From NCBI GenBank assembly GCA_903916595.1, contig CAIWXI010000049.1, forward strand, positions 23,396 through 87,395: DNA of 64,000 nt, given 5' to 3'. How positions within the stretch are numbered: position 1 is the first letter of the stretch; every line of letters starts with the position of its first letter. Source of the stretch: an uncultured Bacteroidales bacterium (GTDB lineage: Bacteria > Bacteroidota > Bacteroidia > Bacteroidales > FEN-979). A program made the translations under genes and the position numbers. This document shows positions 1 through 64,000 of this stretch, piece by piece. The notes under the pieces were generated by a model that was not told the DNA's origin, did no database searches, and saw nothing but the letters and a program-made list of their open reading frames with translations.

Positions 1-2
1 TT

Positions 3-338
3 GTAAAAACCTATCTCAGCGGGAAATATGAGCTTGATATCGCTTCCACCGCCGAAACTGCGCTGATAATGGCTCCCGAGGGACTATATGATGTGATCCT
101 TATGGATATCAACCTGGGCCCCGGCATGGACGGAATACAAGCCACCCGGGAGATCAGAAAACTAACAGGTTATGCCGAAGTCCCCGTGATTGCAGTAACG
201 GGCTTCACCATGGCCGGTATGAAAGAAAAGATTATGGATGGAGGAGCCTCGTATTTCCTGGCAAAGCCATTCGGTAAAAATAGCCTCGTGGATCTGCTGG
301 TAACAGTGCTGCCAGAGGAAGGAAGGACTGATGACTGA
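3..338 (+). CDS. response-regulator receiver (REC) domain, 5' end cut by the window edge; probably the C-terminal REC of a hybrid sensor kinase
   Basis: The frame is open from nt 3 (VKTYLSGKYELDIASTAETALIMAPEGLYDVILMDINLGPGMDG...), so the ATG at 69 in the ORF track is internal. DVILMDINLGPGMDG (phospho-acceptor Asp context), VIAVTG and FLAKPF are classic REC motifs. Confidence 0.8.
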   Translation, partial: VKTYLSGKYELDIASTAETALIMAPEGLYDVILMDINLGPGMDGIQATREIRKLTGYAEVPVIAVTGFTMAGMKEKIMDGGASYFLAKPFGKNSLVDLLVTVLPEEGRTDD

Positions 339-381
339 TGGCAGATATCAGATTTTTCACCATTTCACCATTTCACCATTT
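328..381 (+). repeat. four phased heptamers (CTGATGA CTGATGG CAGATAT CAGATTT) followed by (ATTTCACC)x3.5
   Basis: Read directly. Overlaps the REC stop and ends 9 nt before the GT2 ATG. Confidence 0.9.
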
Positions 382-389
382 AACAATCC

Positions 390-1403
390 ATGTCCACCTT
401 CAGCATCCTCGTCCCTACCTATAATCATGAGCAGTTTATCGACGACTGTATCCGCTCGGTAGTTGCCCAGACCTTTACTGATTGGGAAATGATCGTGCTC
501 GACGACGGGAGTCCCGACGGAACTGGCGCTCTGGTGAGGGAATGGGCTAAATCGGAGCTGAGGATCACCTACATCCGCCAGTCCAACAAAGGGATCTTCA
601 GGCTGTTCGAAACCAATAATTACGGACTGGGGATATCCAAAGGAAAATATATTTGTATTCTTGAGGGGGATGATTACTGGGAAAAGGATAAGCTGCAAAA
701 ACAGTTCAATGCCCTGGAAAGTCACCCTGAAGTGGTTCTCTGCTGGGGGAAAGTCAATGCCTTTTCATCCGAGACCAAAAAAATTCACACTATACTTCCC
801 ATGGTGGGCAGCACCGTCCCATTCTCATGGAACAATAATCCCTCAGGTAATATTTTAAACAATCTGTGTCTCGATAATTTCATTCCTTCGGTAACTATAA
901 CGATGCGAAGAACGGCTCTTGAAGAGATCGGCGGGTTCCAGGAACTGCAGGGATTTCCCGCAACAGATCTGCCCACGGTTCTAAAACTGGCAACCATGGG
1001 GCCGTTTTATTTCTGTAATGAGATCCTTGCCAATTACAGGATACAGAGCAACCAGATCACAAAAGTATATTCTATCAAATTACTGGAACAAAGAATACAG
1101 TTCATCCACGGGTTTATCGCTTCCCTGCCTCCCGTGATAAAACAACAGCTTATGCTGACGACCCCGCAACTGGACCGGCATTTCAGAAAGACCCGGCTGA
1201 TAACCCGTGTTGTTTCGGGCCGTCACAAGCTCATCCGCCAGGAATATAAAGAAGCAAGAAAAGATTTTCTTGCCGCCCTCGAAACCCGATCAGCTTTACT
1301 CCCCGCCTGGAGGCTTGCGGCATTCGCCGGACTGGTTTTCGGCCTCTTCCACCGCAACATGGAAGGATTGCTGCAGGTCCTGGGTAAGACGGGATACCGG
1401 TAA
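390..1403 (+). CDS. glycosyltransferase family 2 (GT-A fold)
   Basis: N-terminus FSILVPTYNHEQFIDDCIRSVVAQTFTDWEMIVLDDGSPDGT plus LEGDDYW (DXD-type) is the GT2 signature. Confidence 0.85.
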   Translation: MSTFSILVPTYNHEQFIDDCIRSVVAQTFTDWEMIVLDDGSPDGTGALVREWAKSELRITYIRQSNKGIFRLFETNNYGLGISKGKYICILEGDDYWEKDKLQKQFNALESHPEVVLCWGKVNAFSSETKKIHTILPMVGSTVPFSWNNNPSGNILNNLCLDNFIPSVTITMRRTALEEIGGFQELQGFPATDLPTVLKLATMGPFYFCNEILANYRIQSNQITKVYSIKLLEQRIQFIHGFIASLPPVIKQQLMLTTPQLDRHFRKTRLITRVVSGRHKLIRQEYKEARKDFLAALETRSALLPAWRLAAFAGLVFGLFHRNMEGLLQVLGKTGYR

Positions 1404-1414
1404 GGCGCTTCGCA

Positions 1415-1470
1415 CCGATAACAGATATCGGATAACGGATGTCGGATAACAGATGTCGGATAACAGATGA
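1415..1470. repeat. eight phased heptamers CCGATAA CAGATAT CGGATAA CGGATGT CGGATAA CAGATGT CGGATAA CAGATGA
   Basis: Read directly. Begins 12 nt after the GT2 stop. Confidence 0.9.
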
Positions 1471-1507
1471 CTGAATTTTGTATTTTTGACTTTTTAAAAT
1501 CGATTGC

Positions 1508-1846
1508 ATGAAAATTATCGCTCAGCCTGTCATCTTATCTGAACTTTGGGAAAACCGGGAGGTTGATTTTACTGAAATGATGAAAATTGTTGTTGATGTG
1601 AAGCAGGAGATTCTCGCTATCGATGCTGAAATGCATGCTGATCTCGAACAGGATTTGCTGGCCGAAGGGAGTCAGCAACAGGATCTCTGGGGCGCAAACA
1701 TCTATCCTTTAAAAGAAGCGGATGATCGGTTAGAATACACATCTTTCATTAATATAAGGCCTTCACTGGGAAACAGTTCCATGGAGGTCATTGATCCCGG
1801 CATCAGAAATAAAATTGCTGCAATCGCAGATCATTTGCTGATATGA
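1508..1846 (+). CDS. hypothetical small acidic protein (possibly DUF5674-like; recollection only)
   Basis: 112-aa ORF with ATG start, bracketed by heptamer arrays and with no competing ORF. No catalytic motif recognised. Confidence 0.5.
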   Translation: MKIIAQPVILSELWENREVDFTEMMKIVVDVKQEILAIDAEMHADLEQDLLAEGSQQQDLWGANIYPLKEADDRLEYTSFINIRPSLGNSSMEVIDPGIRNKIAAIADHLLI

Positions 1847-1854
1847 TTCGAGAG

Positions 1855-1933
1855 TCGTACATCGTAATTCGTACATCGTACATCGTACTTTATACATCGT
1901 AATTCGTAAATCGTAATTCGTAAATCGTAAATC
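1855..1933. repeat. eleven phased heptamers TCGTA[CA][AT] (one degenerate TTATACA)
   Basis: Read directly. Fills the 1847-1936 spacer. Confidence 0.9.
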
Positions 1934-1936
1934 AAA

Positions 1937-2299
1937 GTGTATCCCCTCGTCTATCATAAAACCCTTACCACCGAAAAGTGGAACTCATATCCCCGCTTTC
2001 AGCAAATCCTGATGATTGCAAATGAGATGAACCGTGCGCAGAATGCACTGCTGAAAAACGACACTCAAAACGCCATACATGCCTGGGAACGCGCATTTGA
2101 ACTGACAGATCTTACAATCAACGACTCCAGTAATGTCAGATATTTAAAGGAGCTCCTTCGCTTCAGGGAATTATCGGGGGAATTGTTCCTGAACCCCGAT
2201 GCCGATTTCAGCAAGGCACTTATGAATGCACTGATAAGCCTGGACCCGAAAGCCTGGAATATGTTGAGATATCAGATATCTGCCATCAGTAATCAGTAG
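1937..2299 (+). CDS. hypothetical protein
   Basis: 120-aa ORF with a GTG start 4 nt after the heptamer array. The last ~10 codons (RYQISAISNQ) are encoded by AGATATC/TGCCATC repeat DNA. It overlaps the mutY stop convergently by 7 nt. Confidence 0.45.
   Translation: MYPLVYHKTLTTEKWNSYPRFQQILMIANEMNRAQNALLKNDTQNAIHAWERAFELTDLTINDSSNVRYLKELLRFRELSGELFLNPDADFSKALMNALISLDPKAWNMLRYQISAISNQ
2267..2294. repeat. four phased heptamers AGATATC AGATATC TGCCATC AGTAATC inside the 3' end of ORF 1937..2299
   Basis: Read directly. Same units and orientation as 23458-23499. Confidence 0.85.
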
Positions 2300-3420
2300 T
2301 CCTCCAGATACTTTTCGATGATCCTGTGGACCGGCAAATCATTGAACTTGCTCCGAAGGATATATGTACCGAATTTTTCGGAGGGCTTTTCGATTTCGAG
2401 GGTGTAAAACCTGGCGGTGATCTTTAGATGGCTCAGAAGATGACTGACTTGCGTAGATTGTCCCAGTACCTTTACCTTGCTCGCCCCGAAAAACTGTCGC
2501 CATTCGGGGGTGTTCATCAGCCTTTGCAGGTTTACTGTTTTTGAAGTTTCAATCAGCGGAAATTCGTACAAGCCCTTCCAGATATCATTTCCTGTACGTT
2601 TCCTGAAAAATAATCCCTTTTTCCCTCTTACGCTAATCACCAGGTAATTGAAATACCTGGGCTTCAGAGGTTGCTGCTGTTTTTTTAGCGGAAGTTTTTC
2701 GACCATCCCGAATTTCAGCGCGTAACAGCTGTCGTTGAAAATGCAGTTATTGCACTGCGGATTACGTGGCACGCAATATGTTGCGCCGAATTCGATCATT
2801 GCCTGGTTGAACGTGCCGGATGTCGGATGCGGGATATGGGATACGGGATGCAAGATATCCTGCATCCTGCATCCTGCATCTTGTAACCTGCATCCTGCAT
2901 CCTGAATCTGTTCCATCAAACCATTCAGCACCTCCATGATCTCCTTCTTCACAGCAGCCTCATCAACCGGCCCGGTGATCCCGAAATGGCGGGTTATGAA
3001 ACGAATCACATTTCCATCCATTACAGGGTGGGGAAGACCGAAGCAGACTGAAGCAATCGCTGCAGCAGTGTAATCTCCAATCCCCTTTAATGCCCGGAGT
3101 CTGTCATAGGTTTCGGGAAATATTCCGTTATACTTTTCAACGATGTCATTTGCCGTGGAATGCAGATTGCGTGCCCTCGAATAATAACCCAGCCCCTGCC
3201 ATTGTTTCAACACCTCATCCTCAGTGGCCACGGCGAGGTCCTGAACCGTGGGAAAGACATCAGCGAACTTGTTATAATAAGGAACTCCCTGTTCAATGCG
3301 GGTTTGCTGCATAATGATCTCCGAAAGCCAGATCAGATAGGGATCGGTCGTCCGCCGAAAAGGAAAATCCCGGGCATTTGCCTTGTACCATTTAAAAAGC
3401 TTGTTCAGGAAATCATTCAT
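2293..3420 (-). CDS. mutY: A/G-specific adenine DNA glycosylase MutY, carrying a ~31-codon in-frame repeat insertion
   Basis: HhH-GPD motifs (LIWLSEIIMQQTRIEQG, LGYYSRARNLH, LKGIGDYTAAAIASVCFG), Fe-S loop CVPRNPQCNNCIFNDSC and a C-terminal NUDIX-like domain. Start moved to ATG 3420 (MNDFLNKLFKWY) because the 29 upstream codons of the track ORF are GTGNNNC repeat DNA and a -7 box lies at 3428-3435. Confidence 0.85.
   Translation of the reverse strand: MNDFLNKLFKWYKANARDFPFRRTTDPYLIWLSEIIMQQTRIEQGVPYYNKFADVFPTVQDLAVATEDEVLKQWQGLGYYSRARNLHSTANDIVEKYNGIFPETYDRLRALKGIGDYTAAAIASVCFGLPHPVMDGNVIRFITRHFGITGPVDEAAVKKEIMEVLNGLMEQIQDAGCRLQDAGCRMQDILHPVSHIPHPTSGTFNQAMIEFGATYCVPRNPQCNNCIFNDSCYALKFGMVEKLPLKKQQQPLKPRYFNYLVISVRGKKGLFFRKRTGNDIWKGLYEFPLIETSKTVNLQRLMNTPEWRQFFGASKVKVLGQSTQVSHLLSHLKITARFYTLEIEKPSEKFGTYILRSKFNDLPVHRIIEKYLEDY
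2816..2908. repeat. 13 phased heptamers forming an imperfect palindrome (GGATG-type arm / CCTGCAT-type arm) centred on GATATC 2854-2859, in frame inside mutY
   Basis: CCGGATG TCGGATG CGGGATA TGGGATA CGGGATG CAAGATA | TCCTGCA TCCTGCA TCCTGCA TCTTGTA ACCTGCA TCCTGCA TCCTGAA. Confidence 0.9.
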
Positions 3421-3427
3421 AGAGTTG

Positions 3428-3435
3428 CAAAAGTA
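3428..3435 (-). promoter_or_regulatory. Bacteroidota -7 box TActTTTG, 7 nt upstream of the mutY ATG
   Basis: The plus strand reads CAAAAGTA. Matches the TAnnTTTG consensus. Confidence 0.4.
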
Positions 3436-3452
3436 CGATAAGTAGTGAAACG

Positions 3453-3508
3453 GTGAGCCATGAGCCGTGACACGTGACACGTGACACGTGGTACGTGCTT
3501 CGTACATC
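3453..3508. repeat. eight phased heptamers GTGNNNC (GTGAGCC ATGAGCC GTGACAC x3 GTGGTAC GTGCTTC GTACATC)
   Basis: Read directly. Lies upstream of the mutY start/-7 box. Confidence 0.9.
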
Positions 3509-3593
3509 TGTCCTTCGGCCCCGCATCTTCCACATCTTCACGCCGATTTGAAAAATATATTTCCCTTTACCCCTTGTTTTCCTAAAAAAGTCC

Positions 3594-3601
3594 TATATTT
3601 G
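3594..3601 (+). promoter_or_regulatory. -7 box TAtaTTTG for the HU/bS22-like operon
   Basis: 67 nt upstream of ATG 3669. Confidence 0.55.
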
Positions 3602-3668
3602 CAAACCCATTCCGGGATCAATCAAAAACATTCAGTATTAAATATATATAAACAAATCATCAGGTAAA

Positions 3669-3959
3669 ATGACAAAAGCAGAAATTGTAGCAGAAATTGC
3701 TAACAAGACCGGAATCGAGAAGGTCGCTGTCCAGGCTTCGGTCGAAGCCTTTATGGAAACCATTAAAACTTCCATGATAACCGGCCAGAATGTTTATCTT
3801 AGGGGATTCGGCAGTTTCATTATCAAGAAACGCGCAGAGAAAACAGGAAGAAATATTTCAAAGAACACCACCTTGATTATTCCCGCCCACAACATTCCTT
3901 CTTTCAAACCTGCCAAGACCTTTGTGACCAAGGTGAAAAGTCACGTCAAGGCTAAGTAA
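3669..3959 (+). CDS. hup: HU family DNA-binding protein
   Basis: 96 aa. MTKAEIVAEIANKTGI...VYLRGFGSF...RNISKNTTLIIPAHNIPSFKPAK is the HU/IHF fold signature including the beta-arm. Confidence 0.9.
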   Translation: MTKAEIVAEIANKTGIEKVAVQASVEAFMETIKTSMITGQNVYLRGFGSFIIKKRAEKTGRNISKNTTLIIPAHNIPSFKPAKTFVTKVKSHVKAK

Positions 3960-3978
3960 GCAAATTTATAAACAGGAT

Positions 3979-4068
3979 ATGCCGAGCGGAAAGAAACGTA
4001 AAAGACATAAGATGGCCACACACAAGCGTAAAAAACGCTTGCGTAAGAACCGGCACAAGAAGAAGTAA
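3979..4068 (+). CDS. 29-aa highly basic micro-protein (bS22/AURKAIP1-like candidate ribosomal protein); not in the ORF track
   Basis: ATG 3979 to TAA 4066-4068 encodes MPSGKKRKRHKMATHKRKKRLRKNRHKKK. It lies 19 nt after the HU stop on the same strand. The composition and KKRKR..HKRKKRLRK pattern resemble mycobacterial bS22. Confidence 0.5.
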   Translation: MPSGKKRKRHKMATHKRKKRLRKNRHKKK

Positions 4069-4163
4069 CGCATGCAATTCGCATGGGCCTTCCCTGCTAC
4101 AATTCCTATGTTCCTTACAATTCCCGGATCTCATCCGGCCTTTGTAATCAATCTACTATATAA

Positions 4164-5717
4164 GTGAACAAGGAACTCATCATCAACTCGACTTCATCGG
4201 AAGTCGAAATCGCCCTTCTGGAAGACAAGCTCCTTGTTGAGCTGAATAAGGAAAAGTCAAACAACGAGTATTCCGTAGGTGATATTTATTTGGGCCGGAT
4301 CAAGAAGATCATGCCAGGGCTGAATGCGGCTTTCGTCGACGTGGGTTACGAGAAGGATGCATTCCTTCATTACCTCGACCTTGGTCCCCAGGTTCAGTCC
4401 TTACTTAAATACATCAGACAGGCACAGTCGGGCAACGCACAGAATTTTAATTTAGGTGATTTTGTTTTTGAACCCGAGATTCTCAAGACGGGCAAGATAA
4501 ATCACGTACTGAAATCCGGTTCGAACATCCTGATTCAGATCGCCAAGGAACCTATCTCTACCAAAGGCCCGAGGGTATCTTCGGAACTTGCGTTTGCAGG
4601 CAGGTATCTGGTGCTGATTCCCTTTTCCGACAAAATTTCTGTTTCTCAAAAGATTAAGTCGGCGGAAGAGCGTAATCGGTTAAAACGACTTATTACCAGT
4701 ATCAAGCCAAAAAATTGCGGGGTGATCATCCGCACGGTAGCCGAGAACAAGCTGGTGGCCGACCTCGATGCCGACCTCAGGTCTTTATACAAGCGTTGGG
4801 AGTCCATCTCACAAAAACTGGTTGCCGCCAAGCCACCGGTAAAAATCATTGGCGAAATTGACCGTACTTCGGCTATCCTCAGGGACGCCCTCAACGAATC
4901 GTTTAACAATATCGTGGTGAACGATGCTACCCTGTTCGAGGAGATCAAAGCCTATATTGGCAAGATCTTTCCCGACAAGATAGGCATTGTAAAGCTTCAT
5001 TCGGGCAAGACGCCGATCTTCGAACAATATGGTATTGATAAGCAGATCAAGGGCACTTTCGGGAAGACCGTTACGATCAAAAGCGGAACGTATCTGGTAA
5101 TAGAACATACCGAAGCACTTCATGTGATCGATATTAATAGCGGGCATCGTGTGAACCAGGACCAGAACCAGGAAATGAATGCCCTGGAAACCAACCTGGA
5201 AGCCGCCGCGGAAGTCGCCCGTCAGCTTCGGCTGCGCGATATGGGCGGCATCATCGTGATCGACTTTATCGACATGACCCTGGGGCAGAACCGACGCAAG
5301 CTGTTCGATAAGCTCAGGGATGAGATGAAAAGAGACCGTGCCAAGCACAGCATCCTTCCCCCAAGCAAATTCGGACTAGTACAGATCACCCGGCAGAGGG
5401 TACGTCCCGAAATGAACGTGCAGATTCTCGAGAAATGCTCGGCTTGCGACGGAACAGGAGAAATACGTCCCAGTATCCTGCTTACCGACGAGATCGAGAA
5501 CAACCTCAGTTACCTCGTTCGCGAACAAAACGAAAAAGACCTTACCCTTATCGTCCATCCCTTCGTACATGCATTCCTCGTCAAAGGGTTCTTCAAAAAC
5601 GAACTTTCGAAATGGAAAAGCAAATACAAGGTTAAACTCAAACTCGAACCCCAGAACTCATACCATTTTCTCGAATACCATTTTTATAATAAGAATGGGG
5701 ACGAGATAAAGATGTAA
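4164..5717 (+). CDS. rng: ribonuclease E/G family (RNase G-like)
   Basis: S1 domain (GDIYLGRIKKIMPGLNAAFVDVG), catalytic-core motifs (HVIDINSG, GGIIVIDFIDM) and a Cys-containing Zn-link region (CSACDGTG). GTG start. Confidence 0.85.
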   Translation: MNKELIINSTSSEVEIALLEDKLLVELNKEKSNNEYSVGDIYLGRIKKIMPGLNAAFVDVGYEKDAFLHYLDLGPQVQSLLKYIRQAQSGNAQNFNLGDFVFEPEILKTGKINHVLKSGSNILIQIAKEPISTKGPRVSSELAFAGRYLVLIPFSDKISVSQKIKSAEERNRLKRLITSIKPKNCGVIIRTVAENKLVADLDADLRSLYKRWESISQKLVAAKPPVKIIGEIDRTSAILRDALNESFNNIVVNDATLFEEIKAYIGKIFPDKIGIVKLHSGKTPIFEQYGIDKQIKGTFGKTVTIKSGTYLVIEHTEALHVIDINSGHRVNQDQNQEMNALETNLEAAAEVARQLRLRDMGGIIVIDFIDMTLGQNRRKLFDKLRDEMKRDRAKHSILPPSKFGLVQITRQRVRPEMNVQILEKCSACDGTGEIRPSILLTDEIENNLSYLVREQNEKDLTLIVHPFVHAFLVKGFFKNELSKWKSKYKVKLKLEPQNSYHFLEYHFYNKNGDEIKM

Positions 5718-5725
5718 TTTAATGG

Positions 5726-5790
5726 ACGATGTACAATGTACGATGTACGATTAAAGAGTCCTTCGTACATCGTACATCGTAAATCGTACA
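5726..5790. repeat. inverted heptamer arrays (ACGATGT ACAATGT ACGATGT ACGA / TCGTACA TCGTACA TCGTAAA TCGTACA) giving a ~25-bp hairpin with a 12-nt loop
   Basis: Read directly. Occupies the rng-trpS spacer and ends 4 nt before the trpS ATG. Confidence 0.9.
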
Positions 5791-5794
5791 TTCC

Positions 5795-6796
5795 ATGATC
5801 ATGCAAACCGTAGTTAGCGGAATCCGCCCCACCGGCAACCTACATCTGGGCAATTACTTCGGCGCCCTGAAGAACTTCGTAAGGATGCAGCAGGAGAATA
5901 ACTGCTATTTCTTTATTGCGGATTATCACTCCCTTACCACCCATCCTACTCCCGCCGATCTTCACGGAAATGTGAAAACCGTGCTGGCTGAATTCCTCGC
6001 TGCCGGACTCGACCCTGAAAAAGCCACCATATATATACAGAGCGACCTTCCCGAAACAGCTGAGCTCTACCTGCTGCTGAATATGAACGCTTACATCGGC
6101 GAGCTGGAACGCTGTACTTCTTTCAAAGACAAGATACGCACCCAGCCGCAGAATGTGAATGCCGGATTGCTTACCTATCCTACGCTGATGGCTGCGGATA
6201 TCATTATCCACAGGGCACACAAGGTACCCGTGGGCAAGGACCAGGAACAACATCTCGAGATGACCCGTACCTTTGCGAACCGTTTTAACCGCATGTACAA
6301 GGTGGAGTTCTTCCCTGAGCCACAGGCCTTTAACTTCGGCGAAGAGCTTGTCAAAATACCCGGACTGGATGGTTCCCTTAAGATGTCCAAGTCAGACAAT
6401 GAAAATTCAGCGATCTTTTTAGCTGATGCCCCGGAAGTCATCCGCAAGAAAGTAATGAGGGCAACAACCGATACAGGCCCTACCGAACCAGATTCGCCCA
6501 AGCCACAGGCAGTTCAGAACCTGTTCACCCTGATGGAGGATTTTTCGACCAAAGAAGCATACGATCATTTCAACGGATTGTACAACAGCTGCCAGATCCG
6601 TTACGGGGATATGAAAAAGCAACTGGCCGAGGATATCATTAAATTCACAACCCCCATCCGCGAGGAGATCCTCAGGATCAAATCCGACGAAGCTTACATC
6701 AGTAAGGTCGCCCGGCTCGGAGCTGAAAAAGCACATGCCAGCGCCTCGCAAACCATCTCTGAGGTTCGGGAAATCATAGGGTTCAGAAGCTTTTGA
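5795..6796 (+). CDS. trpS: tryptophan--tRNA ligase
   Basis: Class I HIGH-type motif (TGNLHLGNY), KMSKS motif and ~330 aa length. Confidence 0.9.
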   Translation: MIMQTVVSGIRPTGNLHLGNYFGALKNFVRMQQENNCYFFIADYHSLTTHPTPADLHGNVKTVLAEFLAAGLDPEKATIYIQSDLPETAELYLLLNMNAYIGELERCTSFKDKIRTQPQNVNAGLLTYPTLMAADIIIHRAHKVPVGKDQEQHLEMTRTFANRFNRMYKVEFFPEPQAFNFGEELVKIPGLDGSLKMSKSDNENSAIFLADAPEVIRKKVMRATTDTGPTEPDSPKPQAVQNLFTLMEDFSTKEAYDHFNGLYNSCQIRYGDMKKQLAEDIIKFTTPIREEILRIKSDEAYISKVARLGAEKAHASASQTISEVREIIGFRSF

Positions 6797-6799
6797 TTA

Positions 6800-6833
6800 T
6801 CGAATATTGATCAAGGAATATTGAATGTTGAAG
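6800..6833. repeat. GAATATTGA repeated at 14-nt spacing (…GAATATTGATCAAG GAATATTGAATGTTGAAG)
   Basis: Read directly. Related, in the opposite orientation, to 37780-37820. Confidence 0.8.
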
Positions 6834-6843
6834 TTAGTGAACC

Positions 6844-8430
6844 ATGAAACACCTGAAACTTCGGCTTCTGCTGCTTTCCCTCGCTTCCGGATTGCTCTTT
6901 TCCCTTGCCTGGCCTGAGAAAGGAGTTCCGGTCTTGTTGTTTATTGCTTTTGTCCCTTTACTGCGGATGGAGGAGCTTATCAGCTCAAACCGTGAGAAAT
7001 TTAACCGGTTCTCGGTGTTTTTCTGGTCGTATCCCGGTTTCTTCCTGTGGAATTTGCTTACTACCTGGTGGATAGTGAATTCAACCGGACAGGGCGCTGC
7101 CATGGCCGTTTTGCTCAACGCCATGTTCATGAGTATTGTGTTCGCCTTTTTCAGCGGAACAAAGCGCAGGCTGAACAGCAGACCCGCCGGATACCTGGCC
7201 CTGGTCTGTTACTGGGTGATGTTTGAATACCTTCACCTGAACTGGGACCTGAACTGGCCCTGGCTTAACCTCGGAAACGGCTTTGCTTCCTATTCTCACT
7301 GGGTACAGTGGTACGAATATACCGGGGCGTTCGGGGGAACGGTGTGGGTGCTGGTAGCGAATGTGATGATTTTTTCCATTTTAAATGGTGAAATGGTGAA
7401 TCGCCATTTCACCATTTTACTTACTATCCTTCTCCCCATCGCCTTCTCCTACCTCCTCTACTACACTTATAAAGAGAAGGCATGGCCCGTCAACGCTGTG
7501 ATTGTTCAGCCCAACATCGATCCGTATTCCGAGCAGTATGTTCTGCCGCCACAGCAGGTTTTAGGAAGGATCATGAGTATCGCGGGAACCGCTCTTGATT
7601 CCTCGACCAATATCCTGGTGACTCCCGAATCGGCGCTTCAGCAGGAAATGTGGGAGAATGAGTTGGAAACTTTTGAGAGTATTAAACTGGCGAGACAGAT
7701 TATAACAAAGTATCCTGGGCTGAATATTATTCTCGGGGGGACTACTTTTTACGCTTTCAGACCGGACGAGAAAATTCCGCATACCGCCCGGAAGTTCACT
7801 CAGGAGGACCGCTGGTACAACAGGTATAACGCGGCGATCATGGTGAACAGCCATCCGCAGATACAGACCTATCATAAATCAAAACTCACGCCGGGAGTTG
7901 AGATTCTGCCCTCATATAACGGATTCAAATGGCTTGAAAAATATGCTATCGACCTCGGCGGAATTGTCGGAAGCCTCGGCACCGACTCGGTTCGTAAGGT
8001 TCTTCAGGTTGTGAGCATGCCCCCGGTGGCGGCTTGTATCTGCTATGAATCGATTTTCGGGGAATTTTTTGCCGAATTCGTCAGGAATGGCGCCCAGGTG
8101 ATGTGTATTATCACCAACGACGGATGGTGGGGTAATACCGCCGGGCACAGACAGCATTTTTCTTTTGCCCATCTGCGTGCTATCGAGACCCGCCGAAGTA
8201 TTCTCCGATCGGCCAATACCGGGATTTCGGCCGTGATCGACCAAAGGGGCGATGCGCATCAGCAGACGAAATACTGGGTCCCGGCGGTGATCAAAACCAC
8301 TGTTAATGCAAATGATAAAATAACTTTCTACACCGCACATGGCGATTACATCGCGTTCTGGCTTTCGTGGCTCGGCGGATTGCTTTACCTTGGGTCTCTG
8401 GGAGTATGGGTCATGAGGAAACGTATCTGA
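6844..8430 (+). CDS. lnt: apolipoprotein N-acyltransferase
   Basis: Polytopic N-terminal half plus a CN-hydrolase domain with catalytic-Cys context VAACICYESIFGEF. Contains a short in-frame octamer hairpin insert (7383-7417). Confidence 0.85.
   Translation: MKHLKLRLLLLSLASGLLFSLAWPEKGVPVLLFIAFVPLLRMEELISSNREKFNRFSVFFWSYPGFFLWNLLTTWWIVNSTGQGAAMAVLLNAMFMSIVFAFFSGTKRRLNSRPAGYLALVCYWVMFEYLHLNWDLNWPWLNLGNGFASYSHWVQWYEYTGAFGGTVWVLVANVMIFSILNGEMVNRHFTILLTILLPIAFSYLLYYTYKEKAWPVNAVIVQPNIDPYSEQYVLPPQQVLGRIMSIAGTALDSSTNILVTPESALQQEMWENELETFESIKLARQIITKYPGLNIILGGTTFYAFRPDEKIPHTARKFTQEDRWYNRYNAAIMVNSHPQIQTYHKSKLTPGVEILPSYNGFKWLEKYAIDLGGIVGSLGTDSVRKVLQVVSMPPVAACICYESIFGEFFAEFVRNGAQVMCIITNDGWWGNTAGHRQHFSFAHLRAIETRRSILRSANTGISAVIDQRGDAHQQTKYWVPAVIKTTVNANDKITFYTAHGDYIAFWLSWLGGLLYLGSLGVWVMRKRI
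7383..7417. repeat. octamer hairpin AAATGGTGAAATGGTGAA-tcgc-CATTTCACCATTT in frame inside lnt
   Basis: Read directly. Encodes LNGEMVNRHFTIL. Confidence 0.9.
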
Positions 8431-8439
8431 TATCAGATA
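8424..8439. repeat. perfect 16-nt palindrome TATCTGATATCAGATA overlapping the lnt stop
   Basis: Read directly. Same GATATCA unit family. Confidence 0.85.
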
Positions 8440-8455
8440 TAGAAAACCTAAAACT

Positions 8456-9454
8456 ATGAAAAATATTCTTCTCATTTCAATATTCGCGCTGAGTCTGGTT
8501 TGCTGCAATAATCCGTCTCAACGGGGCAAATCGGCGGCTGCAGACTCGGCGGCATCGGCCACGCCCAGGGTTGACGTGCCTTCGTTCAACAAAGATTCGG
8601 CTTATGCTTATGTTGTTGCGCAGCTTGCTTTCGGCCCCAGGGTTCCGGGTTCGCCTGCGCATGAAAAATGCGCTGAATACATCACAACGAAGCTTCAGTC
8701 ATGGTGCAAGGATGTGATCGTTCAGAAATGCAGGATGGCTGCATATAACGGTAAGATGCTGGATGGGAAGAACATCATCGCCTCCTGGAAACCCGAATTA
8801 AAAAACCGTATCGTCCTTTGCTCGCATTGGGAGTCAAGGCCCTGGGCCGATCATGATCCGGATCCGAAGCTGCGCCGCCAGCCTGTGGATGCCGCCAACG
8901 ACGGCGCCAGCGGGGTGGGTATTCTGATGGAAGCCGCCAGACAGTTCAGCATCAAAGAACCCACGATCGGTATCGATATTGTATTGTTTGACCTGGAAGA
9001 TTATGGTCCTCCCCAGGATGTAAGCCAGGGTGACGATAAATGGTGGGGGCTGGGATCACAGTACTGGGCCCAGAACCCGCATAAACAGGGGTATTCGGCA
9101 AGATATGGCATCCTTCTCGATATGGTCGGCGCCCAGGGTGCGACCTTCCTGCTTGAAGGCTTTTCACAGCAGAATGCAGGGGATATCCAGCAAAAGATCT
9201 GGGATACCGGCAACCGTATAGGCTATTCATCGTTCTTCCTCTACGAAAAAGGAGGTTTTGTGACCGACGACCATATTTTCATCATGAAGTACATGAACAT
9301 CCCTGTGGTTGACCTGATTCAACTTGACAAGAGCACCGAGTCGGGATTTAATTCTACATGGCATACCACCCACGACAATCTCGCTTCCATCGATGCAAAC
9401 ACACTTAAGGCTGTAGGTCAGACGGTGCTTACAGTAGTTTACGAAGAAGAGTAA
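8456..9454 (+). CDS. M28-family metallopeptidase fold, glutaminyl-cyclase-like lipoprotein
   Basis: Lipobox LSLVC-C. HWESRPWADHD, DGASGVGILME and VLFDLEDYG are metal-ligand contexts typical of M28 and type II glutaminyl cyclases of Bacteroidota. Confidence 0.7.
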   Translation: MKNILLISIFALSLVCCNNPSQRGKSAAADSAASATPRVDVPSFNKDSAYAYVVAQLAFGPRVPGSPAHEKCAEYITTKLQSWCKDVIVQKCRMAAYNGKMLDGKNIIASWKPELKNRIVLCSHWESRPWADHDPDPKLRRQPVDAANDGASGVGILMEAARQFSIKEPTIGIDIVLFDLEDYGPPQDVSQGDDKWWGLGSQYWAQNPHKQGYSARYGILLDMVGAQGATFLLEGFSQQNAGDIQQKIWDTGNRIGYSSFFLYEKGGFVTDDHIFIMKYMNIPVVDLIQLDKSTESGFNSTWHTTHDNLASIDANTLKAVGQTVLTVVYEEE

Positions 9455-9458
9455 TTTA

Positions 9459-9782
9459 CTTCTGCTCTTACTTTGCAGCTCTCAGCTACGGAACTATTAC
9501 GACCCACCATCGGCTTGCTTCCTAAGCCAGGTCAGCCGTTCGGTACTATGTTTGTCTCTTTTATAATGGGATAACCACTTAGTGAAGTCTAATTGAAGCG
9601 AAACATCTCACACAAGCTGCCTTGGGTGTTAAGGAGCGAATTACCCTTTAGAGTAAAATCTGGTAAATCATTCATGAGTGACGCAAACACCCCAGCAGCG
9701 GTGTGAGGATGTGAGCTAATGTAGGTCGCAGTAGTTTCGTAGCTGAGGGGTGCAGGGTCAGCGATGAAGCAGTAATGCAGAG
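9459..9782 (+). ncRNA. orphan highly structured element: candidate ncRNA, or alternatively a MITE-like element with ~24-bp terminal inverted repeats
   Basis: No ORF, lying between two convergent stops. 9481-9504 pairs with 9724-9747 (24 positions: 21 Watson-Crick, 2 G-U, 1 A-C mismatch on the + strand). A nested helix pairs 9604-9630 with 9686-9711, and there is a small hairpin GGCTT-GCTTCCT-AAGCC at ~9512-9528. Strand was assigned only from the G-U count. Confidence 0.4.
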
Positions 9783-9791
9783 ATGCCAGCG

Positions 9792-11150
9792 CTAAAGCAG
9801 CTCATTCGCAAGATTCGCGAGATCGGAGCGTTCGCCTTTCTCGAGCTTAATATGAGCATACAGGGGATGATGCTTGATCTTGTCGATGAGCGTCGACAGC
9901 CCGTTCGACTGTGCATCGAGATAAGGCGTATCGATCTGGTGGATATCGCCCGTGAAAATGATCTTGGTGTTTTCCCCGGCCCGGGTAATGATGGTCTTGA
10001 TCTCGTGAGGCGTCAGGTTCTGGGCCTCATCCACGATAAAGCATACGTTTGAAATACTTCGTCCGCGGATATACGCCAGGGGCGTGATTACCAGCTTTTC
10101 TGTTTCCACCGCTTCCTGTATCACCTTGTATTCCTTGTCTCTCTCGTTGTATTGGTTTTGAATGAATTTGAGGTTATCCCAGAGCGGCTGCATGTAAGGA
10201 TCGAGTTTCGATTTGATATCGCCGGGAAGGTAGCCGATATCTTTATTGCTTAAAGGAACGATCGGACGGGCCAGGTAGATCTGCTTGAAATTCTTTTTCT
10301 GCTCAAGGGCCCCGGATAATGCGAGTAAGGTCTTACCCGTACCTGCGATACCCTGTAATGTCACGAGTTTCACATCGGGATTCAGAATGGCATGAAATGC
10401 AAAAACCTGCTCGGCATTGCGGGGAGTGATCTTGAAACAGGAATGTTTTTCAATCTTTTCAATCCGTTCGGTAGCCGGGTTGAAGAAAGCAAGCACAGAG
10501 CTCTTCCCGTTCTTCAGAATATAATAATGATTAGGTACCGGTTTTTTCACTCCTATATCCTCGGGTAAACAAAATCCGGTTTCATACATCAGGTCGATGA
10601 TGGTCTTGTCGAGGCCGTCTACAAAGGTTTTCCCTGCATACAGTCCTTCCACATCCTTGACTTTGCCTGTAAGAAAATCCTCTGCCGCGATATTCAGGGC
10701 TTTGGCTTTCAGTCGCAGGTTGATATCTTTAGACACCAGGACCACCTTCTTTCCCGGGTTTTCCTGCATCATCATCAAGGCCGCGTTGAGGATCCAGTGG
10801 TCGGGTTTATTTTCACCAAACACCGTATTAGTGTCGAGATCGCTGTGCTCGTTCATCACTACCTTGAACTTGCCGCCTTTGCTTCCGCCCAGCGAAATCC
10901 ATTTGGTGAGGGTCGATCGTGCCGACAATTTATCCATTATGCGGATGAACTCCCTGGCTTCGAAATTGATGGTGTCGTTGCCTTTCTTGAAATCGTCGAG
11001 TTCCTCAAGCACCGTGATGGGGATCGCCACATCGTTGTCTTCAAAACTACTGATCGCGTCATGGTTATAAAGGATAACTGAGGTATCCAACACGAAGATC
11101 TTCTTGTTTGCTGATTTCTTTTTTATCATGGAAGATGTTTTGACTGGCAT
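9792..11150 (-). CDS. PIN-domain plus PhoH-like ATPase (YlaK-type)
   Basis: N-terminal PIN domain (FVLDTSVILYN...LEELD), Walker A GIAGTGKT and Walker B-like FIVDEAQNLT. Confidence 0.85.
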   Translation of the reverse strand: MPVKTSSMIKKKSANKKIFVLDTSVILYNHDAISSFEDNDVAIPITVLEELDDFKKGNDTINFEAREFIRIMDKLSARSTLTKWISLGGSKGGKFKVVMNEHSDLDTNTVFGENKPDHWILNAALMMMQENPGKKVVLVSKDINLRLKAKALNIAAEDFLTGKVKDVEGLYAGKTFVDGLDKTIIDLMYETGFCLPEDIGVKKPVPNHYYILKNGKSSVLAFFNPATERIEKIEKHSCFKITPRNAEQVFAFHAILNPDVKLVTLQGIAGTGKTLLALSGALEQKKNFKQIYLARPIVPLSNKDIGYLPGDIKSKLDPYMQPLWDNLKFIQNQYNERDKEYKVIQEAVETEKLVITPLAYIRGRSISNVCFIVDEAQNLTPHEIKTIITRAGENTKIIFTGDIHQIDTPYLDAQSNGLSTLIDKIKHHPLYAHIKLEKGERSDLANLANELL

Positions 11151-11241
11151 AAAAGTATGTGTTTAAACAGGGTGTTACGACATCCGCCGAAAGAAAATAT
11201 AAACAAGATTTTGTTGGGAAATATTTTATCCCTATTTCCAT

Positions 11242-11249
11242 TATCTTTG
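11242..11249 (+). promoter_or_regulatory. -7 box TAtcTTTG for polA
   Basis: 15 nt upstream of the in-frame TTG 11265. Confidence 0.5.
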
Positions 11250-11264
11250 CATAAAACCACTAAC

Positions 11265-14159
11265 TTGCCAGAAAACAAACTCTTCCTCCTCGATGCAATG
11301 GCCCTGATCTACCGGGCCTACTACGCGTTCAAGAACAACCCCAGGGTGAGTTCCAAAGGAGTAAACACCTCTGCTGCTTTCGGATTTGCCAATACTCTTT
11401 TTGATGTACTGCGGAAGGAAAAGCCCACGCATATAGGTGTTGCCTTTGATACCATCGCACCTACCGTGCGCCACGAAGGGTACGAATTGTACAAAGCTCA
11501 CCGACAGGAAACCCCGGAAGATATAATTTTATCAATTCCTCTTATTCACGAACTTCTTCACGCTTTTAGAATTCCCGTTCTTTTTGTTGATGGCTTTGAG
11601 GCGGATGACGTAATTGGTACCCTCGCCAGGCAGGCTGAAACTGCGGGATGGACTACTTATATGATGACTTCGGATAAGGACTTCGGACAACTTGTAAGTG
11701 CTACCACCCTGATTTACAAGCCCGGAAAGTTCGGCGGAGATGTTGAGATCATGGGCGTGAAGGAAGTCTGCGAGAAGTTCGGGATCAGCAATCCGCTTCA
11801 GGTCATCGATATGCTTGGTTTATGGGGAGATGCGTCGGATAATATACCTGGTATTCCCGGCGTGGGCGAAGTCACGGCCCGCAAACTCCTGGCCGAATTC
11901 GGCTCGGTGGAAAATCTTGTTGAACACCCAGAGAAGGTTGCCAACGAAAAACTGCGTCAGAAAGTTATTGAATTCAAAGATCAGGCCCTGATGTCGAAAA
12001 GCCTGGCAACTATCATTCTTGATGTTCCCATCGCCTTCGAACCGGATAAACTGGTCGTGGAAGCACCCGATGAGCTGCGGCTGAAAAGGTTGTTTGATGA
12101 ACTAGAGTTTCGGGCGCTCGGGGAACGTGTTTTCAAATGGGCGGCAGGGATGCAGGATCCAGGATCCAGGATCCAGGATGCAGGATCCAAAATCTTACAT
12201 CCCGCATCTGACATCCCGGACCTTTTCTCCGACCTTGAATCTGCTTCCCCAATCCCTAATCCCCAGTACCCAGTCACCCAGTCACCCAGTCATCCTGCAT
12301 CCAGCATCCTGGATCACGACTCACGGATCACGGATCACGACTCACTTGCCACGATCTCTGACACTCCCCACACCTATGTTCTTGTCAACACACAGGAAGC
12401 CCGCCTTGACCTCATCCGCAGTCTTAAGAAATCAAAAACATTCTGCTTTGACACGGAAACTACGGGAATTGACCCTAACAACTCGGAACTGGTAGGGATG
12501 TCGTTTTCGGTGAAGCCGCATGAGGCATATTATATTCCTCTCCCCGAGAACTACCATGAGACTGAACTTATCGTCCAGGAGTTCAAGGATGTACTTGAAG
12601 ATCCCAAGATCGAAAAAGTGGGACAGAACATGAAGTTCGACATTGCGATCCTGAAATGGTACGGCATCGATGTTAAGGTTCCCATGTTCGACACTATGCT
12701 GGCGCATTACCTTTTGCAGCCCGACATGAGGCATAATATGGATTTCCTCTCGGAGATCTATCTGAAATACAAGCCGGTACCTATTGAATCCCTCATAGGA
12801 AAAAAGGGCGCGGGCCAGCTTAGCATGCGCACGGTTGATACTGATACAATTAAAGAATATGCTGCGGAGGATGCTGATGTGACTCTTCAGCTGAAAAATG
12901 TGTTCGAGCCTTTGCTGGCTGATAGTGATACCCGTAAACTGTTCGACGAGATAGAGATTCCGCTCATTCCTGTTCTTGCTTCTATGGAAAAGGAAGGTGT
13001 GCGGATAGATTCTTCGGTTTTGAACGAATATTCGGTGGAGCTTGAAAAAGAAGTACTTATAATTAAGGAAGAGATTTTCAGGGAAGCCGGAACAACGTTT
13101 AACATCTCTTCTCCAAAACAGCTGGGCGAAATCCTTTACGAACGGCTGAAGATCGTTGAAAAGCCCAGGCAGACCAAGACCAAGCAGAATTCAACGAGCG
13201 AAGATGTGCTGACTAAGCTTGAAGCAAAACATCCGATCATCAGCAAAATATTGGAATACCGGTCTTTGGCAAAATTGAAGTCGACGTATGTGGATGTGCT
13301 TCCATTGTTGGTAAGCCCCCGTGATAATCGCATTCATACATCGTATAACCAGGCGGTTGCGGCTACAGGCAGACTGAGCTCCAATAATCCAAACCTTCAG
13401 AACATCCCTATCCGCACAGAGAAAGGGCGTGAAATCCGCAAAGCGTTTGTGCCCAGGAATGATAATTATATCTTGCTGAGCGCCGACTATTCCCAGATCG
13501 AACTTCGCATCATCGCATCGATGAGCGGGGATAAAAACATGATGGAGGCCTTTAAAAATGGCGAGGACATCCACCAGGCGACGGCTGCCAAGATTTACGG
13601 CATGAAGCTTTCTGAGGTGAGCAAGGACATGCGCAGGAATGCCAAAATGGTGAACTTCGGGATTATATACGGAATTTCAGCATTTGGTTTGTCAGAACGT
13701 TCAGGCATGTCGCGAAAAGAAGCTGCGGATGTGATAAAACAGTACTTTGAACAATACCCCGGGATCAGGGAGTATATGGATAATACCATCGCTTTTGCCC
13801 GGGCTAACGGTTTTGTGGAAACCCTTATGAAACGCAGGCGTTACCTTAGGGATATCCATTCGGGCAATGCCAACGTTCGCGGATTTGCCGAACGAAACGC
13901 CATCAATGCACCGGTTCAGGGTACAGCGGCCGATATGATAAAGATTGCCATGATCAGGATTTTTCATAAGTTTGAAGAGCAAAAACTAAGGTCGCGGATG
14001 ATATTGCAGGTTCACGACGAACTTGTGTTTGATGTGCATAATTCTGAAGTTGAAGAAGTTAAAAATATAATTGAAATTGGAATGAAGAACGCGTTGCTGC
14101 TGGATGTACCTGTTGAGATTGACATGAATACAGGAGCGAACTGGTTGCTGGCGCATTAG
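11265..14159 (+). CDS. polA: DNA polymerase I; the inter-domain linker is built from heptamer/octamer repeat DNA
   Basis: 5' nuclease (KLFLLDAMALIYRAYYAF), 3'-5' exonuclease (FCFDTETTG), polymerase motifs A (LLSADYSQIELRI), B (RRNAKMVNFGIIYG) and C (QVHDELVF). Start proposed at the in-frame TTG 11265, 15 nt after a TAtcTTTG box. The track ATG at 11157 would leave only 6 nt for the divergent phoH-like promoter. Confidence 0.85.
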   Translation: MPENKLFLLDAMALIYRAYYAFKNNPRVSSKGVNTSAAFGFANTLFDVLRKEKPTHIGVAFDTIAPTVRHEGYELYKAHRQETPEDIILSIPLIHELLHAFRIPVLFVDGFEADDVIGTLARQAETAGWTTYMMTSDKDFGQLVSATTLIYKPGKFGGDVEIMGVKEVCEKFGISNPLQVIDMLGLWGDASDNIPGIPGVGEVTARKLLAEFGSVENLVEHPEKVANEKLRQKVIEFKDQALMSKSLATIILDVPIAFEPDKLVVEAPDELRLKRLFDELEFRALGERVFKWAAGMQDPGSRIQDAGSKILHPASDIPDLFSDLESASPIPNPQYPVTQSPSHPASSILDHDSRITDHDSLATISDTPHTYVLVNTQEARLDLIRSLKKSKTFCFDTETTGIDPNNSELVGMSFSVKPHEAYYIPLPENYHETELIVQEFKDVLEDPKIEKVGQNMKFDIAILKWYGIDVKVPMFDTMLAHYLLQPDMRHNMDFLSEIYLKYKPVPIESLIGKKGAGQLSMRTVDTDTIKEYAAEDADVTLQLKNVFEPLLADSDTRKLFDEIEIPLIPVLASMEKEGVRIDSSVLNEYSVELEKEVLIIKEEIFREAGTTFNISSPKQLGEILYERLKIVEKPRQTKTKQNSTSEDVLTKLEAKHPIISKILEYRSLAKLKSTYVDVLPLLVSPRDNRIHTSYNQAVAATGRLSSNNPNLQNIPIRTEKGREIRKAFVPRNDNYILLSADYSQIELRIIASMSGDKNMMEAFKNGEDIHQATAAKIYGMKLSEVSKDMRRNAKMVNFGIIYGISAFGLSERSGMSRKEAADVIKQYFEQYPGIREYMDNTIAFARANGFVETLMKRRRYLRDIHSGNANVRGFAERNAINAPVQGTAADMIKIAMIRIFHKFEEQKLRSRMILQVHDELVFDVHNSEVEEVKNIIEIGMKNALLLDVPVEIDMNTGANWLLAH
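12145..12218. repeat. about 10 phased heptamers: CAGGGAT GCAGGAT CCAGGAT x3 GCAGGAT, then polarity flip CTTACAT CCCGCAT CTGACAT; in frame in polA
   Basis: Read directly. Confidence 0.9.
12262..12345. repeat. mixed array: CCCAGTA (CCCAGTCA)x3 TCCTGCA TCCAGCA TCCTGGA TCACGAC TCACGGA TCACGGA TCACGAC; in frame in polA
   Basis: Read directly. Confidence 0.9.
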
Positions 14160-14288
14160 AAATGGTGAAATGGTGAAATGGTGAGAATTAATTGTAGAAA
14201 ATAAATGTAGGAATTTAATCTTCTTTTTATTTCACCATTTCACCATTTCACCATTTCACCATTTCACCATTTCACCATTTCACCATTT
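14160..14288. repeat. (AAATGGTG)x3 - 44-nt AT-rich spacer - (ATTTCACC)x7.5: unequal inverted octamer arrays
   Basis: Read directly. The left arm starts 1 nt after the polA stop and the right arm ends 12 nt before the ROK ATG. Confidence 0.95.
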
Positions 14289-14300
14289 AATAATACCCCC

Positions 14301-15398
14301 ATGACCTACACCACCGACAAACGCATCGTCATGACCCTCGACGCAGGGGGCACCAACCTGGTATTTTCCGCCGTTCAGGCTGTAAAAGAGATCATTGACC
14401 CGATTACTCTTCCGGCCAGGGCCAATTCCCTGGAGGATATTCTGAAATCGATTATCAAGGGATTCCAGCTTGTGCAGAGCATGTTGCCGGAAAAAGCTTC
14501 GGCGATCTGCTTTGCCTTTCCCGGACCGGCCGATTATGAGAACGGGATCATCGGCGAACTGCAGAACCTGCCGTTTTTCAGGGGAGGCGTTGCCCTTGGA
14601 CCTATGCTTCGGGAACAATTTGCCATGCCGGTTTTTATTCTCAACGACGGTGATCTGTTTGCCTATGGGGAGGCGATGTTCGGACTGCTTCCGCAGATCA
14701 ATGCGAAGCTCAGGGCTTCGGGGAATCCGAAAGAATATAAAAATCTGCTGGGTGTTACTTTCGGGACCGGCTTCGGGGGCGGGATTGTGACGCGTAATGG
14801 ATTGCTTTTTGGTGATAACTCTGCCGGCGGTGAGATCAACCGTTCCCGCAACCGTACTTTTAAAAACTGGGATGCGGAAGAAAGTGTAAGCATCAGGGGG
14901 CTTAAACGGGAGTATGCAAACAATTGCGGTTTGAATATTGGTTCCGTACCTGAACCTAAGGAGATTTTCGCAATAGGCATGGGGCAGAAACCGGGTCATA
15001 AAGAGGCAGCTGTCAATGCCTTCCTCTCTTTTGCAATTGACGCTGCCGACACAATAGCAAATGCGATAACACTTGTTGACGGGCTTGTGGTTATCGGGGG
15101 TGGCTTATCAGGGGCTTATCCCTTGTTTCTTCCCAAACTTGTTGAGGAGATGAACCTGCCTTTTGCCACGATGAGCGGACATCCCCTGCCCCGTCTTGAA
15201 ACAGAAGTTTATAACCTCGAAGATCAGGAAGAACTGAAGAAATTCCTGATTTCAGGCTCCGGCAGGATACAGGTTCCTTTCTCTGAAACAACGGTGCAAT
15301 ATGACCCCGGAAAGAAAATCGGAGTAGGGATATCAAGGCTCGGAACTTCAGCCGCTGTTTCTCTCGGGGCTTACGCATTTGCACTTTCCCGCCTATAA
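14301..15398 (+). CDS. ROK family protein (sugar kinase-like)
   Basis: N-terminal ATP-binding motif MTLDAGGTN, a second phosphate motif region GTGFGGGIV, ~365 aa. Confidence 0.7.
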   Translation: MTYTTDKRIVMTLDAGGTNLVFSAVQAVKEIIDPITLPARANSLEDILKSIIKGFQLVQSMLPEKASAICFAFPGPADYENGIIGELQNLPFFRGGVALGPMLREQFAMPVFILNDGDLFAYGEAMFGLLPQINAKLRASGNPKEYKNLLGVTFGTGFGGGIVTRNGLLFGDNSAGGEINRSRNRTFKNWDAEESVSIRGLKREYANNCGLNIGSVPEPKEIFAIGMGQKPGHKEAAVNAFLSFAIDAADTIANAITLVDGLVVIGGGLSGAYPLFLPKLVEEMNLPFATMSGHPLPRLETEVYNLEDQEELKKFLISGSGRIQVPFSETTVQYDPGKKIGVGISRLGTSAAVSLGAYAFALSRL

Positions 15399-15548
15399 GC
15401 AGACAAGATTAATGCCTTCATTAATCTGCTATCAGAAAGGGCGCTTACCTAACCTTTCTATTACATTGGCTTGATTATCATTCTATTAATTTTTCAATAA
15501 AAATTATTTATTTTTTTCATCCCATTGTTTTTCGGTTAAATTATCAAT

Positions 15549-15556
15549 TATCTTTG
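15549..15556 (+). promoter_or_regulatory. -7 box TAtcTTTG for the T9SS-cargo operon
   Basis: 47 nt upstream of ATG 15604, in an AT-rich 200-nt spacer. Confidence 0.55.
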
Positions 15557-15603
15557 TGCTGTAAAAAAATTATAATCTGATTACTAACTAAACAGGATCT
15601 AAT

Positions 15604-16890
15604 ATGAAAAAAGTACTTTTTACTATTGTTCTTTTGCTTGCACTGAGTTCAGTTTTTGCCCAGAAAACACCAAGGGTTATGGTTGCAACAGAAGATGGAA
15701 CAGGCACGTGGTGCACATACTGCCCCGGTGCTGCCATGGGTTGTGATGACCTGCTTTCCAATGGAAAATTCGTTGGTGTTATTGCAAACCATAATGGCGA
15801 TGCATATGCCAACACGTATTCCAACTTCAGAAATACCATGTGGGGTATCAATGGTTTTCCCACAGTAACATTTGATGGTGTGAGGGGATCTGTAGGTGGT
15901 AACCACAGCACTTCGATGTACAACACTTACCTTCCGAAATACGTTGCATGTATTGCAGATTCTTCACCGGTTAAGATGCATATGGCTGTTACAAACACCG
16001 GCCTGGCTTACACTGCTGTTATTACCCTGGAAAAGCTTACCACGATCACTTCAGCCAGCAACATTCTGTTCTTTTTTGTTACCCAGTCGCACATCTCTGT
16101 GAACTGGCAGGGGCAGAACCACCTGGAGCATGTTAACCGCCTTATGTCACCCGATCAGAACGGAACTCCTGTTGACTTCAGCAGTGGCGATGTGCAGACT
16201 GTGACTCTTAATTTCACCATGAATGCTGCATGGCCCATTGCAGACTGTGAATTCATTGCATTTCTTCAAAATAAAGATGCCGGTCAGGGGTATATTGCTT
16301 CACCTGTTAAGAAATTTGCTGTTTACCAGTGTGTCAAGCAGGGAACTGTTGACCTGAATGTTGACTTCTCTCCCAACGCTACCGAAATCAACCAGGGTGA
16401 AACCGTTACTTTTACAAACAATACTTCAGGCGGTTATATTGGCGTTCCTGAAACTTATGAATGGAATTTCCCCGGTGGAACTCCTGCTACTTCACAAGAT
16501 AAAAACCCTGTGATTCTGTATGAACATGGTGGATTTTATGATGTTCAGCTCATCGTGAACCGTGGTGGCCAGATTGACACCCTCACCAGACCATCTTTTA
16601 TTGTTGTGAAGTTCCCTGTTGGCCTCAGCGAACAGGCCGGAACCCAGGTTGCTGTATCCCCCAACCCCAGCCATGGCGAATTCAAAGTAAACTTCAATGT
16701 TGCTAAATCATTTGTTGCCGACCTCAGCATCGTCAATTCAGCCGGAAGGACTGTTTACAGCGAAAGCAATGTTACGGTAAACAATAACACGAGCAAAACC
16801 ATCAGGACCAGCGGTCTTTCTGCAGGCGAGTATTTCCTCACTCTTCAGAACGGAGACTCCAAACTGGTTAAAAAGATCATCATTAATTAA
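15604..16890 (+). CDS. Omp28-related/thioredoxin-like secreted protein with a PKD domain and a T9SS C-terminal sorting domain
   Basis: Signal peptide ending VFA-QK, TWCTYCP redox-like motif, PKD (ETVTFTNNTSGG...YEWNFPGGTPATS...YDVQLIV), CTD (VSPNPSHGEFKVNF...GEYFLTLQNGDSKLVKKIIIN). Confidence 0.75.
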   Translation: MKKVLFTIVLLLALSSVFAQKTPRVMVATEDGTGTWCTYCPGAAMGCDDLLSNGKFVGVIANHNGDAYANTYSNFRNTMWGINGFPTVTFDGVRGSVGGNHSTSMYNTYLPKYVACIADSSPVKMHMAVTNTGLAYTAVITLEKLTTITSASNILFFFVTQSHISVNWQGQNHLEHVNRLMSPDQNGTPVDFSSGDVQTVTLNFTMNAAWPIADCEFIAFLQNKDAGQGYIASPVKKFAVYQCVKQGTVDLNVDFSPNATEINQGETVTFTNNTSGGYIGVPETYEWNFPGGTPATSQDKNPVILYEHGGFYDVQLIVNRGGQIDTLTRPSFIVVKFPVGLSEQAGTQVAVSPNPSHGEFKVNFNVAKSFVADLSIVNSAGRTVYSESNVTVNNNTSKTIRTSGLSAGEYFLTLQNGDSKLVKKIIIN

Positions 16891-16914
16891 TCTGAAATCA
16901 AGACTTTAATCCTG

Positions 16915-16946
16915 AGAGGCCGTCATTCTATGGCGGCCTCTTTTTA
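16915..16946 (+). terminator. intrinsic terminator after the Omp28-like gene
   Basis: AGAGGCCG-(11-nt loop)-CGGCCTCT followed by TTTT. Confidence 0.65.
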
Positions 16947-17006
16947 TAACCCCTCAAGCAACTATCAGGGCCCATTCTCTGTCTTCTTCTTACTAAAATT
17001 ACCACT

Positions 17007-19121
17007 ATGAAAAAACTTATTCTGCTTGCGCTGATATCTCTCCTGAACCTTGCCCTGTTTGCCGGAACCGTCACCAAAACATATCACTTCGGCAAAGTCA
17101 TTATTAAGAGCAACGGGAACTACCAGACACTTTCTTTCGAAAATACACTGTTGTCGGGCAATCCCGGTGAACCTATGATGCCCTGGGCCGCTGTATCGCT
17201 TATGCTGCCCCCGGGTGAATCTGCAACAGGTATTCAGATGCAAACATCAGGATTCGTGGAAATACAGGGATCTTTTCTGATACAGCCTCAACAGGATATC
17301 AGTCCGATTTCAAAAGGCAATAATGGGAAATTTCTGAAAAATGAAGCTGTTTACAGCTCCTCATCAACATATCCCCTTGTGAATACCGGGAATCTTAACA
17401 CTTCCTGGCTTAACGGATATGCCTTTGCCCTTTGCACTTTTACTCCAATGGTATATTACCCTTCGCTTCAGAAAGCCGGATATTATTCAGAAATAACCAT
17501 TACTATTACTACCGAAAAATCGGCTGCCTCGGCCGAAGCGCTGAAAAACCTTTCGCCATCCCTGAAAGTATTGAACAGGGTGCAGCAGTTTGCACAAAAC
17601 CCTGATCTCATCAACCGTTATCCTCAGAAAAAAAGCGCCGCTACCGGGTATCAGGTCCTTATCGTCACAAAACAGGCTTTCTCGTCGGGGTTTGCTCCTC
17701 TCACTGCCCTGTATGATTCTCTGGGGATCACCTGGCAGATAGCTACCGTTGAAAATATCTCCGCCGCAATGAGTGGCGCCGACACCCAGGAAAAAATCAG
17801 GAATTTCATTCAGCAGGAATACCAGCAGAACGGCATTGAATATGCCATGCTTGGTGGTGATGTGGAAATTGTTCCACACCGCAATTTTTACTGCTCTGTA
17901 CTTTCCGGTGGCAGTTATTATACAGCTTTTGATATCCCTTCCGACCTTTACTATTCGGGCATGGACGGCAATTACGATGCGAACAATAACGGGATTTATG
18001 CTGAAGTAGATGATGTTGCTGATCTGCTCCCCGATGTTTCTGTTGGAAGGCTTCCTTTCAGCACAGCTCAGGAACAAACCAACATCATTCATAAAACGAT
18101 CTGGTACAGGGCTCATCAGAAGGCCAACGAACAGGCCCGGCCACTTCTGGCAGCTGAATTTATGGATCAGGGAACGATGACTTTCGGGCAGGATTATCTG
18201 GAACTGATGGTGAACGATCGTACCGACAATGGCTATTTCACTCACGGCATTCCTTCCGCCTCAAACTCTATCGACAGGTTGTACGATACTCTGACCAGCC
18301 CTGTAGGCCCCACTCTTTACGAATGGACTACTTCTGAACTGCTGGCGAGGATAAACCATGGCCCTTCGTTTATTCATCATGCCGGCCATGCTAATGAAGT
18401 TTATGTGATGAAGCTTTATATCAGCGATATCACCAATGCAAATTTCTTTGCCCTGAACGGGGTCACTCATAATTATACCTTGATGTATACTCACGGATGT
18501 GACTGTGGGGCTTTCGACGCCAACGACTGTATCGCCGAAAGGATGGTGCTGATCCAGAATTTCCTTGCCGGCGGTGTTTTCAATTCCAGATATGGATGGT
18601 TTGACCAGGGGACTACCGAAGGTCCTTCGGCCCATCTGAACCGTGAATTCGTAAGCGCTTTGTATAACGACACTCTGGCTAACCAGATCCATGAACTGGG
18701 TTCAGCTCATCTGATGTCGAAAGTAAAAACAGCTCCATGGGTTACTGTTCCTAACGAATTTGAACCGGGAGCCCAACGCTGGTGTCATTATGATTGTAAT
18801 GTACTTGGCGACCCTGTGCTTTGGGTGTTCACCGAGAATATCCCGGTAGGTATACAAGATAAATCGCAGGAGGTCTCTCTTACAGTGTATCCGAATCCCT
18901 GCAGCGGCAAAGTCACCCTGAAATCCACTTCAATCAGGGCATCAAAAGTAAATCTCTCTTTGATTAATACCTTCGGACAGATTGTAGGAACCTGGGAAAA
19001 TATGAATCTGTCTGACCCTCAGTCACTTACGCTTAGTCTGCCTCAGCTTCCTTCAGGCGTATACTCCCTTGAAGCTTATGGTCCTGATTTTAAAACAAAC
19101 ATTAAACTGATCATCAGATAA
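17007..19121 (+). CDS. C25 (gingipain-like) cysteine peptidase with a T9SS CTD
   Basis: Signal peptide and N-terminal C25 propeptide-like region. Catalytic-type contexts HAGHANE (His) and YTHGCDCGAFD (Cys). CTD (VYPNPCSGKVTL...GVYSLEAYGPDFKTNIKLIIR). Confidence 0.8.
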   Translation: MKKLILLALISLLNLALFAGTVTKTYHFGKVIIKSNGNYQTLSFENTLLSGNPGEPMMPWAAVSLMLPPGESATGIQMQTSGFVEIQGSFLIQPQQDISPISKGNNGKFLKNEAVYSSSSTYPLVNTGNLNTSWLNGYAFALCTFTPMVYYPSLQKAGYYSEITITITTEKSAASAEALKNLSPSLKVLNRVQQFAQNPDLINRYPQKKSAATGYQVLIVTKQAFSSGFAPLTALYDSLGITWQIATVENISAAMSGADTQEKIRNFIQQEYQQNGIEYAMLGGDVEIVPHRNFYCSVLSGGSYYTAFDIPSDLYYSGMDGNYDANNNGIYAEVDDVADLLPDVSVGRLPFSTAQEQTNIIHKTIWYRAHQKANEQARPLLAAEFMDQGTMTFGQDYLELMVNDRTDNGYFTHGIPSASNSIDRLYDTLTSPVGPTLYEWTTSELLARINHGPSFIHHAGHANEVYVMKLYISDITNANFFALNGVTHNYTLMYTHGCDCGAFDANDCIAERMVLIQNFLAGGVFNSRYGWFDQGTTEGPSAHLNREFVSALYNDTLANQIHELGSAHLMSKVKTAPWVTVPNEFEPGAQRWCHYDCNVLGDPVLWVFTENIPVGIQDKSQEVSLTVYPNPCSGKVTLKSTSIRASKVNLSLINTFGQIVGTWENMNLSDPQSLTLSLPQLPSGVYSLEAYGPDFKTNIKLIIR

Positions 19122-19131
19122 ATCGCAAAAC

Positions 19132-22125
19132 ATGAAGAAACATTTATTTATTCTTGCCTCCCTGATTCTTACAGCATTTTCGCTGAGTGCAGAAAATTTT
19201 ACATACAGCAACAGCTGGGGTAAACAGGGTTTTAACCTTATCCAGTCAAAATCGGATGTGATACAGCTCGTGTATTCCATTCAGAATTTCTCTGTCGACC
19301 CTGTGGTCATCAACGGACAATCCTTGAAAAAAGTGAACCTTCCGGGAAACTTTCTTTTCAATGATGCAGGCAAGCCTGACCTTCCCGGAACCGGACATTA
19401 TCTTGCAATTCCCCAGGGCTCTGCTCCCCGTTTAAGGATTGTTGACTTTGAAATGGAAACCATTCATGGAGTCGATCTTGCATGGGCGCCCGAACTGCCC
19501 ATGGATACCCAGAAAGACATGGTTTACAACAAAGACCAGCAGGTCTACAGCGCCAACGCTTTTTATCCTGAAAGCCCGGTACAGATCTCAGGAGTGGACC
19601 AGATTCGCGGTACCGACGTGGTTATCCTTGGAATCACCCCCTTCCAGTACAACCCCGTTACAAAGGAACTGAAGGTGTACAGGAACATAAAGATCGATCT
19701 CACTTTCGAGGGAGGTAGCGGCAAATTTGGTAACGATGCTTTCCGCAGTCAGTACTGGGATCCCATCATGGCCGACAATATTCTGAATTTCTCAAGCCTT
19801 CCTTCAGTGAACTATCCCGAACGTATGGCCAACCTCAGGAACACCAATAAACCCGCAACCGATGAATGTGAATATATCATCATCAGCCCTAACGGACCTG
19901 ATTTTCTGAGGTGGGCCGACAGTCTGAAGAACTGGCGTAACCAGCAGGGTATCCTCACCAAAGTTTTCTCTCTGGCTCAGGTTGGCGGAAATACCGAAGC
20001 TCTCATCAAAAGCTTTGTAAGCAATGCATACAACAACTGGACGATTAAACCTGTTGCCTGTTTGTTGCTTGGTGATTATGGAACGGATGCCTCCAAAAAC
20101 ATTACCTCACATCTTTATTCACATCCCGCGGGCTATCCCAATTTCGCTTCCGATAATTATTATTCTGACTTTACCGGCGACGAGATGCCTGACGTTGTTT
20201 TTGCCCGAATTGCCGCAAATGATTCGGTGCAGCTTCGTAAAATGGTTGGACGTCAACTGAATTTCGAGAGAAACCGTCCGGTCGATACAAGCTATTACAA
20301 ACATCCTATTTCTGCTCTCGGATGGCAGGATGACCGCTGGTTCCAGCTGTGTTCTGAACTCGTTGGAGGGTTCTGGAAAAATAAACTCGGGAAACATGTA
20401 ATCAGGATCAACGCCCTGGGTTCCCCGGCAAATAACTACAACAACGGTCCCTGGTCAACAGCTTCCAATACCAATACGGTAATGAATTATTTCGGTCCTT
20501 CTGGTTTGAATTATATCCCAACCATCCCTGGCACTATCGGAGGATTTACAGGCGGGACTGCCACCATGATCAATGCCGCCATCAACAGCGGGTCATTCCT
20601 GTTACTTCACAGAGATCACGGATATTATTCAGGATGGGGAGAGCCAGCTTACGCCTCGGGTAACGTTAGTCAGTTAACCAATACCCTTCTTCCTTTTGTG
20701 TTCTCCATCAATTGCGAAACCGGCGCCTACCATAATCCTTCAGGTTGCCCTGCCGAATGTTTTCAGGAAGTCTTTCAGCGCCTTTATAAAAACGGTCACG
20801 ATGCCGGCGCTCTTGGCCTGGTATGCCCGAGCGAAACTTCTTATTCTTTTGTAAACGATGTTTTCGTATGGGGAGCCTTCGATAATATGTGGCCTGAGTT
20901 TATGCCCTCATATGGTTCAAATCCCGCTTCCAGAGGCATCCTTCCTGCCTTTGCGAATGCTGCCGGAAAATATTTCCTGAAACAGTCCAGCTGGCCGTAC
21001 AACACCAGCGACAAACAGGTTACATACCGTTTATTCCATATGCATGGCGATGCTTTTTTGCAGCTTGCCGATACTGTACCCATCAATCTGACAGTAAACC
21101 ATGCCGATACCATTAGCATGGGTACCACAACTGTCAATATCACGGCTAACGACAGCGCTTTCATCGCCCTTTCGGTGAATAATGAGATCATTGCAACAGC
21201 TTTCGGAAGCGCTTCAGGCCCGGTATCAATTACCATTCCGGATCTCCCTGATGGAACACAGATCCTGGTCGTGGCCACAAAACAGGATTTTAACCGCCAC
21301 ACATCACATATTCTGGTACTGCAGCTGCCTCTTGCTGCTGAATTTACGGCCAGCGCTACCGAAGTTTGCGTCGGTTCTCCGCTTAACTTTACAGATCTTT
21401 CTACCGGTGCTCCTACCGCCTGGGAATGGACTTTACAGGGCGGCACACCGGCAACATCCACCGATCAGAACCCGGCAGGGGTAGTGTATGCCGCGGCCGG
21501 CTCTTACGATGTAAGCCTTACCGTCACAAAATCAGGCCAAAGCCCCAGCACTACAACAAAGACCGCCTATATCAATGTATATGAGCAGCCTGTTGCAGCC
21601 TTTACAAGCAGCGGATCCTATGCCGGTTCACCTACTTCATTCACCGATCAGACGGTCCACCCGGGATCCACTATTATTGGTTGGTTATGGAATTTCGGTG
21701 ATCCTACATCCGGGTCCAGCAATACTTCTACCCAGCAGAACCCAACCCATACGTATTATGCACACGACACTTATGCCGTGACACTGCAAATTCAGACCAC
21801 GGGCGGTTGTGTCGATTCAACAACGACTGATGTGGTTATAAATTTCCCGGTCAGTATCAACGATATCAATGCCCTTGGTTTTGATATCTTCCCCAACCCC
21901 TCAAACGGTAAATTCACCATCACTTTCAATTCCCGTGCGGCTGTTGCGGTAACAATCAACGTGTTCAATTCACTGGGCACAACGCTGTATTCCGAAAAAG
22001 ACCTTCAGGTCAATGGCCGATTCAGCAAGCTTGTTGACTTCACAGGGAAACCAGCAGGAATCTATTATATCAAGATCGAAAGCGAAGCCGGATCTGTAGT
22101 ACGGAAACTGGTGCTCGGAAAGTAA
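19132..22125 (+). CDS. C25-family cysteine peptidase with two PKD domains and a T9SS CTD
   Basis: LLLHRDHGYYSGWGEP (His) and VFSINCETGAY (Cys) contexts. Two PKD repeats (WEWTLQGGTPATS...YDVSLTV; WLWNFGDP...YAVTLQI). CTD (IFPNPSNGKFTITF...GIYYIKIESEAGSVVRKLVLGK). Begins 10 nt after the preceding gene. Confidence 0.8.
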   Translation: MKKHLFILASLILTAFSLSAENFTYSNSWGKQGFNLIQSKSDVIQLVYSIQNFSVDPVVINGQSLKKVNLPGNFLFNDAGKPDLPGTGHYLAIPQGSAPRLRIVDFEMETIHGVDLAWAPELPMDTQKDMVYNKDQQVYSANAFYPESPVQISGVDQIRGTDVVILGITPFQYNPVTKELKVYRNIKIDLTFEGGSGKFGNDAFRSQYWDPIMADNILNFSSLPSVNYPERMANLRNTNKPATDECEYIIISPNGPDFLRWADSLKNWRNQQGILTKVFSLAQVGGNTEALIKSFVSNAYNNWTIKPVACLLLGDYGTDASKNITSHLYSHPAGYPNFASDNYYSDFTGDEMPDVVFARIAANDSVQLRKMVGRQLNFERNRPVDTSYYKHPISALGWQDDRWFQLCSELVGGFWKNKLGKHVIRINALGSPANNYNNGPWSTASNTNTVMNYFGPSGLNYIPTIPGTIGGFTGGTATMINAAINSGSFLLLHRDHGYYSGWGEPAYASGNVSQLTNTLLPFVFSINCETGAYHNPSGCPAECFQEVFQRLYKNGHDAGALGLVCPSETSYSFVNDVFVWGAFDNMWPEFMPSYGSNPASRGILPAFANAAGKYFLKQSSWPYNTSDKQVTYRLFHMHGDAFLQLADTVPINLTVNHADTISMGTTTVNITANDSAFIALSVNNEIIATAFGSASGPVSITIPDLPDGTQILVVATKQDFNRHTSHILVLQLPLAAEFTASATEVCVGSPLNFTDLSTGAPTAWEWTLQGGTPATSTDQNPAGVVYAAAGSYDVSLTVTKSGQSPSTTTKTAYINVYEQPVAAFTSSGSYAGSPTSFTDQTVHPGSTIIGWLWNFGDPTSGSSNTSTQQNPTHTYYAHDTYAVTLQIQTTGGCVDSTTTDVVINFPVSINDINALGFDIFPNPSNGKFTITFNSRAAVAVTINVFNSLGTTLYSEKDLQVNGRFSKLVDFTGKPAGIYYIKIESEAGSVVRKLVLGK

Positions 22126-22136
22126 TTGAGAATATG

Positions 22137-22177
22137 TGTAACGTATTACCTGATAGGTGATACGTTACATTTTTTTA
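22137..22177 (+). terminator. intrinsic terminator after the second C25 gene
   Basis: TGTAACGTA-(15 nt)-TACGTTACA followed by T7. The hairpin overlaps the convergent corC stop. Confidence 0.7.
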
Positions 22178-23463
22178 ATAATAAGCTTATCTATTCGGTT
22201 TCCGTCGAGATCGACTATCTCGAACTCATAATCCATAAAAACGAATTTCTCACCCGGCTTGGGGATGCGTTTGAGAATGCTTATGGCAAGGCCGGCCAGG
22301 GTGTTGAATTTTATCCTTGACTTGTCGAAGCCCTGCAGGTTGAATTCATAAGCAAATTCGTAGAACGACATCTGTCCGTCGGCAAGCCAGCTGCCGTCGT
22401 CCCTGATATTAATCTGAGGCTCATCGGGATCAGGTTCGTTGAAATCACCTACAATTGCCTCAAGTATATCATTCAGCGTTACCATCCCTACAATCGAACC
22501 GTATTCATCGACCACCAGTCCGTAATGGATCTTGTTTTCCTTGAAAAGCTCCAGCGACTCATAGGCCGTAAGCGTTTCCAGAACCAGCTGTGCAGGCCGG
22601 GTATATTCCTTCAGATTCAAATCCGCATCGGGCTTGGAATGTAAAAAAAGATCCTTGATATACACCACCCCCAGAACATTGTCGAGATCATCGTGGCATA
22701 CAGGGTAAACCGAATGAACCTCTTCCCTCATTTTTTTCCATATCTCAGAAAGGTGTTCGTTCACATCGAGCCAGATGATATCGGAATAATGCGTCATAAG
22801 CGAAGCAATTTTCTGATCGCCAAGATGAAACACCCGTTCCACGATATCCTGCTCTATCTCCTGAACTTCCCCGTCGTCGGTGCCTTCCTGAACCATCGCA
22901 CGAATCTCTTCTTCTGTAACTTTTGAATCGGCGGATGGCTTTATCCCAAGAATTCCGATAATCAGGTCGCTTAACCTGGTAAGCAGCCAGGTAACCGGTT
23001 GAATTACATACGAAATAGCGACAATAGGCCGTATCATTACTTTGGAAATGCCTTCGCTCTTGATAAGCCCGATACGTTTTGGCACAAGTTCCCCTATAAG
23101 CATAGATACCAGGGTTACAACCAATACGACCAGAGAAAGGGCAAGAGATTTTGCAACAGTTGCAGAAACACCCGAGGAGATCAGCAGTGACGCAACGCCC
23201 TCGGATATCCCGGCCCCGCTGAAAACCCCGGTAAGGATTCCGATGAGGGTAATGGCAATTTGAAAAGTAGAGAGGATGCGGGCCGGTTTATTGAGCTGGT
23301 CAAGAGCTACACGCGCTCCTTTATGGCCCGATTGTGCATCCAGCTCCAGCCTGGTCTTGCGTGACGAAACCATTGCGATCTCGGTCATCACGAAGACGCC
23401 GTTGATGAGGAAAAGAGCGAAGAGAATGAATATTTCTGCTATCATACCTTGAATGTTTGCCAT
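22165..23463 (-). CDS. CNNM/CorC-HlyC family membrane protein (DUF21-CBS pair-CorC_HlyC)
   Basis: Four N-terminal TM helices, a tandem CBS region and a C-terminal transporter-associated domain, 432 aa. GldE-type naming is not justified without gldD context. Confidence 0.8.
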   Translation of the reverse strand: MANIQGMIAEIFILFALFLINGVFVMTEIAMVSSRKTRLELDAQSGHKGARVALDQLNKPARILSTFQIAITLIGILTGVFSGAGISEGVASLLISSGVSATVAKSLALSLVVLVVTLVSMLIGELVPKRIGLIKSEGISKVMIRPIVAISYVIQPVTWLLTRLSDLIIGILGIKPSADSKVTEEEIRAMVQEGTDDGEVQEIEQDIVERVFHLGDQKIASLMTHYSDIIWLDVNEHLSEIWKKMREEVHSVYPVCHDDLDNVLGVVYIKDLFLHSKPDADLNLKEYTRPAQLVLETLTAYESLELFKENKIHYGLVVDEYGSIVGMVTLNDILEAIVGDFNEPDPDEPQINIRDDGSWLADGQMSFYEFAYEFNLQGFDKSRIKFNTLAGLAISILKRIPKPGEKFVFMDYEFEIVDLDGNRIDKLIIKKM

Positions 23464-23499
23464 CTGCCATCTGATATCAGATATCAGATATCAGATACA
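23458..23499. repeat. six phased heptamers TGCCATC TGCCATC TGATATC AGATATC AGATATC AGATACA
   Basis: Read directly. Includes the corC start codon (23461-23463) and fills its leader. Confidence 0.9.
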
Positions 23500-23504
23500 T
23501 TTTC

Positions 23505-23512
23505 CAAAGATA
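23505..23512 (-). promoter_or_regulatory. -7 box TAtcTTTG for corC-like gene
   Basis: The plus strand reads CAAAGATA. 41 nt upstream of ATG 23463. Confidence 0.5.
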
Positions 23513-23538
23513 CGCATTCCCCGGGCAAAAATGTTCCG

Positions 23539-23546
23539 TACCTTTG
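23539..23546 (+). promoter_or_regulatory. -7 box TAccTTTG for the BNR-protein gene
   Basis: 21 nt upstream of ATG 23568. Confidence 0.5.
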
Positions 23547-23567
23547 TTTATGGTGATTCCCTGCAAT

Positions 23568-26500
23568 ATGAAGACCCTTTATCATATTATCATCCTGAGC
23601 TTGTTTTTCCTCCCGGCCGCCCTGGCCCAGAGGCTGTCAAGCCTTCCTGAAATAACTCCTGCCGGGAAAGGAATTGTAGTTCCTTATGCCGATAACATCA
23701 GTTACTGGAAAGAAATGCTGAGGCAGGGGTACGTGAAACCTCAGAAAATATTTCCGTGGACAGCTCCAAAACCCGTTTCCTCTCTGATCCACTCTGCAGC
23801 TCTGCCTGCTCAGGATTCGCCAGATGTGCCGGTCACCACGAATACAGAAGTTACCCAGAGCGAAAATTCTGTGTTCATCGACCCTGAGAATGAAGATAAT
23901 GTACTGAATTCGAACAATTCTTCAGACTGGTACCAGTCTTATGTTCATAGCTCTTTTGGTGCAGATGCTTACCGGTCTTCCGATGCCGGACTGAGCTGGG
24001 GAGGTTCCTTCGAGGGAGCAGGAAAGACCAACAGCGGGGATCCCACAACGGCCATCAGCAGAAACGGAAGATGGTATGTTGGCAAGATCAGCAATACGTT
24101 CGGGCAAACCGTGGCGTACAGCGACAACCATGGATTTACATGGCATGATGTGCTGGTAGCCCCGGGGCCAGTGAATGTTTACGGCCTGCTCGATAAGAAC
24201 CATATGTGGATCGACAACTCTGAAAACAGTCCATTCCAGGGCAACGTGTATGTAGCATGGACCAATTTCATCAGCGGTTCGCCCGACACCAGCCAGGTAG
24301 AGGTTTCGGCCAGCAACGACGGAGGGCTTCACTGGTTTGCCCCCTATGCCGTGAGCCGGGCCGTGAACGCCGGGAAGCTGAATCATGGGGTGAATATTAC
24401 TACAGGACCAGCCGGTCAGGTTTATATGGCATGGGGCATTTATGACACCTGGCCCTCCGATGAAACCGCCATTGGTTTCACCAGCTCTTTCAACGGTGGC
24501 AGTATCTGGCAACCTTCCCGCCGCATTATCTCAAACATCAAAGGTATACGTAACGGCATGACATCCAAAGCTATGCGGGTAAATTCTTTCCCAAGTATGG
24601 CGGTCGACCTCAGCAAGGGTCCGGGTCGCGGAACGCTATACCTGGTATGGGCCAACACGGGAACCCCGGGCATTAACACCGGCACTGATATCAATGTTTA
24701 TCTTATTAAGTCTGCGGATGACGGAGAAACCTGGTCAGGGCCCGTGAAAGTAAACCAGGACACACCCGGCTTCGGCAAGGAACATTATTTTCCATGGATC
24801 ACGGTCGATGCCGTTACCGGGGGCATCTGCGTGATCTATTATGACGACCGTAACGTATCGGCAACAGAAGCTGAAACCTGGGTTTCATATTCTTACGACG
24901 GCGGAAATAGTTTTACCGATTTCAGAGTGAGCGATGTTTCTTTTACCCCTTCGCCTATCCCCGGACTCGCTTTCAGCTATTTCGGTGATTACATTGGCAT
25001 TCAGTCCCTGAACATGAAGGTCTACCCGGTATGGACCGATAACCGCTTACCCGGCGGACAAACCATGACCTGGACCTCTCCCTTCATCCTCGGTCCGGCG
25101 CCAGGCCAGTCCTGGGTGATGTATTATTCCAACGAGCTGGCCTCCATCGCAACAGGCATGACAAGCCTGCTTAGGTTCGGTGATTCCATTCATCTGAGCC
25201 TTGGAGTAAAAAATATCGGAGACCTTGCTGCCGCCGGTTTGACAGTAAAAGTAACATCGCCATCCCCCTATATCATCATGAGTGATTCAGTGGAACCTTA
25301 TCCCGATATTGCTGCCGGCGGCACTCAGACGGTACAAAACGGATTTGCTTTCAGGGTTTCAGATACTATTCCCGACAACATCAAAGTGAGGTTCAATTTA
25401 GAAGTAAGCAATGCCGACACGGCCTGGAACAGTCATTTTGCAGTGGAATCCCATGCTCCCGCACTGAACATTCTGAGCCTGCACATATATGATACGGCCG
25501 GAGGGAACCGAAACGGCCGGTTCGACCCCGGCGAAACCGATGATGTGATGGTACGTCTAAGCAATACCGGTGATTATCCTTGCCCGGAAGCCTATGGCAA
25601 ACTGCTCGCCAGCTCTCCTTATCTTGAATTAATTAACGACTCGGTTTTTGCCGGTACCCTCAATCCCCTTCAGTTTACCGACCTGCATTACACCGTTAAA
25701 GTGAGCGACTCGGCCCCTACTTCTTCAGGCGCCGCTATGAATGTCGCGGCTGGAAGCGGAAAATACATCCGTCATGCCGCTTTTTATGGTATCATCGGGA
25801 TGGTAGTAGAAGACTGGGAGTCTGATTTATTCACAAAATTTCCCTGGCTTGCCGGGGGTAACACTGCATGGAACATCAGCAGCATTAACCCTTATGAAGG
25901 ATCGTTCTGTGCATTGTCGGGGGTGATCAGCGACCAGCAAAGCTCTCAACTGGCTGTGACGTATACTTCGGCTATGGCCGACAGCATAAGTTTCTACTAC
26001 CGTACTTCGACTGAGCTTGATTATGATTTCCTGAATTTCTATATCGATAATACGTTGCAGGGGCAATGGTCTGGCGTGAATGACTGGTCCAGAGTCTCTT
26101 TCCCTGTTGCCCCTGGAACGCATACATACAAATGGGTTTATGTGAAAGATGAATTTTCGGGCGGGGGATCTGATCAGGCGGGACTTGATTTTATCGTATT
26201 CCCTACTCCCCTTGTACCTGAGATCACCAACGTAAGAGATGCATCCATTTGTGCCGGTACCAGCTTTACACTACAGGCTGAGGCGGCCCTGTACGACTCC
26301 CTCAGGTGGTTTACATACGGCGACGGCAGCTTCAGCAATTCCTCAGACCTCCGTCCGGTTTATACACCTGGAAGTCAGGATATTATTCAGGGCAGCGCCG
26401 CGCTAAGGCTTACAGCTTACAGCAGGTATGGCCGCGGCATCAAAACAATGAGGCTCACCATCGCAGGCCTTCCTCTTGCAGAGATCTCAGTGCTCCCCCG

Positions 26501-26993
26501 GGATACAGCCTGCCATTGGCAGACGATCAGTCTCAGGGCCGACACCGCCGGCGTAGATTCCTATCTCTGGACGCCAGGGAATCTCACAACACCCGAGGTG
26601 ATCGTTGATACTGCTCTTGCCGGGGGCATCGGGACAAAGCTCTTCCGCCTTAAAACCTTTAACACTGCCGGCTGTTTTAAATCAGACTCAGTCTGGATTA
26701 CTTTCATAAACTGCGTTGGCATAGGAGGCATGCCAGAGAGTTTTGCAATAAACATCTACCCTAACCCATCACAGGGAGATTGCACTCTCGAAATTTTTGC
26801 CCCGCTTACCGAATCTATTGGTATTTCTGTAGAAGACCTTCAGCAGAAAATAGTTTTCGAAGAAAATAATGTTAGGGTTTCAGGCCGGATGATTAAATCG
26901 TTTAACTTTGTAAAACTTCCTTCCGGAATGTACATGCTGAAAATACACAGAAAGGACGGAATTTTCTCCAGAAAACTAATGATCAGCAGGTGA
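23568..26993 (+). CDS. large secreted six-Asp-box (BNR/sialidase-fold) protein with a T9SS CTD
   Basis: Start moved to ATG 23568 (MKTLYHIIILSLFFLPAALA-Q signal peptide) because the track TTG lies inside a TAccTTTG box. Asp-boxes: SDAGLSW, SDNHGFTW, SNDGGLHW, SFNGGSIW, SADDGETW, SYDGGNSF. CTD (IYPNPSQGDCTLEIF...GMYMLKIHRKDGIFSRKLMISR). Confidence 0.75.
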   Translation: MKTLYHIIILSLFFLPAALAQRLSSLPEITPAGKGIVVPYADNISYWKEMLRQGYVKPQKIFPWTAPKPVSSLIHSAALPAQDSPDVPVTTNTEVTQSENSVFIDPENEDNVLNSNNSSDWYQSYVHSSFGADAYRSSDAGLSWGGSFEGAGKTNSGDPTTAISRNGRWYVGKISNTFGQTVAYSDNHGFTWHDVLVAPGPVNVYGLLDKNHMWIDNSENSPFQGNVYVAWTNFISGSPDTSQVEVSASNDGGLHWFAPYAVSRAVNAGKLNHGVNITTGPAGQVYMAWGIYDTWPSDETAIGFTSSFNGGSIWQPSRRIISNIKGIRNGMTSKAMRVNSFPSMAVDLSKGPGRGTLYLVWANTGTPGINTGTDINVYLIKSADDGETWSGPVKVNQDTPGFGKEHYFPWITVDAVTGGICVIYYDDRNVSATEAETWVSYSYDGGNSFTDFRVSDVSFTPSPIPGLAFSYFGDYIGIQSLNMKVYPVWTDNRLPGGQTMTWTSPFILGPAPGQSWVMYYSNELASIATGMTSLLRFGDSIHLSLGVKNIGDLAAAGLTVKVTSPSPYIIMSDSVEPYPDIAAGGTQTVQNGFAFRVSDTIPDNIKVRFNLEVSNADTAWNSHFAVESHAPALNILSLHIYDTAGGNRNGRFDPGETDDVMVRLSNTGDYPCPEAYGKLLASSPYLELINDSVFAGTLNPLQFTDLHYTVKVSDSAPTSSGAAMNVAAGSGKYIRHAAFYGIIGMVVEDWESDLFTKFPWLAGGNTAWNISSINPYEGSFCALSGVISDQQSSQLAVTYTSAMADSISFYYRTSTELDYDFLNFYIDNTLQGQWSGVNDWSRVSFPVAPGTHTYKWVYVKDEFSGGGSDQAGLDFIVFPTPLVPEITNVRDASICAGTSFTLQAEAALYDSLRWFTYGDGSFSNSSDLRPVYTPGSQDIIQGSAALRLTAYSRYGRGIKTMRLTIAGLPLAEISVLPRDTACHWQTISLRADTAGVDSYLWTPGNLTTPEVIVDTALAGGIGTKLFRLKTFNTAGCFKSDSVWITFINCVGIGGMPESFAINIYPNPSQGDCTLEIFAPLTESIGISVEDLQQKIVFEENNVRVSGRMIKSFNFVKLPSGMYMLKIHRKDGIFSRKLMISR

Positions 26994-27493
26994 TGAAAAA
27001 GATACTGCCGGTAATTCTTCTTTTTGCAATGCTTTTCAACACGGCCGGTTATTTTATTGTTTACGAATTCAACCGCTACCTGATTCGCCGGGAATTTACC
27101 AGCCTGATCCGGCATGGCTGTTTTGACCGGGATATTACTGTGATTTCGATTTACAATCCTGGTGCAGACCCTGCATTCCGCCGCGTGGAAGATCATGAGA
27201 TCGTTTACCACGGCAACCTGTACGATGTTGCAAAGGAAGTTCATAAAGGGAAAACCGTTGTTTTTTACTGTATCCATGACCAGAAAGAACAGCAGCTTAT
27301 TGCAGGCATGAAAAGAACCCATCAGAATAAAAAAGCCCTTAATCTTCTTCAGCATCTTGTAACGATCGCTTTGCCTGCTGCAAGCCCGGGTACTCATCCG
27401 CAGCAAACAAAAACATTATCCTACCCCTTATTGAGCGAGCATTATACCGGTAACACGGTAATCCCATTCGCTCCCCCTCCTGAGAATACCTGA
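26990..27493 (+). CDS. hypothetical membrane-anchored protein
   Basis: ATGA stop/start overlap with the upstream gene and an N-terminal TM helix (ILPVILLFAMLFNTAGYFIVY). A family-like core (EIVYHGNLYDV...VVFYCIHDQKE) is seen by recollection next to TonB-dependent receptors. Preferred over the antisense ORF 26840..27406. Confidence 0.55.
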   Translation: MMKKILPVILLFAMLFNTAGYFIVYEFNRYLIRREFTSLIRHGCFDRDITVISIYNPGADPAFRRVEDHEIVYHGNLYDVAKEVHKGKTVVFYCIHDQKEQQLIAGMKRTHQNKKALNLLQHLVTIALPAASPGTHPQQTKTLSYPLLSEHYTGNTVIPFAPPPENT

Positions 27494-27625
27494 GTCTTAC
27501 ATTCCCTTCGCGGTTTGATTTTATAACCTTTCCGATGCTGTTAAATGCTTCCGGAAAGGGAATTGAATTTTTCCCGGGGAAATCATGGCTGATTCTTTTA
27601 CTAATACCTATCTAAAAACAAACAA

Positions 27626-29797
27626 ATGAAAACAAGGCTTATGATAAGCTTGTTCCTATTGACTGCGCTTGCATTCAGAGGGACAGGACAGAACAACGAC
27701 AACAAGGCAGTGGTTCGCGACACGATCAAGCTCGACGAAGTGGTGGTGCAGGCCATGCGCTCGCTTACTCCTATGAAGGAGCTGCCGGCAGCGATTTCGG
27801 TGATCTCGCAGGGGCAGCTGCTCGAATTCAGCAAGACCATTGCTCCCGACGAGGCTTTGCGCCTGGTTCCCGGGGTAAAAGTCGAAAACGGGACCGACGG
27901 TTCCAGGGTTCATCTGTATATCCGCGGACAGGGCATTTTATCGGAGAGCGGGTTCAGGGGGATACAGGTGCTGATCGACGGTATTCCCGTGAATGACCCG
28001 GGAGGATATTGCCCCGACCTGTATGATGTGGACTGGGGAGTGGTGAAGAAAGTCGAGGTGGTTCGCGGGCTGGCGGCTTCCTTGTATGGAGCCAATGCCA
28101 CCGGGGGTATCATCAACATTATAAGCGGTAACGGCGGAGCGAAACCCGTTAACACTACTCTATCTTTTTCGGCCGGTTCGTATGGGTTCTGGAAAGCGCT
28201 GGGACAGGTTGACGGGACCAGCGACAAGATCGATTACAGGGTTTCGTACTCCCATACCCAGGGACACGGATACCGTGCACACCAGTCGTTCATGTCGGAT
28301 AACTTCAGTGAAAAAGTGAATTGGACTCCCACGAATAAAATAAAGATCACTCAGCTGCTCACTTATACGGGGTATTTTAACCAGAACTCCGAAGGGATTA
28401 ACATGTACCGTTACGAGACTTTCGGCCCCAGGGCAGCAAATACCGATGCCGTACCTTACAATGAGTTTCAGACAACCAACAGGCTTACCGGTGCCCTGCT
28501 GGGGAAGTTCGACATCACGAAAAACCAGGACCTTCAGGTTAAAGCTTTCTTCAGGACCAACAGTTACCGGGAGACTTCGAACAACGGCGACGACTACAAG
28601 CCCTATCTCACTATGGGGGCTTCAGGCCAGTATGATCTTAACTTCGGCAAAGAGAACCTGAGAAACCATTTCAGTGTTGGCGTTGATTACCAGACTCAGA
28701 CTGTTACTGAGCATATGTTCGCTGTTCCTCCCGGGAACCAGAGAGATTCGAACAGGGTAGACTCGTACTGGAGCCGGCAGTGCTTTGACCAGAGCACTAT
28801 ACTCATCAACCAGATCATCAATCAGCAGAGCCTCGGAGTGTTCCTGATCGACAAGCTGGATATCGCACGCAAGCTTTATGCCCTGCTGAACCTTCGTTAC
28901 GATTATGTTTACAGCAGTCTGCAGAATAACATCCCGGTTCCCGATTCCTTATCCCCATCGGGCAACAGGACCTTTCAGAAGCCGACCTGGCGTATCGGGC
29001 TGGCCTATGATATTTTCAGGGCCTTTAATATTTACGCCAATTACGGGACCGGTTTCCTTACACCTTCGAATGATGAGCTGTACAACAATCCTCAGGCCTA
29101 CGGAGGGTTTAACAACCTCATCAAGCCCACCACATCACAGGGATTTGAATTCGGAGCCAGGGGTGATGTAGGAAATTTCCTGCATTATGATGTGACGGCT
29201 TATGACATTTTTTCTGATAATGAATTCTACCGTTACAGCATTGCCTCAAGGGGCAATAACACGGCATTTTTCGGGAATATGGGAAAAAGTACCAAATGGG
29301 GCATTGAGACTTTCGTGTCGTACTCTCCGGTAAAGAATATCATGATCGATGCGGCATACACCTATTCACATTTCACTTATACCTCACCTGATTCGGTGGC
29401 CGGTCATTTTATGCCAAATTCGCCCGAGAATATGCTATACGCTGAAGTTTCTTACAGTTTTCTGAAGCATTTCAAAGTCGCCGTGGCTTCCCAGTGGCAG
29501 TCGAAATTCTGTATCCAGGTCGACGATTCGATCTATAATCATTATACGATCGGCAAGACCTATTACCAGCCGGGAAGCGTGCAGAGCTCATGGGTAAAGG
29601 GGTACAACATCTTCAATCTCGATATGCATTATGCCTGGAAGCTGGGCTGGCTGAGGGGAGACCTGAGCCTGTACGTTAAGAATGTTTTCGACACACAGTA
29701 TTTCGGGTTTACCGAACCCAATAACGGACCGGATTACAATTCATACCAGCCGGCTCCGGGAAGGGAATTCTTTGTGAACCTGAGGTTAAACTTATAA
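27626..29797 (+). CDS. TonB-dependent receptor
   Basis: Signal peptide, plug domain (DEVVVQA..., PGVKVENGTDGSRVHLYIRGQG), long beta-barrel with aromatic-rich strands and a C-terminal barrel-closing strand (REFFVNLRLNL). Confidence 0.85.
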   Translation: MKTRLMISLFLLTALAFRGTGQNNDNKAVVRDTIKLDEVVVQAMRSLTPMKELPAAISVISQGQLLEFSKTIAPDEALRLVPGVKVENGTDGSRVHLYIRGQGILSESGFRGIQVLIDGIPVNDPGGYCPDLYDVDWGVVKKVEVVRGLAASLYGANATGGIINIISGNGGAKPVNTTLSFSAGSYGFWKALGQVDGTSDKIDYRVSYSHTQGHGYRAHQSFMSDNFSEKVNWTPTNKIKITQLLTYTGYFNQNSEGINMYRYETFGPRAANTDAVPYNEFQTTNRLTGALLGKFDITKNQDLQVKAFFRTNSYRETSNNGDDYKPYLTMGASGQYDLNFGKENLRNHFSVGVDYQTQTVTEHMFAVPPGNQRDSNRVDSYWSRQCFDQSTILINQIINQQSLGVFLIDKLDIARKLYALLNLRYDYVYSSLQNNIPVPDSLSPSGNRTFQKPTWRIGLAYDIFRAFNIYANYGTGFLTPSNDELYNNPQAYGGFNNLIKPTTSQGFEFGARGDVGNFLHYDVTAYDIFSDNEFYRYSIASRGNNTAFFGNMGKSTKWGIETFVSYSPVKNIMIDAAYTYSHFTYTSPDSVAGHFMPNSPENMLYAEVSYSFLKHFKVAVASQWQSKFCIQVDDSIYNHYTIGKTYYQPGSVQSSWVKGYNIFNLDMHYAWKLGWLRGDLSLYVKNVFDTQYFGFTEPNNGPDYNSYQPAPGREFFVNLRLNL

Positions 29798-30724
29798 GAA
29801 GAAAATCGCAACTCCTCCAACAGCGAGTAAAGCTCCAATGAATTCTTTTAGGGTAATTTTTTCCTTGTAGAGTATCATTGACGCTGGGATGATCAGCACC
29901 GGGACTATAGCCATGATGGTTGAAGCTACACCTGTACTGGCGTATCTGATGGCGATCAGGGAGAAGGAGACCCCCAGGAAAGGCCCGAAGAAAGCGCCGA
30001 TGGAGAGCAGGATCATCGGTTTTACCTGGACTACGCCGCGCATCACATCTTTCCATTTGCCCATGAACGAATAGATCAGGGCGAAGCCTGCTGTCCCGGC
30101 CATCACCCTGATCTGGGTGGAGGCAAAGGTGTCGAGGCCCTGCATACCTATTTTACTCAGAACCAGTCCTAAAGACTGGCCCAGGGCCCCTCCGAAAGCC
30201 AGCAGCAAACCCCAAACGGGATAGGAAAATTTCAGGACGTTCCGCACTCCGCCCTTAGTGTTGTTGCCATTACGGCGCAGCACCACGAGTGCAATACCAT
30301 TCATTGTCACGGCCATTCCGATCCAGCTCATAAGGCTCAGCTTTTCTCCGAGTGCCAGCCATGCGAAAAGAGCTGCCATAGGCGGCGCCAGCGCCATCAT
30401 CAGCATTGAGACTCTTGCGCCAATGAGCACGAATGAACGGAACAGGCATAGATCGCCGAAGGTAAACCCGATGAGTCCCGACAGGGAAAGCCAGAGCCAG
30501 TTATGCAGGCCGGCATCGGTGGGAAAGAGATATCCGCGGTAAAAAAAAACAAAGATGCTGAGGAAAGTAAAGCCTACGATCAGCCTCAGTATATTGACTA
30601 CCATAGAGCCAATTTTGCGGCTTGCAGCTTCAAAAGTCAGAGCGGTGACAGTCCAGAAAAAGGCAGTAAGCAGGGCGGCAAATTCTCCGGTATGGCGCAT
30701 AAATAAAGATTTAATGACCGGCAA
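29792..30724 (-). CDS. DMT superfamily (EamA-like) transporter
   Basis: About 10 hydrophobic helices in two EamA-like halves. The start may instead be the internal ATG at ~30700 (MRHTGEF...), which removes the 14-nt overlap with the upstream gene. Contains a T9 run (30541-30549). Confidence 0.75.
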   Translation of the reverse strand: MPVIKSLFMRHTGEFAALLTAFFWTVTALTFEAASRKIGSMVVNILRLIVGFTFLSIFVFFYRGYLFPTDAGLHNWLWLSLSGLIGFTFGDLCLFRSFVLIGARVSMLMMALAPPMAALFAWLALGEKLSLMSWIGMAVTMNGIALVVLRRNGNNTKGGVRNVLKFSYPVWGLLLAFGGALGQSLGLVLSKIGMQGLDTFASTQIRVMAGTAGFALIYSFMGKWKDVMRGVVQVKPMILLSIGAFFGPFLGVSFSLIAIRYASTGVASTIMAIVPVLIIPASMILYKEKITLKEFIGALLAVGGVAIFFL

Positions 30725-31985
30725 GCCAGCTTTCGGGGTTCTGTATCATCTTGCCTTTCCATATCTCGAAATGCAGTTCTGTCTTCTGTTCATCGGCATT
30801 CGTATGGACTTTCCCTATAGGCTGCCGGGTTGTAACTTCCTGGCCTTCCTTTACGTTAACTACTTCGAGGTTTGAATACACGCTAAGGTATTCTCCGTGC
30901 CTGACGATGACCACATTGTTCAGGTTAGGGAACGACATGATTTTACTGACTTTCCCGTTAAAGACCGCTTTCACCAGGGAGTTTGGCTGGGTGGTGATAT
31001 CCACTCCATTATTTTTAATTTTTACCCGTTCAAGAACAGGGTGAGGGTGTTCACCGAAGGTACCTGAGATGAAACCCTTGTCGCAGGGCCAGGGCAGCCT
31101 TCCCCTGTTTGAAGCAAAGGAACTGGAAAGGGTACGTTCAGAAGGCGTCATTTCATAGGTAGCCGGACCCTGAATGATATGACCCGCAGGCTTCTTCTCT
31201 CCACCTTCGGTAGTACGCATCCGTTCCTCCGAAGCCCTGATTTCGGCAGCGATAAGTCTCTCGATCTCGTATTGCAGCCTGGCCGCAGCCTGCTGCTTGG
31301 TTTTGAGGGTGGAAACCAGTTGTTTCTCCTTGCCCGAAAGTTCTTTGACCGTGTTTGCTTTTTCCTGTTTTTCGAGATCCAGCTTCACCTTTTCTTTTTG
31401 CTGGGTCTCAAACAGGCTGAGTTTTTCCTGTTTCTTTGCTTCCATGTCTTTTCTCTGACTGTCGATAACATGGGTCGTGTTTTCTATACGTTCGGCCTGT
31501 CGGCGTCTGGATTCCGAATATTGCTGGTAATACTTCATGCGTTGCCAGGCCTGGTTGAAATCGCGGGATGCAAAAATGAACATGAGCTTATTGCGGCCGT
31601 TCATGCCGCGATATGCGTGGTATATCATCCTGGCGTAATCATTTTTCAGGGCGTTGAGCTGCTTCGACATACGGTCGAGTTCAACATTTTCGACCTGGAT
31701 ATTCATGTCGATCTGCGAAAGCTCCCCGTTGATGGCAGCGATAAGAGCTTCGCGGCTGCGTATCCTCTGGTTCAGTATCTTCAGTTTCTCCATCGACACC
31801 TGCTTCGAAGCCTTGGTCTTTTCGAGCAGCTCGGTTGTATATCGAATCTCGTCTTCAAGCTGCTTTTTGGTCTTCTGCAGTTTCTCTTTATCTAATTGCC
31901 CCAATGCCGCAACAGAAAAAAGAAAGATCAGGATCAGTGGTAAACCGACAAGAATTGATTTCCGGCAGATATTCCTGATCCTCAT
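30711..31985 (-). CDS. M23 family peptidase with long N-terminal coiled coil (EnvC-like murein hydrolase activator)
   Basis: Signal peptide, ~250 aa of heptad-rich K/E/Q sequence and a C-terminal LytM/M23 domain (GVDITT...VVIVRHGEYLSVYSNL...GQEVTTRQPIGKV). Confidence 0.8.
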   Translation of the reverse strand: MRIRNICRKSILVGLPLILIFLFSVAALGQLDKEKLQKTKKQLEDEIRYTTELLEKTKASKQVSMEKLKILNQRIRSREALIAAINGELSQIDMNIQVENVELDRMSKQLNALKNDYARMIYHAYRGMNGRNKLMFIFASRDFNQAWQRMKYYQQYSESRRRQAERIENTTHVIDSQRKDMEAKKQEKLSLFETQQKEKVKLDLEKQEKANTVKELSGKEKQLVSTLKTKQQAAARLQYEIERLIAAEIRASEERMRTTEGGEKKPAGHIIQGPATYEMTPSERTLSSSFASNRGRLPWPCDKGFISGTFGEHPHPVLERVKIKNNGVDITTQPNSLVKAVFNGKVSKIMSFPNLNNVVIVRHGEYLSVYSNLEVVNVKEGQEVTTRQPIGKVHTNADEQKTELHFEIWKGKMIQNPESWLAGH

Positions 31986-32003
31986 TCTGTTTGAATAAAT
32001 TAT

Positions 32004-32846
32004 TTATTGAAGCTGTGTATATCCCGAAGGGATCCTGAAAGGGAACTGAAGGGGCACATCCACACTGATTTTTGAAAAGGAGGCCTTGACCTTGATCGTA
32101 TTATCAGCCCGTATAGTCACATTGAGGTTTTTGGGGAAAAGCTGTCCGCCGATATTCTCAAATTCACCATAACTTGCCTCCAGTTTGATCATTTCGTTTG
32201 AAATCTCCTTAACATCAGCTTCGGTGATCTTAAAAGTTTCCGAATCAAGCCATATATTCTGGATGAATGCCCTGACACTTTCGCGGCTGTCCTTCACATA
32301 TTTTTTAAGCTTTGTACGAGCCGCTGTAGAAAGTTTGTAGCTGTTATTGTCGATACTGGCCCTGAATTTCCCGTCCTCGTAGAACTGCAGATCATTACCC
32401 AGCAGATAGGCCTGCAAAATATCAAAGTCAATATTGGTTTTAAGAAACCGATTCACGGCTTCATAATTTCCGACATAATACGTGTTGCTGAGTTTGTTGA
32501 TCATCTTTACCGAATCCTGGGTGATGATCAGTCGTACCGCTTCAATACCCAGTCCGGGAGTGAGCGAAAGCCATATCACGCTATCTTTTTTTATCCGTAG
32601 CTGCCCGTTAAAAGAGGTGCTTTTTTTCTGATTTTTGTATTCGGCCGAGAATTTGCCCATGAAATACGTGTATTTCAGCTCGTGCTCTTTAAGTTTTTTA
32701 AAGAGGTAGTCGGCTCCCTCTTCTTTGATAGGCGCTTTGATCGCCTTCCTTGCAGGGCTGCAGGACACCGCAATTAACATAAGCAAAATGGCAGGTACTG
32801 TGATGTATCCAATCGTAAAGCCACTGAAATTTTTCATTCTATTCAA
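32004..32846 (-). CDS. DUF4292-like (LolB-fold-like) lipoprotein
   Basis: Lipobox LIAVS-C. Its position between the TPR gene and the M23 gene matches the conserved Bacteroidota arrangement (recollection). The start could be the ATG 9 nt downstream. Confidence 0.6.
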   Translation of the reverse strand: MNRMKNFSGFTIGYITVPAILLMLIAVSCSPARKAIKAPIKEEGADYLFKKLKEHELKYTYFMGKFSAEYKNQKKSTSFNGQLRIKKDSVIWLSLTPGLGIEAVRLIITQDSVKMINKLSNTYYVGNYEAVNRFLKTNIDFDILQAYLLGNDLQFYEDGKFRASIDNNSYKLSTAARTKLKKYVKDSRESVRAFIQNIWLDSETFKITEADVKEISNEMIKLEASYGEFENIGGQLFPKNLNVTIRADNTIKVKASFSKISVDVPLQFPFRIPSGYTQLQ

Positions 32847-34533
32847 TTAATTTTTTTTCATTTATTTTCCTGGTCAGAAATTCCGACCCCTCTCCCTTTG
32901 TTTTGGCTTTGTTCCAGTACTCCAGGGCCTTTTCAGGTTCACCAAGTTTGTACAGCACATCTCCGTAGTGTTCGAGCACTTCGCTACTTACATTCTCCCG
33001 GTCTTCGAGGGCCTTTTCGATCCACTTCTTCGCCTCGTCCATTTTTCCCAGCTTATAAAGCACCCAGCCATAGGTATCTTCGAAGGAAGAATTTGCCGTA
33101 TCAAGTTCATTCGCCTTCAGAGCCATTTTCTCAGCCTTTTCGAGATCCTGACCCCTCACAGAAAGGTAATAGGCATAGTTGTTCAGGACATAGGGATTGT
33201 TCTCTTTGGCTTTTAATGATTTATCGTAGGCCTTATCCGATTCCCCTGCATTTTTCAGAGAATGCCAGGCATCGCCCAGATACATATAGAACTGCGATAA
33301 AAAATCATCGTTATTAACTACCAGCCTTACTCCCCTGTCGAGTATCTTAACGGCCTCTTCATATTTTTTCATCTGGATGGCGCTGAGGCCATTGAACAGG
33401 TAAAGCACACTCTGTTCAGGAAAAAGTTCAATGGCTTTCCGGCTAAGATCGTAAACGGTCTGGTATTCGTTAAGCTGAAGTTCCAGGCGTAACAACTCCT
33501 CCCAGACAATGAACTTGCTTGAATCGAGACTGATCACTTTCATAAAAGCATCTTTTGCCTCAGCATACTTTTTATCCTGTGAAAGAAGGTCGCCATAGAT
33601 TGACCATGCCTTCGGATTGTCGGGATGAGCCGAGATCATGATCCGCGAAAGTTCAAAAGCCTGCTCCTTAAGCTGATCGTAGATCTGATTGATAGTATAG
33701 AATGATAGCAGGATAGTCACTTTGGTATCCACGTCAAGGTTTGGATTGGCAAAGCCCAGTTTGAGTTCCTCAAAAGCCTTTTCCTTATTCCCCGTTTTTC
33801 GGTAGTAATCGGCCAGAGACATGTGAATATAGGGGTCGCCGGGATTTTTCTCTGCAACTTTTTTATAAATTTCAAGAGCCTTGGCCTGCTGGTTATTCCC
33901 CATGTAAAATTCGGCCAGCATAGAGAGATAGCGGGAATCGTCGGGAAAAGCTTTGATCAGGTTTTTCAGTTCATTTTCGGCTTTTTCCAGGTTGCCCAGA
34001 TGGAGATATATCTTCTCCTTTTCAAGTGATATCTCCTCGTTGATCCCGGCCTTTTCCTCGATCACATCATAGGTCTTGGCCGCATTCTTTTCATCGCCAA
34101 CCATGAGGTATAAAGCGGCAAGCTGGAAACAGTAATCCAGTTCGCCGGGATATTTCTGAACCAGCTTTTCATAGATGCCAAGCGCTTCTTTCTCTTTCTT
34201 ACTAAGCTGGCATACTTCGGCAAAAAAAATCTGAAAATATTTATTTTCGGGATCAAGGCGGATGGCATCCTGCATCAGCTCATAGGCTTCTTTGTTATTC
34301 CCGCGGGCTGCATACAGTCTGGCCAGTTCAAATTTTCCGGCAGGATCGTCGGGATAGCGATCGATGTAGTAAGTGAACATCTGCCCGGCTTTTTCAGTAT
34401 TTCCCAGCAGAGCTTCCTTCTTGGCATCGATAAGCATAGCCGGATTCTCGTCTGCAACCACCTGTGGCGCACTAAACGAAGGAGATGCTATAAGTAAGAG
34501 TAGATATGCTATTATAAGTGTCTTGATGTTCAT
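32839..34533 (-). CDS. tetratricopeptide-repeat (TPR) protein, secreted
   Basis: Start moved to ATG 34533 (MNIKTLIIAYLLLLIASPSFSAP signal peptide). The 51 upstream codons of the track ORF are (CACCATTT)n repeat DNA. Many 34-aa TPR units (A..Y...G....A...Y..AL..DP). Confidence 0.8.
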   Translation of the reverse strand: MNIKTLIIAYLLLLIASPSFSAPQVVADENPAMLIDAKKEALLGNTEKAGQMFTYYIDRYPDDPAGKFELARLYAARGNNKEAYELMQDAIRLDPENKYFQIFFAEVCQLSKKEKEALGIYEKLVQKYPGELDYCFQLAALYLMVGDEKNAAKTYDVIEEKAGINEEISLEKEKIYLHLGNLEKAENELKNLIKAFPDDSRYLSMLAEFYMGNNQQAKALEIYKKVAEKNPGDPYIHMSLADYYRKTGNKEKAFEELKLGFANPNLDVDTKVTILLSFYTINQIYDQLKEQAFELSRIMISAHPDNPKAWSIYGDLLSQDKKYAEAKDAFMKVISLDSSKFIVWEELLRLELQLNEYQTVYDLSRKAIELFPEQSVLYLFNGLSAIQMKKYEEAVKILDRGVRLVVNNDDFLSQFYMYLGDAWHSLKNAGESDKAYDKSLKAKENNPYVLNNYAYYLSVRGQDLEKAEKMALKANELDTANSSFEDTYGWVLYKLGKMDEAKKWIEKALEDRENVSSEVLEHYGDVLYKLGEPEKALEYWNKAKTKGEGSEFLTRKINEKKLIE

Positions 34534-34555
34534 TCGGTTGTCTTTGTTCAATGCT

Positions 34556-34603
34556 AAATGGTGAAATGGTGAAATGGTGAAATGGTGAAATGGTGAAATG
34601 GTG
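34556..34603 (-). repeat. (ATTTCACC-phase) octamer x6 on the sense strand of the TPR gene, 22 nt upstream of its ATG
   Basis: The plus strand reads (AAATGGTG)x6. Confidence 0.95.
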
Positions 34604-34650
34604 TTCGGCGAAGCCGTAATGAACACAAATAAAATAGACAATTCGTGAAT

Positions 34651-34670
34651 AAATGGTGAAATGGTGAAAT
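34651..34670 (-). repeat. second octamer block x2.5, same orientation
   Basis: The plus strand reads AAATGGTGAAATGGTGAAAT. Lies 12 nt from the dut stop. Confidence 0.9.
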
Positions 34671-34682
34671 TCATTCCTTCTC

Positions 34683-35117
34683 TCATTTATGACCCGTTGA
34701 TCCAAATCCTCCTGCACCGCGGCTTGTTTCTTCGAGCTCTTCCACCTGCATCCATTCGGCCTGCTCATGGGCAGCGATGATCATCTGAGCGATCCGGTCG
34801 CCATCCTTCACTACGAAATCCTCATTGGATAGATTTACAAGAATTACTTTAACCTCTCCACGGTAATCGGCATCGATAGTGCCGGGAGTATTGAGCACTG
34901 TAACGCCTTTTTTAATAGCAAGCCCGCTGCGTGGCCTAACCTGGGCTTCGAATCCAGGAGGAATTTCGATAAATAATCCTGTAGATACCAAAGCTCTTCC
35001 GAGTGGTTTCAAAACGATATCCTGTGGAACAAACGCCCTCAGGTCCATCCCTGCTGAGGCAGAAGTTTCATAGGCCGGCAGGGGATGGTGGGAAGTGTTG
35101 ACAATCCTGATTTTCAT
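34683..35117 (-). CDS. dut: dUTP diphosphatase
   Basis: 144 aa. Motifs AGMDLRA and [28 protein letters not shown]-terminal [10 protein letters not shown]. Confidence 0.9.
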
Positions 35118-35150
35118 AGGGAAATCTGATGTGCAAAGGTAACAAAAAAC

Positions 35151-36650
35151 TCAATTGGAGACCTTTACCCCACCTGGCTTTTCAAGAAAAAAGGCCGTCA
35201 GCAGAAAAACAGAAAGCAAGCCGGTGTGAAGGAGGATGCGGGATGCGGGATGCGGGATATTGGTATAAACGCTGATCAGATAGAGCAGAAGTGCAAGGCC
35301 GGCATAGCCCGCTGCTTTCCAGATCCTGTATGGAACCGGATAATATTTCTGTCCCAAAAGGTAAGCCACGACCATCATACTTCCATAGCAGATGAATGTG
35401 GCCCAGGCCGATCCGACATAACCATGGAGGAGGTGGCCGGGGCCCAGGGGGATCCACCAGAAATTCAGTGACAAAGTGATAACTGCACCCATCAGCGAGA
35501 GCCAGGCTCCCCAGATGGTTTTCCCGGTAAGCTTGTACCAGATCGAAAGGTTGTAGTATATGCCCAGGAAAATGTTGGCGAACATCAGAACAGGGATGAC
35601 CTCTTTGCCAACCCAGTATTTCTTGTCGATGAGATGCAGGAAAACATCATCCAGAAAAAGCATGGTCACCAGGAAGGTTGTAAGGACCGCAATGATGAAA
35701 TAATCCATGATCCTGGCGTAAGTCTGGCCTGAATCTTTTTCTTTGGCATGGGCAAAAAAGAAAGGTTCAGCGGCAAAGCGATAGGCCTGAACAAACAAGG
35801 TGATCAGAATGGATATTTTGTAACAGGCGCTGTAAATCCCAACCTGGGCTTCGCTAAGATCGGTCGAAAGCGGCAGCAGGTATCTCAGCATCAGCCTGTC
35901 GAGGGTTTCATTGACCATCCCGGCAAGTCCGGCAAACAACAAGGGAAACGCGTAAACCAGCATACGCTTCCACAGTTCGGTGTGCATCTTCCACTTCATG
36001 TTCACGATCATTGGAACAACGAGGGCGAGGGTAATGAAACTGGCGGCGACGTTTGCAATGAACACGTATTCTAATTCCCAATCGGGACGGTAAATCAGTC
36101 GCAGCATAGCATGCAGGGAAGGGAAGCTGTTCCACAGATACGGGCAAAGCAGAATAAAAAACAGGGTCAGTCCTATATTCGTGAAGATGTTGATCATTTT
36201 AAGGGTAGCGAAGCGGCCTGCCTTATTCTGTGAGCGCAGCCTTGCAAAAGGGATGGCGACCAGGGCGTCGAGCCCGAGAATCCATGCAAACCAGATCACG
36301 TATTTTGACTGACCGGGGTAATCGATCCATCCGGCAATGGTTCCCGAAAAAATGCTTGCAAGGAATATGAATGAACCTGAAGTAATCAGCAGCGAAAGCA
36401 TACCGGTGCTGAACACACTGTCTTTGTTTTCTTCCTTCTCGCTGAACCGGAAAAAAGCCGTCTCCATTCCATACGTAATCACCACCATGAGGAAGGAGGC
36501 ATAGGCATAAAACACACTGATAGTTCCGTACTGTGCCGGAGAAAAGACCCTGGTTAGCAGAATGACCATCAGGTATTGCAGAAACCGGCCCAGGATCGTG
36601 GGTATTCCGTAGACAGCGGTTTGAGAGGCAAGACGTCTGATTGATGACAT
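35151..36650 (-). CDS. oligosaccharide flippase family (Wzx/MOP superfamily) membrane protein
   Basis: 499 aa with ~14 TM helices. The N-terminus (RLASQTAVYGIPTILGRFLQYLMVILLTRVF) is typical of polysaccharide-biosynthesis flippases. The C-terminal loop contains a (GATGCGG)3 repeat. Confidence 0.75.
   Translation of the reverse strand: MSSIRRLASQTAVYGIPTILGRFLQYLMVILLTRVFSPAQYGTISVFYAYASFLMVVITYGMETAFFRFSEKEENKDSVFSTGMLSLLITSGSFIFLASIFSGTIAGWIDYPGQSKYVIWFAWILGLDALVAIPFARLRSQNKAGRFATLKMINIFTNIGLTLFFILLCPYLWNSFPSLHAMLRLIYRPDWELEYVFIANVAASFITLALVVPMIVNMKWKMHTELWKRMLVYAFPLLFAGLAGMVNETLDRLMLRYLLPLSTDLSEAQVGIYSACYKISILITLFVQAYRFAAEPFFFAHAKEKDSGQTYARIMDYFIIAVLTTFLVTMLFLDDVFLHLIDKKYWVGKEVIPVLMFANIFLGIYYNLSIWYKLTGKTIWGAWLSLMGAVITLSLNFWWIPLGPGHLLHGYVGSAWATFICYGSMMVVAYLLGQKYYPVPYRIWKAAGYAGLALLLYLISVYTNIPHPASRILLHTGLLSVFLLTAFFLEKPGGVKVSN
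35232..35259. repeat. (GATGCGG)x3-4 in frame near the flippase C-terminus
   Basis: GGAGGATGCGGGATGCGGGATGCGGGATAT. Encodes ...NIPHPASRILLH... on the minus strand. Confidence 0.9.
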
Positions 36651-36657
36651 TTTTTTT

Positions 36658-36713
36658 CAGATAACGGATAATGGATAATGGATAACGGATGGCAGATGGC
36701 ATCCATCATCTGA
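36658..36713. repeat. eight phased heptamers CAGATAA CGGATAA TGGATAA TGGATAA CGGATGG CAGATGG | CATCCAT CATCTGA
   Basis: Read directly. Lies in the flippase-operon leader between the -7 box (36732-36739, minus) and ATG 36650. Confidence 0.9.
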
Positions 36714-36731
36714 CGCTAACCTCCAAGTGTC

Positions 36732-36739
36732 CAAAATTA
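36732..36739 (-). promoter_or_regulatory. -7 box TAatTTTG for the flippase-dut-TPR... operon
   Basis: Left half of the palindrome CCAAAATTA-atca-TAATTTTGG. Confidence 0.5.
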
Positions 36740-36743
36740 ATCA

Positions 36744-36751
36744 TAATTTTG
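36744..36751 (+). promoter_or_regulatory. -7 box TAatTTTG for RNase H gene
   Basis: Right half of the same palindrome, 16 nt upstream of ATG 36768. Confidence 0.5.
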
Positions 36752-36767
36752 GGCTGATAAATAAACG

Positions 36768-37400
36768 ATGGCAAAATCAAAATATTACGTCGTCTGGAAC
36801 GGCCGTAAACCCGGGATCTACGAGGGATGGGATAAATGCAGGGATCAGGTTGCAGGATTTACCGGGGCGAAGTTCAAAGGCTTTCCCACGGCCGACCTGG
36901 CCCGAGGCGCTCTGAACGACGATCCCCGGAAGTACATGGAGAAAGGACTTCAGACGCCGAAAAAGATCATCTGTAAAAATCCCCTGGTCGGTGAACCCAT
37001 TGCCGACAGTATCTGTGTCGACGCGGCTTGCAGCGGTAACCCCGGGGTTCTCGAATACCGAGGGGTTGATACCGCTTCAGGTGCAGAGTTGTTCAAGGTC
37101 GGGCCTTTCCCCCAGGGTACGGTGAACATAGGTGAGTTCCTTGCCGTTGTGCATGCACTTGCATATCTGAAACAAAGAGGTTCAGACTGGCCCATCTACT
37201 CCGATTCCCGCACAGCTCTTGCCTGGCTCAGGAAAAGAGCCATCAACACCAAACTCGAAGTATCAGATAAAAACAGGGAACTGTTTAAACTGGTCGACCG
37301 GGCTGTTTCCTGGATCAGGAACAACTGCTGGAAAAATCCCGTACTGAAGTGGGAAACCGAATACTGGGGGGAGATTCCTGCTGATTTTGGCAGGAAATGA
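36768..37400 (+). CDS. RNase H (type 1) with an N-terminal hybrid-binding / caulimovirus-VI-like domain
   Basis: N-terminus YYVVWNGRKPGIYEGWDKCRDQVAGFTGAKFKGF, then an RNase H-like core (ICVDAACSGNPGVLEYRGV, GEFLAVVHAL, IYSDS). Confidence 0.75.
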   Translation: MAKSKYYVVWNGRKPGIYEGWDKCRDQVAGFTGAKFKGFPTADLARGALNDDPRKYMEKGLQTPKKIICKNPLVGEPIADSICVDAACSGNPGVLEYRGVDTASGAELFKVGPFPQGTVNIGEFLAVVHALAYLKQRGSDWPIYSDSRTALAWLRKRAINTKLEVSDKNRELFKLVDRAVSWIRNNCWKNPVLKWETEYWGEIPADFGRK

Positions 37401-37404
37401 GCAG

Positions 37405-37435
37405 TTATCCGATATCGGATAAAGTCGGATAAAAC
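37405..37435. repeat. perfect palindrome TTATCCGATATCGGATAA plus an extra CGGATAA copy
   Basis: Read directly. Overlaps the yraN stop, 5 nt after the RNase H stop. Confidence 0.85.
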
Positions 37436-37779
37436 GCATCGGGGATATGACTGATTTCAGTGCCCTTATCATCCGCAATTACTGAAACAACATCGAACCT
37501 TACTTCACCCTGGAATCTCCTGAATTTCACAAATGCATTTGCAGCCCTGATCAGCAGCTTTTGTTTTGCAGGTGTGACCCATTTCGACGGCTCTCCAAAA
37601 TACCTTGTGTTCCGTGTTTTAACTTCTACAATTACAAGAACCCCTTTCTCTGTGGCAACAATATCAATTTCGGCCTTCCCTGCCCGGAAGTTGCGTGCCA
37701 GGATCTTCATACCTTTCGCAAGAAGGAACTCTGCCGCAAGGGCTTCGCCTTTTTTTCCGAGGTCGTAGGACCTACTCAT
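37405..37779 (-). CDS. yraN: YraN family (UPF0102) endonuclease-like protein
   Basis: 124 aa. GKKGEALAAEFLLAKGMKILARNFRAGKAEIDIVA...VIVEVKTR is the YraN/PD-(D/E)xK signature. Confidence 0.8.
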   Translation of the reverse strand: MSRSYDLGKKGEALAAEFLLAKGMKILARNFRAGKAEIDIVATEKGVLVIVEVKTRNTRYFGEPSKWVTPAKQKLLIRAANAFVKFRRFQGEVRFDVVSVIADDKGTEISHIPDAFYPTLSDIG

Positions 37780-37820
37780 TCAACATTCGATATTCGTTGT
37801 TCAACATTCGATATTCATTT
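37780..37820. repeat. two 21-nt units TCAACATTCGATATTC(n5)
   Basis: Read directly. Fills the spacer between the LD-carboxypeptidase stop and the yraN ATG. Confidence 0.9.
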
Positions 37821-37822
37821 TA

Positions 37823-38722
37823 TTAAAACCCCAGCTCTACTTCTTCCCCAACAATCATCTTCACCTTTCGCCCCATGATCAGCGCGAGGTTTTCGGGGCC
37901 ATGGCCTGAGGGGAAATCAAAGCAAACCGGGTACTTGTATTCTTTTACCGCATCGGCAATGATCTGCTGTGACGTTTTGCCAAAGGGAATCGTGTTATCT
38001 TTCATGCCTTGCATACTGCCCACGATAAGGCCTTTGAGCTCTCTGAGCATTCCGGCCCGTTTCAGGTTCATCATCATGCGGTCGACATGATACAAATATT
38101 CATCGACATCCTCAATAAACAAAATCTTTCCTTTGGTATCGATCTGGGAATGCGAGCCCATAAGACTGCAGAGTATCGAAAGGTTGCCTCCCGTGAGTAT
38201 GCCTTCCGAGAGTCCGCAACGGTCATATGATGTGGCTTTTTTCGAATAGGCCAGGGATTCTCCGAACAAAGCTTTCCGCAGTGTTTCTATTGAAGCATTG
38301 TCAAAGTGGTTTTCGGTCATATTCAGGGGCATGGTGGCGTGCAGGGTCTCGATGCCGAATTGCCTCTGAATATGGGAATGCATCACCGTAATATCGCTGT
38401 AACCCACAATCCATTTGGGGTGGCTCAGAAATCCTGTGAAATCAAGGCGGTCGATGATCCTCACGCTGCCATACCCTCCCCGGGCACAGATGATCGCCCG
38501 TATCGATTGATCATCGAGCATGGTCTGGAAGTCCTTCGTCCTCTGGGCATCAGTACCGGCAAACTGGTCTTCGCTATTAAAGACATAGGTCCCGAGGATC
38601 ACTTCAAGCTCCCATTTCCGGAATAGCTTCATAGCCAGGTGCAGCTCATCAAATGAGACCGCCCGCGCCGGGGAAACAATGGCGATCCTGTCGCCTCTCT
38701 GGAGGTAAGGTGGCTGAATCAT
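37823..38722 (-). CDS. LD-carboxypeptidase (peptidase S66)
   Basis: GDRIAIVSPA, GYSDITVMH (Ser nucleophile context) and a C-terminal FDFPSGHG motif. Confidence 0.8.
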   Translation of the reverse strand: MIQPPYLQRGDRIAIVSPARAVSFDELHLAMKLFRKWELEVILGTYVFNSEDQFAGTDAQRTKDFQTMLDDQSIRAIICARGGYGSVRIIDRLDFTGFLSHPKWIVGYSDITVMHSHIQRQFGIETLHATMPLNMTENHFDNASIETLRKALFGESLAYSKKATSYDRCGLSEGILTGGNLSILCSLMGSHSQIDTKGKILFIEDVDEYLYHVDRMMMNLKRAGMLRELKGLIVGSMQGMKDNTIPFGKTSQQIIADAVKEYKYPVCFDFPSGHGPENLALIMGRKVKMIVGEEVELGF

Positions 38723-38727
38723 ATTCG

Positions 38728-38735
38728 CAAAAGTA
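38728..38735 (-). promoter_or_regulatory. -7 box TActTTTG, 5 nt upstream of the LD-carboxypeptidase ATG
   Basis: The plus strand reads CAAAAGTA, the same octamer as at mutY. Confidence 0.4.
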
Positions 38736-38748
38736 ATAAATTGATTTG

Positions 38749-38756
38749 TATCTTTG
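38749..38756 (+). promoter_or_regulatory. -7 box TAtcTTTG for metG
   Basis: 15 nt upstream of ATG 38772. Confidence 0.55.
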
Positions 38757-38771
38757 TGGTCTGTTTTACTG

Positions 38772-40823
38772 ATGATGGAACGACCGGATTATAAACGCTA
38801 TACTGTAACTTCTGCACTTCCCTACGCTAACGGTCCAATTCATATTGGCCACCTGGCCGGGGTCTACGTGCCTGCCGATATTTTTGTTCGTTTTCTGCGG
38901 ATGAACGGGGAGGATGTGATCTTTATCGGGGGTTCCGATGAACACGGGGTCCCGATCACCATCAAGGCCTTGCAGCAGGGGATTCATCCCCAGCAGGTAG
39001 TTGATAAATTCCATGGCATCATCAAGCAGTCTTTTGAGGACTTCGGGATCACATTCGACATCTATTCACGCACATCCAACCCTATACATCATGAAACAGC
39101 CTCGGCATTCTTTAAAAAGATGTATGGTGCAGGGCAGTTTATAGAGAAAGTATCGCAGCAGTATTATGATGAAGCAACCGGTCATTTCCTGGCCGACCGG
39201 TATATCACCGGAACCTGTCCGCACTGCCAGTACGACAAAGCATATGGTGATCAATGCGAGAGATGCGGCACTTCTCTGAATGCCACCGACCTCATCAACC
39301 CGAAATCGGTATTAAGCGGAAATGCACCTGTGCTTAGGGAAACCCGGCATTGGTTCCTGCCTCTCGACCAGTACGAGCCATGGCTCAGGGAATGGATCCT
39401 TGAAGGTCATAAGGATGACTGGAAAACCAATGTTTACGGACAGTGTAAGTCGTGGATCGACCAGGGTCTTCAGCCCCGGGCTGTGACCCGCGACCTGGAC
39501 TGGGGGGTGAAAGTGCCTGTAGATGGAGCCGATGGCAAGGTCCTTTATGTATGGTTTGACGCCCCTATCGGGTATATTTCGGCAACCCGCGAGCTGAGGC
39601 CTGATTGGGAAAAATACTGGAAGGACAAGGAAACCAAGCTGGTTCATTTTATCGGCAAGGACAATATCGTGTTCCATTGTATTATTTTCCCGGCCATGTT
39701 AAAGGCCGAAGGCACGTATATCCTTCCCGACAATGTGCCCGCCAATGAATTTCTGAACCTGGAAGGCGACAAGATCTCTACATCCAGAAACTGGGCCGTT
39801 TGGCTGCATGAATATTTGCAGGAATTCCCCGGCAAACAGGATGTACTGCGTTATGTGCTCACGGCGAATGCCCCTGAGACCAAGGACAATGACTTCACCT
39901 GGAAGGATTTTCAGGCTAAAAACAACAATGAGCTGGTAGCTATTCTGGGGAATTTCGTGAACCGCACCATGGTGCTTACCCATAAATATTTCGAAGGCCT
40001 TGTGCCTCAGCAGGGAGAACTTACACCCGGAGATCAGGCCGTGCTTCATGAGATGAAGCAGATCCCTTCGCGCATTGCAATAAGCCTTTATGCCTACCGT
40101 TTCCGCGAGGCCCTGGCCGAGATGATGAATCTGGCGAGGCTTGGTAACAAATACCTTACCGATAACGAACCCTGGAAACTTTATCCGGCCGATAAGGTTA
40201 GGGTGGCAACCGTGTTACATATTTCCCTGCAGATCTGCGCCGGATTATCAATTATTGCAGAACCGTTTTTGCCATTCTCTGCAGCAAAGATCAGACAAAC
40301 TTTAAATCTGCCGCGGTATCCCTGGAAGGATGCCTTGCTTTGTAACTGGCTGGAGCCCGGGCAGAAGCTCAATCCGCCGGAATTATTATTCGAAAAAATA
40401 GATGACGAAACCATTCAGAAACAGGTTCAAAAGCTTATGGACACGAAAGCTGAAAATGCATCAGCCCAGGCAGTGACGGGTCTCAAACCCGCGAAGCCGG
40501 AAATCATCTACGAGGATTTCACGAAAATGGACATACGTGCCGGGACCATACTGGAAGCAGAAAAAGTTGCCAAGACCGACAAACTCCTGAAACTGAAGAT
40601 CGATACCGGCATTGACCATCGCACGGTGGTATCGGGCATTGCAGCCTATTTCAAACCTGAAGACATTATCGGAAAACGGGTGAGTATCCTGGTTAACCTT
40701 GCGCCCCGCAAACTCAAGGGGATTGACTCACAAGGTATGATTCTGATGGCCGAAAATACCGATGGGACTTTATTTTTTGTCACTCCGGATGAGGGAGTCC
40801 AAAACGGAGGCGATATAAAATAA
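38772..40823 (+). CDS. metG: methionine--tRNA ligase with a C-terminal tRNA-binding (EMAP-like) domain
   Basis: [11 protein letters not shown] (HIGH), Zn knuckle [23 protein letters not shown] (KMSKS variant), C-terminal [13 protein letters not shown]...GMILMAE. Start moved to ATG 38772 because the track TTG lies inside a TAtcTTTG box. Confidence 0.9.
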
Positions 40824-40831
40824 TCAGACTT

Positions 40832-41221
40832 ATGACCCGTATCCTGTTTGTCGATGACGACCCTTCGTTAGCAGAAGAAATGAAGTTCCTTTTGGAGGAA
40901 ACCGGGTTTGAGGTGACTACTGCCAATGACGGGGAGGAAGCATTCCGCATTGCCAGGGAAAAGGAGTTTGATATTGTTATTACGGATATACTGCTGATCA
41001 AGAGCCATGGAGCAGACGTGATACTTCATATGCGCCAATTTCATCCATCCGTTAAGATCCTTACAATCAGCGGAGGAGGCTGGGCTTCGGCGCAGTTTCA
41101 TCTTGATTCAGCCCGTTTATTAGGGGCTGACAGCTGTCTGGCTAAACCCTTCTCTATTGAAACTCTGGTGAAGGAGATTAACCGGCTATTGGCGAAGCCT
41201 CAAAACGACCCGGCAGAGTAA
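40832..41221 (+). CDS. single-domain response regulator (REC only)
   Basis: ILFVDDD, phospho-acceptor context DIVITDILL and LAKPF. Begins 8 nt after metG. The 3' end overlaps the convergent gene by 44 nt. Confidence 0.8.
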   Translation: MTRILFVDDDPSLAEEMKFLLEETGFEVTTANDGEEAFRIAREKEFDIVITDILLIKSHGADVILHMRQFHPSVKILTISGGGWASAQFHLDSARLLGADSCLAKPFSIETLVKEINRLLAKPQNDPAE

Positions 41222-42278
41222 CTCTTATAATTGTTCCCCGCTCGGGACTGCTGTCGATGGTGAGTGTGCCGTCGAACAGTTCCACTATCCTTCGCGAAAT
41301 TATCAAGCCCAACCCAAATCCTTGCTGTTCCTGCAATTTTCGCTCAAACTGCATGAAAGCGCCGATTTTCGTCAAATCCTGAGCTGCTATTCCACGGCCA
41401 TGATCTTCAAAAGACATTGTAAAAAATACATCTTTGATTCCGCAGTGAACAGTCACTTTTTGTCCGGGGGCGGAAAATTTGAAGGCATTGTCGCAGAGCT
41501 CTTCCACCACCTTGGAGAATTCAAGCTCGGGGATGAATGCAATGCCTTTTTCGATGTTAATAATAAGGTCGTCCTGACGTTTATATCCGGCAGCGACTTT
41601 CTGGCTGATTTTCGCGAGGATCTCATCAGCATCGGGAAGTTCAAACCGCTGAGCCCATCCGGTTTTTTTCAGTTCCAGCTGTGCATAGAGCAGATAATTC
41701 TGAATGAGACGGTATAAGCGATTAGCGCTGGTGTAAATACGATCTCCCATCAAAGGAAGTTCCTCGGGACTAAACGATTCAGGAAAATTTTTCAGCATCT
41801 GCCCGAATCCCAGTATCGCGTTCAAAGGTGTTCTCAGTTCATGAGGCAGGCTTGTAATGAGGTTATATCTGAGTTCCTGAAGGGCGGCATGGGAGCGTTC
41901 ATGCACTTCATCTGCCTTGTCGAGCCTTGCATTCACCGCTTTCAGCAATTCGTTGCGGGTAAATGGTTTTGTGATGTAGTCATCGGCTCCTTTTTCCATC
42001 CCTGACCGAATCTGTGCGCGATCAGACATCGCGGTCATAAAAACAAACGGGATCAGCGAGGTTGACGGGTTCTGCCGTAATTCAGACAGAACTTCATTTC
42101 CATCCATTTCAGGCATCATGATGTCGCAGAGAATAAGGTCAGGCAGATGTTTTTTTGCAAGTTCAACGCCTTCCTTGCCATCTGCTGCAGCAAACGTGGC
42201 ATAGCCTTCAAATGCAAACCAATATTTCACTTCGTCGCGAAGTACTTTCTGGTCTTCTACGATCAGTATTTTTTTCAT
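41178..42278 (-). CDS. REC-histidine kinase fusion (N-terminal receiver, HisKA, HATPase_c)
   Basis: REC (ILIVEDQ, LILCDIMMPEMDG, ITKPF), H-box SLPHELRTPLNAILGF, ATPase G-boxes (DHGRGI, GFGLGL). Confidence 0.85.
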   Translation of the reverse strand: MKKILIVEDQKVLRDEVKYWFAFEGYATFAAADGKEGVELAKKHLPDLILCDIMMPEMDGNEVLSELRQNPSTSLIPFVFMTAMSDRAQIRSGMEKGADDYITKPFTRNELLKAVNARLDKADEVHERSHAALQELRYNLITSLPHELRTPLNAILGFGQMLKNFPESFSPEELPLMGDRIYTSANRLYRLIQNYLLYAQLELKKTGWAQRFELPDADEILAKISQKVAAGYKRQDDLIINIEKGIAFIPELEFSKVVEELCDNAFKFSAPGQKVTVHCGIKDVFFTMSFEDHGRGIAAQDLTKIGAFMQFERKLQEQQGFGLGLIISRRIVELFDGTLTIDSSPERGTIIRVTLPGRFEASPIAG

Positions 42279-45200
42279 ACGGAAGATTTGTTGGTGATTG
42301 TTCGTGGTAAGCTTACTTTAAACAAGCTTCCCTCTTTCAGCTTACTTTTCAGGGTAATTTTACCCCCATGACGCTGAACAGATTCTTTTACAATATTCAG
42401 TCCCAGCCCGGTACCTGATATATTAGCGACATTGGAAGCCCTGTAAAATGGAGTAAACAGGAGTTTGATCTCCTCCTCCGGAATTCCTATCCCCTGATCG
42501 CGTACCGTAAGTATGACCTCCTCTTCGTTTGCATTCAAAGTTACGAAGATAGTATTTCCTGAGATTGAATATTTAATTGCATTCGACAACAGGTTGCTGA
42601 TAACCAGTTGAATGTTCTTTTTATCAAGGTTCACTTCAATGGATTCCGGTACAGATTGAAAATCGATCGCTATCTCCCGTCCGGCCTGAACTCTGAACTC
42701 TTCGATCAGATTCATCGTAAGGGCCGGGATATCGAACAGTTCAGGTTCCAGCTCCCTTTCTTTTGTCTGCAGTTTCGAAAGGCTAAGTATTTCTTCTATG
42801 ATCTTGCTTAGGTTTACTACCTGCTCTTTGATTTTTCCAAAACGTTCATCCTGCTGTTTTTCGGTCATCTTATGGCGGTAGCTTAACAAGGATTCACTGG
42901 TTGCCATAATAGTTGCGAGAGGTGTACGGAATTCATGCGAGGCTACCGAAATAAATTTCGATCTCATGCTACTGAGTTCCTTTTCTTTTTCAATGCTCTC
43001 GCGGAGGGATTCCTCATACTGCTTCCTTGAGGAGATATCAATTTTGATGGCTATAAATGATGATATCCTGCCCCCCTGGTCAAGGACCGGCGTTATGGTA
43101 AGTTCTTCCGGATAAAGAGTTCCGTCTTTTTTTCGGTTAATCAGCTCGCCGCTCCATACCATACCAGTGTTTATCGTCTCCCAAAATGTCTTATAGAATT
43201 CTTTACTTTGTTCTCCCGATTTCACAAGTTCGCCGGGAGAAAGATTAAGAATTTCCTCCATTTCATACCCGCTGAGATTCAAAAAAGCCGTGTTTGCCCA
43301 TGTAATATGACCATTCGGATCGGTAATAATGATCGGGAGTGCGAAAGATTCAAACGCTGCGCTCTGCATCATAAGTGCCGTTTCGGCTTTCAGATGTTCG
43401 GTTATGTCGCGGGAGATCCCGAACAGAACGTCTTTTTCATCCCACTTGCCCATGACCACACGGGTTTCGACCGGAATCAGGATACCTTCTTTGGTTATCA
43501 GCGGTACCGGGCAGAACAATGCACGCCCTGCCAGCATTTCGCCTACAATAAAACCTGCCTCCTCCCGCCGGTCCGGTGGATGAACTTCAAGAACATTCAT
43601 TTTGTTCAACTCTTCATTAGAATAGCCCAGGCGTTTTCTCACGACCGGATTTGTCCTGATGATTAAGCCCTGGGCATCGAGAATAAACATGAAATCGTCG
43701 ATCGTGTCGAAAAGTACCTGGAAGTTCTGCTGGCTGCGTTTAAGCAAAGTCTCTGCGTTGATACGGGAGATAGTACCTCCAATCTGTATGGCCAGGGCTT
43801 CCAGTGAAAAACGTATTTTGTCAAAAAAATCTGCTCTGGTTTTTGATCCAATGTTTATACAGCCAATGACTTCACCTTCATATTGCATTGGGAGCAGGGC
43901 CAATGACCGTAAGCCTTCTTTTTTCATTACAGGATCAAGAAGTAATTCCGATTCCGAAAAATTAAGATAGAGAACGACTCCTTCTTTTACCAGGGCGGTT
44001 TGCGGGGAATCATGATCATAAAAAGAAGTCTCTGCAATAAATTCTGCCGATAACCCATGGTGAGCCACAAGACTCAGTTTGCCTTCCGCCGAATCGAGAA
44101 GGTAAATCCCGCCGCAATCAACTCCTTCTATCTGTAGCAGAGCCGTAAGCGACAGGGATAAGGCTTCCGACATGGAAGTCATAGTACTGTGCCGGGAAGC
44201 CAGGTCGCGCTGGATACGGATAAACTGTTCGGTAGTTTTCCGCAGACTGATATCTTCAAAAATATACAGTCGTCCGAAGTATTCATTTTTCTCGCCGCGT
44301 ATCTGGGCCGAGAACCTGCGTATCGTACGTCCGTCCTGGAACGGGATCTCATCTTCGATCACGACCTCATTGAACTCATCCTGCAAGGGTTTACAAGACT
44401 CGGCAAAGGCCGGTACATCTTTTAGTACCTGCAAACAATCGGGAATAATGTCGTTGTTTTTCAATTCCCCGGTCTGCATTCGCTGTTCGAGGTGTGTTAT
44501 CCCCCATATCTCGCAGAACTGGTGGTTAAAATACAGGATTGCATCGGTGCGGTTATCCACTACAAAAAATGCGAGCGGTGATGTACTGGCCATTTTCTGC
44601 AGCAGGGATTCATTCCAGCGCAGATCATGCTGAGCTTGTTTCGATTCTGTGATGTCACGGATTATAGAAAGCGCTTCATCCTCAGCAATCACAATGTTCC
44701 GGGCTTCATAAGATCTGAGTTCTCCATGCAACAGAAGCTCGTATTCGAAAGTAACTTTTTCCTGAGTTCTGAATGCCTCTTCGAGGGCTTTCAATCCAAT
44801 TTCTGCTATTTCTGGAGGCAATACCTCCCCATAAGATTTTCCGATAAACTGATTGGCGGGCAACAGAAGGTCGTTGGGATCTCCGCTGCTTAATTCAAGG
44901 AAAATTCCCTGGCGATTGATCCGGAAAAGCAGATCTGGAACAGCATTAAGGATTGCCTGGAGTTCTTTGGTACGAACCTTTACCAGCTTTTCAAGATCGG
45001 TAGTATCTTGCTGCAGTCTGCGGTAAAGCTCCCGCTGACGGAGGTTAAGCAGAATCTGGTTTGCAATATCTTCGGCAATCTGCAAATCTTCCGGTGTAAA
45101 ATGATTGGTCTCATTGGCCATAAGGGCAAACACACCGATAAGCCGATCATTATCTATCATTGGAACACCAATTACACTTTTTATCCCCTTTTGCAATAAC

Positions 45201-46357
45201 AGTTCATCCCCCTTCGAAATGATCTCTGCCTCCCCAATGTTGCGGCAATAAGCATTCCCCTTAGTAAAATGAGAAGTGTCAAATAAATTTAGCGGAAGTT
45301 TTTTTCCTGAAGAGCTGTCGAACTGCCCGTCGAGCATCCTTGATTCAATACAGGCTTCTTCCTTCTCGAAATCGAATGTGACCAGCTGAACCTCAGCACA
45401 GGGAATCATCTGGAGAATACTCTTCATGGCCAGCTCATCAACGGCATGTTCATTCATTTTCGACCGCATGATGGCATGATCCATTTTACGCAGCACTTCG
45501 AGCCTCTGGTTTGCCCTGTTTAGTTCAGACAGGTTCTCCCTTAATGGGGTAAGGTCTTCAAACGTTGTGAATACCTGAAATGGCTTCTCCTCTCCGGGTT
45601 TGAACTGGGGTTGGGCATTCACATTGATCCAGGAATATGTTCCGGTCCCGGGATTAAAAATTCCCATTACTGCTGCACTTTCCCTGCCTGTTTTCAAAGT
45701 GACCATCGCGGGATGTGTCTCGCCCGGGAAAGGCGAACCGTCTTCATGAATAGCATGCCAGCGGGGATCAACCGAGGTACGGCCTGCCATCTGGTCTGAA
45801 GTGAGTCCCAGAATACGTTCAGCAGCAGGGTTAGCCAGAAAGATCTGGCCTTCCGAATCCTGGTAAACAACTCCCTGGGCCATGGAAGCAAAAAGTGTCC
45901 TGTATTTTTCTTCGCTATCGTGCAGTAGAGTTTCTGCATTCTTCCGGTCCGAAACATCCCTTGTAACCCCTATAAATCCGCTCAGTTCTCCTTTGTCATC
46001 AAAAAGCTTTGATACTGAGTTTTCGAGCCATACCAGACTCTGGTCTTTTTTTATTGCCTGAATTTCAATGACCTTTGGCTGGCTTGTTTCTGTTATGCTT
46101 TTCGTCTTGATCCGGCTGATCAGGGATTCGAATGCCTGGCTAACCACGGGTACTGATGTGTCGGCAATAATAGTGTTTAGGTTCTGCCCGATCAGTTCAG
46201 CAGACTCGTATCCCAGCATTTTTTTTATGGAAGGGCTGAAATATCTGAAAATGAGATCCGGGTCGACAAACCAGATGACATCGAGGGTATTTTCAGCAAT
46301 CTTTGCAAGATGAATTTCAGCTTCCGTGCGGGAGAGCTCAAATTTAGTGTATGACAT
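42275..46357 (-). CDS. 1360-aa multi-PAS/GAF sensor histidine kinase
   Basis: Repeated PAS-like blocks and GAF-like segments, H-box FISVASHEFRTPLATI, HATPase (DQGIGIP, GTGLGLNIV). ATGA overlap with the downstream REC-HK gene. Confidence 0.85.
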   Translation of the reverse strand: MSYTKFELSRTEAEIHLAKIAENTLDVIWFVDPDLIFRYFSPSIKKMLGYESAELIGQNLNTIIADTSVPVVSQAFESLISRIKTKSITETSQPKVIEIQAIKKDQSLVWLENSVSKLFDDKGELSGFIGVTRDVSDRKNAETLLHDSEEKYRTLFASMAQGVVYQDSEGQIFLANPAAERILGLTSDQMAGRTSVDPRWHAIHEDGSPFPGETHPAMVTLKTGRESAAVMGIFNPGTGTYSWINVNAQPQFKPGEEKPFQVFTTFEDLTPLRENLSELNRANQRLEVLRKMDHAIMRSKMNEHAVDELAMKSILQMIPCAEVQLVTFDFEKEEACIESRMLDGQFDSSSGKKLPLNLFDTSHFTKGNAYCRNIGEAEIISKGDELLLQKGIKSVIGVPMIDNDRLIGVFALMANETNHFTPEDLQIAEDIANQILLNLRQRELYRRLQQDTTDLEKLVKVRTKELQAILNAVPDLLFRINRQGIFLELSSGDPNDLLLPANQFIGKSYGEVLPPEIAEIGLKALEEAFRTQEKVTFEYELLLHGELRSYEARNIVIAEDEALSIIRDITESKQAQHDLRWNESLLQKMASTSPLAFFVVDNRTDAILYFNHQFCEIWGITHLEQRMQTGELKNNDIIPDCLQVLKDVPAFAESCKPLQDEFNEVVIEDEIPFQDGRTIRRFSAQIRGEKNEYFGRLYIFEDISLRKTTEQFIRIQRDLASRHSTMTSMSEALSLSLTALLQIEGVDCGGIYLLDSAEGKLSLVAHHGLSAEFIAETSFYDHDSPQTALVKEGVVLYLNFSESELLLDPVMKKEGLRSLALLPMQYEGEVIGCINIGSKTRADFFDKIRFSLEALAIQIGGTISRINAETLLKRSQQNFQVLFDTIDDFMFILDAQGLIIRTNPVVRKRLGYSNEELNKMNVLEVHPPDRREEAGFIVGEMLAGRALFCPVPLITKEGILIPVETRVVMGKWDEKDVLFGISRDITEHLKAETALMMQSAAFESFALPIIITDPNGHITWANTAFLNLSGYEMEEILNLSPGELVKSGEQSKEFYKTFWETINTGMVWSGELINRKKDGTLYPEELTITPVLDQGGRISSFIAIKIDISSRKQYEESLRESIEKEKELSSMRSKFISVASHEFRTPLATIMATSESLLSYRHKMTEKQQDERFGKIKEQVVNLSKIIEEILSLSKLQTKERELEPELFDIPALTMNLIEEFRVQAGREIAIDFQSVPESIEVNLDKKNIQLVISNLLSNAIKYSISGNTIFVTLNANEEEVILTVRDQGIGIPEEEIKLLFTPFYRASNVANISGTGLGLNIVKESVQRHGGKITLKSKLKEGSLFKVSLPRTITNKSSV

Positions 46358-46446
46358 AAGCCGTATTTTGCCTCCTGCAAGATAAAAAAAAACTGTGGTA
46401 TAATATTAATAAGCATAAAAAAAATAGAATCGTCAGTCTTTTAATA

Positions 46447-46454
46447 TATTTTTG
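46447..46454 (+). promoter_or_regulatory. -7 box TAttTTTG for the HisKA_3 kinase/NarL operon
   Basis: 48 nt upstream of ATG 46503. Confidence 0.5.
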
Positions 46455-46502
46455 TCAGGAATTGGCGCAAACACCCCGGGGTTAATCGTGATTAATGGCG
46501 AA

Positions 46503-47546
46503 ATGGACTCATTACTGGAGAAATATACTTCCTTATATGATTCTGCTCTTGTGGGGCACTTCACTCTGAATAAACAGGGTATTATTTTAGAGGCAAATAT
46601 GTTTTTTGCCCGTTTGCTTGGCATCGACCGGCATTTGCTCCTTCACCGATCTGTGATGGACTTTGTTGCTTATGAATCAGGACCTGCTCTCTCCTCATGG
46701 CTCGACACTGCTGTACCGGGGCAGGACTCGACTTCTTTTGAACTTACTCTGAAGTCTGAAAACGGGTCTCTTTTCTATACACTGGCTGAGGGAAGAATTC
46801 CTGTAATCAGCGATGAATACCGGCTTACGGTAATCGACATGACATATCGCAGGCAGGCCGGGGAACGTATGGACAGTTTGACCCAGAAACTTCGTGATCT
46901 GTCGGCTCATATCGAAGCAGGGATGGAACAGGAAAAGAAGCGGATTGCACGTGAAATTCACGACGGCCTCGGGTCGTCTCTCTCGGCCCTGAAGATGGAA
47001 CTTTCGATACTCCACCGCCGTCTGGATCCTGAAAATGTTAATCAGGAGATTGAAAACCATATCCGGTCTATGTCGGCATTGGTTGAAGGAAGCGTGGAAC
47101 TGATACGGAAACTCGCAACTGAACTGCGACCGGAGGTTCTCGATGAACTGGGACTGATAGCAACCCTGGGCTGGTACACCAGCGATTTTAAGACGCGTAC
47201 CGGTATCATCACCGGTTTTAGCGTGTATCCAAAAGATTTCAAACTTGATCCTGTAATTTCAACTGCAGTCTTCAGGATATTTCAGGAGATCATGAATAAT
47301 ATAACAAAACATGCAGGAGCTACCAAGGTCACTATTTTCCTTCACAAGCGGCATCATCTGTTTCTGATGCGAGTGAGAGATAACGGGGTCGGCATCAAAG
47401 ACGAGGAACTGGAACATAAACGATCCTTTGGCATCATCGGTATGCAGGAACGCGTAAAACTTCTGAAAGGGCAGATAAAAATAACCGGGGTCAGGAACAA
47501 AGGTACGACTGTCGTACTGGAGATTCCAACACTACAAACTCATTAA
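46503..47546 (+). CDS. PAS-containing sensor histidine kinase, HisKA_3 (NarX/DegS-like) type
   Basis: H-box IAREIHDGLGSSLSAL, HATPase (NITKHAGAT, DNGVGI). Start moved to ATG 46503 because the track TTG 46452 is the end of a TAttTTTG box. Confidence 0.8.
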   Translation: MDSLLEKYTSLYDSALVGHFTLNKQGIILEANMFFARLLGIDRHLLLHRSVMDFVAYESGPALSSWLDTAVPGQDSTSFELTLKSENGSLFYTLAEGRIPVISDEYRLTVIDMTYRRQAGERMDSLTQKLRDLSAHIEAGMEQEKKRIAREIHDGLGSSLSALKMELSILHRRLDPENVNQEIENHIRSMSALVEGSVELIRKLATELRPEVLDELGLIATLGWYTSDFKTRTGIITGFSVYPKDFKLDPVISTAVFRIFQEIMNNITKHAGATKVTIFLHKRHHLFLMRVRDNGVGIKDEELEHKRSFGIIGMQERVKLLKGQIKITGVRNKGTTVVLEIPTLQTH

Positions 47547-48187
47547 TGAGCAAACCTATGATTGATATCCTGATTGTTGACGATCACGCGATTGTACGCG
47601 CAGGCCTGAATACCATTCTTGAGCTTGAAAAGGGATTTTCGGTAACCGGCATGGCAAAAAATACAGCCGAGGCCCTGAAGATTATTTCGTCGAAAAAGAT
47701 TGACGTGATGGTTCTCGACGTCTCACTCCCCGGTCGCAGCGGCCTTGAGATTATCAAGGAAGCAAAACAAATACAGCCTCTGCTTAAGATCATCATGCTT
47801 AGCATTTACCCCGAAGACCGCTTTGCAATACGCGCTTTAAAAGCCGGGGCTTCAGGTTACCTCACCAAGGAGATGGCGCCTGAAATGATTGTTGAGGCAA
47901 TCAGAAAAGTAAGCTCAGGAGGAAAATACATCACCCCTGTTATGGCCGAGAAACTGGCTGATGAACTCAACGAACTCTCCGAGAAAACACCTCATGAACG
48001 GCTATCTGACCGGGAATTTGATGTGATGTGTATGATGGGCTCAGGAAATTCACTGGTCGATATTGCCTTGAAACTTGGGATCAGCGACCGAACAGTAAGC
48101 ACTTACCGTACCCGTATCCTGAAAAAGATGTCGCTGAAAAACAATTCCGAAGTAATTCATTATGTGATTGATAACGGATTAATTTAA
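47546..48187 (+). CDS. NarL/FixJ (LuxR-type HTH) response regulator
   Basis: REC (ILIVDDH, VMVLDVSLPGRSG, GYLTK) plus a C-terminal LuxR HTH (LSDREFDVMCMMGSGNSLVDIALKLGISDRTVSTYRTRILKKM). 1-nt overlap with the kinase gene. Confidence 0.9.
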   Translation: MSKPMIDILIVDDHAIVRAGLNTILELEKGFSVTGMAKNTAEALKIISSKKIDVMVLDVSLPGRSGLEIIKEAKQIQPLLKIIMLSIYPEDRFAIRALKAGASGYLTKEMAPEMIVEAIRKVSSGGKYITPVMAEKLADELNELSEKTPHERLSDREFDVMCMMGSGNSLVDIALKLGISDRTVSTYRTRILKKMSLKNNSEVIHYVIDNGLI

Positions 48188-48277
48188 ATGCCATGAAACG
48201 GTTATTTACCCCCCCCCTATCCCGCTGAATTTTCACTTTCTTAGTTGTTTGTTGAAAACTTTTCATGGTTTCTGTAT

Positions 48278-48285
48278 TACCTTTG
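48278..48285 (+). promoter_or_regulatory. orphan -7 box TAccTTTG with no ORF downstream for ~220 nt
   Basis: Consensus match only. Confidence 0.35.
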
Positions 48286-48461
48286 CACCATTAAGCTGCG
48301 CGAAATCCTGAAGAATGCCGGGTTGCTCTGAACTTCCCGGGGGATGGCCGATGGCATCACCTTGTTAATATTGCGATTTCTTTCAGCACAGAACCCTGCT
48401 GATTGAATCCGCCATAATCCGTTATCTCACGCCCCATTAAGTTGTGATTCACGAAATATTG

Positions 48462-48469
48462 TATTTTTG
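48462..48469 (+). promoter_or_regulatory. -7 box TAttTTTG for the 88-aa/NTase cassette
   Basis: 37 nt upstream of ATG 48507. Confidence 0.5.
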
Positions 48470-48506
48470 CTTTGCTATCAGTCTAAACGAAGCTAATTGA
48501 TACAGT

Positions 48507-48773
48507 ATGGAAGGCGACGATCTGTTCCCCAGGGTTGATGAAACTATGGCGGAATACCTGAAGTCAGACAGGTACCGTAAATCTTCATCGGGGATAACTT
48601 TTTCAGACTTTGAAGGTCAGGAAGAAGCAAATTATGCATTCTGGCGGCGCCTTACCCCATCACAGAGAATAGAGTTGCATACCATCATGGTCAATTCCAT
48701 TTACAAAGACGCATCCAATAGAAATACAGGCAACCAGACTTTTGAAATTGTTTTTACTGATAAATCCATATGA
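48507..48773 (+). CDS. hypothetical 88-aa protein, first gene of a two-gene cassette
   Basis: Preceded by a TAttTTTG box 37 nt upstream and has an ATGA overlap with the next gene. No recognisable domain. Confidence 0.55.
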   Translation: MEGDDLFPRVDETMAEYLKSDRYRKSSSGITFSDFEGQEEANYAFWRRLTPSQRIELHTIMVNSIYKDASNRNTGNQTFEIVFTDKSI

Positions 48774-49237
48774 ATATATTTAATGAATTCCATCAACGGT
48801 TCCTGTTTGAATTACTGAAACATGAAGTGGATTTCATTGTAGTTGGTGGTTTATCAGTTGTTTTCCACGGATATATCAGAACAACCGGAGACATGGATTT
48901 GTGGATTCGTCCGACAAATGAGAATAAATTGAAATTACTGCCTGTTATTTCACAATTTGGCCTTACTCCGGATTCGATTGAGATGTTACAAAACAAGGAT
49001 TTCACACAAATGCTTGCATTTCATTTTAACCACCCTCCTGATAAGATCGAATTCCTTACTTCTGTTTCAGGACTTGAATTTGATGATGCATTCGTAAAGC
49101 GTGACCATCTGGCCATCGAAAATTTCGAAGTGCCATTCCTGAGTTTTGAAGATTTAATTATCAATAAAATGACTGCAGGAAGGCTTAAAGACAGAGCCGA
49201 TGTTGATGAGTTGCAAAAATTTCATCGTAAAAAGTAA
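48770..49237 (+). CDS. minimal nucleotidyltransferase-fold (pol-beta superfamily) protein
   Basis: GGLSVVFHGYIRTTGDMDLWI fits the G[GS]-x9-13-D-x-[DE] NTase motif. 155 aa. Confidence 0.6.
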   Translation: MNIFNEFHQRFLFELLKHEVDFIVVGGLSVVFHGYIRTTGDMDLWIRPTNENKLKLLPVISQFGLTPDSIEMLQNKDFTQMLAFHFNHPPDKIEFLTSVSGLEFDDAFVKRDHLAIENFEVPFLSFEDLIINKMTAGRLKDRADVDELQKFHRKK

Positions 49238-49276
49238 GCATTGAAGATTATTATCCGAATATTAAATCCATTACCT

Positions 49277-51535
49277 ATGCAATGCAGCCTGAAAATATTG
49301 CTACTCTCTGTTATTCTTTTTCTCGGCGGATGTGGGCATAAAGAAAAGCAAATTACCACCCTGCATATGCTCGAAGGGGGTAAGACCTTTGCTGTCCCCA
49401 CCGGAACTGCTGCCGATCAGATCGTGCTGAAGAAGATCCCCGATGCCAAATTCGAATATTACAACAGCATCCTCGACTGCTCCATTGCGGTAAAGGACGG
49501 CAAAGCCGATGCCGCAGCATACGACCTGCCGATACTGAACAATATTGCAGCCAAGAACGAGGGTTTGGTGGTGCTTCCGGAACTCATTATGGACGATCAG
49601 TATGGATTCGCAGTAAGGCTGGACGATAATGATCTTAAAAATACGATCGACCAGGTAGTTGCAGAACTCAGGTCCAACGGCACTTATGAAGCCATGAAAA
49701 AGCGATGGTTCCCCGAAAAGGGCGACCCGGCACCAATGCCGCTTTTCCCTTCGGACGGGAAGAACGGGACGCTGAATTTCGGTACCGCTGCAGTTACAGA
49801 ACCCATGTCGTTTTTCGATGCAAACAAACAGATTGTCGGATTCGATATTGAAATCGCTTCAAGGGTTGCCCAAAAACTGGGAAAGAAACTCATCATCACC
49901 GACATGGAATTCGGCGCCATGATCCCTGCCCTGATCTCGGGCAAAGCCGATATGATAGGAGCCGGACTTTCCATCACTGCCGAGCGTGCAAAGAGTATAC
50001 TGTTTTCCGAATGTTACTATAAAGGCGGGCTGGCAGTTATTGTCAGAGGGAAACCTGCATCATCCCCGGCAGTGGCAACAGGTTTGCTCAAAACCGTGAA
50101 TGACATCCATGATAAACGTATCGGCGTCCTGTTAGGCAGCATCCATGATGCCTATGCAACAAAAACCTATCCTAACGCCACTCTCCTTGAGTACCAGAAC
50201 GTTTCCGACATGCTGTTTGCCCTTAACTCCGACAAGGTCGACGTTATATTTATGGATGAATCATCGTTGAAAGAAGTCTTCAGTAAAAACCCTGACCTGG
50301 GAGTCCTTGACCCAAGCATGTTCATAGTACCAATTGCGGCCGGATTCAATAGTGAAAATGACAGGCTCAGGGAACAGTTCAATGCGTTTTTGCGTGAAAT
50401 ACGAACGAATGGCATCTACAATGATATGGTTGACCGATGGATGAATAAAGGCCTGTCGGAAATGCCTGAAATAAAAACGCCAGCTACCAACGGAACTCTT
50501 AAACCAGGTATTGTGAGCGACCTCGGGCTGCCTTTCACAGTTATAAAAGACGGTCAGCTGATCGGATTTGATATTGAACTTTCAAAACGTTTTGCCGCAT
50601 ATGCCGGGAAAGGTTACGAACCGGTCGACCTTCCCTTCGCAAGCCTGCTCGCTTCAATTTCGACAAATAAGATCGACATCATAACCAGCTCGATGATGAT
50701 CACCGAAGAACGTAAAAAACAAATCGATTTTTCAGATCCATATTACGAATCTGGAGTGAGTGTGATCGCTCAGAAAAAGAATCTCGCAAAATATGCAGGG
50801 ACTGCCACATCCGCAGACAAAAGAACATTTGCAGAGAAGATGTCCGATAGTTTTTACAACAACATCATTTTCGAAAAGAGGTACCTCCACATCATTAACG
50901 GCCTCTATGTTACTTTGGTCATATCGATCTTTGCCGCATTGTTCGGGACTCTGGTTGGCGCACTGATTTGTTTCATGCGGATGTCAAAGCGCATGATCCT
51001 TTCAGCCACGGCCAGGGCCTATATCTCGGTGCTTCGCGGAACTCCGGTGCTGGTGTTGCTGATGATCATCTACTACGTGGTGTTTGCTTCGGTGAATATC
51101 AATCCTGTGCTGGTGGCAATCTTTGCTTTCGGACTGAATTTCGGGGCCTATGTGTCGGAAATGTTCAGAACCTCGATCCAGAGCATTGACAACGGTCAGA
51201 AAGAAGCAGCCATAGCCGGCGGTTTTACCAAAGTGCAGACCTTTATATATATCATACTGCCCCAGGCTATGCGGCAGATCCTCCCGGTTTACAAGGGAGA
51301 ATTTATCTCTCTTATCAAAATGACATCCATCGTGGGGTATATCGCGGTACAGGACCTCACCAAGGCAAGCGACATCATCCGCAGCCGTACTTTCGATGCC
51401 TTTTTCCCTCTTTTTATGGTAGCCGTGCTGTATTTCCTCCTCGCCTGGCTGCTCACCTGGGCCCTGGGCTTAATTGAACTATCAGTCGATCCGAAAAGAA
51501 AACGTCAGAAAAGAGAAAAGGAGGCAGCAAGATGA
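49277..51535 (+). CDS. fused amino-acid ABC transporter: lipoprotein signal, two type-3 substrate-binding domains, permease domain
   Basis: Start moved to ATG 49277 ([19 protein letters not shown] lipobox). Two SBP_bac_3-like halves ([11 protein letters not shown].../[18 protein letters not shown] and [10 protein letters not shown].../[16 protein letters not shown]). C-terminal TMD with EAA-like loop ([31 protein letters not shown]). Confidence 0.8.
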
Positions 51536-52614
51536 TAAGGACAGAACATCTCTCAAAACATTTCGGCCCCCTGGTCGTGCTGAAAGATATCAATGCGGAA
51601 ATCAGCAAAGGGGAAGTCATTTCTGTGATCGGCCCCTCGGGAACGGGAAAAAGCACTTTTCTGCGTTGCCTGAACCTGCTCGAAGAACCTACCGGCGGCA
51701 GCATCTTTATTGATAATATACCCATGCTTGACAAGCATACCGATGTTCCCAAACTCAGGCAAAGGATGGGCATGGTATTTCAGTCATTCAACCTTTACGC
51801 TCATCTAACCGTTCTTGAGAACCTGACTATAGGCCCTATTAAATTACTTCGAAAGAAGAGAGCTGAAGCAGAAAGCAGGGCCATGGAACTCTTAAAGCTC
51901 GTCGGCCTGGCCGAAAAAGCAGGAAGTTTCCCTGATGAGCTTTCGGGCGGACAAAAGCAGAGGGTTGCCATAGCGCGCTGCATGGCCATGGACCCGGAGA
52001 TCCTGCTTTTCGACGAGCCAACTTCCGCCCTCGACCCCACCATGGTGAGCGAAGTGCTGGCCGTGATCAGGAGGCTTTCGAGGGAAGGAATGACCATGGT
52101 CATCGTGACCCACGAAATGGAATTTGCACGTAATATTTCAAGCCGTGTATTTTATATGGACGAAGGATTGATCTATGAAGAAGGACCTCCGGCTCAGATC
52201 TTCGACAATCCGCAGAAAGAAAAAACAAAAGCCTTTATTAACCGCATCCGCAGTCTTCATTCCCAAATCACCAGCAGGGATTATGATCTTTATGCCCTGC
52301 AGGGCGAGATGGAAAATTTTTGTGAAAAACACATGCTTTCGAAAAAAGTTTCGGGCTATGTGGCTCATATTGCCGAAGAAGTCCTTTGCCTGCAGAAAGA
52401 CTTCAGCGACATCAGACTGAGCCTGACTTATTCCGAGAAAGAAGGGACTGTTGAACTTGTATGCAGCAGTGCCGGTGTGCCGTTAAACCCCCTGGAGGAT
52501 GAGGAGCTGAAGGATGACATCGGTTTAAAACTGATCCGGGGCCGGTGTACGAGTGTGGAATATCGCCTCGAAGACGGGAAAAATATCCTTACCCTGAGAC
52601 TCAGGGATGAATAA
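51532..52614 (+). CDS. amino-acid ABC transporter ATP-binding protein with an extra ~110-aa C-terminal domain
   Basis: Walker [10 protein letters not shown], signature LSGGQKQR, Walker [14 protein letters not shown]-loop VTHEM. Residues ~250-360 have no counterpart in standard ~240-aa GlnQ-type ATPases. ATGA overlap with the permease gene. Confidence 0.85.
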
Positions 52615-52644
52615 TCAGAACTTTCTAATCTGAAATTTGCACTT

Positions 52645-53088
52645 ATGAGAATACCATTGATCCAAAACATACGCCTTGCAGCCCTGCTGCTCGTTATGAC
52701 GTCGGTTGTACTTTCATGCAAACACAAATACGATGACCCTGTTCCGACTCCAACGCCTTTTGGTAGCTGGACCAAGGCATTTCCGGGCACCGAACCTTAC
52801 AACGCTCAGCTAAACCTGAAGTACGACGGAACCATGGCATAGATCATGCTCGACACACTTTCAACCCATACAAACAGCTATTGTAAAATCCAGGTCAGCG
52901 GTAGTCAGTTACGTTTTTATGATGATCCCGACTTTCCGGCAGAAGGCCTCTGCACCTGGGATCCCGACTGTACAGGGAACGGATATTATTCATATACCGT
53001 AGACGGCTCCGGTCTGAACATTACAATGCTTAAGGATTTTTGCCCTCCCAGAGCCCCGTCTTTCAGCGGCACATGGGCAAGACAATAA
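52645..53088 (+). pseudogene. small lipoprotein gene interrupted by one in-frame TAG (52840-52842)
   Basis: Track ORFs 52645..52842 and 52846..53088 are in the same frame and are separated only by TAG (…KYDGTMA*IMLDTL…). The N-terminus has signal peptide plus lipobox VVLS-C. TAG is one transition away from TGG (Trp). Confidence 0.6.
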
Positions 53089-53139
53089 ACTTCCATTATT
53101 ACCGATGGTACTTTGCCAGAGGATATTGTCTGATCCGTG

Positions 53140-53202
53140 TCATTGATTCCACTACAGATAATTCATTGATTCTACTACATCTTACTGCTTTTCATTGATT
53201 TA
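53140..53202 (+). repeat. three direct copies of TCATTGATT(C[CT]ACTACA) upstream of HU-2
   Basis: Copies at 53140-53156, 53163-53179 and 53192-53202. The last abuts the -7 box. Confidence 0.7.
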
Positions 53203-53208
53203 CCTTTG
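53201..53208 (+). promoter_or_regulatory. -7 box TAccTTTG for HU-2
   Basis: 29 nt upstream of ATG 53238. Confidence 0.55.
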
Positions 53209-53237
53209 GTTAATTATTAATCTCCAAACTTTATACC

Positions 53238-53528
53238 ATGACAAAGGCAGACATTATTACGAACATCGTAAAGCAGACCGGTATTGAAAAAGCTGCAGCA
53301 GAGGATGTAGTCAACACTCTTATGACTTCAGTGAAAAATTCCATGATTAAAGGAGAAAATGTTTATCTGCGTGGATTTGGCACTTTTGTTATAAGAAAAC
53401 GTCAGGAAAAAATTGGCAGAAACATTCCCCGAAAAACTTTTGTGACCATTCCGGCACATTCCACCCCCAGGTTCAAACCCTGCAAAACCTTCCTCAATAA
53501 AGTAAAACAGAATGTTGAAGTAGAATAG
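53238..53528 (+). CDS. hup: HU family DNA-binding protein (second paralog)
   Basis: 96 aa, collinear with the 3669..3959 protein (MTKADIITNIVKQTGIEK...VYLRGFGTFVIRKR...IPAHSTPRFKPCK). Roughly 60% identical by eye. Confidence 0.9.
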   Translation: MTKADIITNIVKQTGIEKAAAEDVVNTLMTSVKNSMIKGENVYLRGFGTFVIRKRQEKIGRNIPRKTFVTIPAHSTPRFKPCKTFLNKVKQNVEVE

Positions 53529-53557
53529 CAGCATTTTCAACCCTTCGCCATTTTTTC

Positions 53558-53565
53558 TATCTTTG
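53558..53565 (+). promoter_or_regulatory. -7 box TAtcTTTG for tRNA-Arg
   Basis: 10 nt upstream of tRNA position 1. Confidence 0.6.
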
Positions 53566-53575
53566 CACTTCCATT

Positions 53576-53647
53576 GGCCCTGTAGTTCAATGGATAGAAT
53601 GGAAGTTTCCTAAACTTTAGATGCAGGTTCGATTCCTGCCGGGGCTA
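53576..53647 (+). tRNA. tRNA-Arg (anticodon CCT)
   Basis: Hand-folded cloverleaf: acceptor GGCCCTG/CGGGGCT (two G-U pairs), D arm GTTC-AATGGATA-GAAT, anticodon arm GAAGT-TTCCTAA-ACTTT, 4-nt variable loop, T arm GCAGG-TTCGATT-CCTGC, discriminator A. No encoded CCA. A -7 box lies 10 nt upstream. Confidence 0.85.
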
Positions 53648-53660
53648 CAAATGTACATAT

Positions 53661-53699
53661 AAACCCTTGTTAAACAAGTCTTTACAAGGGTTTTTTCTT
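53661..53699 (+). terminator. intrinsic terminator after tRNA-Arg
   Basis: AAACCCTTGT-(13 nt)-ACAAGGGTTT followed by a T run. Confidence 0.75.
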
Positions 53700-53745
53700 T
53701 AAGGGTACACCGTTTTGCAACATTTCACAACATGCTTAACAAACA

Positions 53746-54837
53746 ATGAAGATCGGCATCCTTGGCACGCGGGGTATTCCCAATAATTACGGGGGGTTTG
53801 AGCAATTTGCCGAGCATTTATCTGTAGGGTTGGTTCAGCGGGGACATGACGTATGGGTGTACAATTCACATAACCATCCATTCACTGAAAATAGCTGGCA
53901 TGGCGTAAATATTATCCATCGTTATGATCCCGAAGATTACATAGGTATTCCCGGACAGTTTATCTATGATTTTAATTGCATCGTCGACTCCCGCAAACGC
54001 AATTTTGACATTCTTCTCCAACTAGGCTATACAAGTAATTCGATCTGGCACCGGCTCTTGCCTGAGAGAGCAAAGATTGTCACCAATATGGATGGCCTGG
54101 AATGGCAGCGCAGCAAATACAGCAAACCCGTGAAACGGTTTTTGAAATTTGCGGAAAAACTTGCGGTGAAAAGCAGCAACTACCTTATTGCCGATTCAGA
54201 AGTTATCCTGAACTACCTGTCGAAAACCTACCAGGTCCCCGTTACTTTCATACCCTATGGGGCTGACATTTTTGAATCAGCTTATGAAGACGCATTAATT
54301 CCTTTCAAGGTTAACCCGCGTGAATATTTTCTGATCATTGCTCGAATGCAACCCGACAATCACATTGAAGAAATTATAAACGGAGTGTTACTTTCAAAGA
54401 CCATAATGCCGCTTTTGATTGTTGGGAACTGCAGAAACAGATACGGACGATCGCTCCGGACAACATATGAGTCTGAAAAAATCAGGTTTCCGGGACCAAT
54501 TTTTGAAAAAGAGAAACTAAATAATTTACGGTATTTTTCCCGGCTTTATTTTCACGGTCATTCATCCGGCGGAACGAATCCATCGCTGCTTGAAGCCATG
54601 GCCGCTTCGGCACCGATATGTGCGCATGATAATCCCTTTAGCCATGAAGTCTTAGGGAATAATGCCAGGTACTTCTCCAACGCATCACAAATTTCGGAGA
54701 TGATTGATGAAAATCAAAACCAAATTGTAAATCCGGATTTTATCATTGAAAACATTGAAAGGATAAGATTTAAATATAACTGGGTTACATTGATACAATC
54801 GTACGAAACCATGTTCCAAAAAGCTGTTTCTAATTAA
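53746..54837 (+). CDS. glycosyltransferase family 4 (GT-B) with a DUF1972-type N-terminus
   Basis: MKIGILGTRGIPNNYGGFEQFAEHLSVGLVQRGHDVWVY is the DUF1972-type start of rhamnosyl/glucosyl transferases. C-terminal GHSSGGTNPSLLEAMA. Confidence 0.8.
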   Translation: MKIGILGTRGIPNNYGGFEQFAEHLSVGLVQRGHDVWVYNSHNHPFTENSWHGVNIIHRYDPEDYIGIPGQFIYDFNCIVDSRKRNFDILLQLGYTSNSIWHRLLPERAKIVTNMDGLEWQRSKYSKPVKRFLKFAEKLAVKSSNYLIADSEVILNYLSKTYQVPVTFIPYGADIFESAYEDALIPFKVNPREYFLIIARMQPDNHIEEIINGVLLSKTIMPLLIVGNCRNRYGRSLRTTYESEKIRFPGPIFEKEKLNNLRYFSRLYFHGHSSGGTNPSLLEAMAASAPICAHDNPFSHEVLGNNARYFSNASQISEMIDENQNQIVNPDFIIENIERIRFKYNWVTLIQSYETMFQKAVSN

Positions 54838-54867
54838 ATTCACCTCGGAATTCGTTCAGTTTTTTCA

Positions 54868-54875
54868 TAAATTTG
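54868..54875 (+). promoter_or_regulatory. -7 box TAaaTTTG upstream of/overlapping the annotated start of the initiating sugar transferase
   Basis: Consensus match. Its last three nt are the track's TTG start. Confidence 0.35.
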
Positions 54876-56282
54876 CCGGAAAAATTGTTGCATAAACCTG
54901 ATTTGCCGCGAACTTTCGCCAGATATATACCAATCCTTTCACTTGCGGGAGATTTTATCCTTTTAAACCTTTTTTTTGTAGCAGGGTTTTGTTATTTCAA
55001 GGTCGACGGTTCATATTTTGCACCCCGGTATTTACTGTTTTACATCTACCTTAACCTTATCTGGTTAATCCTGGTTCTGTTTTTTGGCACACATAAGATC
55101 GATCAGAATACAAGTAAAAAATCGATTCTTTTTAAATCCTTCAACATTACTGTCTTTTTCTTTTTCCTGTTTTTGCTCTATTTCCAGGTCACTCCCTTGT
55201 CTTATTATCCAAGGGATACTATCAAATATCTATTCCCGGTCTTCTTTATCTTTATTCTTACATGGAAGTTCCTGTTGTATTACGCATTCTATTTTTATCG
55301 TAAAATGGGGTTCAGTCTCAGGAATGTCATCATTTTAGGCTATACTCCCTTAACCATTGACTTGCAGATTTTTTTTCAGAACAACAAATGGGCAGGTTAC
55401 AGCTTCCTGGGTTTTTTCAGTGGAAAAAATGAAGACAATCCAAATATTCTGGGACGATGGCCTGATCTCAAAGCGTTTTTAGATTCAAACCAGGTCGATG
55501 AAATTTATGTTGCTTTAAATGAGATCCCTCGTGACATCCTTCCTGAAATTAACGAGATCATCGACGGGCATCCAGTAAAGGTCCGTATTGTACCTGATCT
55601 CGGAGCCTTTTCTTTTAAAAGTGCAGAGCTCGTCAACTATGGTGCATTGCCTGTCTTGAAAATTCACCGTGGCCCCTTGAGTTACTGGTCTAATCGTTTG
55701 ATCAAACGGGTGTTCGATGTGCTGCTTTCCATTTTTATGATTCTCTTTGTGGTTTCCTGGATCAGTTTGCTTCTATACCTGCTTTCACGTTGTGGCATCT
55801 GTGATGGTGTTTTTTTCAGGCAAACGAGGACAGGTATTGATGGACATCAATATACCTGCATTAAGTTCCGCACCATGAAGAGAAGTTTTGATGCTGATTT
55901 GAAACAAGCAACCCGGGATGATCACCGCGTCTCAAAAACAGGAAAAATTTTGCGAAAATACAGTTTGGATGAACTGCCACAATTCTTCAACGTTTTTTTA
56001 GGTGAGATGTCGGTAGTCGGGCCCCGTCCTCACATGCTTGCACATACCGGGCAATACAGGAAAATGATCAGACAGTTCATGCTCCGGCATACGGTTAAAC
56101 CCGGGATCACGGGCCTGGCGCAGGTAGAAGGATACAGGGGAGAAATCAGGGATGTGAATGATATCAGGAGACGGGTTGATTGTGATGTGCAGTATATTGT
56201 AAATTGGTCGATAATCCTGGATATAAAAATCATGCTAAAAACGATTTGGGTCATTATCAATGGGCAGGAAGAAGCCTATTGA
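54873..56282 (+). CDS. polyprenyl-phosphate hexose-1-phosphate transferase (WbaP/WcaJ-type initiating enzyme)
   Basis: Five N-terminal TM helices and a C-terminal bacterial sugar-transferase domain (KRVFDVLLS..., DELPQFFNVFLGEMSVVGPRP, PGITGLAQV). Start uncertain: the track TTG is the end of a TAaaTTTG box and other in-frame TTGs follow at ~54885-54890. Confidence 0.8.
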   Translation: MPEKLLHKPDLPRTFARYIPILSLAGDFILLNLFFVAGFCYFKVDGSYFAPRYLLFYIYLNLIWLILVLFFGTHKIDQNTSKKSILFKSFNITVFFFFLFLLYFQVTPLSYYPRDTIKYLFPVFFIFILTWKFLLYYAFYFYRKMGFSLRNVIILGYTPLTIDLQIFFQNNKWAGYSFLGFFSGKNEDNPNILGRWPDLKAFLDSNQVDEIYVALNEIPRDILPEINEIIDGHPVKVRIVPDLGAFSFKSAELVNYGALPVLKIHRGPLSYWSNRLIKRVFDVLLSIFMILFVVSWISLLLYLLSRCGICDGVFFRQTRTGIDGHQYTCIKFRTMKRSFDADLKQATRDDHRVSKTGKILRKYSLDELPQFFNVFLGEMSVVGPRPHMLAHTGQYRKMIRQFMLRHTVKPGITGLAQVEGYRGEIRDVNDIRRRVDCDVQYIVNWSIILDIKIMLKTIWVIINGQEEAY

Positions 56283-56387
56283 AAATAATTCATCTGAATC
56301 AGGCTTTCTTAATAATTACAGGGTTTTGCACTCCTATTATTAATTCCTTTGGACATGGGGGCGAAGGAGCGAAGCTTTAAATTATAA

Positions 56388-57554
56388 TTGCACAATAAAC
56401 CTGTCATGACGTTTTTTCATCATATACCCAATATTTTCAAGATTTTATTTCATTTTTCAATTCTCAATTATCTTGCCAGGCCAAGATCTCATCAACGCGG
56501 CTATAATGTGTTTGGATACTTTTCAAAAATTGTTGGCGCAGGGCAGGATGCGCGTGGGTTTGCTGATGAATTAATAAGAAATGGTGATGAATTTGTTCTG
56601 GTTGATTTTTACCAGAAAACGCATAAGCACATTGCCCGATCAGAGGAAAATCCATACAGAAAATATTATTTCAGGAAGTTTATCTATCATACAAATATAT
56701 TTTTTATTGACCCTGCTCAATGGCAAAAAGTCAGAAAAAAAATACCCACGCTGTTTTTAAAAAACAAACACAATATCATCACCTTCTGGTGGGAGTTTGA
56801 AAGTGGATTTGAGGATAGGATTCCTATACTCAACGAATTTAATGAGGTATATGTTTTCAGTGATTTCATATGGAATATATTGAATTCCGTCGATAACAGG
56901 AACTTCAAGATTACCAGGATTAAATACCCGTTTGCAAAAAACTGGATCATTGAGCATGATCCGTTAACAGTAAAAAGGAAATACAATCTGGAAGGAAAGT
57001 TTTGCTTCTTTTTCAATTTTGACTATTTGAGCAGCTATAACAGGAAAAATCCTGAAGCGATTTTATGCGCGATTGCCGAAGAATTTCCAGATGAGGCAGG
57101 TGTTGTTTTAATTGTAAAAACAAACAACAGCAACAGGTTTGAAGAAAAGGAACACAACTTTTTGAACAAGATAAAAAACCTGGGACTGAATGGCCGGGTT
57201 GTTGTCATCAACGATCCACTTTCAAGAAATGGGTTCATGACCCTGCTAAATGCCATGGATTGCTATATCTCCCTGCACCGGGGTGAGGGGCTGGGGCTTG
57301 GTATTTTAGAGGCGCTTGCACTGAACAAACCAGTCATTGCAACCAATTATGGAGGGAATTCAGAATATATGAACAATCCGCTTGCCATGGCTGTTCCATA
57401 TTCAATGATTCCAGCAAACGACGACTACGAACCGTATAAAAATGTGAAATTCTGGGCTGAACCTGACATCAGCGCGGCCAAAAAGTTTATGCGAACTGTT
57501 TTCAACGAGAAAATGCTGATAGCTCATGATTCAAATAGAAATTATGATATATAA
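56388..57554 (+). CDS. glycosyltransferase family 1/4 (GT-B)
   Basis: C-terminal HRGEGLGLGILEALALNKPVIATNYGGNSEYM (E-x7-E region). The start may be ATG 56406. Confidence 0.75.
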   Translation: MHNKPVMTFFHHIPNIFKILFHFSILNYLARPRSHQRGYNVFGYFSKIVGAGQDARGFADELIRNGDEFVLVDFYQKTHKHIARSEENPYRKYYFRKFIYHTNIFFIDPAQWQKVRKKIPTLFLKNKHNIITFWWEFESGFEDRIPILNEFNEVYVFSDFIWNILNSVDNRNFKITRIKYPFAKNWIIEHDPLTVKRKYNLEGKFCFFFNFDYLSSYNRKNPEAILCAIAEEFPDEAGVVLIVKTNNSNRFEEKEHNFLNKIKNLGLNGRVVVINDPLSRNGFMTLLNAMDCYISLHRGEGLGLGILEALALNKPVIATNYGGNSEYMNNPLAMAVPYSMIPANDDYEPYKNVKFWAEPDISAAKKFMRTVFNEKMLIAHDSNRNYDI

Positions 57555-57563
57555 AACTGTGGA

Positions 57564-60005
57564 ATGTTGAGCGATTTTATAATAAAGAATGGATTGGTAA
57601 TTCTTGGCTATGGCCTGCCTGGTTTTCTTTTCCTGTTCGGGTTGAGCTATTTTGTGAAGTTTGCCAGGCGAAACAAATATTTTTCCGGAATGCAGCTGAT
57701 GAGTATGTTTGTTCGGGCAAACCCAAAAAAGACCATTTCATTTGTCGGGCTTTTTGCAGCAATTATAAGTTGTTACCCTATTGTATTTTGTGGGATGAGT
57801 TTTGTGCCGCCTGCCCAAAATCCCGCTTGTCATTTATTTGGATGGGAAATACAATTTGTTTTATCTAAAATTCTTTTTGCAGTTGGAATAGGCTTGCTCG
57901 TATTTCTATTTACTAATAATTTTCTTGCGGGTTCATTGATTGCTTTCTCCAGCTGTTTTTCTGGTTTTTTCGCGTATCAAAATAACCATCCCGATTTTTT
58001 TGGTTTGATGTATGCTCCCTGGATTGTGATTATCTGGAACCAATTTGGATGGACTTTGAATCAACCTCATCCGGATCTGAGAAAAAGCCTGATCCATGGT
58101 TTATTGCTGGCTGCAATCACCTGGCTGCAGCTTAATACGGGCCCTCCCATTGAAGGTGTTGTAACAGCTTGTTTTATGCATGCATTGGGAATGTTTGTTT
58201 TTATGTACCGTGTGAGATATCGCTTGGGTCTGTTACGATCCTTGCTTCTTACAATTGGCTTCGGACTTGCGATTGTTATGATTTCATCGCCATACTGGTT
58301 GCTTTTTTTTGATACCATTAGCAAGTCTTACACAAACTATGATATTCCAGAGGTTCAGACATTCCCGCTTTGGAAACTAATCGGATTTTTCGATAATTTC
58401 TTTTTTCAACAGATAGATGGAACCCTGGGCGGACCTTCTTCGAATATATTTATCCTAATATGTGTTACAAGCGCAATTCTATGTATTAGATGGTATAAAT
58501 CGATTATCACAAATGTAACAGCGATATTGTTTTTTTTGGCATTGGCAATTGCCTTTGGAGTAATTCCAACATCTGTTTTGAGTTCTATTCCCCTTATCAG
58601 GGATATAATCCATGTAAATACCACTTTTTCGGAGCCTTTGATGATTCTTGGATTAATTCTTTCAGGGTTTGGTATCAAATACTATATTCTGGCATCAAAA
58701 AAACAAAAAATAATAATTCTTATTCTGGCATTTTCTGTTTTTGCCGGTCTGTGCATAATGTATCTGTTGGCAATCATTTATTTACAACCCGCTGTTGTAT
58801 ATGGAGGAAAGTCAATCTGGTTAATTTTCCCATTCTTCGCTATAGTGCTCACAGCGCTTTGGCAGTTGTATCGACAGTCTGAATCAGGAATGTGGAGTAA
58901 GCATATCCTGATCATATTGGCATTTTGCTTTTTGCTATTACATGTAAGTCACGGTATGTATTTAACGACTGGCCAGGGTATTGTAATGCCGCATGAAACC
59001 TTTTATCCTGAACACTATGCAGCCAAACTGAATCAGGGTTTGATTCTCCCGGCATCCGGAATGATTTTGATGCTTATACTTTCTCTACTTCTTCCCGGGT
59101 TTAATTACTTGAAAAGCAGAAATAAAAAGTTAGAAAATAATTCAGTTAATGAAGGAAATCTGACCCTGAATAAAACCGTGAAAGTATTAAGATTAAAACC
59201 TAATTTAGGATTAGGTGATCTTCTTATTTATTTATCGTATATAAAGCAACACTATAATGATTATGATAAATTTCAGATTGTTTTTGATTTTGAAAAATTA
59301 TTATACTGGAGAAATGATTCTCAGAGTATAGCAAACTTCACAAAAGATTTAGTGGCAATATGGTTTAATGATTCAAAAATCGAGATTCTGAATCATTTGG
59401 ATGAATCTGATTATACAGACAGGCTGGAATTGTACAGTAATGTTAAACGTGAATTTTTAAGACCGGTTAAATTAAATAATATTCTAGATCAACCATATAT
59501 TTGCATAGGAACAAAAGTAAGACTTGAAGATTATTATTATTATCTATCTTATAAAGATAAGTTTTTAGATGCCTTAACTATTTTATCTGAAAAGTATAAA
59601 ATAGTTATTATGGGAGAAAGAGAAACAAAGTTTAATAAAGAAATTGCGGATATTCGCGAATTAAATTCGGGTTTGTTTTTAATTTATAATGATTTAATAA
59701 ACAATATAGATAAAAGCAAATTAATAGATTTAACAAGGGAGGAAATCTTGCATGACAATAATGTGGCTGATTTTTATAAGGATGCCATGATATTGAAAAA
59801 TTCAGAATTTACCACCTGCATTGGTGGTGGCGGTTTTCATCTCATCGCAATGTCGTTTGCCCGAAAGGTAATCGGTTATAGAAGTTATGGTTCGGAAGAT
59901 GCTGATAATTTTTTATCAGGAAAACTGATTAATGATGAAAATTTGTTTTTAACAAATGATATTGATTTGTATATTGAAAAATTGATAAATTATAAAAACA
60001 CTTAA
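57564..60005 (+). CDS. 813-aa polytopic membrane protein fused to a C-terminal GT9-like (heptosyltransferase-fold-like) soluble domain
   Basis: Residues 1-~530 are almost continuous hydrophobic helices. The C-terminal ~280 aa show VLRLKPNLGLGDLLIYLSYIK and CIGGGGFHLIAMSFARKVIGY, reminiscent of the GT9 N- and C-terminal motifs (recollection-level). The DNA of the C-terminal part is AT-rich. Confidence 0.6.
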   Translation: MLSDFIIKNGLVILGYGLPGFLFLFGLSYFVKFARRNKYFSGMQLMSMFVRANPKKTISFVGLFAAIISCYPIVFCGMSFVPPAQNPACHLFGWEIQFVLSKILFAVGIGLLVFLFTNNFLAGSLIAFSSCFSGFFAYQNNHPDFFGLMYAPWIVIIWNQFGWTLNQPHPDLRKSLIHGLLLAAITWLQLNTGPPIEGVVTACFMHALGMFVFMYRVRYRLGLLRSLLLTIGFGLAIVMISSPYWLLFFDTISKSYTNYDIPEVQTFPLWKLIGFFDNFFFQQIDGTLGGPSSNIFILICVTSAILCIRWYKSIITNVTAILFFLALAIAFGVIPTSVLSSIPLIRDIIHVNTTFSEPLMILGLILSGFGIKYYILASKKQKIIILILAFSVFAGLCIMYLLAIIYLQPAVVYGGKSIWLIFPFFAIVLTALWQLYRQSESGMWSKHILIILAFCFLLLHVSHGMYLTTGQGIVMPHETFYPEHYAAKLNQGLILPASGMILMLILSLLLPGFNYLKSRNKKLENNSVNEGNLTLNKTVKVLRLKPNLGLGDLLIYLSYIKQHYNDYDKFQIVFDFEKLLYWRNDSQSIANFTKDLVAIWFNDSKIEILNHLDESDYTDRLELYSNVKREFLRPVKLNNILDQPYICIGTKVRLEDYYYYLSYKDKFLDALTILSEKYKIVIMGERETKFNKEIADIRELNSGLFLIYNDLINNIDKSKLIDLTREEILHDNNVADFYKDAMILKNSEFTTCIGGGGFHLIAMSFARKVIGYRSYGSEDADNFLSGKLINDENLFLTNDIDLYIEKLINYKNT

Positions 60006-60008
60006 GAT

Positions 60009-60317
60009 ATGGCTGATACTTTAGGCGGATTAATAGATAAATTAAATACCGCAGATTTGAAAATGTGGAATAATCAGGAAATTCTCTATGAAATCAGAAG
60101 AATGTCTTTTGAAGAATACAAGGAGAAATATTTTAACTCTGAACAAGGAGCAGAATTATTATGGTCGGTACTGAAAAAAGCCTGTGATATTAATGTTCAA
60201 AGGAATCAGTTAATAGATGAAATTGATGAAAAGATTATTGAAATGATTGATGCCCGATTGTCGGGTGAGAATCTGGATGATGGAAAATATGTGCAGAGAA
60301 AACATAAAACCTATTAA
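60009..60317 (+). CDS. small helical protein, DUF4254-like (family seen beside GT9 genes; recollection)
   Basis: 102 aa. LIDKLNTADLKMWNNQE motif. Begins 3 nt after the preceding stop. Confidence 0.5.
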   Translation: MADTLGGLIDKLNTADLKMWNNQEILYEIRRMSFEEYKEKYFNSEQGAELLWSVLKKACDINVQRNQLIDEIDEKIIEMIDARLSGENLDDGKYVQRKHKTY

Positions 60318-60760
60318 TGAATTATAAATATTTTGAGATTTCAGATATCCATGAATTTCTGAAATTTATTGATTCCAACCTTAAAGATATAAAATATTTT
60401 CATCCTCATAAATTTGATTATGAATCGGTTAAATCTATAATAGAAAACAAAAAGGAAGATATTTATCTTTTATTTTATGAAAGAAATATGATCATTGGTT
60501 ATGGCATATTAAGAGGATGGGATGAGGGATATTCAATTCCAAGTTTAGGTATTTTAATTGATAAATCGGTCAGAGGATCTGGGTATTCCAGGCGAATATT
60601 AAATATTTTGCATGAAATTTCTAAGAGCAGGTTTTCCGACTTTATCAGACTGACAGTAAAAACAGATAATACTATAGCTATTAACTTTTATGAAAAGAAT
60701 GGATATGAATTTAAGAAGTATAATAAGGATTCTTTAGAGGGCTTTTATAAAATAAATTAG
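60317..60760 (+). CDS. GNAT family N-acetyltransferase
   Basis: IIGYGILRGW...LGILIDKSVRGSGYSRRIL (acetyl-CoA P-loop-like R/Q-x-x-G-x-G/A) ...AINFYEKNGYEF. Confidence 0.75.
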   Translation: MNYKYFEISDIHEFLKFIDSNLKDIKYFHPHKFDYESVKSIIENKKEDIYLLFYERNMIIGYGILRGWDEGYSIPSLGILIDKSVRGSGYSRRILNILHEISKSRFSDFIRLTVKTDNTIAINFYEKNGYEFKKYNKDSLEGFYKIN

Positions 60761-60766
60761 CCATAT

Positions 60767-61420
60767 ATGGATTTAAATAATATACAGTGTCCAATATGTG
60801 GTTCAAAAAACCTGACACCTAAGAATTCTTTTTGTATTTTTATGAAGAAGAAAATATATAGATTTAAATGTGCTGATTGTGATTTGATTTTTGGACCCAT
60901 TGAATATATAAATCTTACTAAAAACCAATTAGCGGATAAATATAAGGAATTGTATAAAAGCTATGCAGAAAATGATTCGACTGAATATGAAGTAAAAACC
61001 TTTTTAAGTTTATTTCCTGAAAAAGGAGGTTCCTATCTCAATTATGGTAGTGGAAAATGGTCTAAATCAAAAGAGATAATCAATAGTATGGGATATACTA
61101 TCGATTGTTTTGATTTTTCTTTTAATGATGTTGATACTTTATTGTCAAAAAAATATGACGGTATTATATCTAATAACTTAATTGAACACTTACAACATCC
61201 GGTAGAAGATTTTTTATTATTCAGGGACTTATTAAAAGAAGGTAAAATGATGGCACATTCAACCCCGTGCTATGAATATAGATATGATTATTCTATATTC
61301 CATTTGTATTTCTTTATAGGCAGATCGTTAGAATTATTGGCTAAAAAAACAGGATTTGAATTGGAGCATTATATACAAGATGGAGAGTATATTCTTAAAA
61401 GATTTATTAAAACAGATTAA
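60767..61420 (+). CDS. class I SAM-dependent methyltransferase with an N-terminal Cys4 zinc ribbon
   Basis: CPICGS...CADC ribbon, YLNYGSGKW (motif I-like) and YDGIISNNLIEHLQHP (motif II/III region). Confidence 0.65.
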   Translation: MDLNNIQCPICGSKNLTPKNSFCIFMKKKIYRFKCADCDLIFGPIEYINLTKNQLADKYKELYKSYAENDSTEYEVKTFLSLFPEKGGSYLNYGSGKWSKSKEIINSMGYTIDCFDFSFNDVDTLLSKKYDGIISNNLIEHLQHPVEDFLLFRDLLKEGKMMAHSTPCYEYRYDYSIFHLYFFIGRSLELLAKKTGFELEHYIQDGEYILKRFIKTD

Positions 61421-61434
61421 CGAAAAATCAGGAA

Positions 61435-62397
61435 ATGCCAGGTTTGGAAAAGGCAAATAAATACATTGAGAATAGAAAAATGATCAAAAAAGCAATAAGA
61501 AAAATAGCTCATTTAATAGGAAATTCTATTACAATTCCTGACCATACGAATAATGAAACATCCCTATTGGCAATTGGAGCGATGTTGTCGAAACAGCAAT
61601 ATTCAATGAATTCCAATAATATCAATGATTATGAGTTTAAGATATTCAGTCAGTTTGGTGATGACGGAATCATTCAGTACCTGATTAAGAATGTCGAAAT
61701 CAGGAATGAAATTTTCATAGAGTTTGGTGTTGAAAATTATCTGGAATCAAACACGAGGTTCCTGATGATGAATAACAATTGGTCCGGTTTTGTAATGGAT
61801 AGTTCTGAGGAAGCAATTAATAGTCTTAAAAATCAGGATTGGTATCCGAACTTCTGTTTAACTCATAAAGCTGTTTTTATTGACAAGGATAATATCAACG
61901 CATTGTTGGAAAGTGCCGGTTTCTCAAACATCGGGCTGCTGCATATAGACATTGACGGAAATGATTACCATATATTGAAGGAAATTGACATGTCCAGATT
62001 AAATCCTTCAATAATCATTATGGAATATAACAGCGTTTTTGGAAAAGATCGGCATATTACGGTTCCTTACGACAAGAATTTTGTCAGGACAAAATCACAC
62101 TTTAGTAATCTGTATTCCGGGGCTTCGTTGCCGGCGCTCAACTATGTCGCAACAGAAAAGGGATATTCCCTGATTGGCTGTAATCTTGCCGGGAATAATG
62201 CTTATTTTCTCAGAAAAGATTTGCTCAATGAAAAAGTAAAAGAATTATCCATAGAGAAAGCATTCAAAGAAAGCAAATTCAGAGAAAGCCGGAATATTGA
62301 TTTTTCTTTTTCATATTTAACGGGGAATGAAAGACTTGAGGTTATTAAAGGGCTTGAAGTTTTAAATGTAAAAACGAATCAACCCGAAACATTATAA
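61435..62397 (+). CDS. FkbM-like methyltransferase-fold protein
   Basis: SQFGDDGIIQYL...FIEFGVENYLESNTRFL...GLLHIDIDGNDYHILKEI resembles the FkbM family pattern (recollection). The start could be an internal ATG. Confidence 0.5.
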   Translation: MPGLEKANKYIENRKMIKKAIRKIAHLIGNSITIPDHTNNETSLLAIGAMLSKQQYSMNSNNINDYEFKIFSQFGDDGIIQYLIKNVEIRNEIFIEFGVENYLESNTRFLMMNNNWSGFVMDSSEEAINSLKNQDWYPNFCLTHKAVFIDKDNINALLESAGFSNIGLLHIDIDGNDYHILKEIDMSRLNPSIIIMEYNSVFGKDRHITVPYDKNFVRTKSHFSNLYSGASLPALNYVATEKGYSLIGCNLAGNNAYFLRKDLLNEKVKELSIEKAFKESKFRESRNIDFSFSYLTGNERLEVIKGLEVLNVKTNQPETL

Positions 62398-62405
62398 AAG
62401 GGATT

Positions 62406-63236
62406 GTGAATATTTTAAACAGCCGGTTAAGTTTAAATCCAGGGAAATTATTTCCTGTAGCCTGGAGCGATATCAGGGGTACATTCATATGCTACCATGT
62501 GATAACAACCATGGGATGGCAGGATATTGCCACGCGTTACAAGCGAACGCGTTTTGGGGCTTTCTGGCTTACAATCGGAACGGCGGTTACAATCGCAGCT
62601 TTGGGATTTATTTTTGGCAGTTTATTCAAGCAGCCAATAAAGGAATATCTTCCATTTTTGACTATAGGAACGCTGATCTGGAATTTATTAAGCCAATGCC
62701 TTATTGAGGGGAGCAATAGTTTTGTCGTTTCTTCCGGTATCATTCTGCAGGTTCGGCTCCCATTATTTATTCATGTGATGCGTGTATTATGGCGGAATAT
62801 TATAATTCTTGGTCATAATTTGCTGATCCTGCCTTTGGTGTTTCTTATTTTTCTGAGGCCTGTCCCGGTTAATGTTTTGCTGGTGATTCCCGGATTTCTG
62901 CTGCTGACGGCAAACATAAGCTGGATTATGCTGGCTCTGGCAATAATCTGTGCACGTTTCCGCGATGTTTCGCAAATCGTTGCAAATGTGATCCAGATCA
63001 TGTATTTTGTAACACCTGTCATGTGGAATGAGAAGTTGCTGCCGGCCCGCGCCGGGACTGCCATACTCGATTACAATCCGCTTTATCATCTCATCAGCAT
63101 CGTTCGTGCACCCCTGCTCGGCAATTTACCTACAGAAATGAACTGGATTTTTTCATTGATACTGATGGTTGCAGGATGGATACTCACCATGGGCCTCTTC
63201 GGACGTTATCACAAAAGAATTGCATACTGGCTATGA
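62406..63236 (+). CDS. ABC-2 type polysaccharide/O-antigen export permease (Wzm/TagG/KpsM-like)
   Basis: DIATRYKRTRFGAFWLTIGTAVTIAALGFIFG start motif, six TM helices, GTG start. Confidence 0.8.
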   Translation: MNILNSRLSLNPGKLFPVAWSDIRGTFICYHVITTMGWQDIATRYKRTRFGAFWLTIGTAVTIAALGFIFGSLFKQPIKEYLPFLTIGTLIWNLLSQCLIEGSNSFVVSSGIILQVRLPLFIHVMRVLWRNIIILGHNLLILPLVFLIFLRPVPVNVLLVIPGFLLLTANISWIMLALAIICARFRDVSQIVANVIQIMYFVTPVMWNEKLLPARAGTAILDYNPLYHLISIVRAPLLGNLPTEMNWIFSLILMVAGWILTMGLFGRYHKRIAYWL

Positions 63237-63979
63237 TTTCTAAGGCAAATATTCAACTTACAGACGTTACTGTTGATTTCCCGGTGTTCAACGCGGTTAA
63301 CATGTCGCTTAAAAACCGGGTGATGAGCGCTGCCACCGGGGGTGTCCTGGGGCGGCATGATGGACTTGTTGTTGTTCGGAGTTTACAAAATATTAATCTC
63401 AGGATTTCAGCGGGTGAGCGCATTGGATTGATTGGCTCCAATGGCGCCGGCAAGACAACCCTGCTCAGGGTAATTTCAGGCATCTATTATCCAACTGAGG
63501 GGACGGCCCTTATCGAAGGAAATTGTATTTCACTCATTAATATATCCCTCGGCATCGATGCTGAAGCAACCGGCAGGGAGAATATACGATTGAGATCAGC
63601 AATGATGGGATTCACCCCTGCTCAAACAAAAGAGCGGATCGACGAAATAATAAGCTTCTCAGGCCTGGGCGATTTTATTAACATGCCTTTTCGGACCTAT
63701 TCAACGGGGATGCAACTCCGGCTTGCTTTTGCTGTATCCACCTGTATTCATCCACAGATTCTGGTAATGGATGAGTGGCTTTCGACCGGAGATGAAGAAT
63801 TTGCAGGGCGTGCTGATGAACGGCTTAAGAAAGTTATCAATGCTACCGAAATCCTTGTCCTTGCAAGCCATTCCCCCGACCTGCTTAAACGCAATTGCAA
63901 CCGCCTTATCTGGCTCGAACGAGGGGAGATCAGAATGGATGGCAGTGTTGAGGAGGTATCTAAAGCCTATTTCAGGTAG
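63233..63979 (+). CDS. polysaccharide export ABC ATP-binding protein (Wzt/TagH/KpsT-like), no C-terminal glycan-binding extension
   Basis: Start moved to ATG 63233 (ATGA overlap with the permease stop). Walker A GSNGAGKTT, signature YSTGMQLRLAF, Walker B ILVMDEWLSTGD. Confidence 0.85.
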   Translation: MISKANIQLTDVTVDFPVFNAVNMSLKNRVMSAATGGVLGRHDGLVVVRSLQNINLRISAGERIGLIGSNGAGKTTLLRVISGIYYPTEGTALIEGNCISLINISLGIDAEATGRENIRLRSAMMGFTPAQTKERIDEIISFSGLGDFINMPFRTYSTGMQLRLAFAVSTCIHPQILVMDEWLSTGDEEFAGRADERLKKVINATEILVLASHSPDLLKRNCNRLIWLERGEIRMDGSVEEVSKAYFR

Positions 63980-64000
63980 TTGATAGAACATACAGGCCTC

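Follow-up and report, generated by a model that had tools for sequence, protein, structure and literature searches.

The linker that joins the 5'-nuclease part of DNA polymerase I (PolA) to its proofreading and polymerase part is, in this uncultured Bacteroidales bacterium, written largely by short tandem repeats whose unit length is not divisible by three: about 70% of the polA linker (12135-12374) consists of period-7 and period-8 arrays that are free of stop codons in the polA frame. Positions are those of the window, that is, the whole stretch of 64,000 nucleotides that was analysed. The PolA linker is a striking local instance of a repeat habit seen across the genome and not a special device of the enzyme. 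Its probable explanation is that hypermutable short arrays are tolerated in unconstrained linkers and loops, where they are filtered for reading frame and for stop-free units.

The polA gene was placed at 11265..14159 on the plus strand from its ORF, its Pfam domains and the starts of NCBI homologues. The ORF runs unbroken from an ATG at 11157 to 14159 (1000 aa), and the start is likely the TTG at 11265 (MPENKLFLLD...), which agrees with the start annotated in NCBI homologues and from which the product has 964 aa. A single polypeptide carries near full-length matches to PF02739, PF01367, PF01612 and PF00476, which identifies it as PolA, and PolA homologues at E <= 1e-50 number 8000. Counted along the 1000-aa ORF, the 5'-3' exonuclease (FEN) domains PF02739 and PF01367 occupy aa 41-306 (11277..12074, plus strand), the 3'-5' exonuclease domain PF01612 aa 407-587 (12375..12917, plus strand) and the polymerase domain PF00476 aa 621-996 (13017..14144, plus strand). 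The inter-domain linker comprises 80 codons at 12135..12374 on the same strand, corresponding to K291-T370 of the 964-aa protein. For PolA residues 299-358 AlphaFold2 gives a pLDDT of 30-40 (<50) and no secondary structure, against 80-95 for the flanking domains, so that the disordered linker that the earlier note had anticipated is what the model predicts.

The arrays of the linker, all on the plus strand, were located with Tandem Repeats Finder (TRF). The heptamer array (GGATSCA)x6 at 12148..12189 has period 7 and is translated QDPGSRIQDAGS; it is followed at 12190..12218 by a degenerate heptamer array of the units ATCTTAC, ATCCCGC, ATCTGAC and ATCCCGG (ATCYNRC; period-14 row 12192-12218), which is approximately the inverted complement of its upstream neighbour and whose junction ATCTTRCATCCCG is also present in the mutY array. 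Further downstream lie a short TCCCCAA-type heptamer array of period 7 and 2.9 copies (12246..12265), an octamer array (CCCAGTCA)x4 of period 8, translated YPVTQSPSH (12262..12292), a heptamer array of ATCCTGC, ATCCAGC and ATCCTGG, giving HPASSIL (12286..12315; TRF rows 12286-12309 with period 7 and 12270-12315 with period 14), and a period-7 array (ATCACGR / CTCACGR)x4.7, translated DHDSRITDHDS (12313..12345). The non-repeat parts are the conserved IPDLFSDLES segment at 12213..12242 (plus strand), delimited from linker alignments of homologues, and the final ten residues, LATISDTPHT, at 12345..12374 (plus strand), a conserved end that runs into the exonuclease domain and along which the predicted pLDDT climbs to about 82. 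The TRF arrays match both blocks (12145-12218 and 12262-12345) from which the earlier note had described the linker as almost wholly made of heptamers and octamers, and its reading of the arrays as in frame and without a stop was borne out, the translation being the one it had quoted and the polA frame being open across 12124-12370. Since the units are 7 or 8 nt and not divisible by 3, the reading frame rotates along the arrays. Over the same interval the +1 frame has 0 stops against about 4 expected, and the +2 frame has 4.

Close strains were gathered through protein cluster and contig look-ups, and a repeat-free outgroup by a profile search of genome contigs with the PolA alignment, with matches listed at identity <= 63%. 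Among the matches listed, the PolA of 74 other Bacteroidota have linkers of 30-70 aa with zero period-7 arrays, and their loci hold about 0 arrays per 20 kb; the linker is therefore repeat-derived and not ancestral. Repeat-free orthologues carrying a homologous linker of equal length and sequence, which the earlier note had named as the finding that would speak against it, did not appear among these 74 listed PolA. The array-bearing linker is a derived state restricted to one lineage. Linkers of the 120 closest PolA homologues span 33-144 aa, their peptide periodicity clustering at 7, 8, 14 and 16, and in one Bacteroidales clade arrays stand on both sides of the linker motif and encode 7- or 8-residue peptide repeats. 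The orthologous linkers of relatives are built from quite different units, such as HPASSIQ from (GCATCCA)x11 and EKRKAKSEI from (AAAAGCG)n, and the octamer array of one relative has an identity of 0.93 at lag 24 vs 0.78 at lag 8, a three-unit super-period.

The centre of the linker carries Q-x-[D/S]-L-F across Bacteroidota PolA, and the IPDLFSDLES island is its counterpart in the window. QTDLF, QLDLF, QMDLF or QFSLF is found in at least 56 of the 74 linkers of more distant Bacteroidota PolA among the matches listed, and about 104 of 121 close homologues have an xDLF[S/T] core. The beta-clamp consensus is QL[S/D]LF, and a QLELF motif of Bacillus subtilis Pol I has been proposed as clamp-binding (bioRxiv 10.64898/2026.05.27.728225). 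Like the clamp-binding motifs of polymerases, Q-x-[D/S]-L-F occupies a flexible region and is kept across Bacteroidota PolA linkers, and IPDLF lies inside the stretch of the linker predicted with low pLDDT; judged by its sequence, the island is a candidate beta-clamp-binding motif. However, IPDLF departs from the consensus in having no glutamine at position 1, a residue missing in the lineage, and substituting Ala there abolished binding of the peptide in experiments on other species (bioRxiv 10.64898/2026.05.27.728225). Clamp binding by the linker motif is uncertain in this lineage because about 13-17% of close homologues (~17/121) have no DLF motif. The earlier note had passed over the island as a phylum-wide conserved motif of clamp-binding type.

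The same repeat system extends well beyond polA. TRF returned 54 rows for the window, mostly with periods 7, 8 and 14, and a screen of periods 4-12 over the window yielded arrays at 7 and 8 only (8 and 5 arrays; 0 in every shuffle). The window holds 21 arrays, about half of them in the short stretches between genes; a crude greedy tiling assigns 94% of the window to ORFs. In-frame arrays also occur in mutY, in lnt, in a flippase-like ORF and in the NuoCD-like gene of a relative. The mutY case, at 2817..2908 on the minus strand, is a GCAGGAT / ATCCYGY array pair read in frame (EQIQDAGCRLQDAGCRMQDILHPVSHIPHPTS) and forming a strong hairpin; it adds ~28 aa to a catalytic-domain loop, the insertion point lying between residues 170 and 172 of the solved MutY structure, and the sites in lnt (a loop) and in the NuoCD-like protein (a linker) are likewise structurally permissive. 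Directly after the polA stop, at 14159..14288, an intergenic octamer inverted pair of the same system consists of (GAAATGGT)x3.2, a 44-nt spacer and (ATTTCACC)x7.5. A linker unit was found again elsewhere in its own genome in 11 of 19 cases, as against 6 of 76 in comparisons across genomes; the recurrent families are GCAGGAT, ACATCGT and AAATGGTG, with many singleton units besides. A universal GAT/ATC core of the heptamers was rejected as a rule, as it is found in 55% of units vs 25% in the background, a two-fold enrichment. A search with a synthetic repeat peptide returned only hypothetical proteins of 40-110 aa (gene calls over intergenic arrays) and no further host proteins. That the arrays are genome-wide and common to a whole clade had also escaped the earlier note.

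A check for length polymorphism among strains found conspecific polA alleles that differ by +14, +21 and +28 aa; in the array 12148..12189 copy number changes by +42, +63 and +84 nt in frame and by +14 nt out of frame. Relative to a 97%-identical syntenic strain (L001), intergenic arrays have indels of 21, 14 and 16 nt and coding arrays an indel of +42 nt in each of polA and mutY. Conspecific MutY alleles are 375, 389 and 396 aa long, and one locus (L135) has one unit fewer in the octamer array 12262..12292.

In the scheme that we favour, the tether joining the 5'-nuclease to the proofreading/polymerase part had as its ancestral state the one found throughout Bacteroidota, with 30-70 residues, free of repeats and centred on Q-x-D/S-L-F. 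In one Bacteroidales clade, the genome is rich in 7-/8-nt arrays, mostly between genes and often as hairpin-capable inverted pairs, and the same genome-specific unit families have come to fill the unconstrained DNA on either side of the linker motif. The arrays gain and lose units, most simply through replication slippage. As 7 and 8 are not divisible by 3, only two kinds of array variant would persist in the gene, one of them having a net change divisible by 3, typically of three units (21 or 24 nt). PolA therefore carries a variable number of 7-/8-residue peptide repeats, rich in P, S, G, D, Q and H, which act as a variable-length spacer. Length change would be near-neutral, the neutrality of PolA linker length being an assumption of the scheme.

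Slippage in place, however, fails by itself to explain three features: unit families that are common within a genome yet differ at orthologous loci, the composite (CAGGATS)n-ATCTTRCATCCCG common to polA and mutY, and the placement of GGAT-type arrays before, and of ATCC-type arrays after, the linker motif. Some copying or homogenisation between loci may contribute. It is conceivable, though we think it rather unlikely, that a lineage-specific trans-acting or recombination process rewrites 7/8-nt arrays with genome-specific units at many existing sites, possibly by ectopic conversion between arrays or by template-directed repeat addition. Were this true, orthologous sites would retain an array while its unit is swapped genome-wide (polA linker, lnt loop, post-polA-stop spacer), and the arrays would represent concerted evolution of dispersed micro-arrays rather than independent slippage.

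It is unlikely that a self-contained, selfish palindromic sequence of the RPE or MITE type was inserted in frame in polA, mutY and other genes and is tolerated there through landing in surface-exposed regions, with the tandem structure and the changes in copy number being secondary. Such an element would fit the two-arm composite and 13-nt junction ATCTTRCATCCCG shared by block 1 of polA and the insert in mutY, the presence of this composite at one further (third) site on a conspecific contig as well as in coding frame and between genes in other genomes, the dispersal of genome-specific unit families, and the strong hairpins of the mutY copy (z = -6.4) and of the intergenic pairs (z = -7.2 and, for 14159..14288, -9.7). 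The junction pattern has 3 matches in the window vs 0.29 expected. However, in a metagenome scan this pattern gave 50 loci, of which ~10 were real arrays and the rest mostly aperiodic chance matches, and the copies have neither fixed length nor terminal inverted repeats nor target-site duplications; they are purely tandem units whose number changes in place, with many unrelated unit sequences side by side. The polA arrays also fold weakly. The imperfect palindrome that had been proposed for block 1 is present as two roughly inverse arms, but its fold is marginal (z = -1.9; 8 of 200 shuffles fold equally well), and shuffled sequences fold as well as the RNA of the whole linker (z = -0.57). Furthermore, an inverted pair, 12163-12186 vs 12292-12315 (24 nt, 92% complementary), brackets the central non-repeat segment; the complementary arms thus straddle an ancestral conserved motif, and a single insertion therefore cannot yield the polA arrangement.

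The RPEs of Rickettsia, to which the linker had been likened, each come as a discrete element of about 150 bp, with sequence and encoded peptide conserved within a family (PMC10969869). The likeness holds for repeat DNA that is intergenic and also tolerated in frame, at fold-compatible sites of unrelated housekeeping genes (mutY, lnt, the NuoCD-like gene and the PolA linker, predicted to be disordered), but not for a discrete palindromic mobile element: unlike RPEs, the arrays are of 7/8-nt units without fixed length or boundary, their copy number varies between strains and their units are replaced in relatives. The roughly constant length (about 100-150 bp) and conserved sequence that mark RPEs and MITEs are lacking, and the arrays fall outside the RPEs for want of a discrete conserved element and with weak palindromy in polA.

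We consider it quite improbable that polA and mutY are phase-variable, with one-unit slippage uncoupling the 5'-nuclease from the polymerase or truncating MutY to give reversible mutator or repair-deficient subpopulations. The units are indivisible by 3 and lie within two DNA-repair genes, the +1 frame is open throughout the linker, and the unit GGATGCA provides in-frame ATG codons (P0220). Contiguous out-of-frame alleles occur in independent assemblies: two of polA (L136, +14 nt, split into 450 + 553 aa; L135, +84 / -8 nt) and one of mutY (L144, -7 nt, split into 205 + 168 aa), although these could be assembly errors. However, in-frame polA alleles are found on about 74 contigs vs 3 with the frameshift-type 553-aa call, a dominance that mutation-selection balance predicts, and the downstream ORF of the frameshifted polA begins past the Exo I motif, so that part of the exonuclease fold is missing. 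Arrays also occur in lnt and other genes without a link to mutation rate. Not counted as frameshifts were P0240, a truncated PolA call, and the majority of the truncated MutY calls, which proved to be 100-N scaffold gaps or contig ends within arrays. The linker resembles contingency loci in being a hypermutable repeat with a unit indivisible by 3 inside an ORF, with frameshifted alleles in natural samples; unlike in such loci, where the repeat occupies the 5' end of a surface or restriction gene, the arrays are mid-gene in repair and replication genes and in-frame alleles are overwhelmingly dominant.

Slightly less probable still is selection on the peptide repeats themselves, either to tune tether length between active sites or as binding or condensation modules. 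Long linkers are kept throughout a clade, the arrays are symmetric about the candidate clamp-binding motif, and the peptide composition promotes disorder, in line with the low predicted pLDDT. However, neither sequence nor length is conserved, even among conspecific strains; relatives carry unrelated units at the same site, identical units turn up between genes and in unrelated proteins, and 30-70 aa suffices in the repeat-free Bacteroidota. That the arrays act in polA as nucleic acid, as an mRNA or DNA hairpin pausing translation or replication or as GGAT/ATCC protein sites at 7-bp spacing, is highly improbable, since the inverted pair around the motif, the strong intergenic hairpins immediately after stop codons and the GAT/ATC enrichment are set against a linker RNA indistinguishable from shuffles, a weak block 1, units wholly different in relatives, a GAT core far short of universal and an Rfam search of the window whose sole match was a tRNA, with none to the arrays. 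RNA structure was accordingly dropped as a main point, and canonical terminators or promoters showed no enrichment, nor were the arrays detected as such.

Tolerated hypermutable arrays, our preferred reading, find a close likeness in known heptamer repeats. Bacterial heptanucleotide long simple sequence repeats (LSSRs) have been described (Mrazek et al. 2007, as summarised in PMC4679880), with TAACTGA repeats in Beggiatoaceae, Cyanobacteria and some Bacteroidetes (PMC4679880) and GGGAATC / GGGGAYT repeats in Xanthomonas and Nostoc (PMC4692102); it has been noted that their stop-free orientations are occasionally translated at protein peripheries. Like these LSSR/STRR families (cyanobacterial STRR), the present arrays are over-represented head-to-tail 7-nt units at many loci, mostly intergenic (about half here) and near start or stop codons, with lineage restriction and a copy number that varies between strains. 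Unlike them, several 7- and 8-nt families coexist here, commonly as inverted pairs, and the arrays cross housekeeping genes (polA, mutY, lnt) mid-gene and clade-wide as the main linker material. In Borg elements, the unit length of every tandem repeat within an ORF is a multiple of three, and the amino-acid repeats that result are perfect (PMC9879509). The present arrays share with them rapid, genome-specific evolution, occurrence both between genes and in ORFs, and the creation or extension of disordered regions (PMC9879509). However, the 7-/8-nt units here are read in a rotating frame, only three-unit steps are frame-neutral, out-of-frame alleles are seen, and the peptide repeats are imperfect, with periods of 7 or 8 aa.

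The findings mean that repeat units indivisible by three can be the main linker material in core replication and repair enzymes, the linker arrays being held in frame solely through selection on three-unit steps. The arrays also explain several annotation artefacts in these metagenome-assembled genomes (MAGs): PolA, MutY and Lnt proteins of varying length, small "hypothetical proteins" that are spurious, and breaks in contigs or scaffolds. Unit families common to several loci of one genome point to an undescribed process that spreads or homogenises repeats. The natural allele series bears on how often arrays break essential genes, on how long and how arbitrary a Pol I tether can be, and on whether Bacteroidota use the DLF motif to tether Pol I to the sliding clamp.

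The polA gene is intact in the window (ORF 11157-14159), with TTG 11265 as its likely start, from which the product begins MPENKLFLLD, as in annotated homologues, and near full-length Pfam matches place the 5'-nuclease, 3'-5' exonuclease and polymerase domains at aa 41-306, 407-587 and 621-996 of the 1000-aa ORF. The 5'-nuclease and 3'-5' exonuclease domains are separated by about 80 codons (12135-12374), and approximately 70% of this linker DNA is made up of arrays, which Tandem Repeats Finder resolves into six copies of (GGATSCA) at 12148-12189, ATCYNRC units at 12192-12218, a period-7 array at 12246-12265, four copies of (CCCAGTCA) at 12262-12292, ATCCWGC units at 12286-12315 and ATCACGR units at 12313-12345. 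Peptides of the linker include IQDAGSK and ILHPASDIPDLFSDLESASPIPNPQYPVTQSPSHPASSILDHDSR. Across the 64-kb window, eight arrays of period 7 and five of period 8 were found, and none of any other period between 4 and 12; every shuffled window yielded 0 arrays at periods 4-12. The polA frame is stop-free across the linker region, the +1 frame holds 0 stops against about 4 expected, and the 4 stops of the +2 frame all fall outside the arrays. The repeat search, the shuffles and the frame scan thus confirm the claim of the earlier note that the linker consists mostly of 7- and 8-nt arrays read in frame without a stop. That its first repeat block (12145-12218) is palindromic was weakly borne out, with a folding z of -1.9; the linker as a whole gives z = -0.57, and an inverted pair of 24 nt, 92% complementary, lies on either side of the linker centre (12163-12186 and 12292-12315). 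Arrays of the GGAT type and of the ATCC type are inverted partners of one another. Disorder is predicted for the linker: an AlphaFold2 model built on a 44-sequence alignment assigns residues 299-358 a pLDDT of 30-40 and no secondary structure, and the flanking domains a pLDDT of 80-95.

Only two parts of the linker are not repeats, 12213-12242 (IPDLFSDLES) and 12345-12374 (LATISDTPHT). Among the 120 closest PolA homologues, all from Bacteroidales/Bacteroidota MAGs at 66-95% identity, linkers are 33-144 residues long (median 74) and are filled by peptide repeats, with periods clustering at 7, 8, 14 and 16; the TPHT end is retained and an xDLF[S/T] core occurs in about 104 of the 121 close sequences, the motif being gone in 13-17% of the homologues (e.g., the proteins P0003, P0047 and P0114). 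Seventy-four outgroup PolA genes, drawn from Bacteroidota beyond this set (≤63% identity, among the matches listed), have linkers of 30-70 residues in which no period-7 array was found, and 7/8-nt arrays are essentially absent from the whole 20-kb outgroup polA loci. Nearly all 74 carry Q-x-[D/S]-L-F in mid-linker (QTDLFG, QLDLFG, QMDLFG, QFSLFG), sometimes twice. In the repeat-free linkers of loci L014, L021, L033 and L080, two DLF motifs stand a few residues apart, e.g., KQDLFSDPDLFS and QLDLFSQGDLFA. The outgroup linkers being short, array-free and marked by this motif, repeat-free orthologues with a homologous linker of equal length and sequence were not encountered, and the proposal that the linker is repeat-derived stands. 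The Bacteroidota motif agrees with the published clamp-binding consensus QL[S/D]LF, and a 2026 preprint reports a likely QLELF motif in Bacillus subtilis Pol I, the peptide of which binds DnaN; position 1 of the motif matters for binding in peptide assays (bioRxiv 10.64898/2026.05.27.728225). In the window lineage, P or I replaces the motif Q. On sequence comparison, the arrays are additions made in one clade, flanking an ancestral short linear motif on both sides.

Allele comparison further indicates how these arrays change. A syntenic strain (L001), 97% identical to the window over 13 kb, differs from it by indels that lie mostly inside arrays, the remainder being clustered in an intergenic stretch (9464-9726). 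Intergenic array indels measure 21, 14 and 16 nt; those in coding arrays are +42 nt in polA block 1, +42 nt in mutY and a +9/-12 rearrangement in polA block 2 (12262-12345). Within one 90% protein cluster, block 1 forms an allele series that runs from the window type to versions longer by 14, 21 and 28 aa, and mutY alleles of 375, 389 and 396 aa occur among conspecifics. In a sister species, the C-terminal octamer array of the polA linker shows an identity of 0.93 at lag 24 vs. 0.78 at lag 8, which is the signature of three-unit, frame-neutral expansion steps. Out-of-frame polA is rare, at about 3 contigs vs. about 74 in frame, a rarity consistent with mutation-selection balance. Such alleles, each on contiguous sequence, include L136 (1542-1816), where two additional GGATCCA units (+14 nt) leave polA called as 450 + 553 aa, and L135 (368-704), out of frame through a gain of 84 nt in block 1 combined with a loss of 8 nt from block 2; likewise, mutY of L144 (2390-2499) lacks one GCAGGAT unit (-7 nt) and is split into 205 + 168 aa. 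All three contigs belong to the window's species and come from MEGAHIT k141 assemblies with closely numbered ENA accessions (ERZ273135xx), and they may be true minor alleles or assembly errors. Several other truncated polA and mutY calls were rejected as split genes, the breaks being 100-N scaffold gaps or contig ends within arrays; in L137-L141 and L145, arrays inside polA and mutY produce such gaps or ends, and the resulting truncated calls mimic split genes. Overall, the arrays show hypermutability together with a filter on reading frame.

The repeat system is genome-wide and clade-wide and no peculiarity of polA. A simple detector finds 21 arrays in the window, about half of them in its small intergenic fraction, and inverted array pairs directly after the stops of the RNase E/G gene (5722-5791) and polA (14159-14288) form strong hairpins (z = -7.2 and -9.7). 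Neither hairpin is followed by a U-tract, and arrays directly after the polA stop were seen in 5/5 related genomes examined, with different units each time. Coding arrays likewise occur in mutY (2296-3420, minus strand), where a GCAGGAT/ATCCYGY pair at 2817-2908 is in frame, encodes EQIQDAGCRLQDAGCRMQDILHPVSHIPHPTS, folds strongly (z = -6.4) and inserts about 28 aa into a catalytic-domain loop, between residues 170 and 172 of the solved Geobacillus stearothermophilus enzyme. In lnt (6844-8430), an in-frame array (7383-7400) occupies an array-derived loop, variable in length, that separates the N-terminal domain from the CN-hydrolase domain, and uses an octamer also present after the polA stop, and a flippase-like polysaccharide-biosynthesis membrane ORF (35151-36650, minus strand) carries (GGATGCG)x3.6 in frame near its C-terminus (35234-35258, encoding IPHPASRIL). 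In a related MAG, L093 (~6900-7000; ORF 5809-7392, minus strand), a GCAGGAT-type array pair encoding YRDTGYRIQDAGYRMQDPASCIPYP is in frame between the Complex1_30kDa (NuoC-like) and Complex1_49kDa (NuoD-like) domains of a NuoCD-like protein. Octamer AAATGGTG/CACCATTT arrays recur at at least five sites in the 64 kb (355-381, 7383-7400, 14159-14288, 34556-34603 and 34651-34670), and the repeat families are therefore dispersed, not locus-specific. Dozens of hypothetical proteins of 40-110 aa in Bacteroidota MAG annotations (P0121-P0208) are translated arrays, probably spurious gene calls. Across the window, L001 and the loci L005, L006 and L082-L084, heptamer array units include GAT or ATC in 55% of cases, vs. 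25% for background heptamers, and many units contain 6-bp palindromes (GGATCC, GATATC).

Units are also shared between loci. In polA, block 1 shares with the mutY insert a composite of (CAGGATS)n followed by ATCTTRCATCCCG. The polA linkers of related loci are built of (CATCMGC)n in L082, where the DLF motif is absent, (CGGGAAA)n and (ATCCAGNN)n in L083, (AAAAGCG)n and (ATTTCGCC)n in L084, and (AAAAGTC)n and (GCATCCA)x11, the latter encoding HPASSIQ, in L146. The L084 pair recurs in lnt (1061-1118) and after the polA stop, and the unit in the L146 lnt loop (3947-3973) is within one mismatch of the first array of its polA linker. Linker units are matched elsewhere in their own genome's locus in 11 of 19 cases, vs. 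6 of 76 for the loci of other genomes. Independent slippage alone does not predict such within-genome sharing, and we infer some copying or homogenisation between loci.

The earlier note likened the linker to Rickettsia palindromic elements (RPEs), and the analogy holds in behaviour only, as repeat DNA of a non-coding type is tolerated in frame at permissive sites (PMC10969869). However, the polA arrays have no discrete conserved element, and RPE membership therefore fails. Of the kinds already known, the nearest are heptanucleotide simple-sequence repeats, dispersed heptamer families (PMC4679880; PMC4692102) and the tandem repeats from which disordered regions of Borg proteins arise, the Borg units being always divisible by three (PMC9879509). 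A survey of short tandem repeats recorded a high genic repeat density in Bacteroidota, which it left uncharacterised. The best-supported account is that of hypermutable arrays tolerated in a disordered tether. In this account, 7/8-nt arrays, a feature of the clade's genomes, would have filled the sequence-unconstrained parts of the tether, and selection would purge any variant that contains a stop or whose net length is not a multiple of three. Pol I would in this way have gained a spacer of greater and variable length on both sides of a motif of the clamp-binding type, which may itself be weakened.

What the first reader, a model, noticed from the sequence alone, without database searches (positions are those of the whole stretch)
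14160..14288. Unequal inverted octamer arrays, (GGTGAAAT)3 … (ATTTCACC)7.5, bridge polA and the ROK gene
The left arm begins 1 nt after the polA stop and the right arm ends 12 nt before the ROK ATG, with a 44-nt AT-rich loop between them. The arms can pair over ~24 nt in several registers, giving a slippery hairpin. The unequal copy number (3 versus 7.5) is what slipped-strand expansion would produce. No TAnnTTTG box is visible in the spacer, so the ROK gene is probably co-transcribed with polA and this structure sits in the intercistronic RNA.
Basis: partly seen in the sequence, partly recalled or inferred. Interest (0 to 1): 0.65.

Follow-up and report, generated by a model that had tools for sequence, protein, structure and literature searches.

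The report
Dispersed inverted octamer-repeat element, polA–ROK spacer
The hairpin of 8-base repeats between polA and the ROK gene is real, but it is one copy of a fast-changing family of short tandem repeats that fills gene junctions, and even protein linkers, in this and many other Bacteroidota genomes, so it is probably not a switch made for these two genes.

Summary
(AAATGGTG)3.2 starts right after the polA stop codon. A 44-nt AT-rich loop follows, then (ATTTCACC)7.5, which ends 12 nt before the ROK ATG. The arms pair perfectly in about six registers (RNA MFE about -50 kcal/mol, z about -8).

The element is not unique. The same octamer array occurs at three more places in the window and in many Bacteroidota genomes. 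The window's spacers are largely built of 7-8-nt arrays.

At the syntenic polA-ROK junction of relatives, the spacer is either 10-21 nt with no repeats, or filled with arrays. These are usually inverted pairs whose unit differs by lineage. Copy number differs between strains (7.5, 12.5, 15.5) but is identical in eight near-clonal assemblies.

Two rules emerged:
- 33 of 33 scorable inverted array pairs have the G-rich arm 5'.
- Units are shared more between sites of one genome than between the same site in different genomes.

The closest known kind is the 5-11-nt long simple sequence repeats of Xanthomonas, Nostoc and Beggiatoaceae, whose function is unknown.

Best reading: a slippage-prone, REPIN-like palindromic repeat element tolerated in a permissive intercistronic site. 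Any effect would come through an RNA hairpin. A dedicated regulatory role is unproven.

The parts
11157..14159 (+). polA (DNA polymerase I, 1000 aa), stop TAG at 14157-14159. The C-terminus NWLLAH* is conserved in relatives.
   Evidence: ORF list; Pfam DNA_pol_A, 5_3_exonuc_N, DNA_pol_A_exo1; conserved tail in orthologous loci
14160..14184 (+). Left (5') arm: (AAATGGTG)3.2, the G-rich arm, flush with the polA stop. As RNA it carries AUG/GUG every 8 nt and UGA in all three frames.
   Evidence: TRF 14159-14184, 100% matches; sequence
14185..14228 (+). 44-nt AT-rich loop (18% G+C). Its 3' part, TTAATCT..TTTTT, is shared with relatives L132 and L092 although their arm units differ.
   Evidence: sequence; ortholog spacers
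14229..14288 (+). Right (3') arm: (ATTTCACC)7.5, G-free, with no ATG and no stop codon in any frame. It has 12.5 and 15.5 copies in two other strains.
   Evidence: TRF; L088/L089 unit-by-unit comparison
14289..14300 (+). 12-nt tail before the ROK ATG. Together with the last TTT of the array (TTTAATAATACCCCC) it resembles the entire 15-nt spacer (TTAAATTCTAAACCC) of relatives without the element. The insert therefore sits directly after the stop codon.
   Evidence: comparison by eye
14301..15398 (+). ROK-family gene (365 aa), downstream cistron. There is no TAnnTTTG box in front of it.
   Evidence: Pfam ROK; promoter-box scan
355..381 (+). Family member: (ATTTCACC)3.4 in sense orientation, ending 8 nt before the ATG (390) of a family-2 glycosyltransferase. 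The orthologous site in L142 carries (TTTCGCTA)3.4.
7383..7417 (+). Family member inside the lnt ORF: a mini-palindrome, AAATGGTGAAATGGTGA/TCGCCATTTCACCATTT, translated as NGEMVN-RHFTI. It lies at a site that is hypervariable in length in lnt homologues.
   Evidence: (I17)
34556..34670 (-). Family members between the dUTPase stop (34683) and the likely ATG (34533) of a TPR gene. On the minus (sense) strand these read (ATTTCACC)2.5, a 47-nt spacer, then (ATTTCACC)6. The pair is direct, not inverted.
5718..5794 (+). Same architecture with a heptamer: (ATGTACG)4.3, loop, (TCGTACA)4.1, bridging the RNase E/G stop and the Trp/Tyr-tRNA synthetase ATG. The hairpin is -33.3 kcal/mol. It starts 4 nt after the stop and ends 3 nt before the AUG.
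   Evidence: (I1)
12148..12345 (+). Heptamer/octamer arrays inside polA, in the linker between the 5'-3' and 3'-5' exonuclease domains (aa about 330-396). They include a G-first inverted pair (12163-12186 / 12292-12315).
   Evidence: (I7)
2814..2908 (.). Arrays (TGCGGGA)5.4 and (ATCCTGC)7.4 inside the mutY-like ORF (minus strand), in the linker between the HhH-GPD and NUDIX_4 domains.
   Evidence: the same gene carries arrays in L141 and L143

Best explanation
The element is one copy of a genome-wide family of short-unit (7-8 nt) tandem-repeat elements. The family is typical of this uncultured Bacteroidales-like organism and of many other Bacteroidota. It belongs to the same kind as the 5-11-nt 'long simple sequence repeats' of Xanthomonas, Nostoc and Beggiatoaceae.

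Its basic module is a palindrome whose arms are tandem arrays: a G-rich array, a loop, then the complementary C-rich array.

Shown:
- The arrays change length in whole units between strains, as slippage would produce.
- The element is present or absent at the same junction in close relatives.
- At that junction the arm unit differs by lineage, while the two arms usually stay complementary.
- Units are shared among different sites of one genome.
- Elements occupy a small set of permissive sites: directly after stop codons, directly before start codons, and interdomain linkers of proteins.

Inferred:
- The element persists at the polA-ROK junction because that site tolerates it. polA and ROK form an old, probably co-transcribed pair.
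- The G-free (ATTTCACC)n arm next to the ATG has no upstream AUG, no stop codon and no self-structure. The ATG and its 12-nt leader stay unpaired in every register.
- On a read-through transcript the arms would fold into a long, register-shifting stem like a REP-type intercistronic hairpin. This could modestly protect the polA 3' end or lower ROK expression. Such an effect is a by-product, not the reason the element exists.
- How the family spreads and stays homogeneous within a genome is not known. Candidates are template switching, gene conversion or a mobilising enzyme.
For: Family membership:
- The same octamer array occurs at four loci in 64 kb, 18 16-mer matches against 0.02 expected.
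- Arrays there are flanked by one-base variant units.
- Eight or more spacers in the window are built of 7-8-mers, with recurring unit types.

Dispensability and turnover at the junction:
- The spacer is 10-21 nt without repeats in L091, L094, L121, L130 and L142.
- It is 50-340 nt of arrays elsewhere, with lineage-specific units such as AAAGGCG/TTTCGCC, CTGGGTG/CACCCAG, AGGGTAAC/TTGTTACC and CGTGACG/CGTCACG.

Slippage:
- Copy numbers are 7.5, 12.5 and 15.5 with identical flanks and an identical ROK protein.
- In the polA linker, (GGATSCA) has 6 copies in the window and 18 in eight assemblies. One assembly has lost a single 8-nt unit.

The palindromic architecture belongs to the element, not to the locus:
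- Inverted pairs also lie inside the lnt, polA and mutY ORFs.
- 33 of 33 scorable inverted pairs across all loci have the G-rich arm 5'.

Genome-specific repertoire:
- Mean 7-mer sharing is 0.092 for same genome, different site, against 0.047 for different genome, same site. None of 5000 permutations reached the observed value.

Strand rule:
- In co-directional spacers, stop-proximal arrays are G>C on the sense strand in 26 cases against 3.
- Start-proximal arrays are C>G in 29 cases against 14.
- This matches the rule reported for GGGNATC heptamers (PMC4692102).

No terminator-like site lies at the element. No Rfam family reaches its gathering score. No exact promoter box lies in the spacer.
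Against: - A hairpin of some kind recurs at this junction in most relatives, from 100% down to about 70% ROK identity, including one non-repeat GC hairpin (L122). That could reflect selection for a structure.
- The arms sit flush with the stop and start codons here and at 5718-5794. This is the geometry expected of a translational-coupling or insulating hairpin.
- The strict G-first polarity and the sharing of units within a genome have no demonstrated neutral mechanism.
- There are no transcript, protein-binding or expression data.
- Gene calls used for the strand statistics were crude ORF calls.
- The loci were sampled through the octamer itself or through synteny, so they are not independent.
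- Copy numbers come from short-read assemblies.
Confidence: 0.6

Rival explanations
1. Dedicated intercistronic RNA device. The stem acts on the polA-ROK transcript as an attenuator, a 3'-end protector or a translational coupler. A ribosome terminating at the polA UAG would melt the left arm and free the leader of ROK. The surplus right-arm copies would set how much G-free single-stranded leader is available, so copy number would tune ROK expression.
For: - The stem is very stable.
- The left arm starts at the stop codon, and the ATG stays unpaired.
- The same flush geometry occurs at RNase G-TrpRS, in Hymenobacter sp. 102 (L057 7071-7188) and in L001.
- Hairpins with z below -4 are found in most array-bearing orthologous spacers.
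- The five array-preceded genes in the window all lack their own TAnnTTTG box.
Against: - The element is absent from relatives with 90-92% identical ROK, which have 13-15-nt spacers.
- In some relatives a TAnnTTTG box lies inside the loop or after the right arm, so the two arms need not be on one RNA.
- The same inverted pairs occur inside ORFs.
- Arm-length asymmetry is not consistent: the left arm is longer in L139.
- There is no U-tract and no terminator-like match.
Confidence: 0.2
2. Array of binding sites for a trans-acting protein. One possibility is an RNA chaperone of the S1 or cold-shock-domain type, loading on the pyrimidine-rich (AUUUCACC)n leader, as proposed for TAACTGA repeats. 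Another is a DNA-binding protein. The unit would co-evolve with the specificity of that protein.
For: - Sense-oriented C-rich arrays lie a few nt upstream of start codons in many genomes.
- The unit repertoire is genome-specific and shared between sites.
- There is precedent as a hypothesis in PMC4679880 and bioRxiv 10.1101/2022.06.06.494920.
Against: - Several unrelated unit types coexist in one genome.
- Arrays occur inside ORFs and after stop codons in the opposite orientation.
- No candidate protein was identified. The window's ORFs from 1 to 52 kb are ordinary housekeeping and signalling genes.
- The cited papers propose binding factors but do not demonstrate them.
Confidence: 0.1
3. Phase-variation (contingency) locus. 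Rapid reversible changes in copy number would switch ROK or polA expression within a population.
For: Perfect tandem repeats, and copy number differing between strains.
Against: - The array lies between a stop and a start codon. It is not in an ORF or between promoter elements.
- Eight assemblies from at least two projects are identical in copy number.
- The neighbouring genes are housekeeping genes, not surface structures.
- The units are 8 nt long, and arrays of this kind sit next to all classes of genes (PMC4692102 reaches the same conclusion for heptamers).
Confidence: 0.03

Closest known systems
Heptameric long simple sequence repeats of Xanthomonas and Nostoc (GGGAATC / GGGGA(C/T)T; Rehm et al. 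2015, PMC4692102; class defined by Mrazek et al. 2007, as cited there)
   Same: - Tandem units of 5-11 nt are spread over the genome and over-represented in non-coding DNA between co-directional ORFs.
- The G-rich strand is the sense strand within 50 nt after stop codons and the antisense strand within 50 nt before start codons.
- Repeats lie between the same genes in related species but vary extensively in length and sequence.
- They are not tied to surface or virulence genes.
- Inverted copies are noted as possible stem-loops.
- Function is unknown.
   Different: - The unit here is an octamer with only GG, so no G-quadruplex is expected.
- The host phylum is Bacteroidota.
- Inverted pairs are frequent here and obey a strict G-first polarity.
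- Several unit families coexist and turn over between close relatives.
- Arrays are tolerated in frame in protein linkers.
TAACTGA direct repeats of marine Beggiatoaceae, some Cyanobacteria and five Bacteroidetes (MacGregor 2015, PMC4679880)
   Same: - Short tandem repeats lie in sense orientation within a few nucleotides upstream of start codons.
- They are occasionally found in reverse orientation right after a stop codon, and occasionally inside ORFs.
- Related intergenic regions carry other heptamers.
- Phylogenetic distribution is patchy.
   Different: - The unit is different.
- In that study almost all sets were direct repeats (169 direct, one 'indirect').
- No ortholog-by-ortholog turnover or polarity rule was described.
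- A post-transcriptional regulator was proposed but not shown.
Cyanobacterial STRR (short tandemly repeated repetitive) heptamers (recalled from memory: Mazel et al. 1990)
   Same: - Families of heptamer arrays are dispersed in intergenic DNA.
- Some units seen in the related loci, (ATTGGTC)n in L120 and (CCAATGA)n in L110/L115, are rotations or complements of STRR2 TTGGTCA.
   Different: The phylum is different. The identity of units was judged by eye only. STRR function is also unknown.
REP / REPIN elements with their RAYT transposases (recalled from memory: Bertels & Rainey 2011; Nunvar et al. 2010)
   Same: - A dispersed, genome-specific repeat family sits in extragenic spacers, often just after stop codons.
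- The basic module is an inverted doublet that folds as a hairpin.
- Elements persist at orthologous positions.
- A known by-product is mRNA 3'-end protection.
   Different: - The arms here are tandem arrays of a 7-8-nt unit, not a 20-40-nt imperfect palindrome.
- Copies occur inside ORFs.
- No RAYT or Y1 transposase was seen in the 52 kb annotated, though the rest of the genome could not be searched.
Rickettsia palindromic elements (recalled from memory: Ogata et al. 2000)
   Same: Small palindromic repeats inserted in frame into housekeeping protein genes at permissive positions, as seen here in lnt, polA and mutY.
   Different: RPEs are units of about 100-150 bp with a fixed sequence, not tandem 7-8-mers. 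The phylum is different.
Rho-independent (intrinsic) terminator
   Same: A stable stem directly after a stop codon.
   Different: - The loop is 44 nt and there is no U-tract.
- The consensus scan finds no terminator-like site at the element.
- The organism has canonical terminators elsewhere, for example in the spacer 16891-17006, GAGGCCG..CGGCCTCTTTTT.

Membership tests
Dispersed 5-11-nt long simple sequence repeats (LSSR / STRR kind) | Head-to-tail tandem copies of a 5-11-nt unit, three or more copies | tested here: met
   TRF: period 8, 3.2 and 7.5 copies, 100% matches
Dispersed 5-11-nt long simple sequence repeats (LSSR / STRR kind) | The same unit is repeated at many separate loci of the genome, far above chance | tested here: met
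   Four loci in 64 kb; 18 16-mer matches against 0.02 expected. Many contigs of single MAGs carry it (CAIYES, JBBQUQ). Only 64 kb of the source genome could be examined.
Dispersed 5-11-nt long simple sequence repeats (LSSR / STRR kind) | Enriched next to ORF ends with strand asymmetry: G-rich on the sense strand after stops, C-rich on the sense strand before starts | tested here: met
   Stop-proximal arrays are G>C in 26 cases against 3. Start-proximal arrays are C>G in 29 against 14. This covers 129 arrays in co-directional spacers, with crude ORF calls. The rule is as in PMC4692102.
Dispersed 5-11-nt long simple sequence repeats (LSSR / STRR kind) | Length and sequence vary between close relatives at the same intergenic position | tested here: met
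   7.5, 12.5 and 15.5 copies in strains. Different units, or an empty site, in relatives with 84-92% identical ROK.
REP / REPIN-RAYT | Inverted doublet of the repeat that folds as a hairpin | tested here: met
REP / REPIN-RAYT | Each repeat is a 20-40-nt imperfect palindrome with a conserved head | tested here: not met
   The arms are tandem octamers with no internal palindrome
REP / REPIN-RAYT | A cognate RAYT (Y1 transposase) gene in the genome | not testable with these tools
   None among the ORFs of window 1-52 kb. The rest of the genome is not available.
REP / REPIN-RAYT | Strictly extragenic | tested here: not met
   Copies lie inside the lnt, polA and mutY ORFs
Intrinsic terminator | Short GC-rich stem, small loop, followed by a U-tract | tested here: not met
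   The terminator scan finds nothing at 14160-14300. The loop is 44 nt and the stem is followed by AUUUCACC or AAUAAUACC.
Phase-variable contingency SSR | Repeat lies in an ORF or between promoter elements, so that unit changes switch expression | tested here: not met
   It lies between the polA stop and the ROK ATG. There is no TAnnTTTG box in the spacer.
Phase-variable contingency SSR | Length heterogeneity within populations | tested here: inconclusive
   Eight near-clonal assemblies are identical. Raw reads were not available.
MITE | Terminal inverted repeats with a target-site duplication, and copies of fixed length | tested here: not met
   No duplication at the filled site compared with the empty site (by eye). 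The loops of the four octamer loci in the window are unrelated.
Known RNA families (Rfam 15) | Match at or above a family's gathering score | tested here: not met
   Only sub-threshold matches to eukaryotic miRNA-precursor models, that is, a generic long hairpin. The whole window gives only a tRNA.

The most novel reading that the evidence does not exclude
These are a so-far undescribed class of REPIN-like palindromic elements in Bacteroidota whose arms are tandem 7-8-mers. They have an obligatory polarity: the G-rich arm is 5' on both strands, in 33 of 33 scorable pairs, inside ORFs as well as between genes. Their unit sequence evolves in concert across dispersed sites of a genome, while the occupied sites (polA-ROK, the lnt loop, the polA and mutY linkers, RNase G-TrpRS) stay the same between genomes.

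That combination would call for a dedicated process. One candidate is a polar fold-back or template-switch mechanism acting on the G-rich nascent strand. Another is a trans-acting enzyme or binding protein that writes, copies or selects the arrays. If so, this would also offer a handle on the unsolved question of what cyanobacterial STRR and Xanthomonas/Nostoc heptamer repeats are.
Probability: 0.3. Interest if true: 0.75.

Novelty: new variant of a known kind. Interest (0 to 1): 0.55.

Why it matters
Short 7-8-nt tandem repeats next to gene ends have been known for decades in cyanobacteria, Xanthomonas and Beggiatoaceae, without an accepted function or origin.

This locus provides a clean comparative series. 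One conserved gene junction is empty in some relatives and filled in others, with inverted arrays of different units. Strain-level changes in copy number are visible, and there are parallel sites inside housekeeping proteins.

The strict G-first polarity and the sharing of units within a genome are simple, testable rules. They constrain any model of origin or function.

Practically, the arrays break or distort short-read assemblies. They also change protein length in polA (6 versus 18 heptamers), lnt and mutY, and in one assembly they frameshift polA. This matters for annotating Bacteroidota MAGs.

For polA-ROK regulation itself, the finding is probably of minor importance.

Tried and rejected
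- Intrinsic terminator or sigma-70 promoter at the site: the consensus scan found none at the element.
- Bacteroidota -7 box TAnnTTTG in the spacer: no exact match.
- Known RNA family: only sub-threshold generic hairpin models matched.
- Phage or mobile origin: 0 exact matches to (ATTTCACC)3 in 2.9 million viral contigs.
- Transposase or RAYT nearby: none in the ORFs from 1 to 52 kb.
- MITE with target-site duplication: the filled and empty sites show no duplication.
- Literature on this octamer: no paper in the library contains the array string.
- CRISPR-like array: rejected on sight, since the period is 8 nt with no spacers.
The best hit was 73% nucleotide identity to a Bacteroidales MAG, so the organism is named only to phylum/order level.
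- Column-by-column covariation test of the stem: not attempted, because tandem arrays cannot be aligned unambiguously. Unit-level comparison was used instead.
- One locus (P0033) had no DNA on file.
- Ideas considered but not testable here: avoidance of Rho loading by sequestering the C-rich arm; mini-ORFs (AUG GUG AAA UGG UGA) in the left arm; reverse-transcription fold-back as the origin of the polarity.

Full report
**1. Observation**

The polA ORF (11157..14159; Pfam DNA_pol_A plus both exonuclease domains) ends with TAG at 14157-14159. Directly after it lies a perfect period-8 array, (AAATGGTG)3.2, at 14159/60-14184. A 44-nt tract with 18% G+C follows at 14185-14228. Then comes a perfect (ATTTCACC)7.5 at 14229-14288, 12 nt before the ATG (14301) of a ROK-family gene.

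The left arm is 100% complementary to the right arm over 25-26 nt in five registers, and over shorter lengths in two more. As RNA, 14150-14310 folds at -49.6 kcal/mol, against -23.1 +/- 3.3 for shuffles (z = -7.95). In the predicted fold the ATG and the 12 nt before it are unpaired, and no register of the arms reaches them.

**2. The element is not unique**

The same octamer array occurs at three other places in the window.
- 355-381: sense-oriented, ending 8 nt before the ATG of a glycosyltransferase.
- 7383-7417: a 17+17-nt mini-palindrome inside the lnt ORF.
- 34556-34603 and 34651-34670: both in ATTTCACC orientation on the minus strand, between the dUTPase stop and the ATG of a TPR gene.

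More generally, the short spacers of the window are largely made of 7-8-nt tandem arrays, and a few unit types recur: GATAACR, TCGTAMA, ATCAGAT and ATTTCACC. The spacer between RNase E/G and a class-I tRNA synthetase (5718-5794) has the same architecture with a heptamer: (ATGTACG)4, loop, (TCGTACA)4. It folds at -33.3 kcal/mol. The stem starts 4 nt after the stop and ends 3 nt before the AUG.

**3. Other genomes**

The organism is a Bacteroidota. The evidence is T9SS sorting domains, lnt homologues named Bacteroidetes/Bacteroidales MAGs, and 73% nucleotide identity to a Bacteroidales MAG.

They come mostly from Bacteroidales, Flavobacteriales, Hymenobacter, Chitinophagaceae and Saprospiraceae, with a few from other phyla. 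In those loci the arrays are flanked by one-base variants such as ATTTTACC, ATCTCACC, ATTTCACT and ATTTCGCT. They often end a few nucleotides before an ATG.

The full architecture, stop-(GGTGAAAT)n-loop-(ATTTCACC)m-ATG, recurs in several places:
- Hymenobacter sp. 102 (L057 7071-7188).
- H. piscis (L047), where the stem continues into non-repeat sequence TTTGATGTT/AACATCAAA.
- A Bacteroidales MAG (L001), with 3.6 against 27.8 copies.

No viral contig carries the array. No paper in the library contains it.

**4. The same junction in relatives**

The identical ROK protein is found in many assemblies. Eight loci from at least two projects have a spacer identical to the window's. These are near-clonal, at 99.98% identity or more downstream of 12148.

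Two JGI contigs from other strains have the same left arm and loop but 12.5 and 15.5 right-arm copies, with one or two ATTTCTCC variant units. These strains are about 94% identical in polA, and their ROK protein is identical. Copy number therefore changes between strains, in whole units and only in one arm, as slippage would produce. There is no sign of within-population heterogeneity at this site.

polA-ROK synteny holds down to 55% ROK identity, but the spacer is hypervariable.
- **Empty:** 10-21 nt without repeats in L091, L094, L121, L130 and L142.
- **Inverted array pairs with lineage-specific units:** AAAGGCG/TTTCGCC, AAAAGCG/TTTTCGC, AAATAGCG/TTCGCTAC, AGGTAGTG/TCGCTACC, CTGGGTG/CACCCAG, AGGGTAAC/TTGTTACC and CGTGACG/CGTCACG. 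Fold z-scores run from -4 to -10.
- **One-directional arrays only:** L124, L127, L134, L118, L123 and L099.

The 3' part of the loop (TTAATCT..TTTTT) is shared by the window, L132 and L092 although their arm units differ. At least part of this diversity is therefore descent with change in both arms.

The 15 nt before the ATG in the window (TTTAATAATACCCCC) resemble the whole spacer of the empty sites (TTAAATTCTAAACCC). This places the insert exactly at the stop codon, with no visible target duplication.

In several of the ~70%-identity relatives a Bacteroidota -7 box (TAnnTTTG) lies in the loop or after the right arm (by eye). There is none in the window's spacer, although 11 of 49 ORFs in the window have one. 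None of the five array-preceded genes does.

**5. Arrays inside genes**

Homologues of lnt (60-83% identical) range from 528 to 607 aa. The cause is a variable insert exactly where the window has its mini-palindrome. The inserts are translated arrays: NGEMVN|RHFTI here, GEKRKAKSE...FHLSLFAFRFS in L139, and LPITNYQLPITNYQ (= (CCAATTA)n) in the genome of L116.

The polA interdomain linker (12148-12345) and the mutY linker (2814-2908) are also array-encoded. In polA the window has 6 GGATSCA units where eight otherwise identical assemblies have 18. One assembly has lost a single 8-nt unit, which splits polA into two ORFs. Many of these intragenic arrays are again inverted pairs.

This matters for interpretation. 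The palindromic architecture is a property of the element, not something built for an intercistronic RNA.

**6. Two rules**

**(a) Polarity.** Among 34 inverted array pairs detected in all held loci, 33 have the G-rich arm 5', one is a tie, and none is C-first. One weak C-first case, below the detection threshold, was seen by eye in L141. Because a palindrome reads the same on both strands, this polarity does not depend on gene orientation.

The polarity is equivalent to the single-array rule measured in co-directional spacers:
- After stops, arrays are G>C on the sense strand in 26 cases against 3.
- Before starts, arrays are C>G in 29 cases against 14.

Rehm et al. reported the same rule for GGGNATC heptamers in Xanthomonas and Nostoc (PMC4692102).

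**(b) Repertoire.** I compared five hot spots in seven syntenic genomes (window, L139-L144). Arrays at different sites of one genome share more 7-mers (mean 0.092; 33% of pairs above 0.15) than arrays at the same site in different genomes (0.047; 7%). None of 5000 permutations of genome labels reached the observed value.

Examples:
- L139 has GAAAAGC/TTTCGCT at lnt, the polA linker and polA-ROK.
- L142 has TAGCGAAA/TTTCGCTA at five sites, with an empty polA-ROK spacer.
- The window has ATTTCACC at four sites.

Caveats: there are few genomes, the sites are related by descent, and gene calls were crude.

**7. How it most likely works**

Shown:
- Unit-wise length change.
- Gain, loss and unit turnover at a fixed site.
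- Complementary arms.
- Genome-specific units.
- Restriction to permissive sites.

Inferred: the element is a self-perpetuating or slippage-driven repeat that is tolerated here.
- The C-rich arm next to the ATG has no G, so it has no self-structure. It has no AUG and no stop codon in any frame.
- The G-rich arm, which has AUG/GUG every 8 nt and UGA in all frames, faces the stop codon, where these features do no harm.
- On a read-through transcript the stem would behave like a REP-type intercistronic hairpin. It could possibly protect the polA 3' end or damp ROK expression.
- Relatives with 13-15-nt spacers show this is dispensable.

I give this reading 0.6. A dedicated RNA device (attenuator or translational coupler) gets 0.2. 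The flush geometry at the stop and start codons, and the recurrence of hairpins at this junction, speak for it. Intragenic copies, empty sites in close relatives and the variable position of promoter boxes speak against it. A protein-binding array gets 0.1 and phase variation 0.03.

**8. Comparison with what is known**

The element passes all four tests for the dispersed 5-11-nt LSSR/STRR kind. It fails the tests for an intrinsic terminator, a contingency locus, a MITE, any Rfam family, and REP proper: there is no internal palindrome and the element is not strictly extragenic. It does share the REPIN doublet-hairpin design.

It is a new variant of a known kind, in three respects:
- An octamer family in Bacteroidota.
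- Frequent inverted pairs with strict polarity.
- In-frame colonisation of protein linkers, with unit turnover within a genome-specific repertoire.

What writes and homogenises these arrays, and why the G-rich arm always comes first, remains unexplained. That is the part worth following up.

Noticed in passing
window 12148-12345 (polA linker); L080-L087: The polA interdomain linker is encoded by heptamer/octamer arrays. The window has (GGATSCA)x6 where eight otherwise identical assemblies have x18 (+84 nt, in frame). L086 lacks one 8-nt ACCCAGTC unit, which splits polA into two ORFs. In L080 and L083 identity to the window drops from about 100% to 96.8% upstream of the array, and several contigs end there. 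This could be either a recombination or assembly boundary at the repeat, or a collapse in one assembly.
   Followed up: partly
window 7383-7417 (lnt ORF 6844-8430); P0002-P0098: The lnt protein has a hypervariable insert between the LNT_N and CN_hydrolase domains, and homologues range from 528 to 607 aa. In most homologues the insert is a translated inverted array pair whose unit matches arrays elsewhere in the same genome.
   Followed up: yes
window 2814-2908 and 3466-3490 (mutY-like ORF 2293-3507, minus strand): Arrays (TGCGGGA)5.4/(ATCCTGC)7.4 lie in the linker between HhH-GPD and NUDIX_4. A (CGTGACA)3.6 array lies at the N-terminal end of the ORF. mutY of L141 and L143 carries other heptamer arrays at the same place, up to 16 copies.
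   Followed up: partly
window 5718-5794: Inverted heptamer arrays form a -33 kcal/mol hairpin that fills the whole spacer between RNase E/G and an essential tRNA synthetase, ending 3 nt before its AUG. Translation of the synthetase must either tolerate the stem or depend on its melting, for example by the ribosome terminating on the upstream gene.
   Followed up: partly
window about 9590-9720 (spacer 9455-9791); L098 2341-2469; L095; L140 lnt insert and 13066-13242, 3111-3171: A second, non-tandem dispersed element of roughly 70-130 nt (…cacacaagc.gc…ggtgt…gacgcaaacacc..agc.gcg.tg.ragatg.gagc…) occurs in this convergent spacer. It also occurs in the polA-ROK spacers of L095 and L098 and, in frame, inside lnt of L140. 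It has internal complementarity and no Rfam match.
   Followed up: partly
L023, L028, L047, L057 (Hymenobacter spp.): In Hymenobacter the octamer arrays are joined to a conserved non-repeat sequence (AACATCAAACTCACC / GGTGAGTTTGATGTT) that extends the stem. This suggests a discrete palindromic element of which the arrays are the outer arms. L057 has three inverted array pairs in 8 kb.
   Followed up: no
L120 2345-2368; L110 and L115/L116 polA-ROK spacers; L027: Some units in these Bacteroidales loci are the same as cyanobacterial or Beggiatoa heptamers. (ATTGGTC)n and (CCAATGA)n correspond to STRR2 TTGGTCA, and (GACAACT)n resembles TAACTGA.
   Followed up: no
window 53576-53648 and 54000-62000: A tRNA-Arg(CCT) is followed by a region whose G+C falls from about 47% to 29-39%, with a run of co-directional ORFs. 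This may be a horizontally acquired island, such as a polysaccharide or surface-structure cluster. It was not annotated.
   Followed up: no
L090/L119/L139 polA-ROK spacer: The variant units in the two arms appear in the same 5'-to-3' order: AAAGGCG, AGAAGCG, AAAAGCG on the left and CGCCTTT, CGCTTCT, CGCTTTT on the right. A simple inverted duplication would give the mirrored order. This is unexplained.
   Followed up: no
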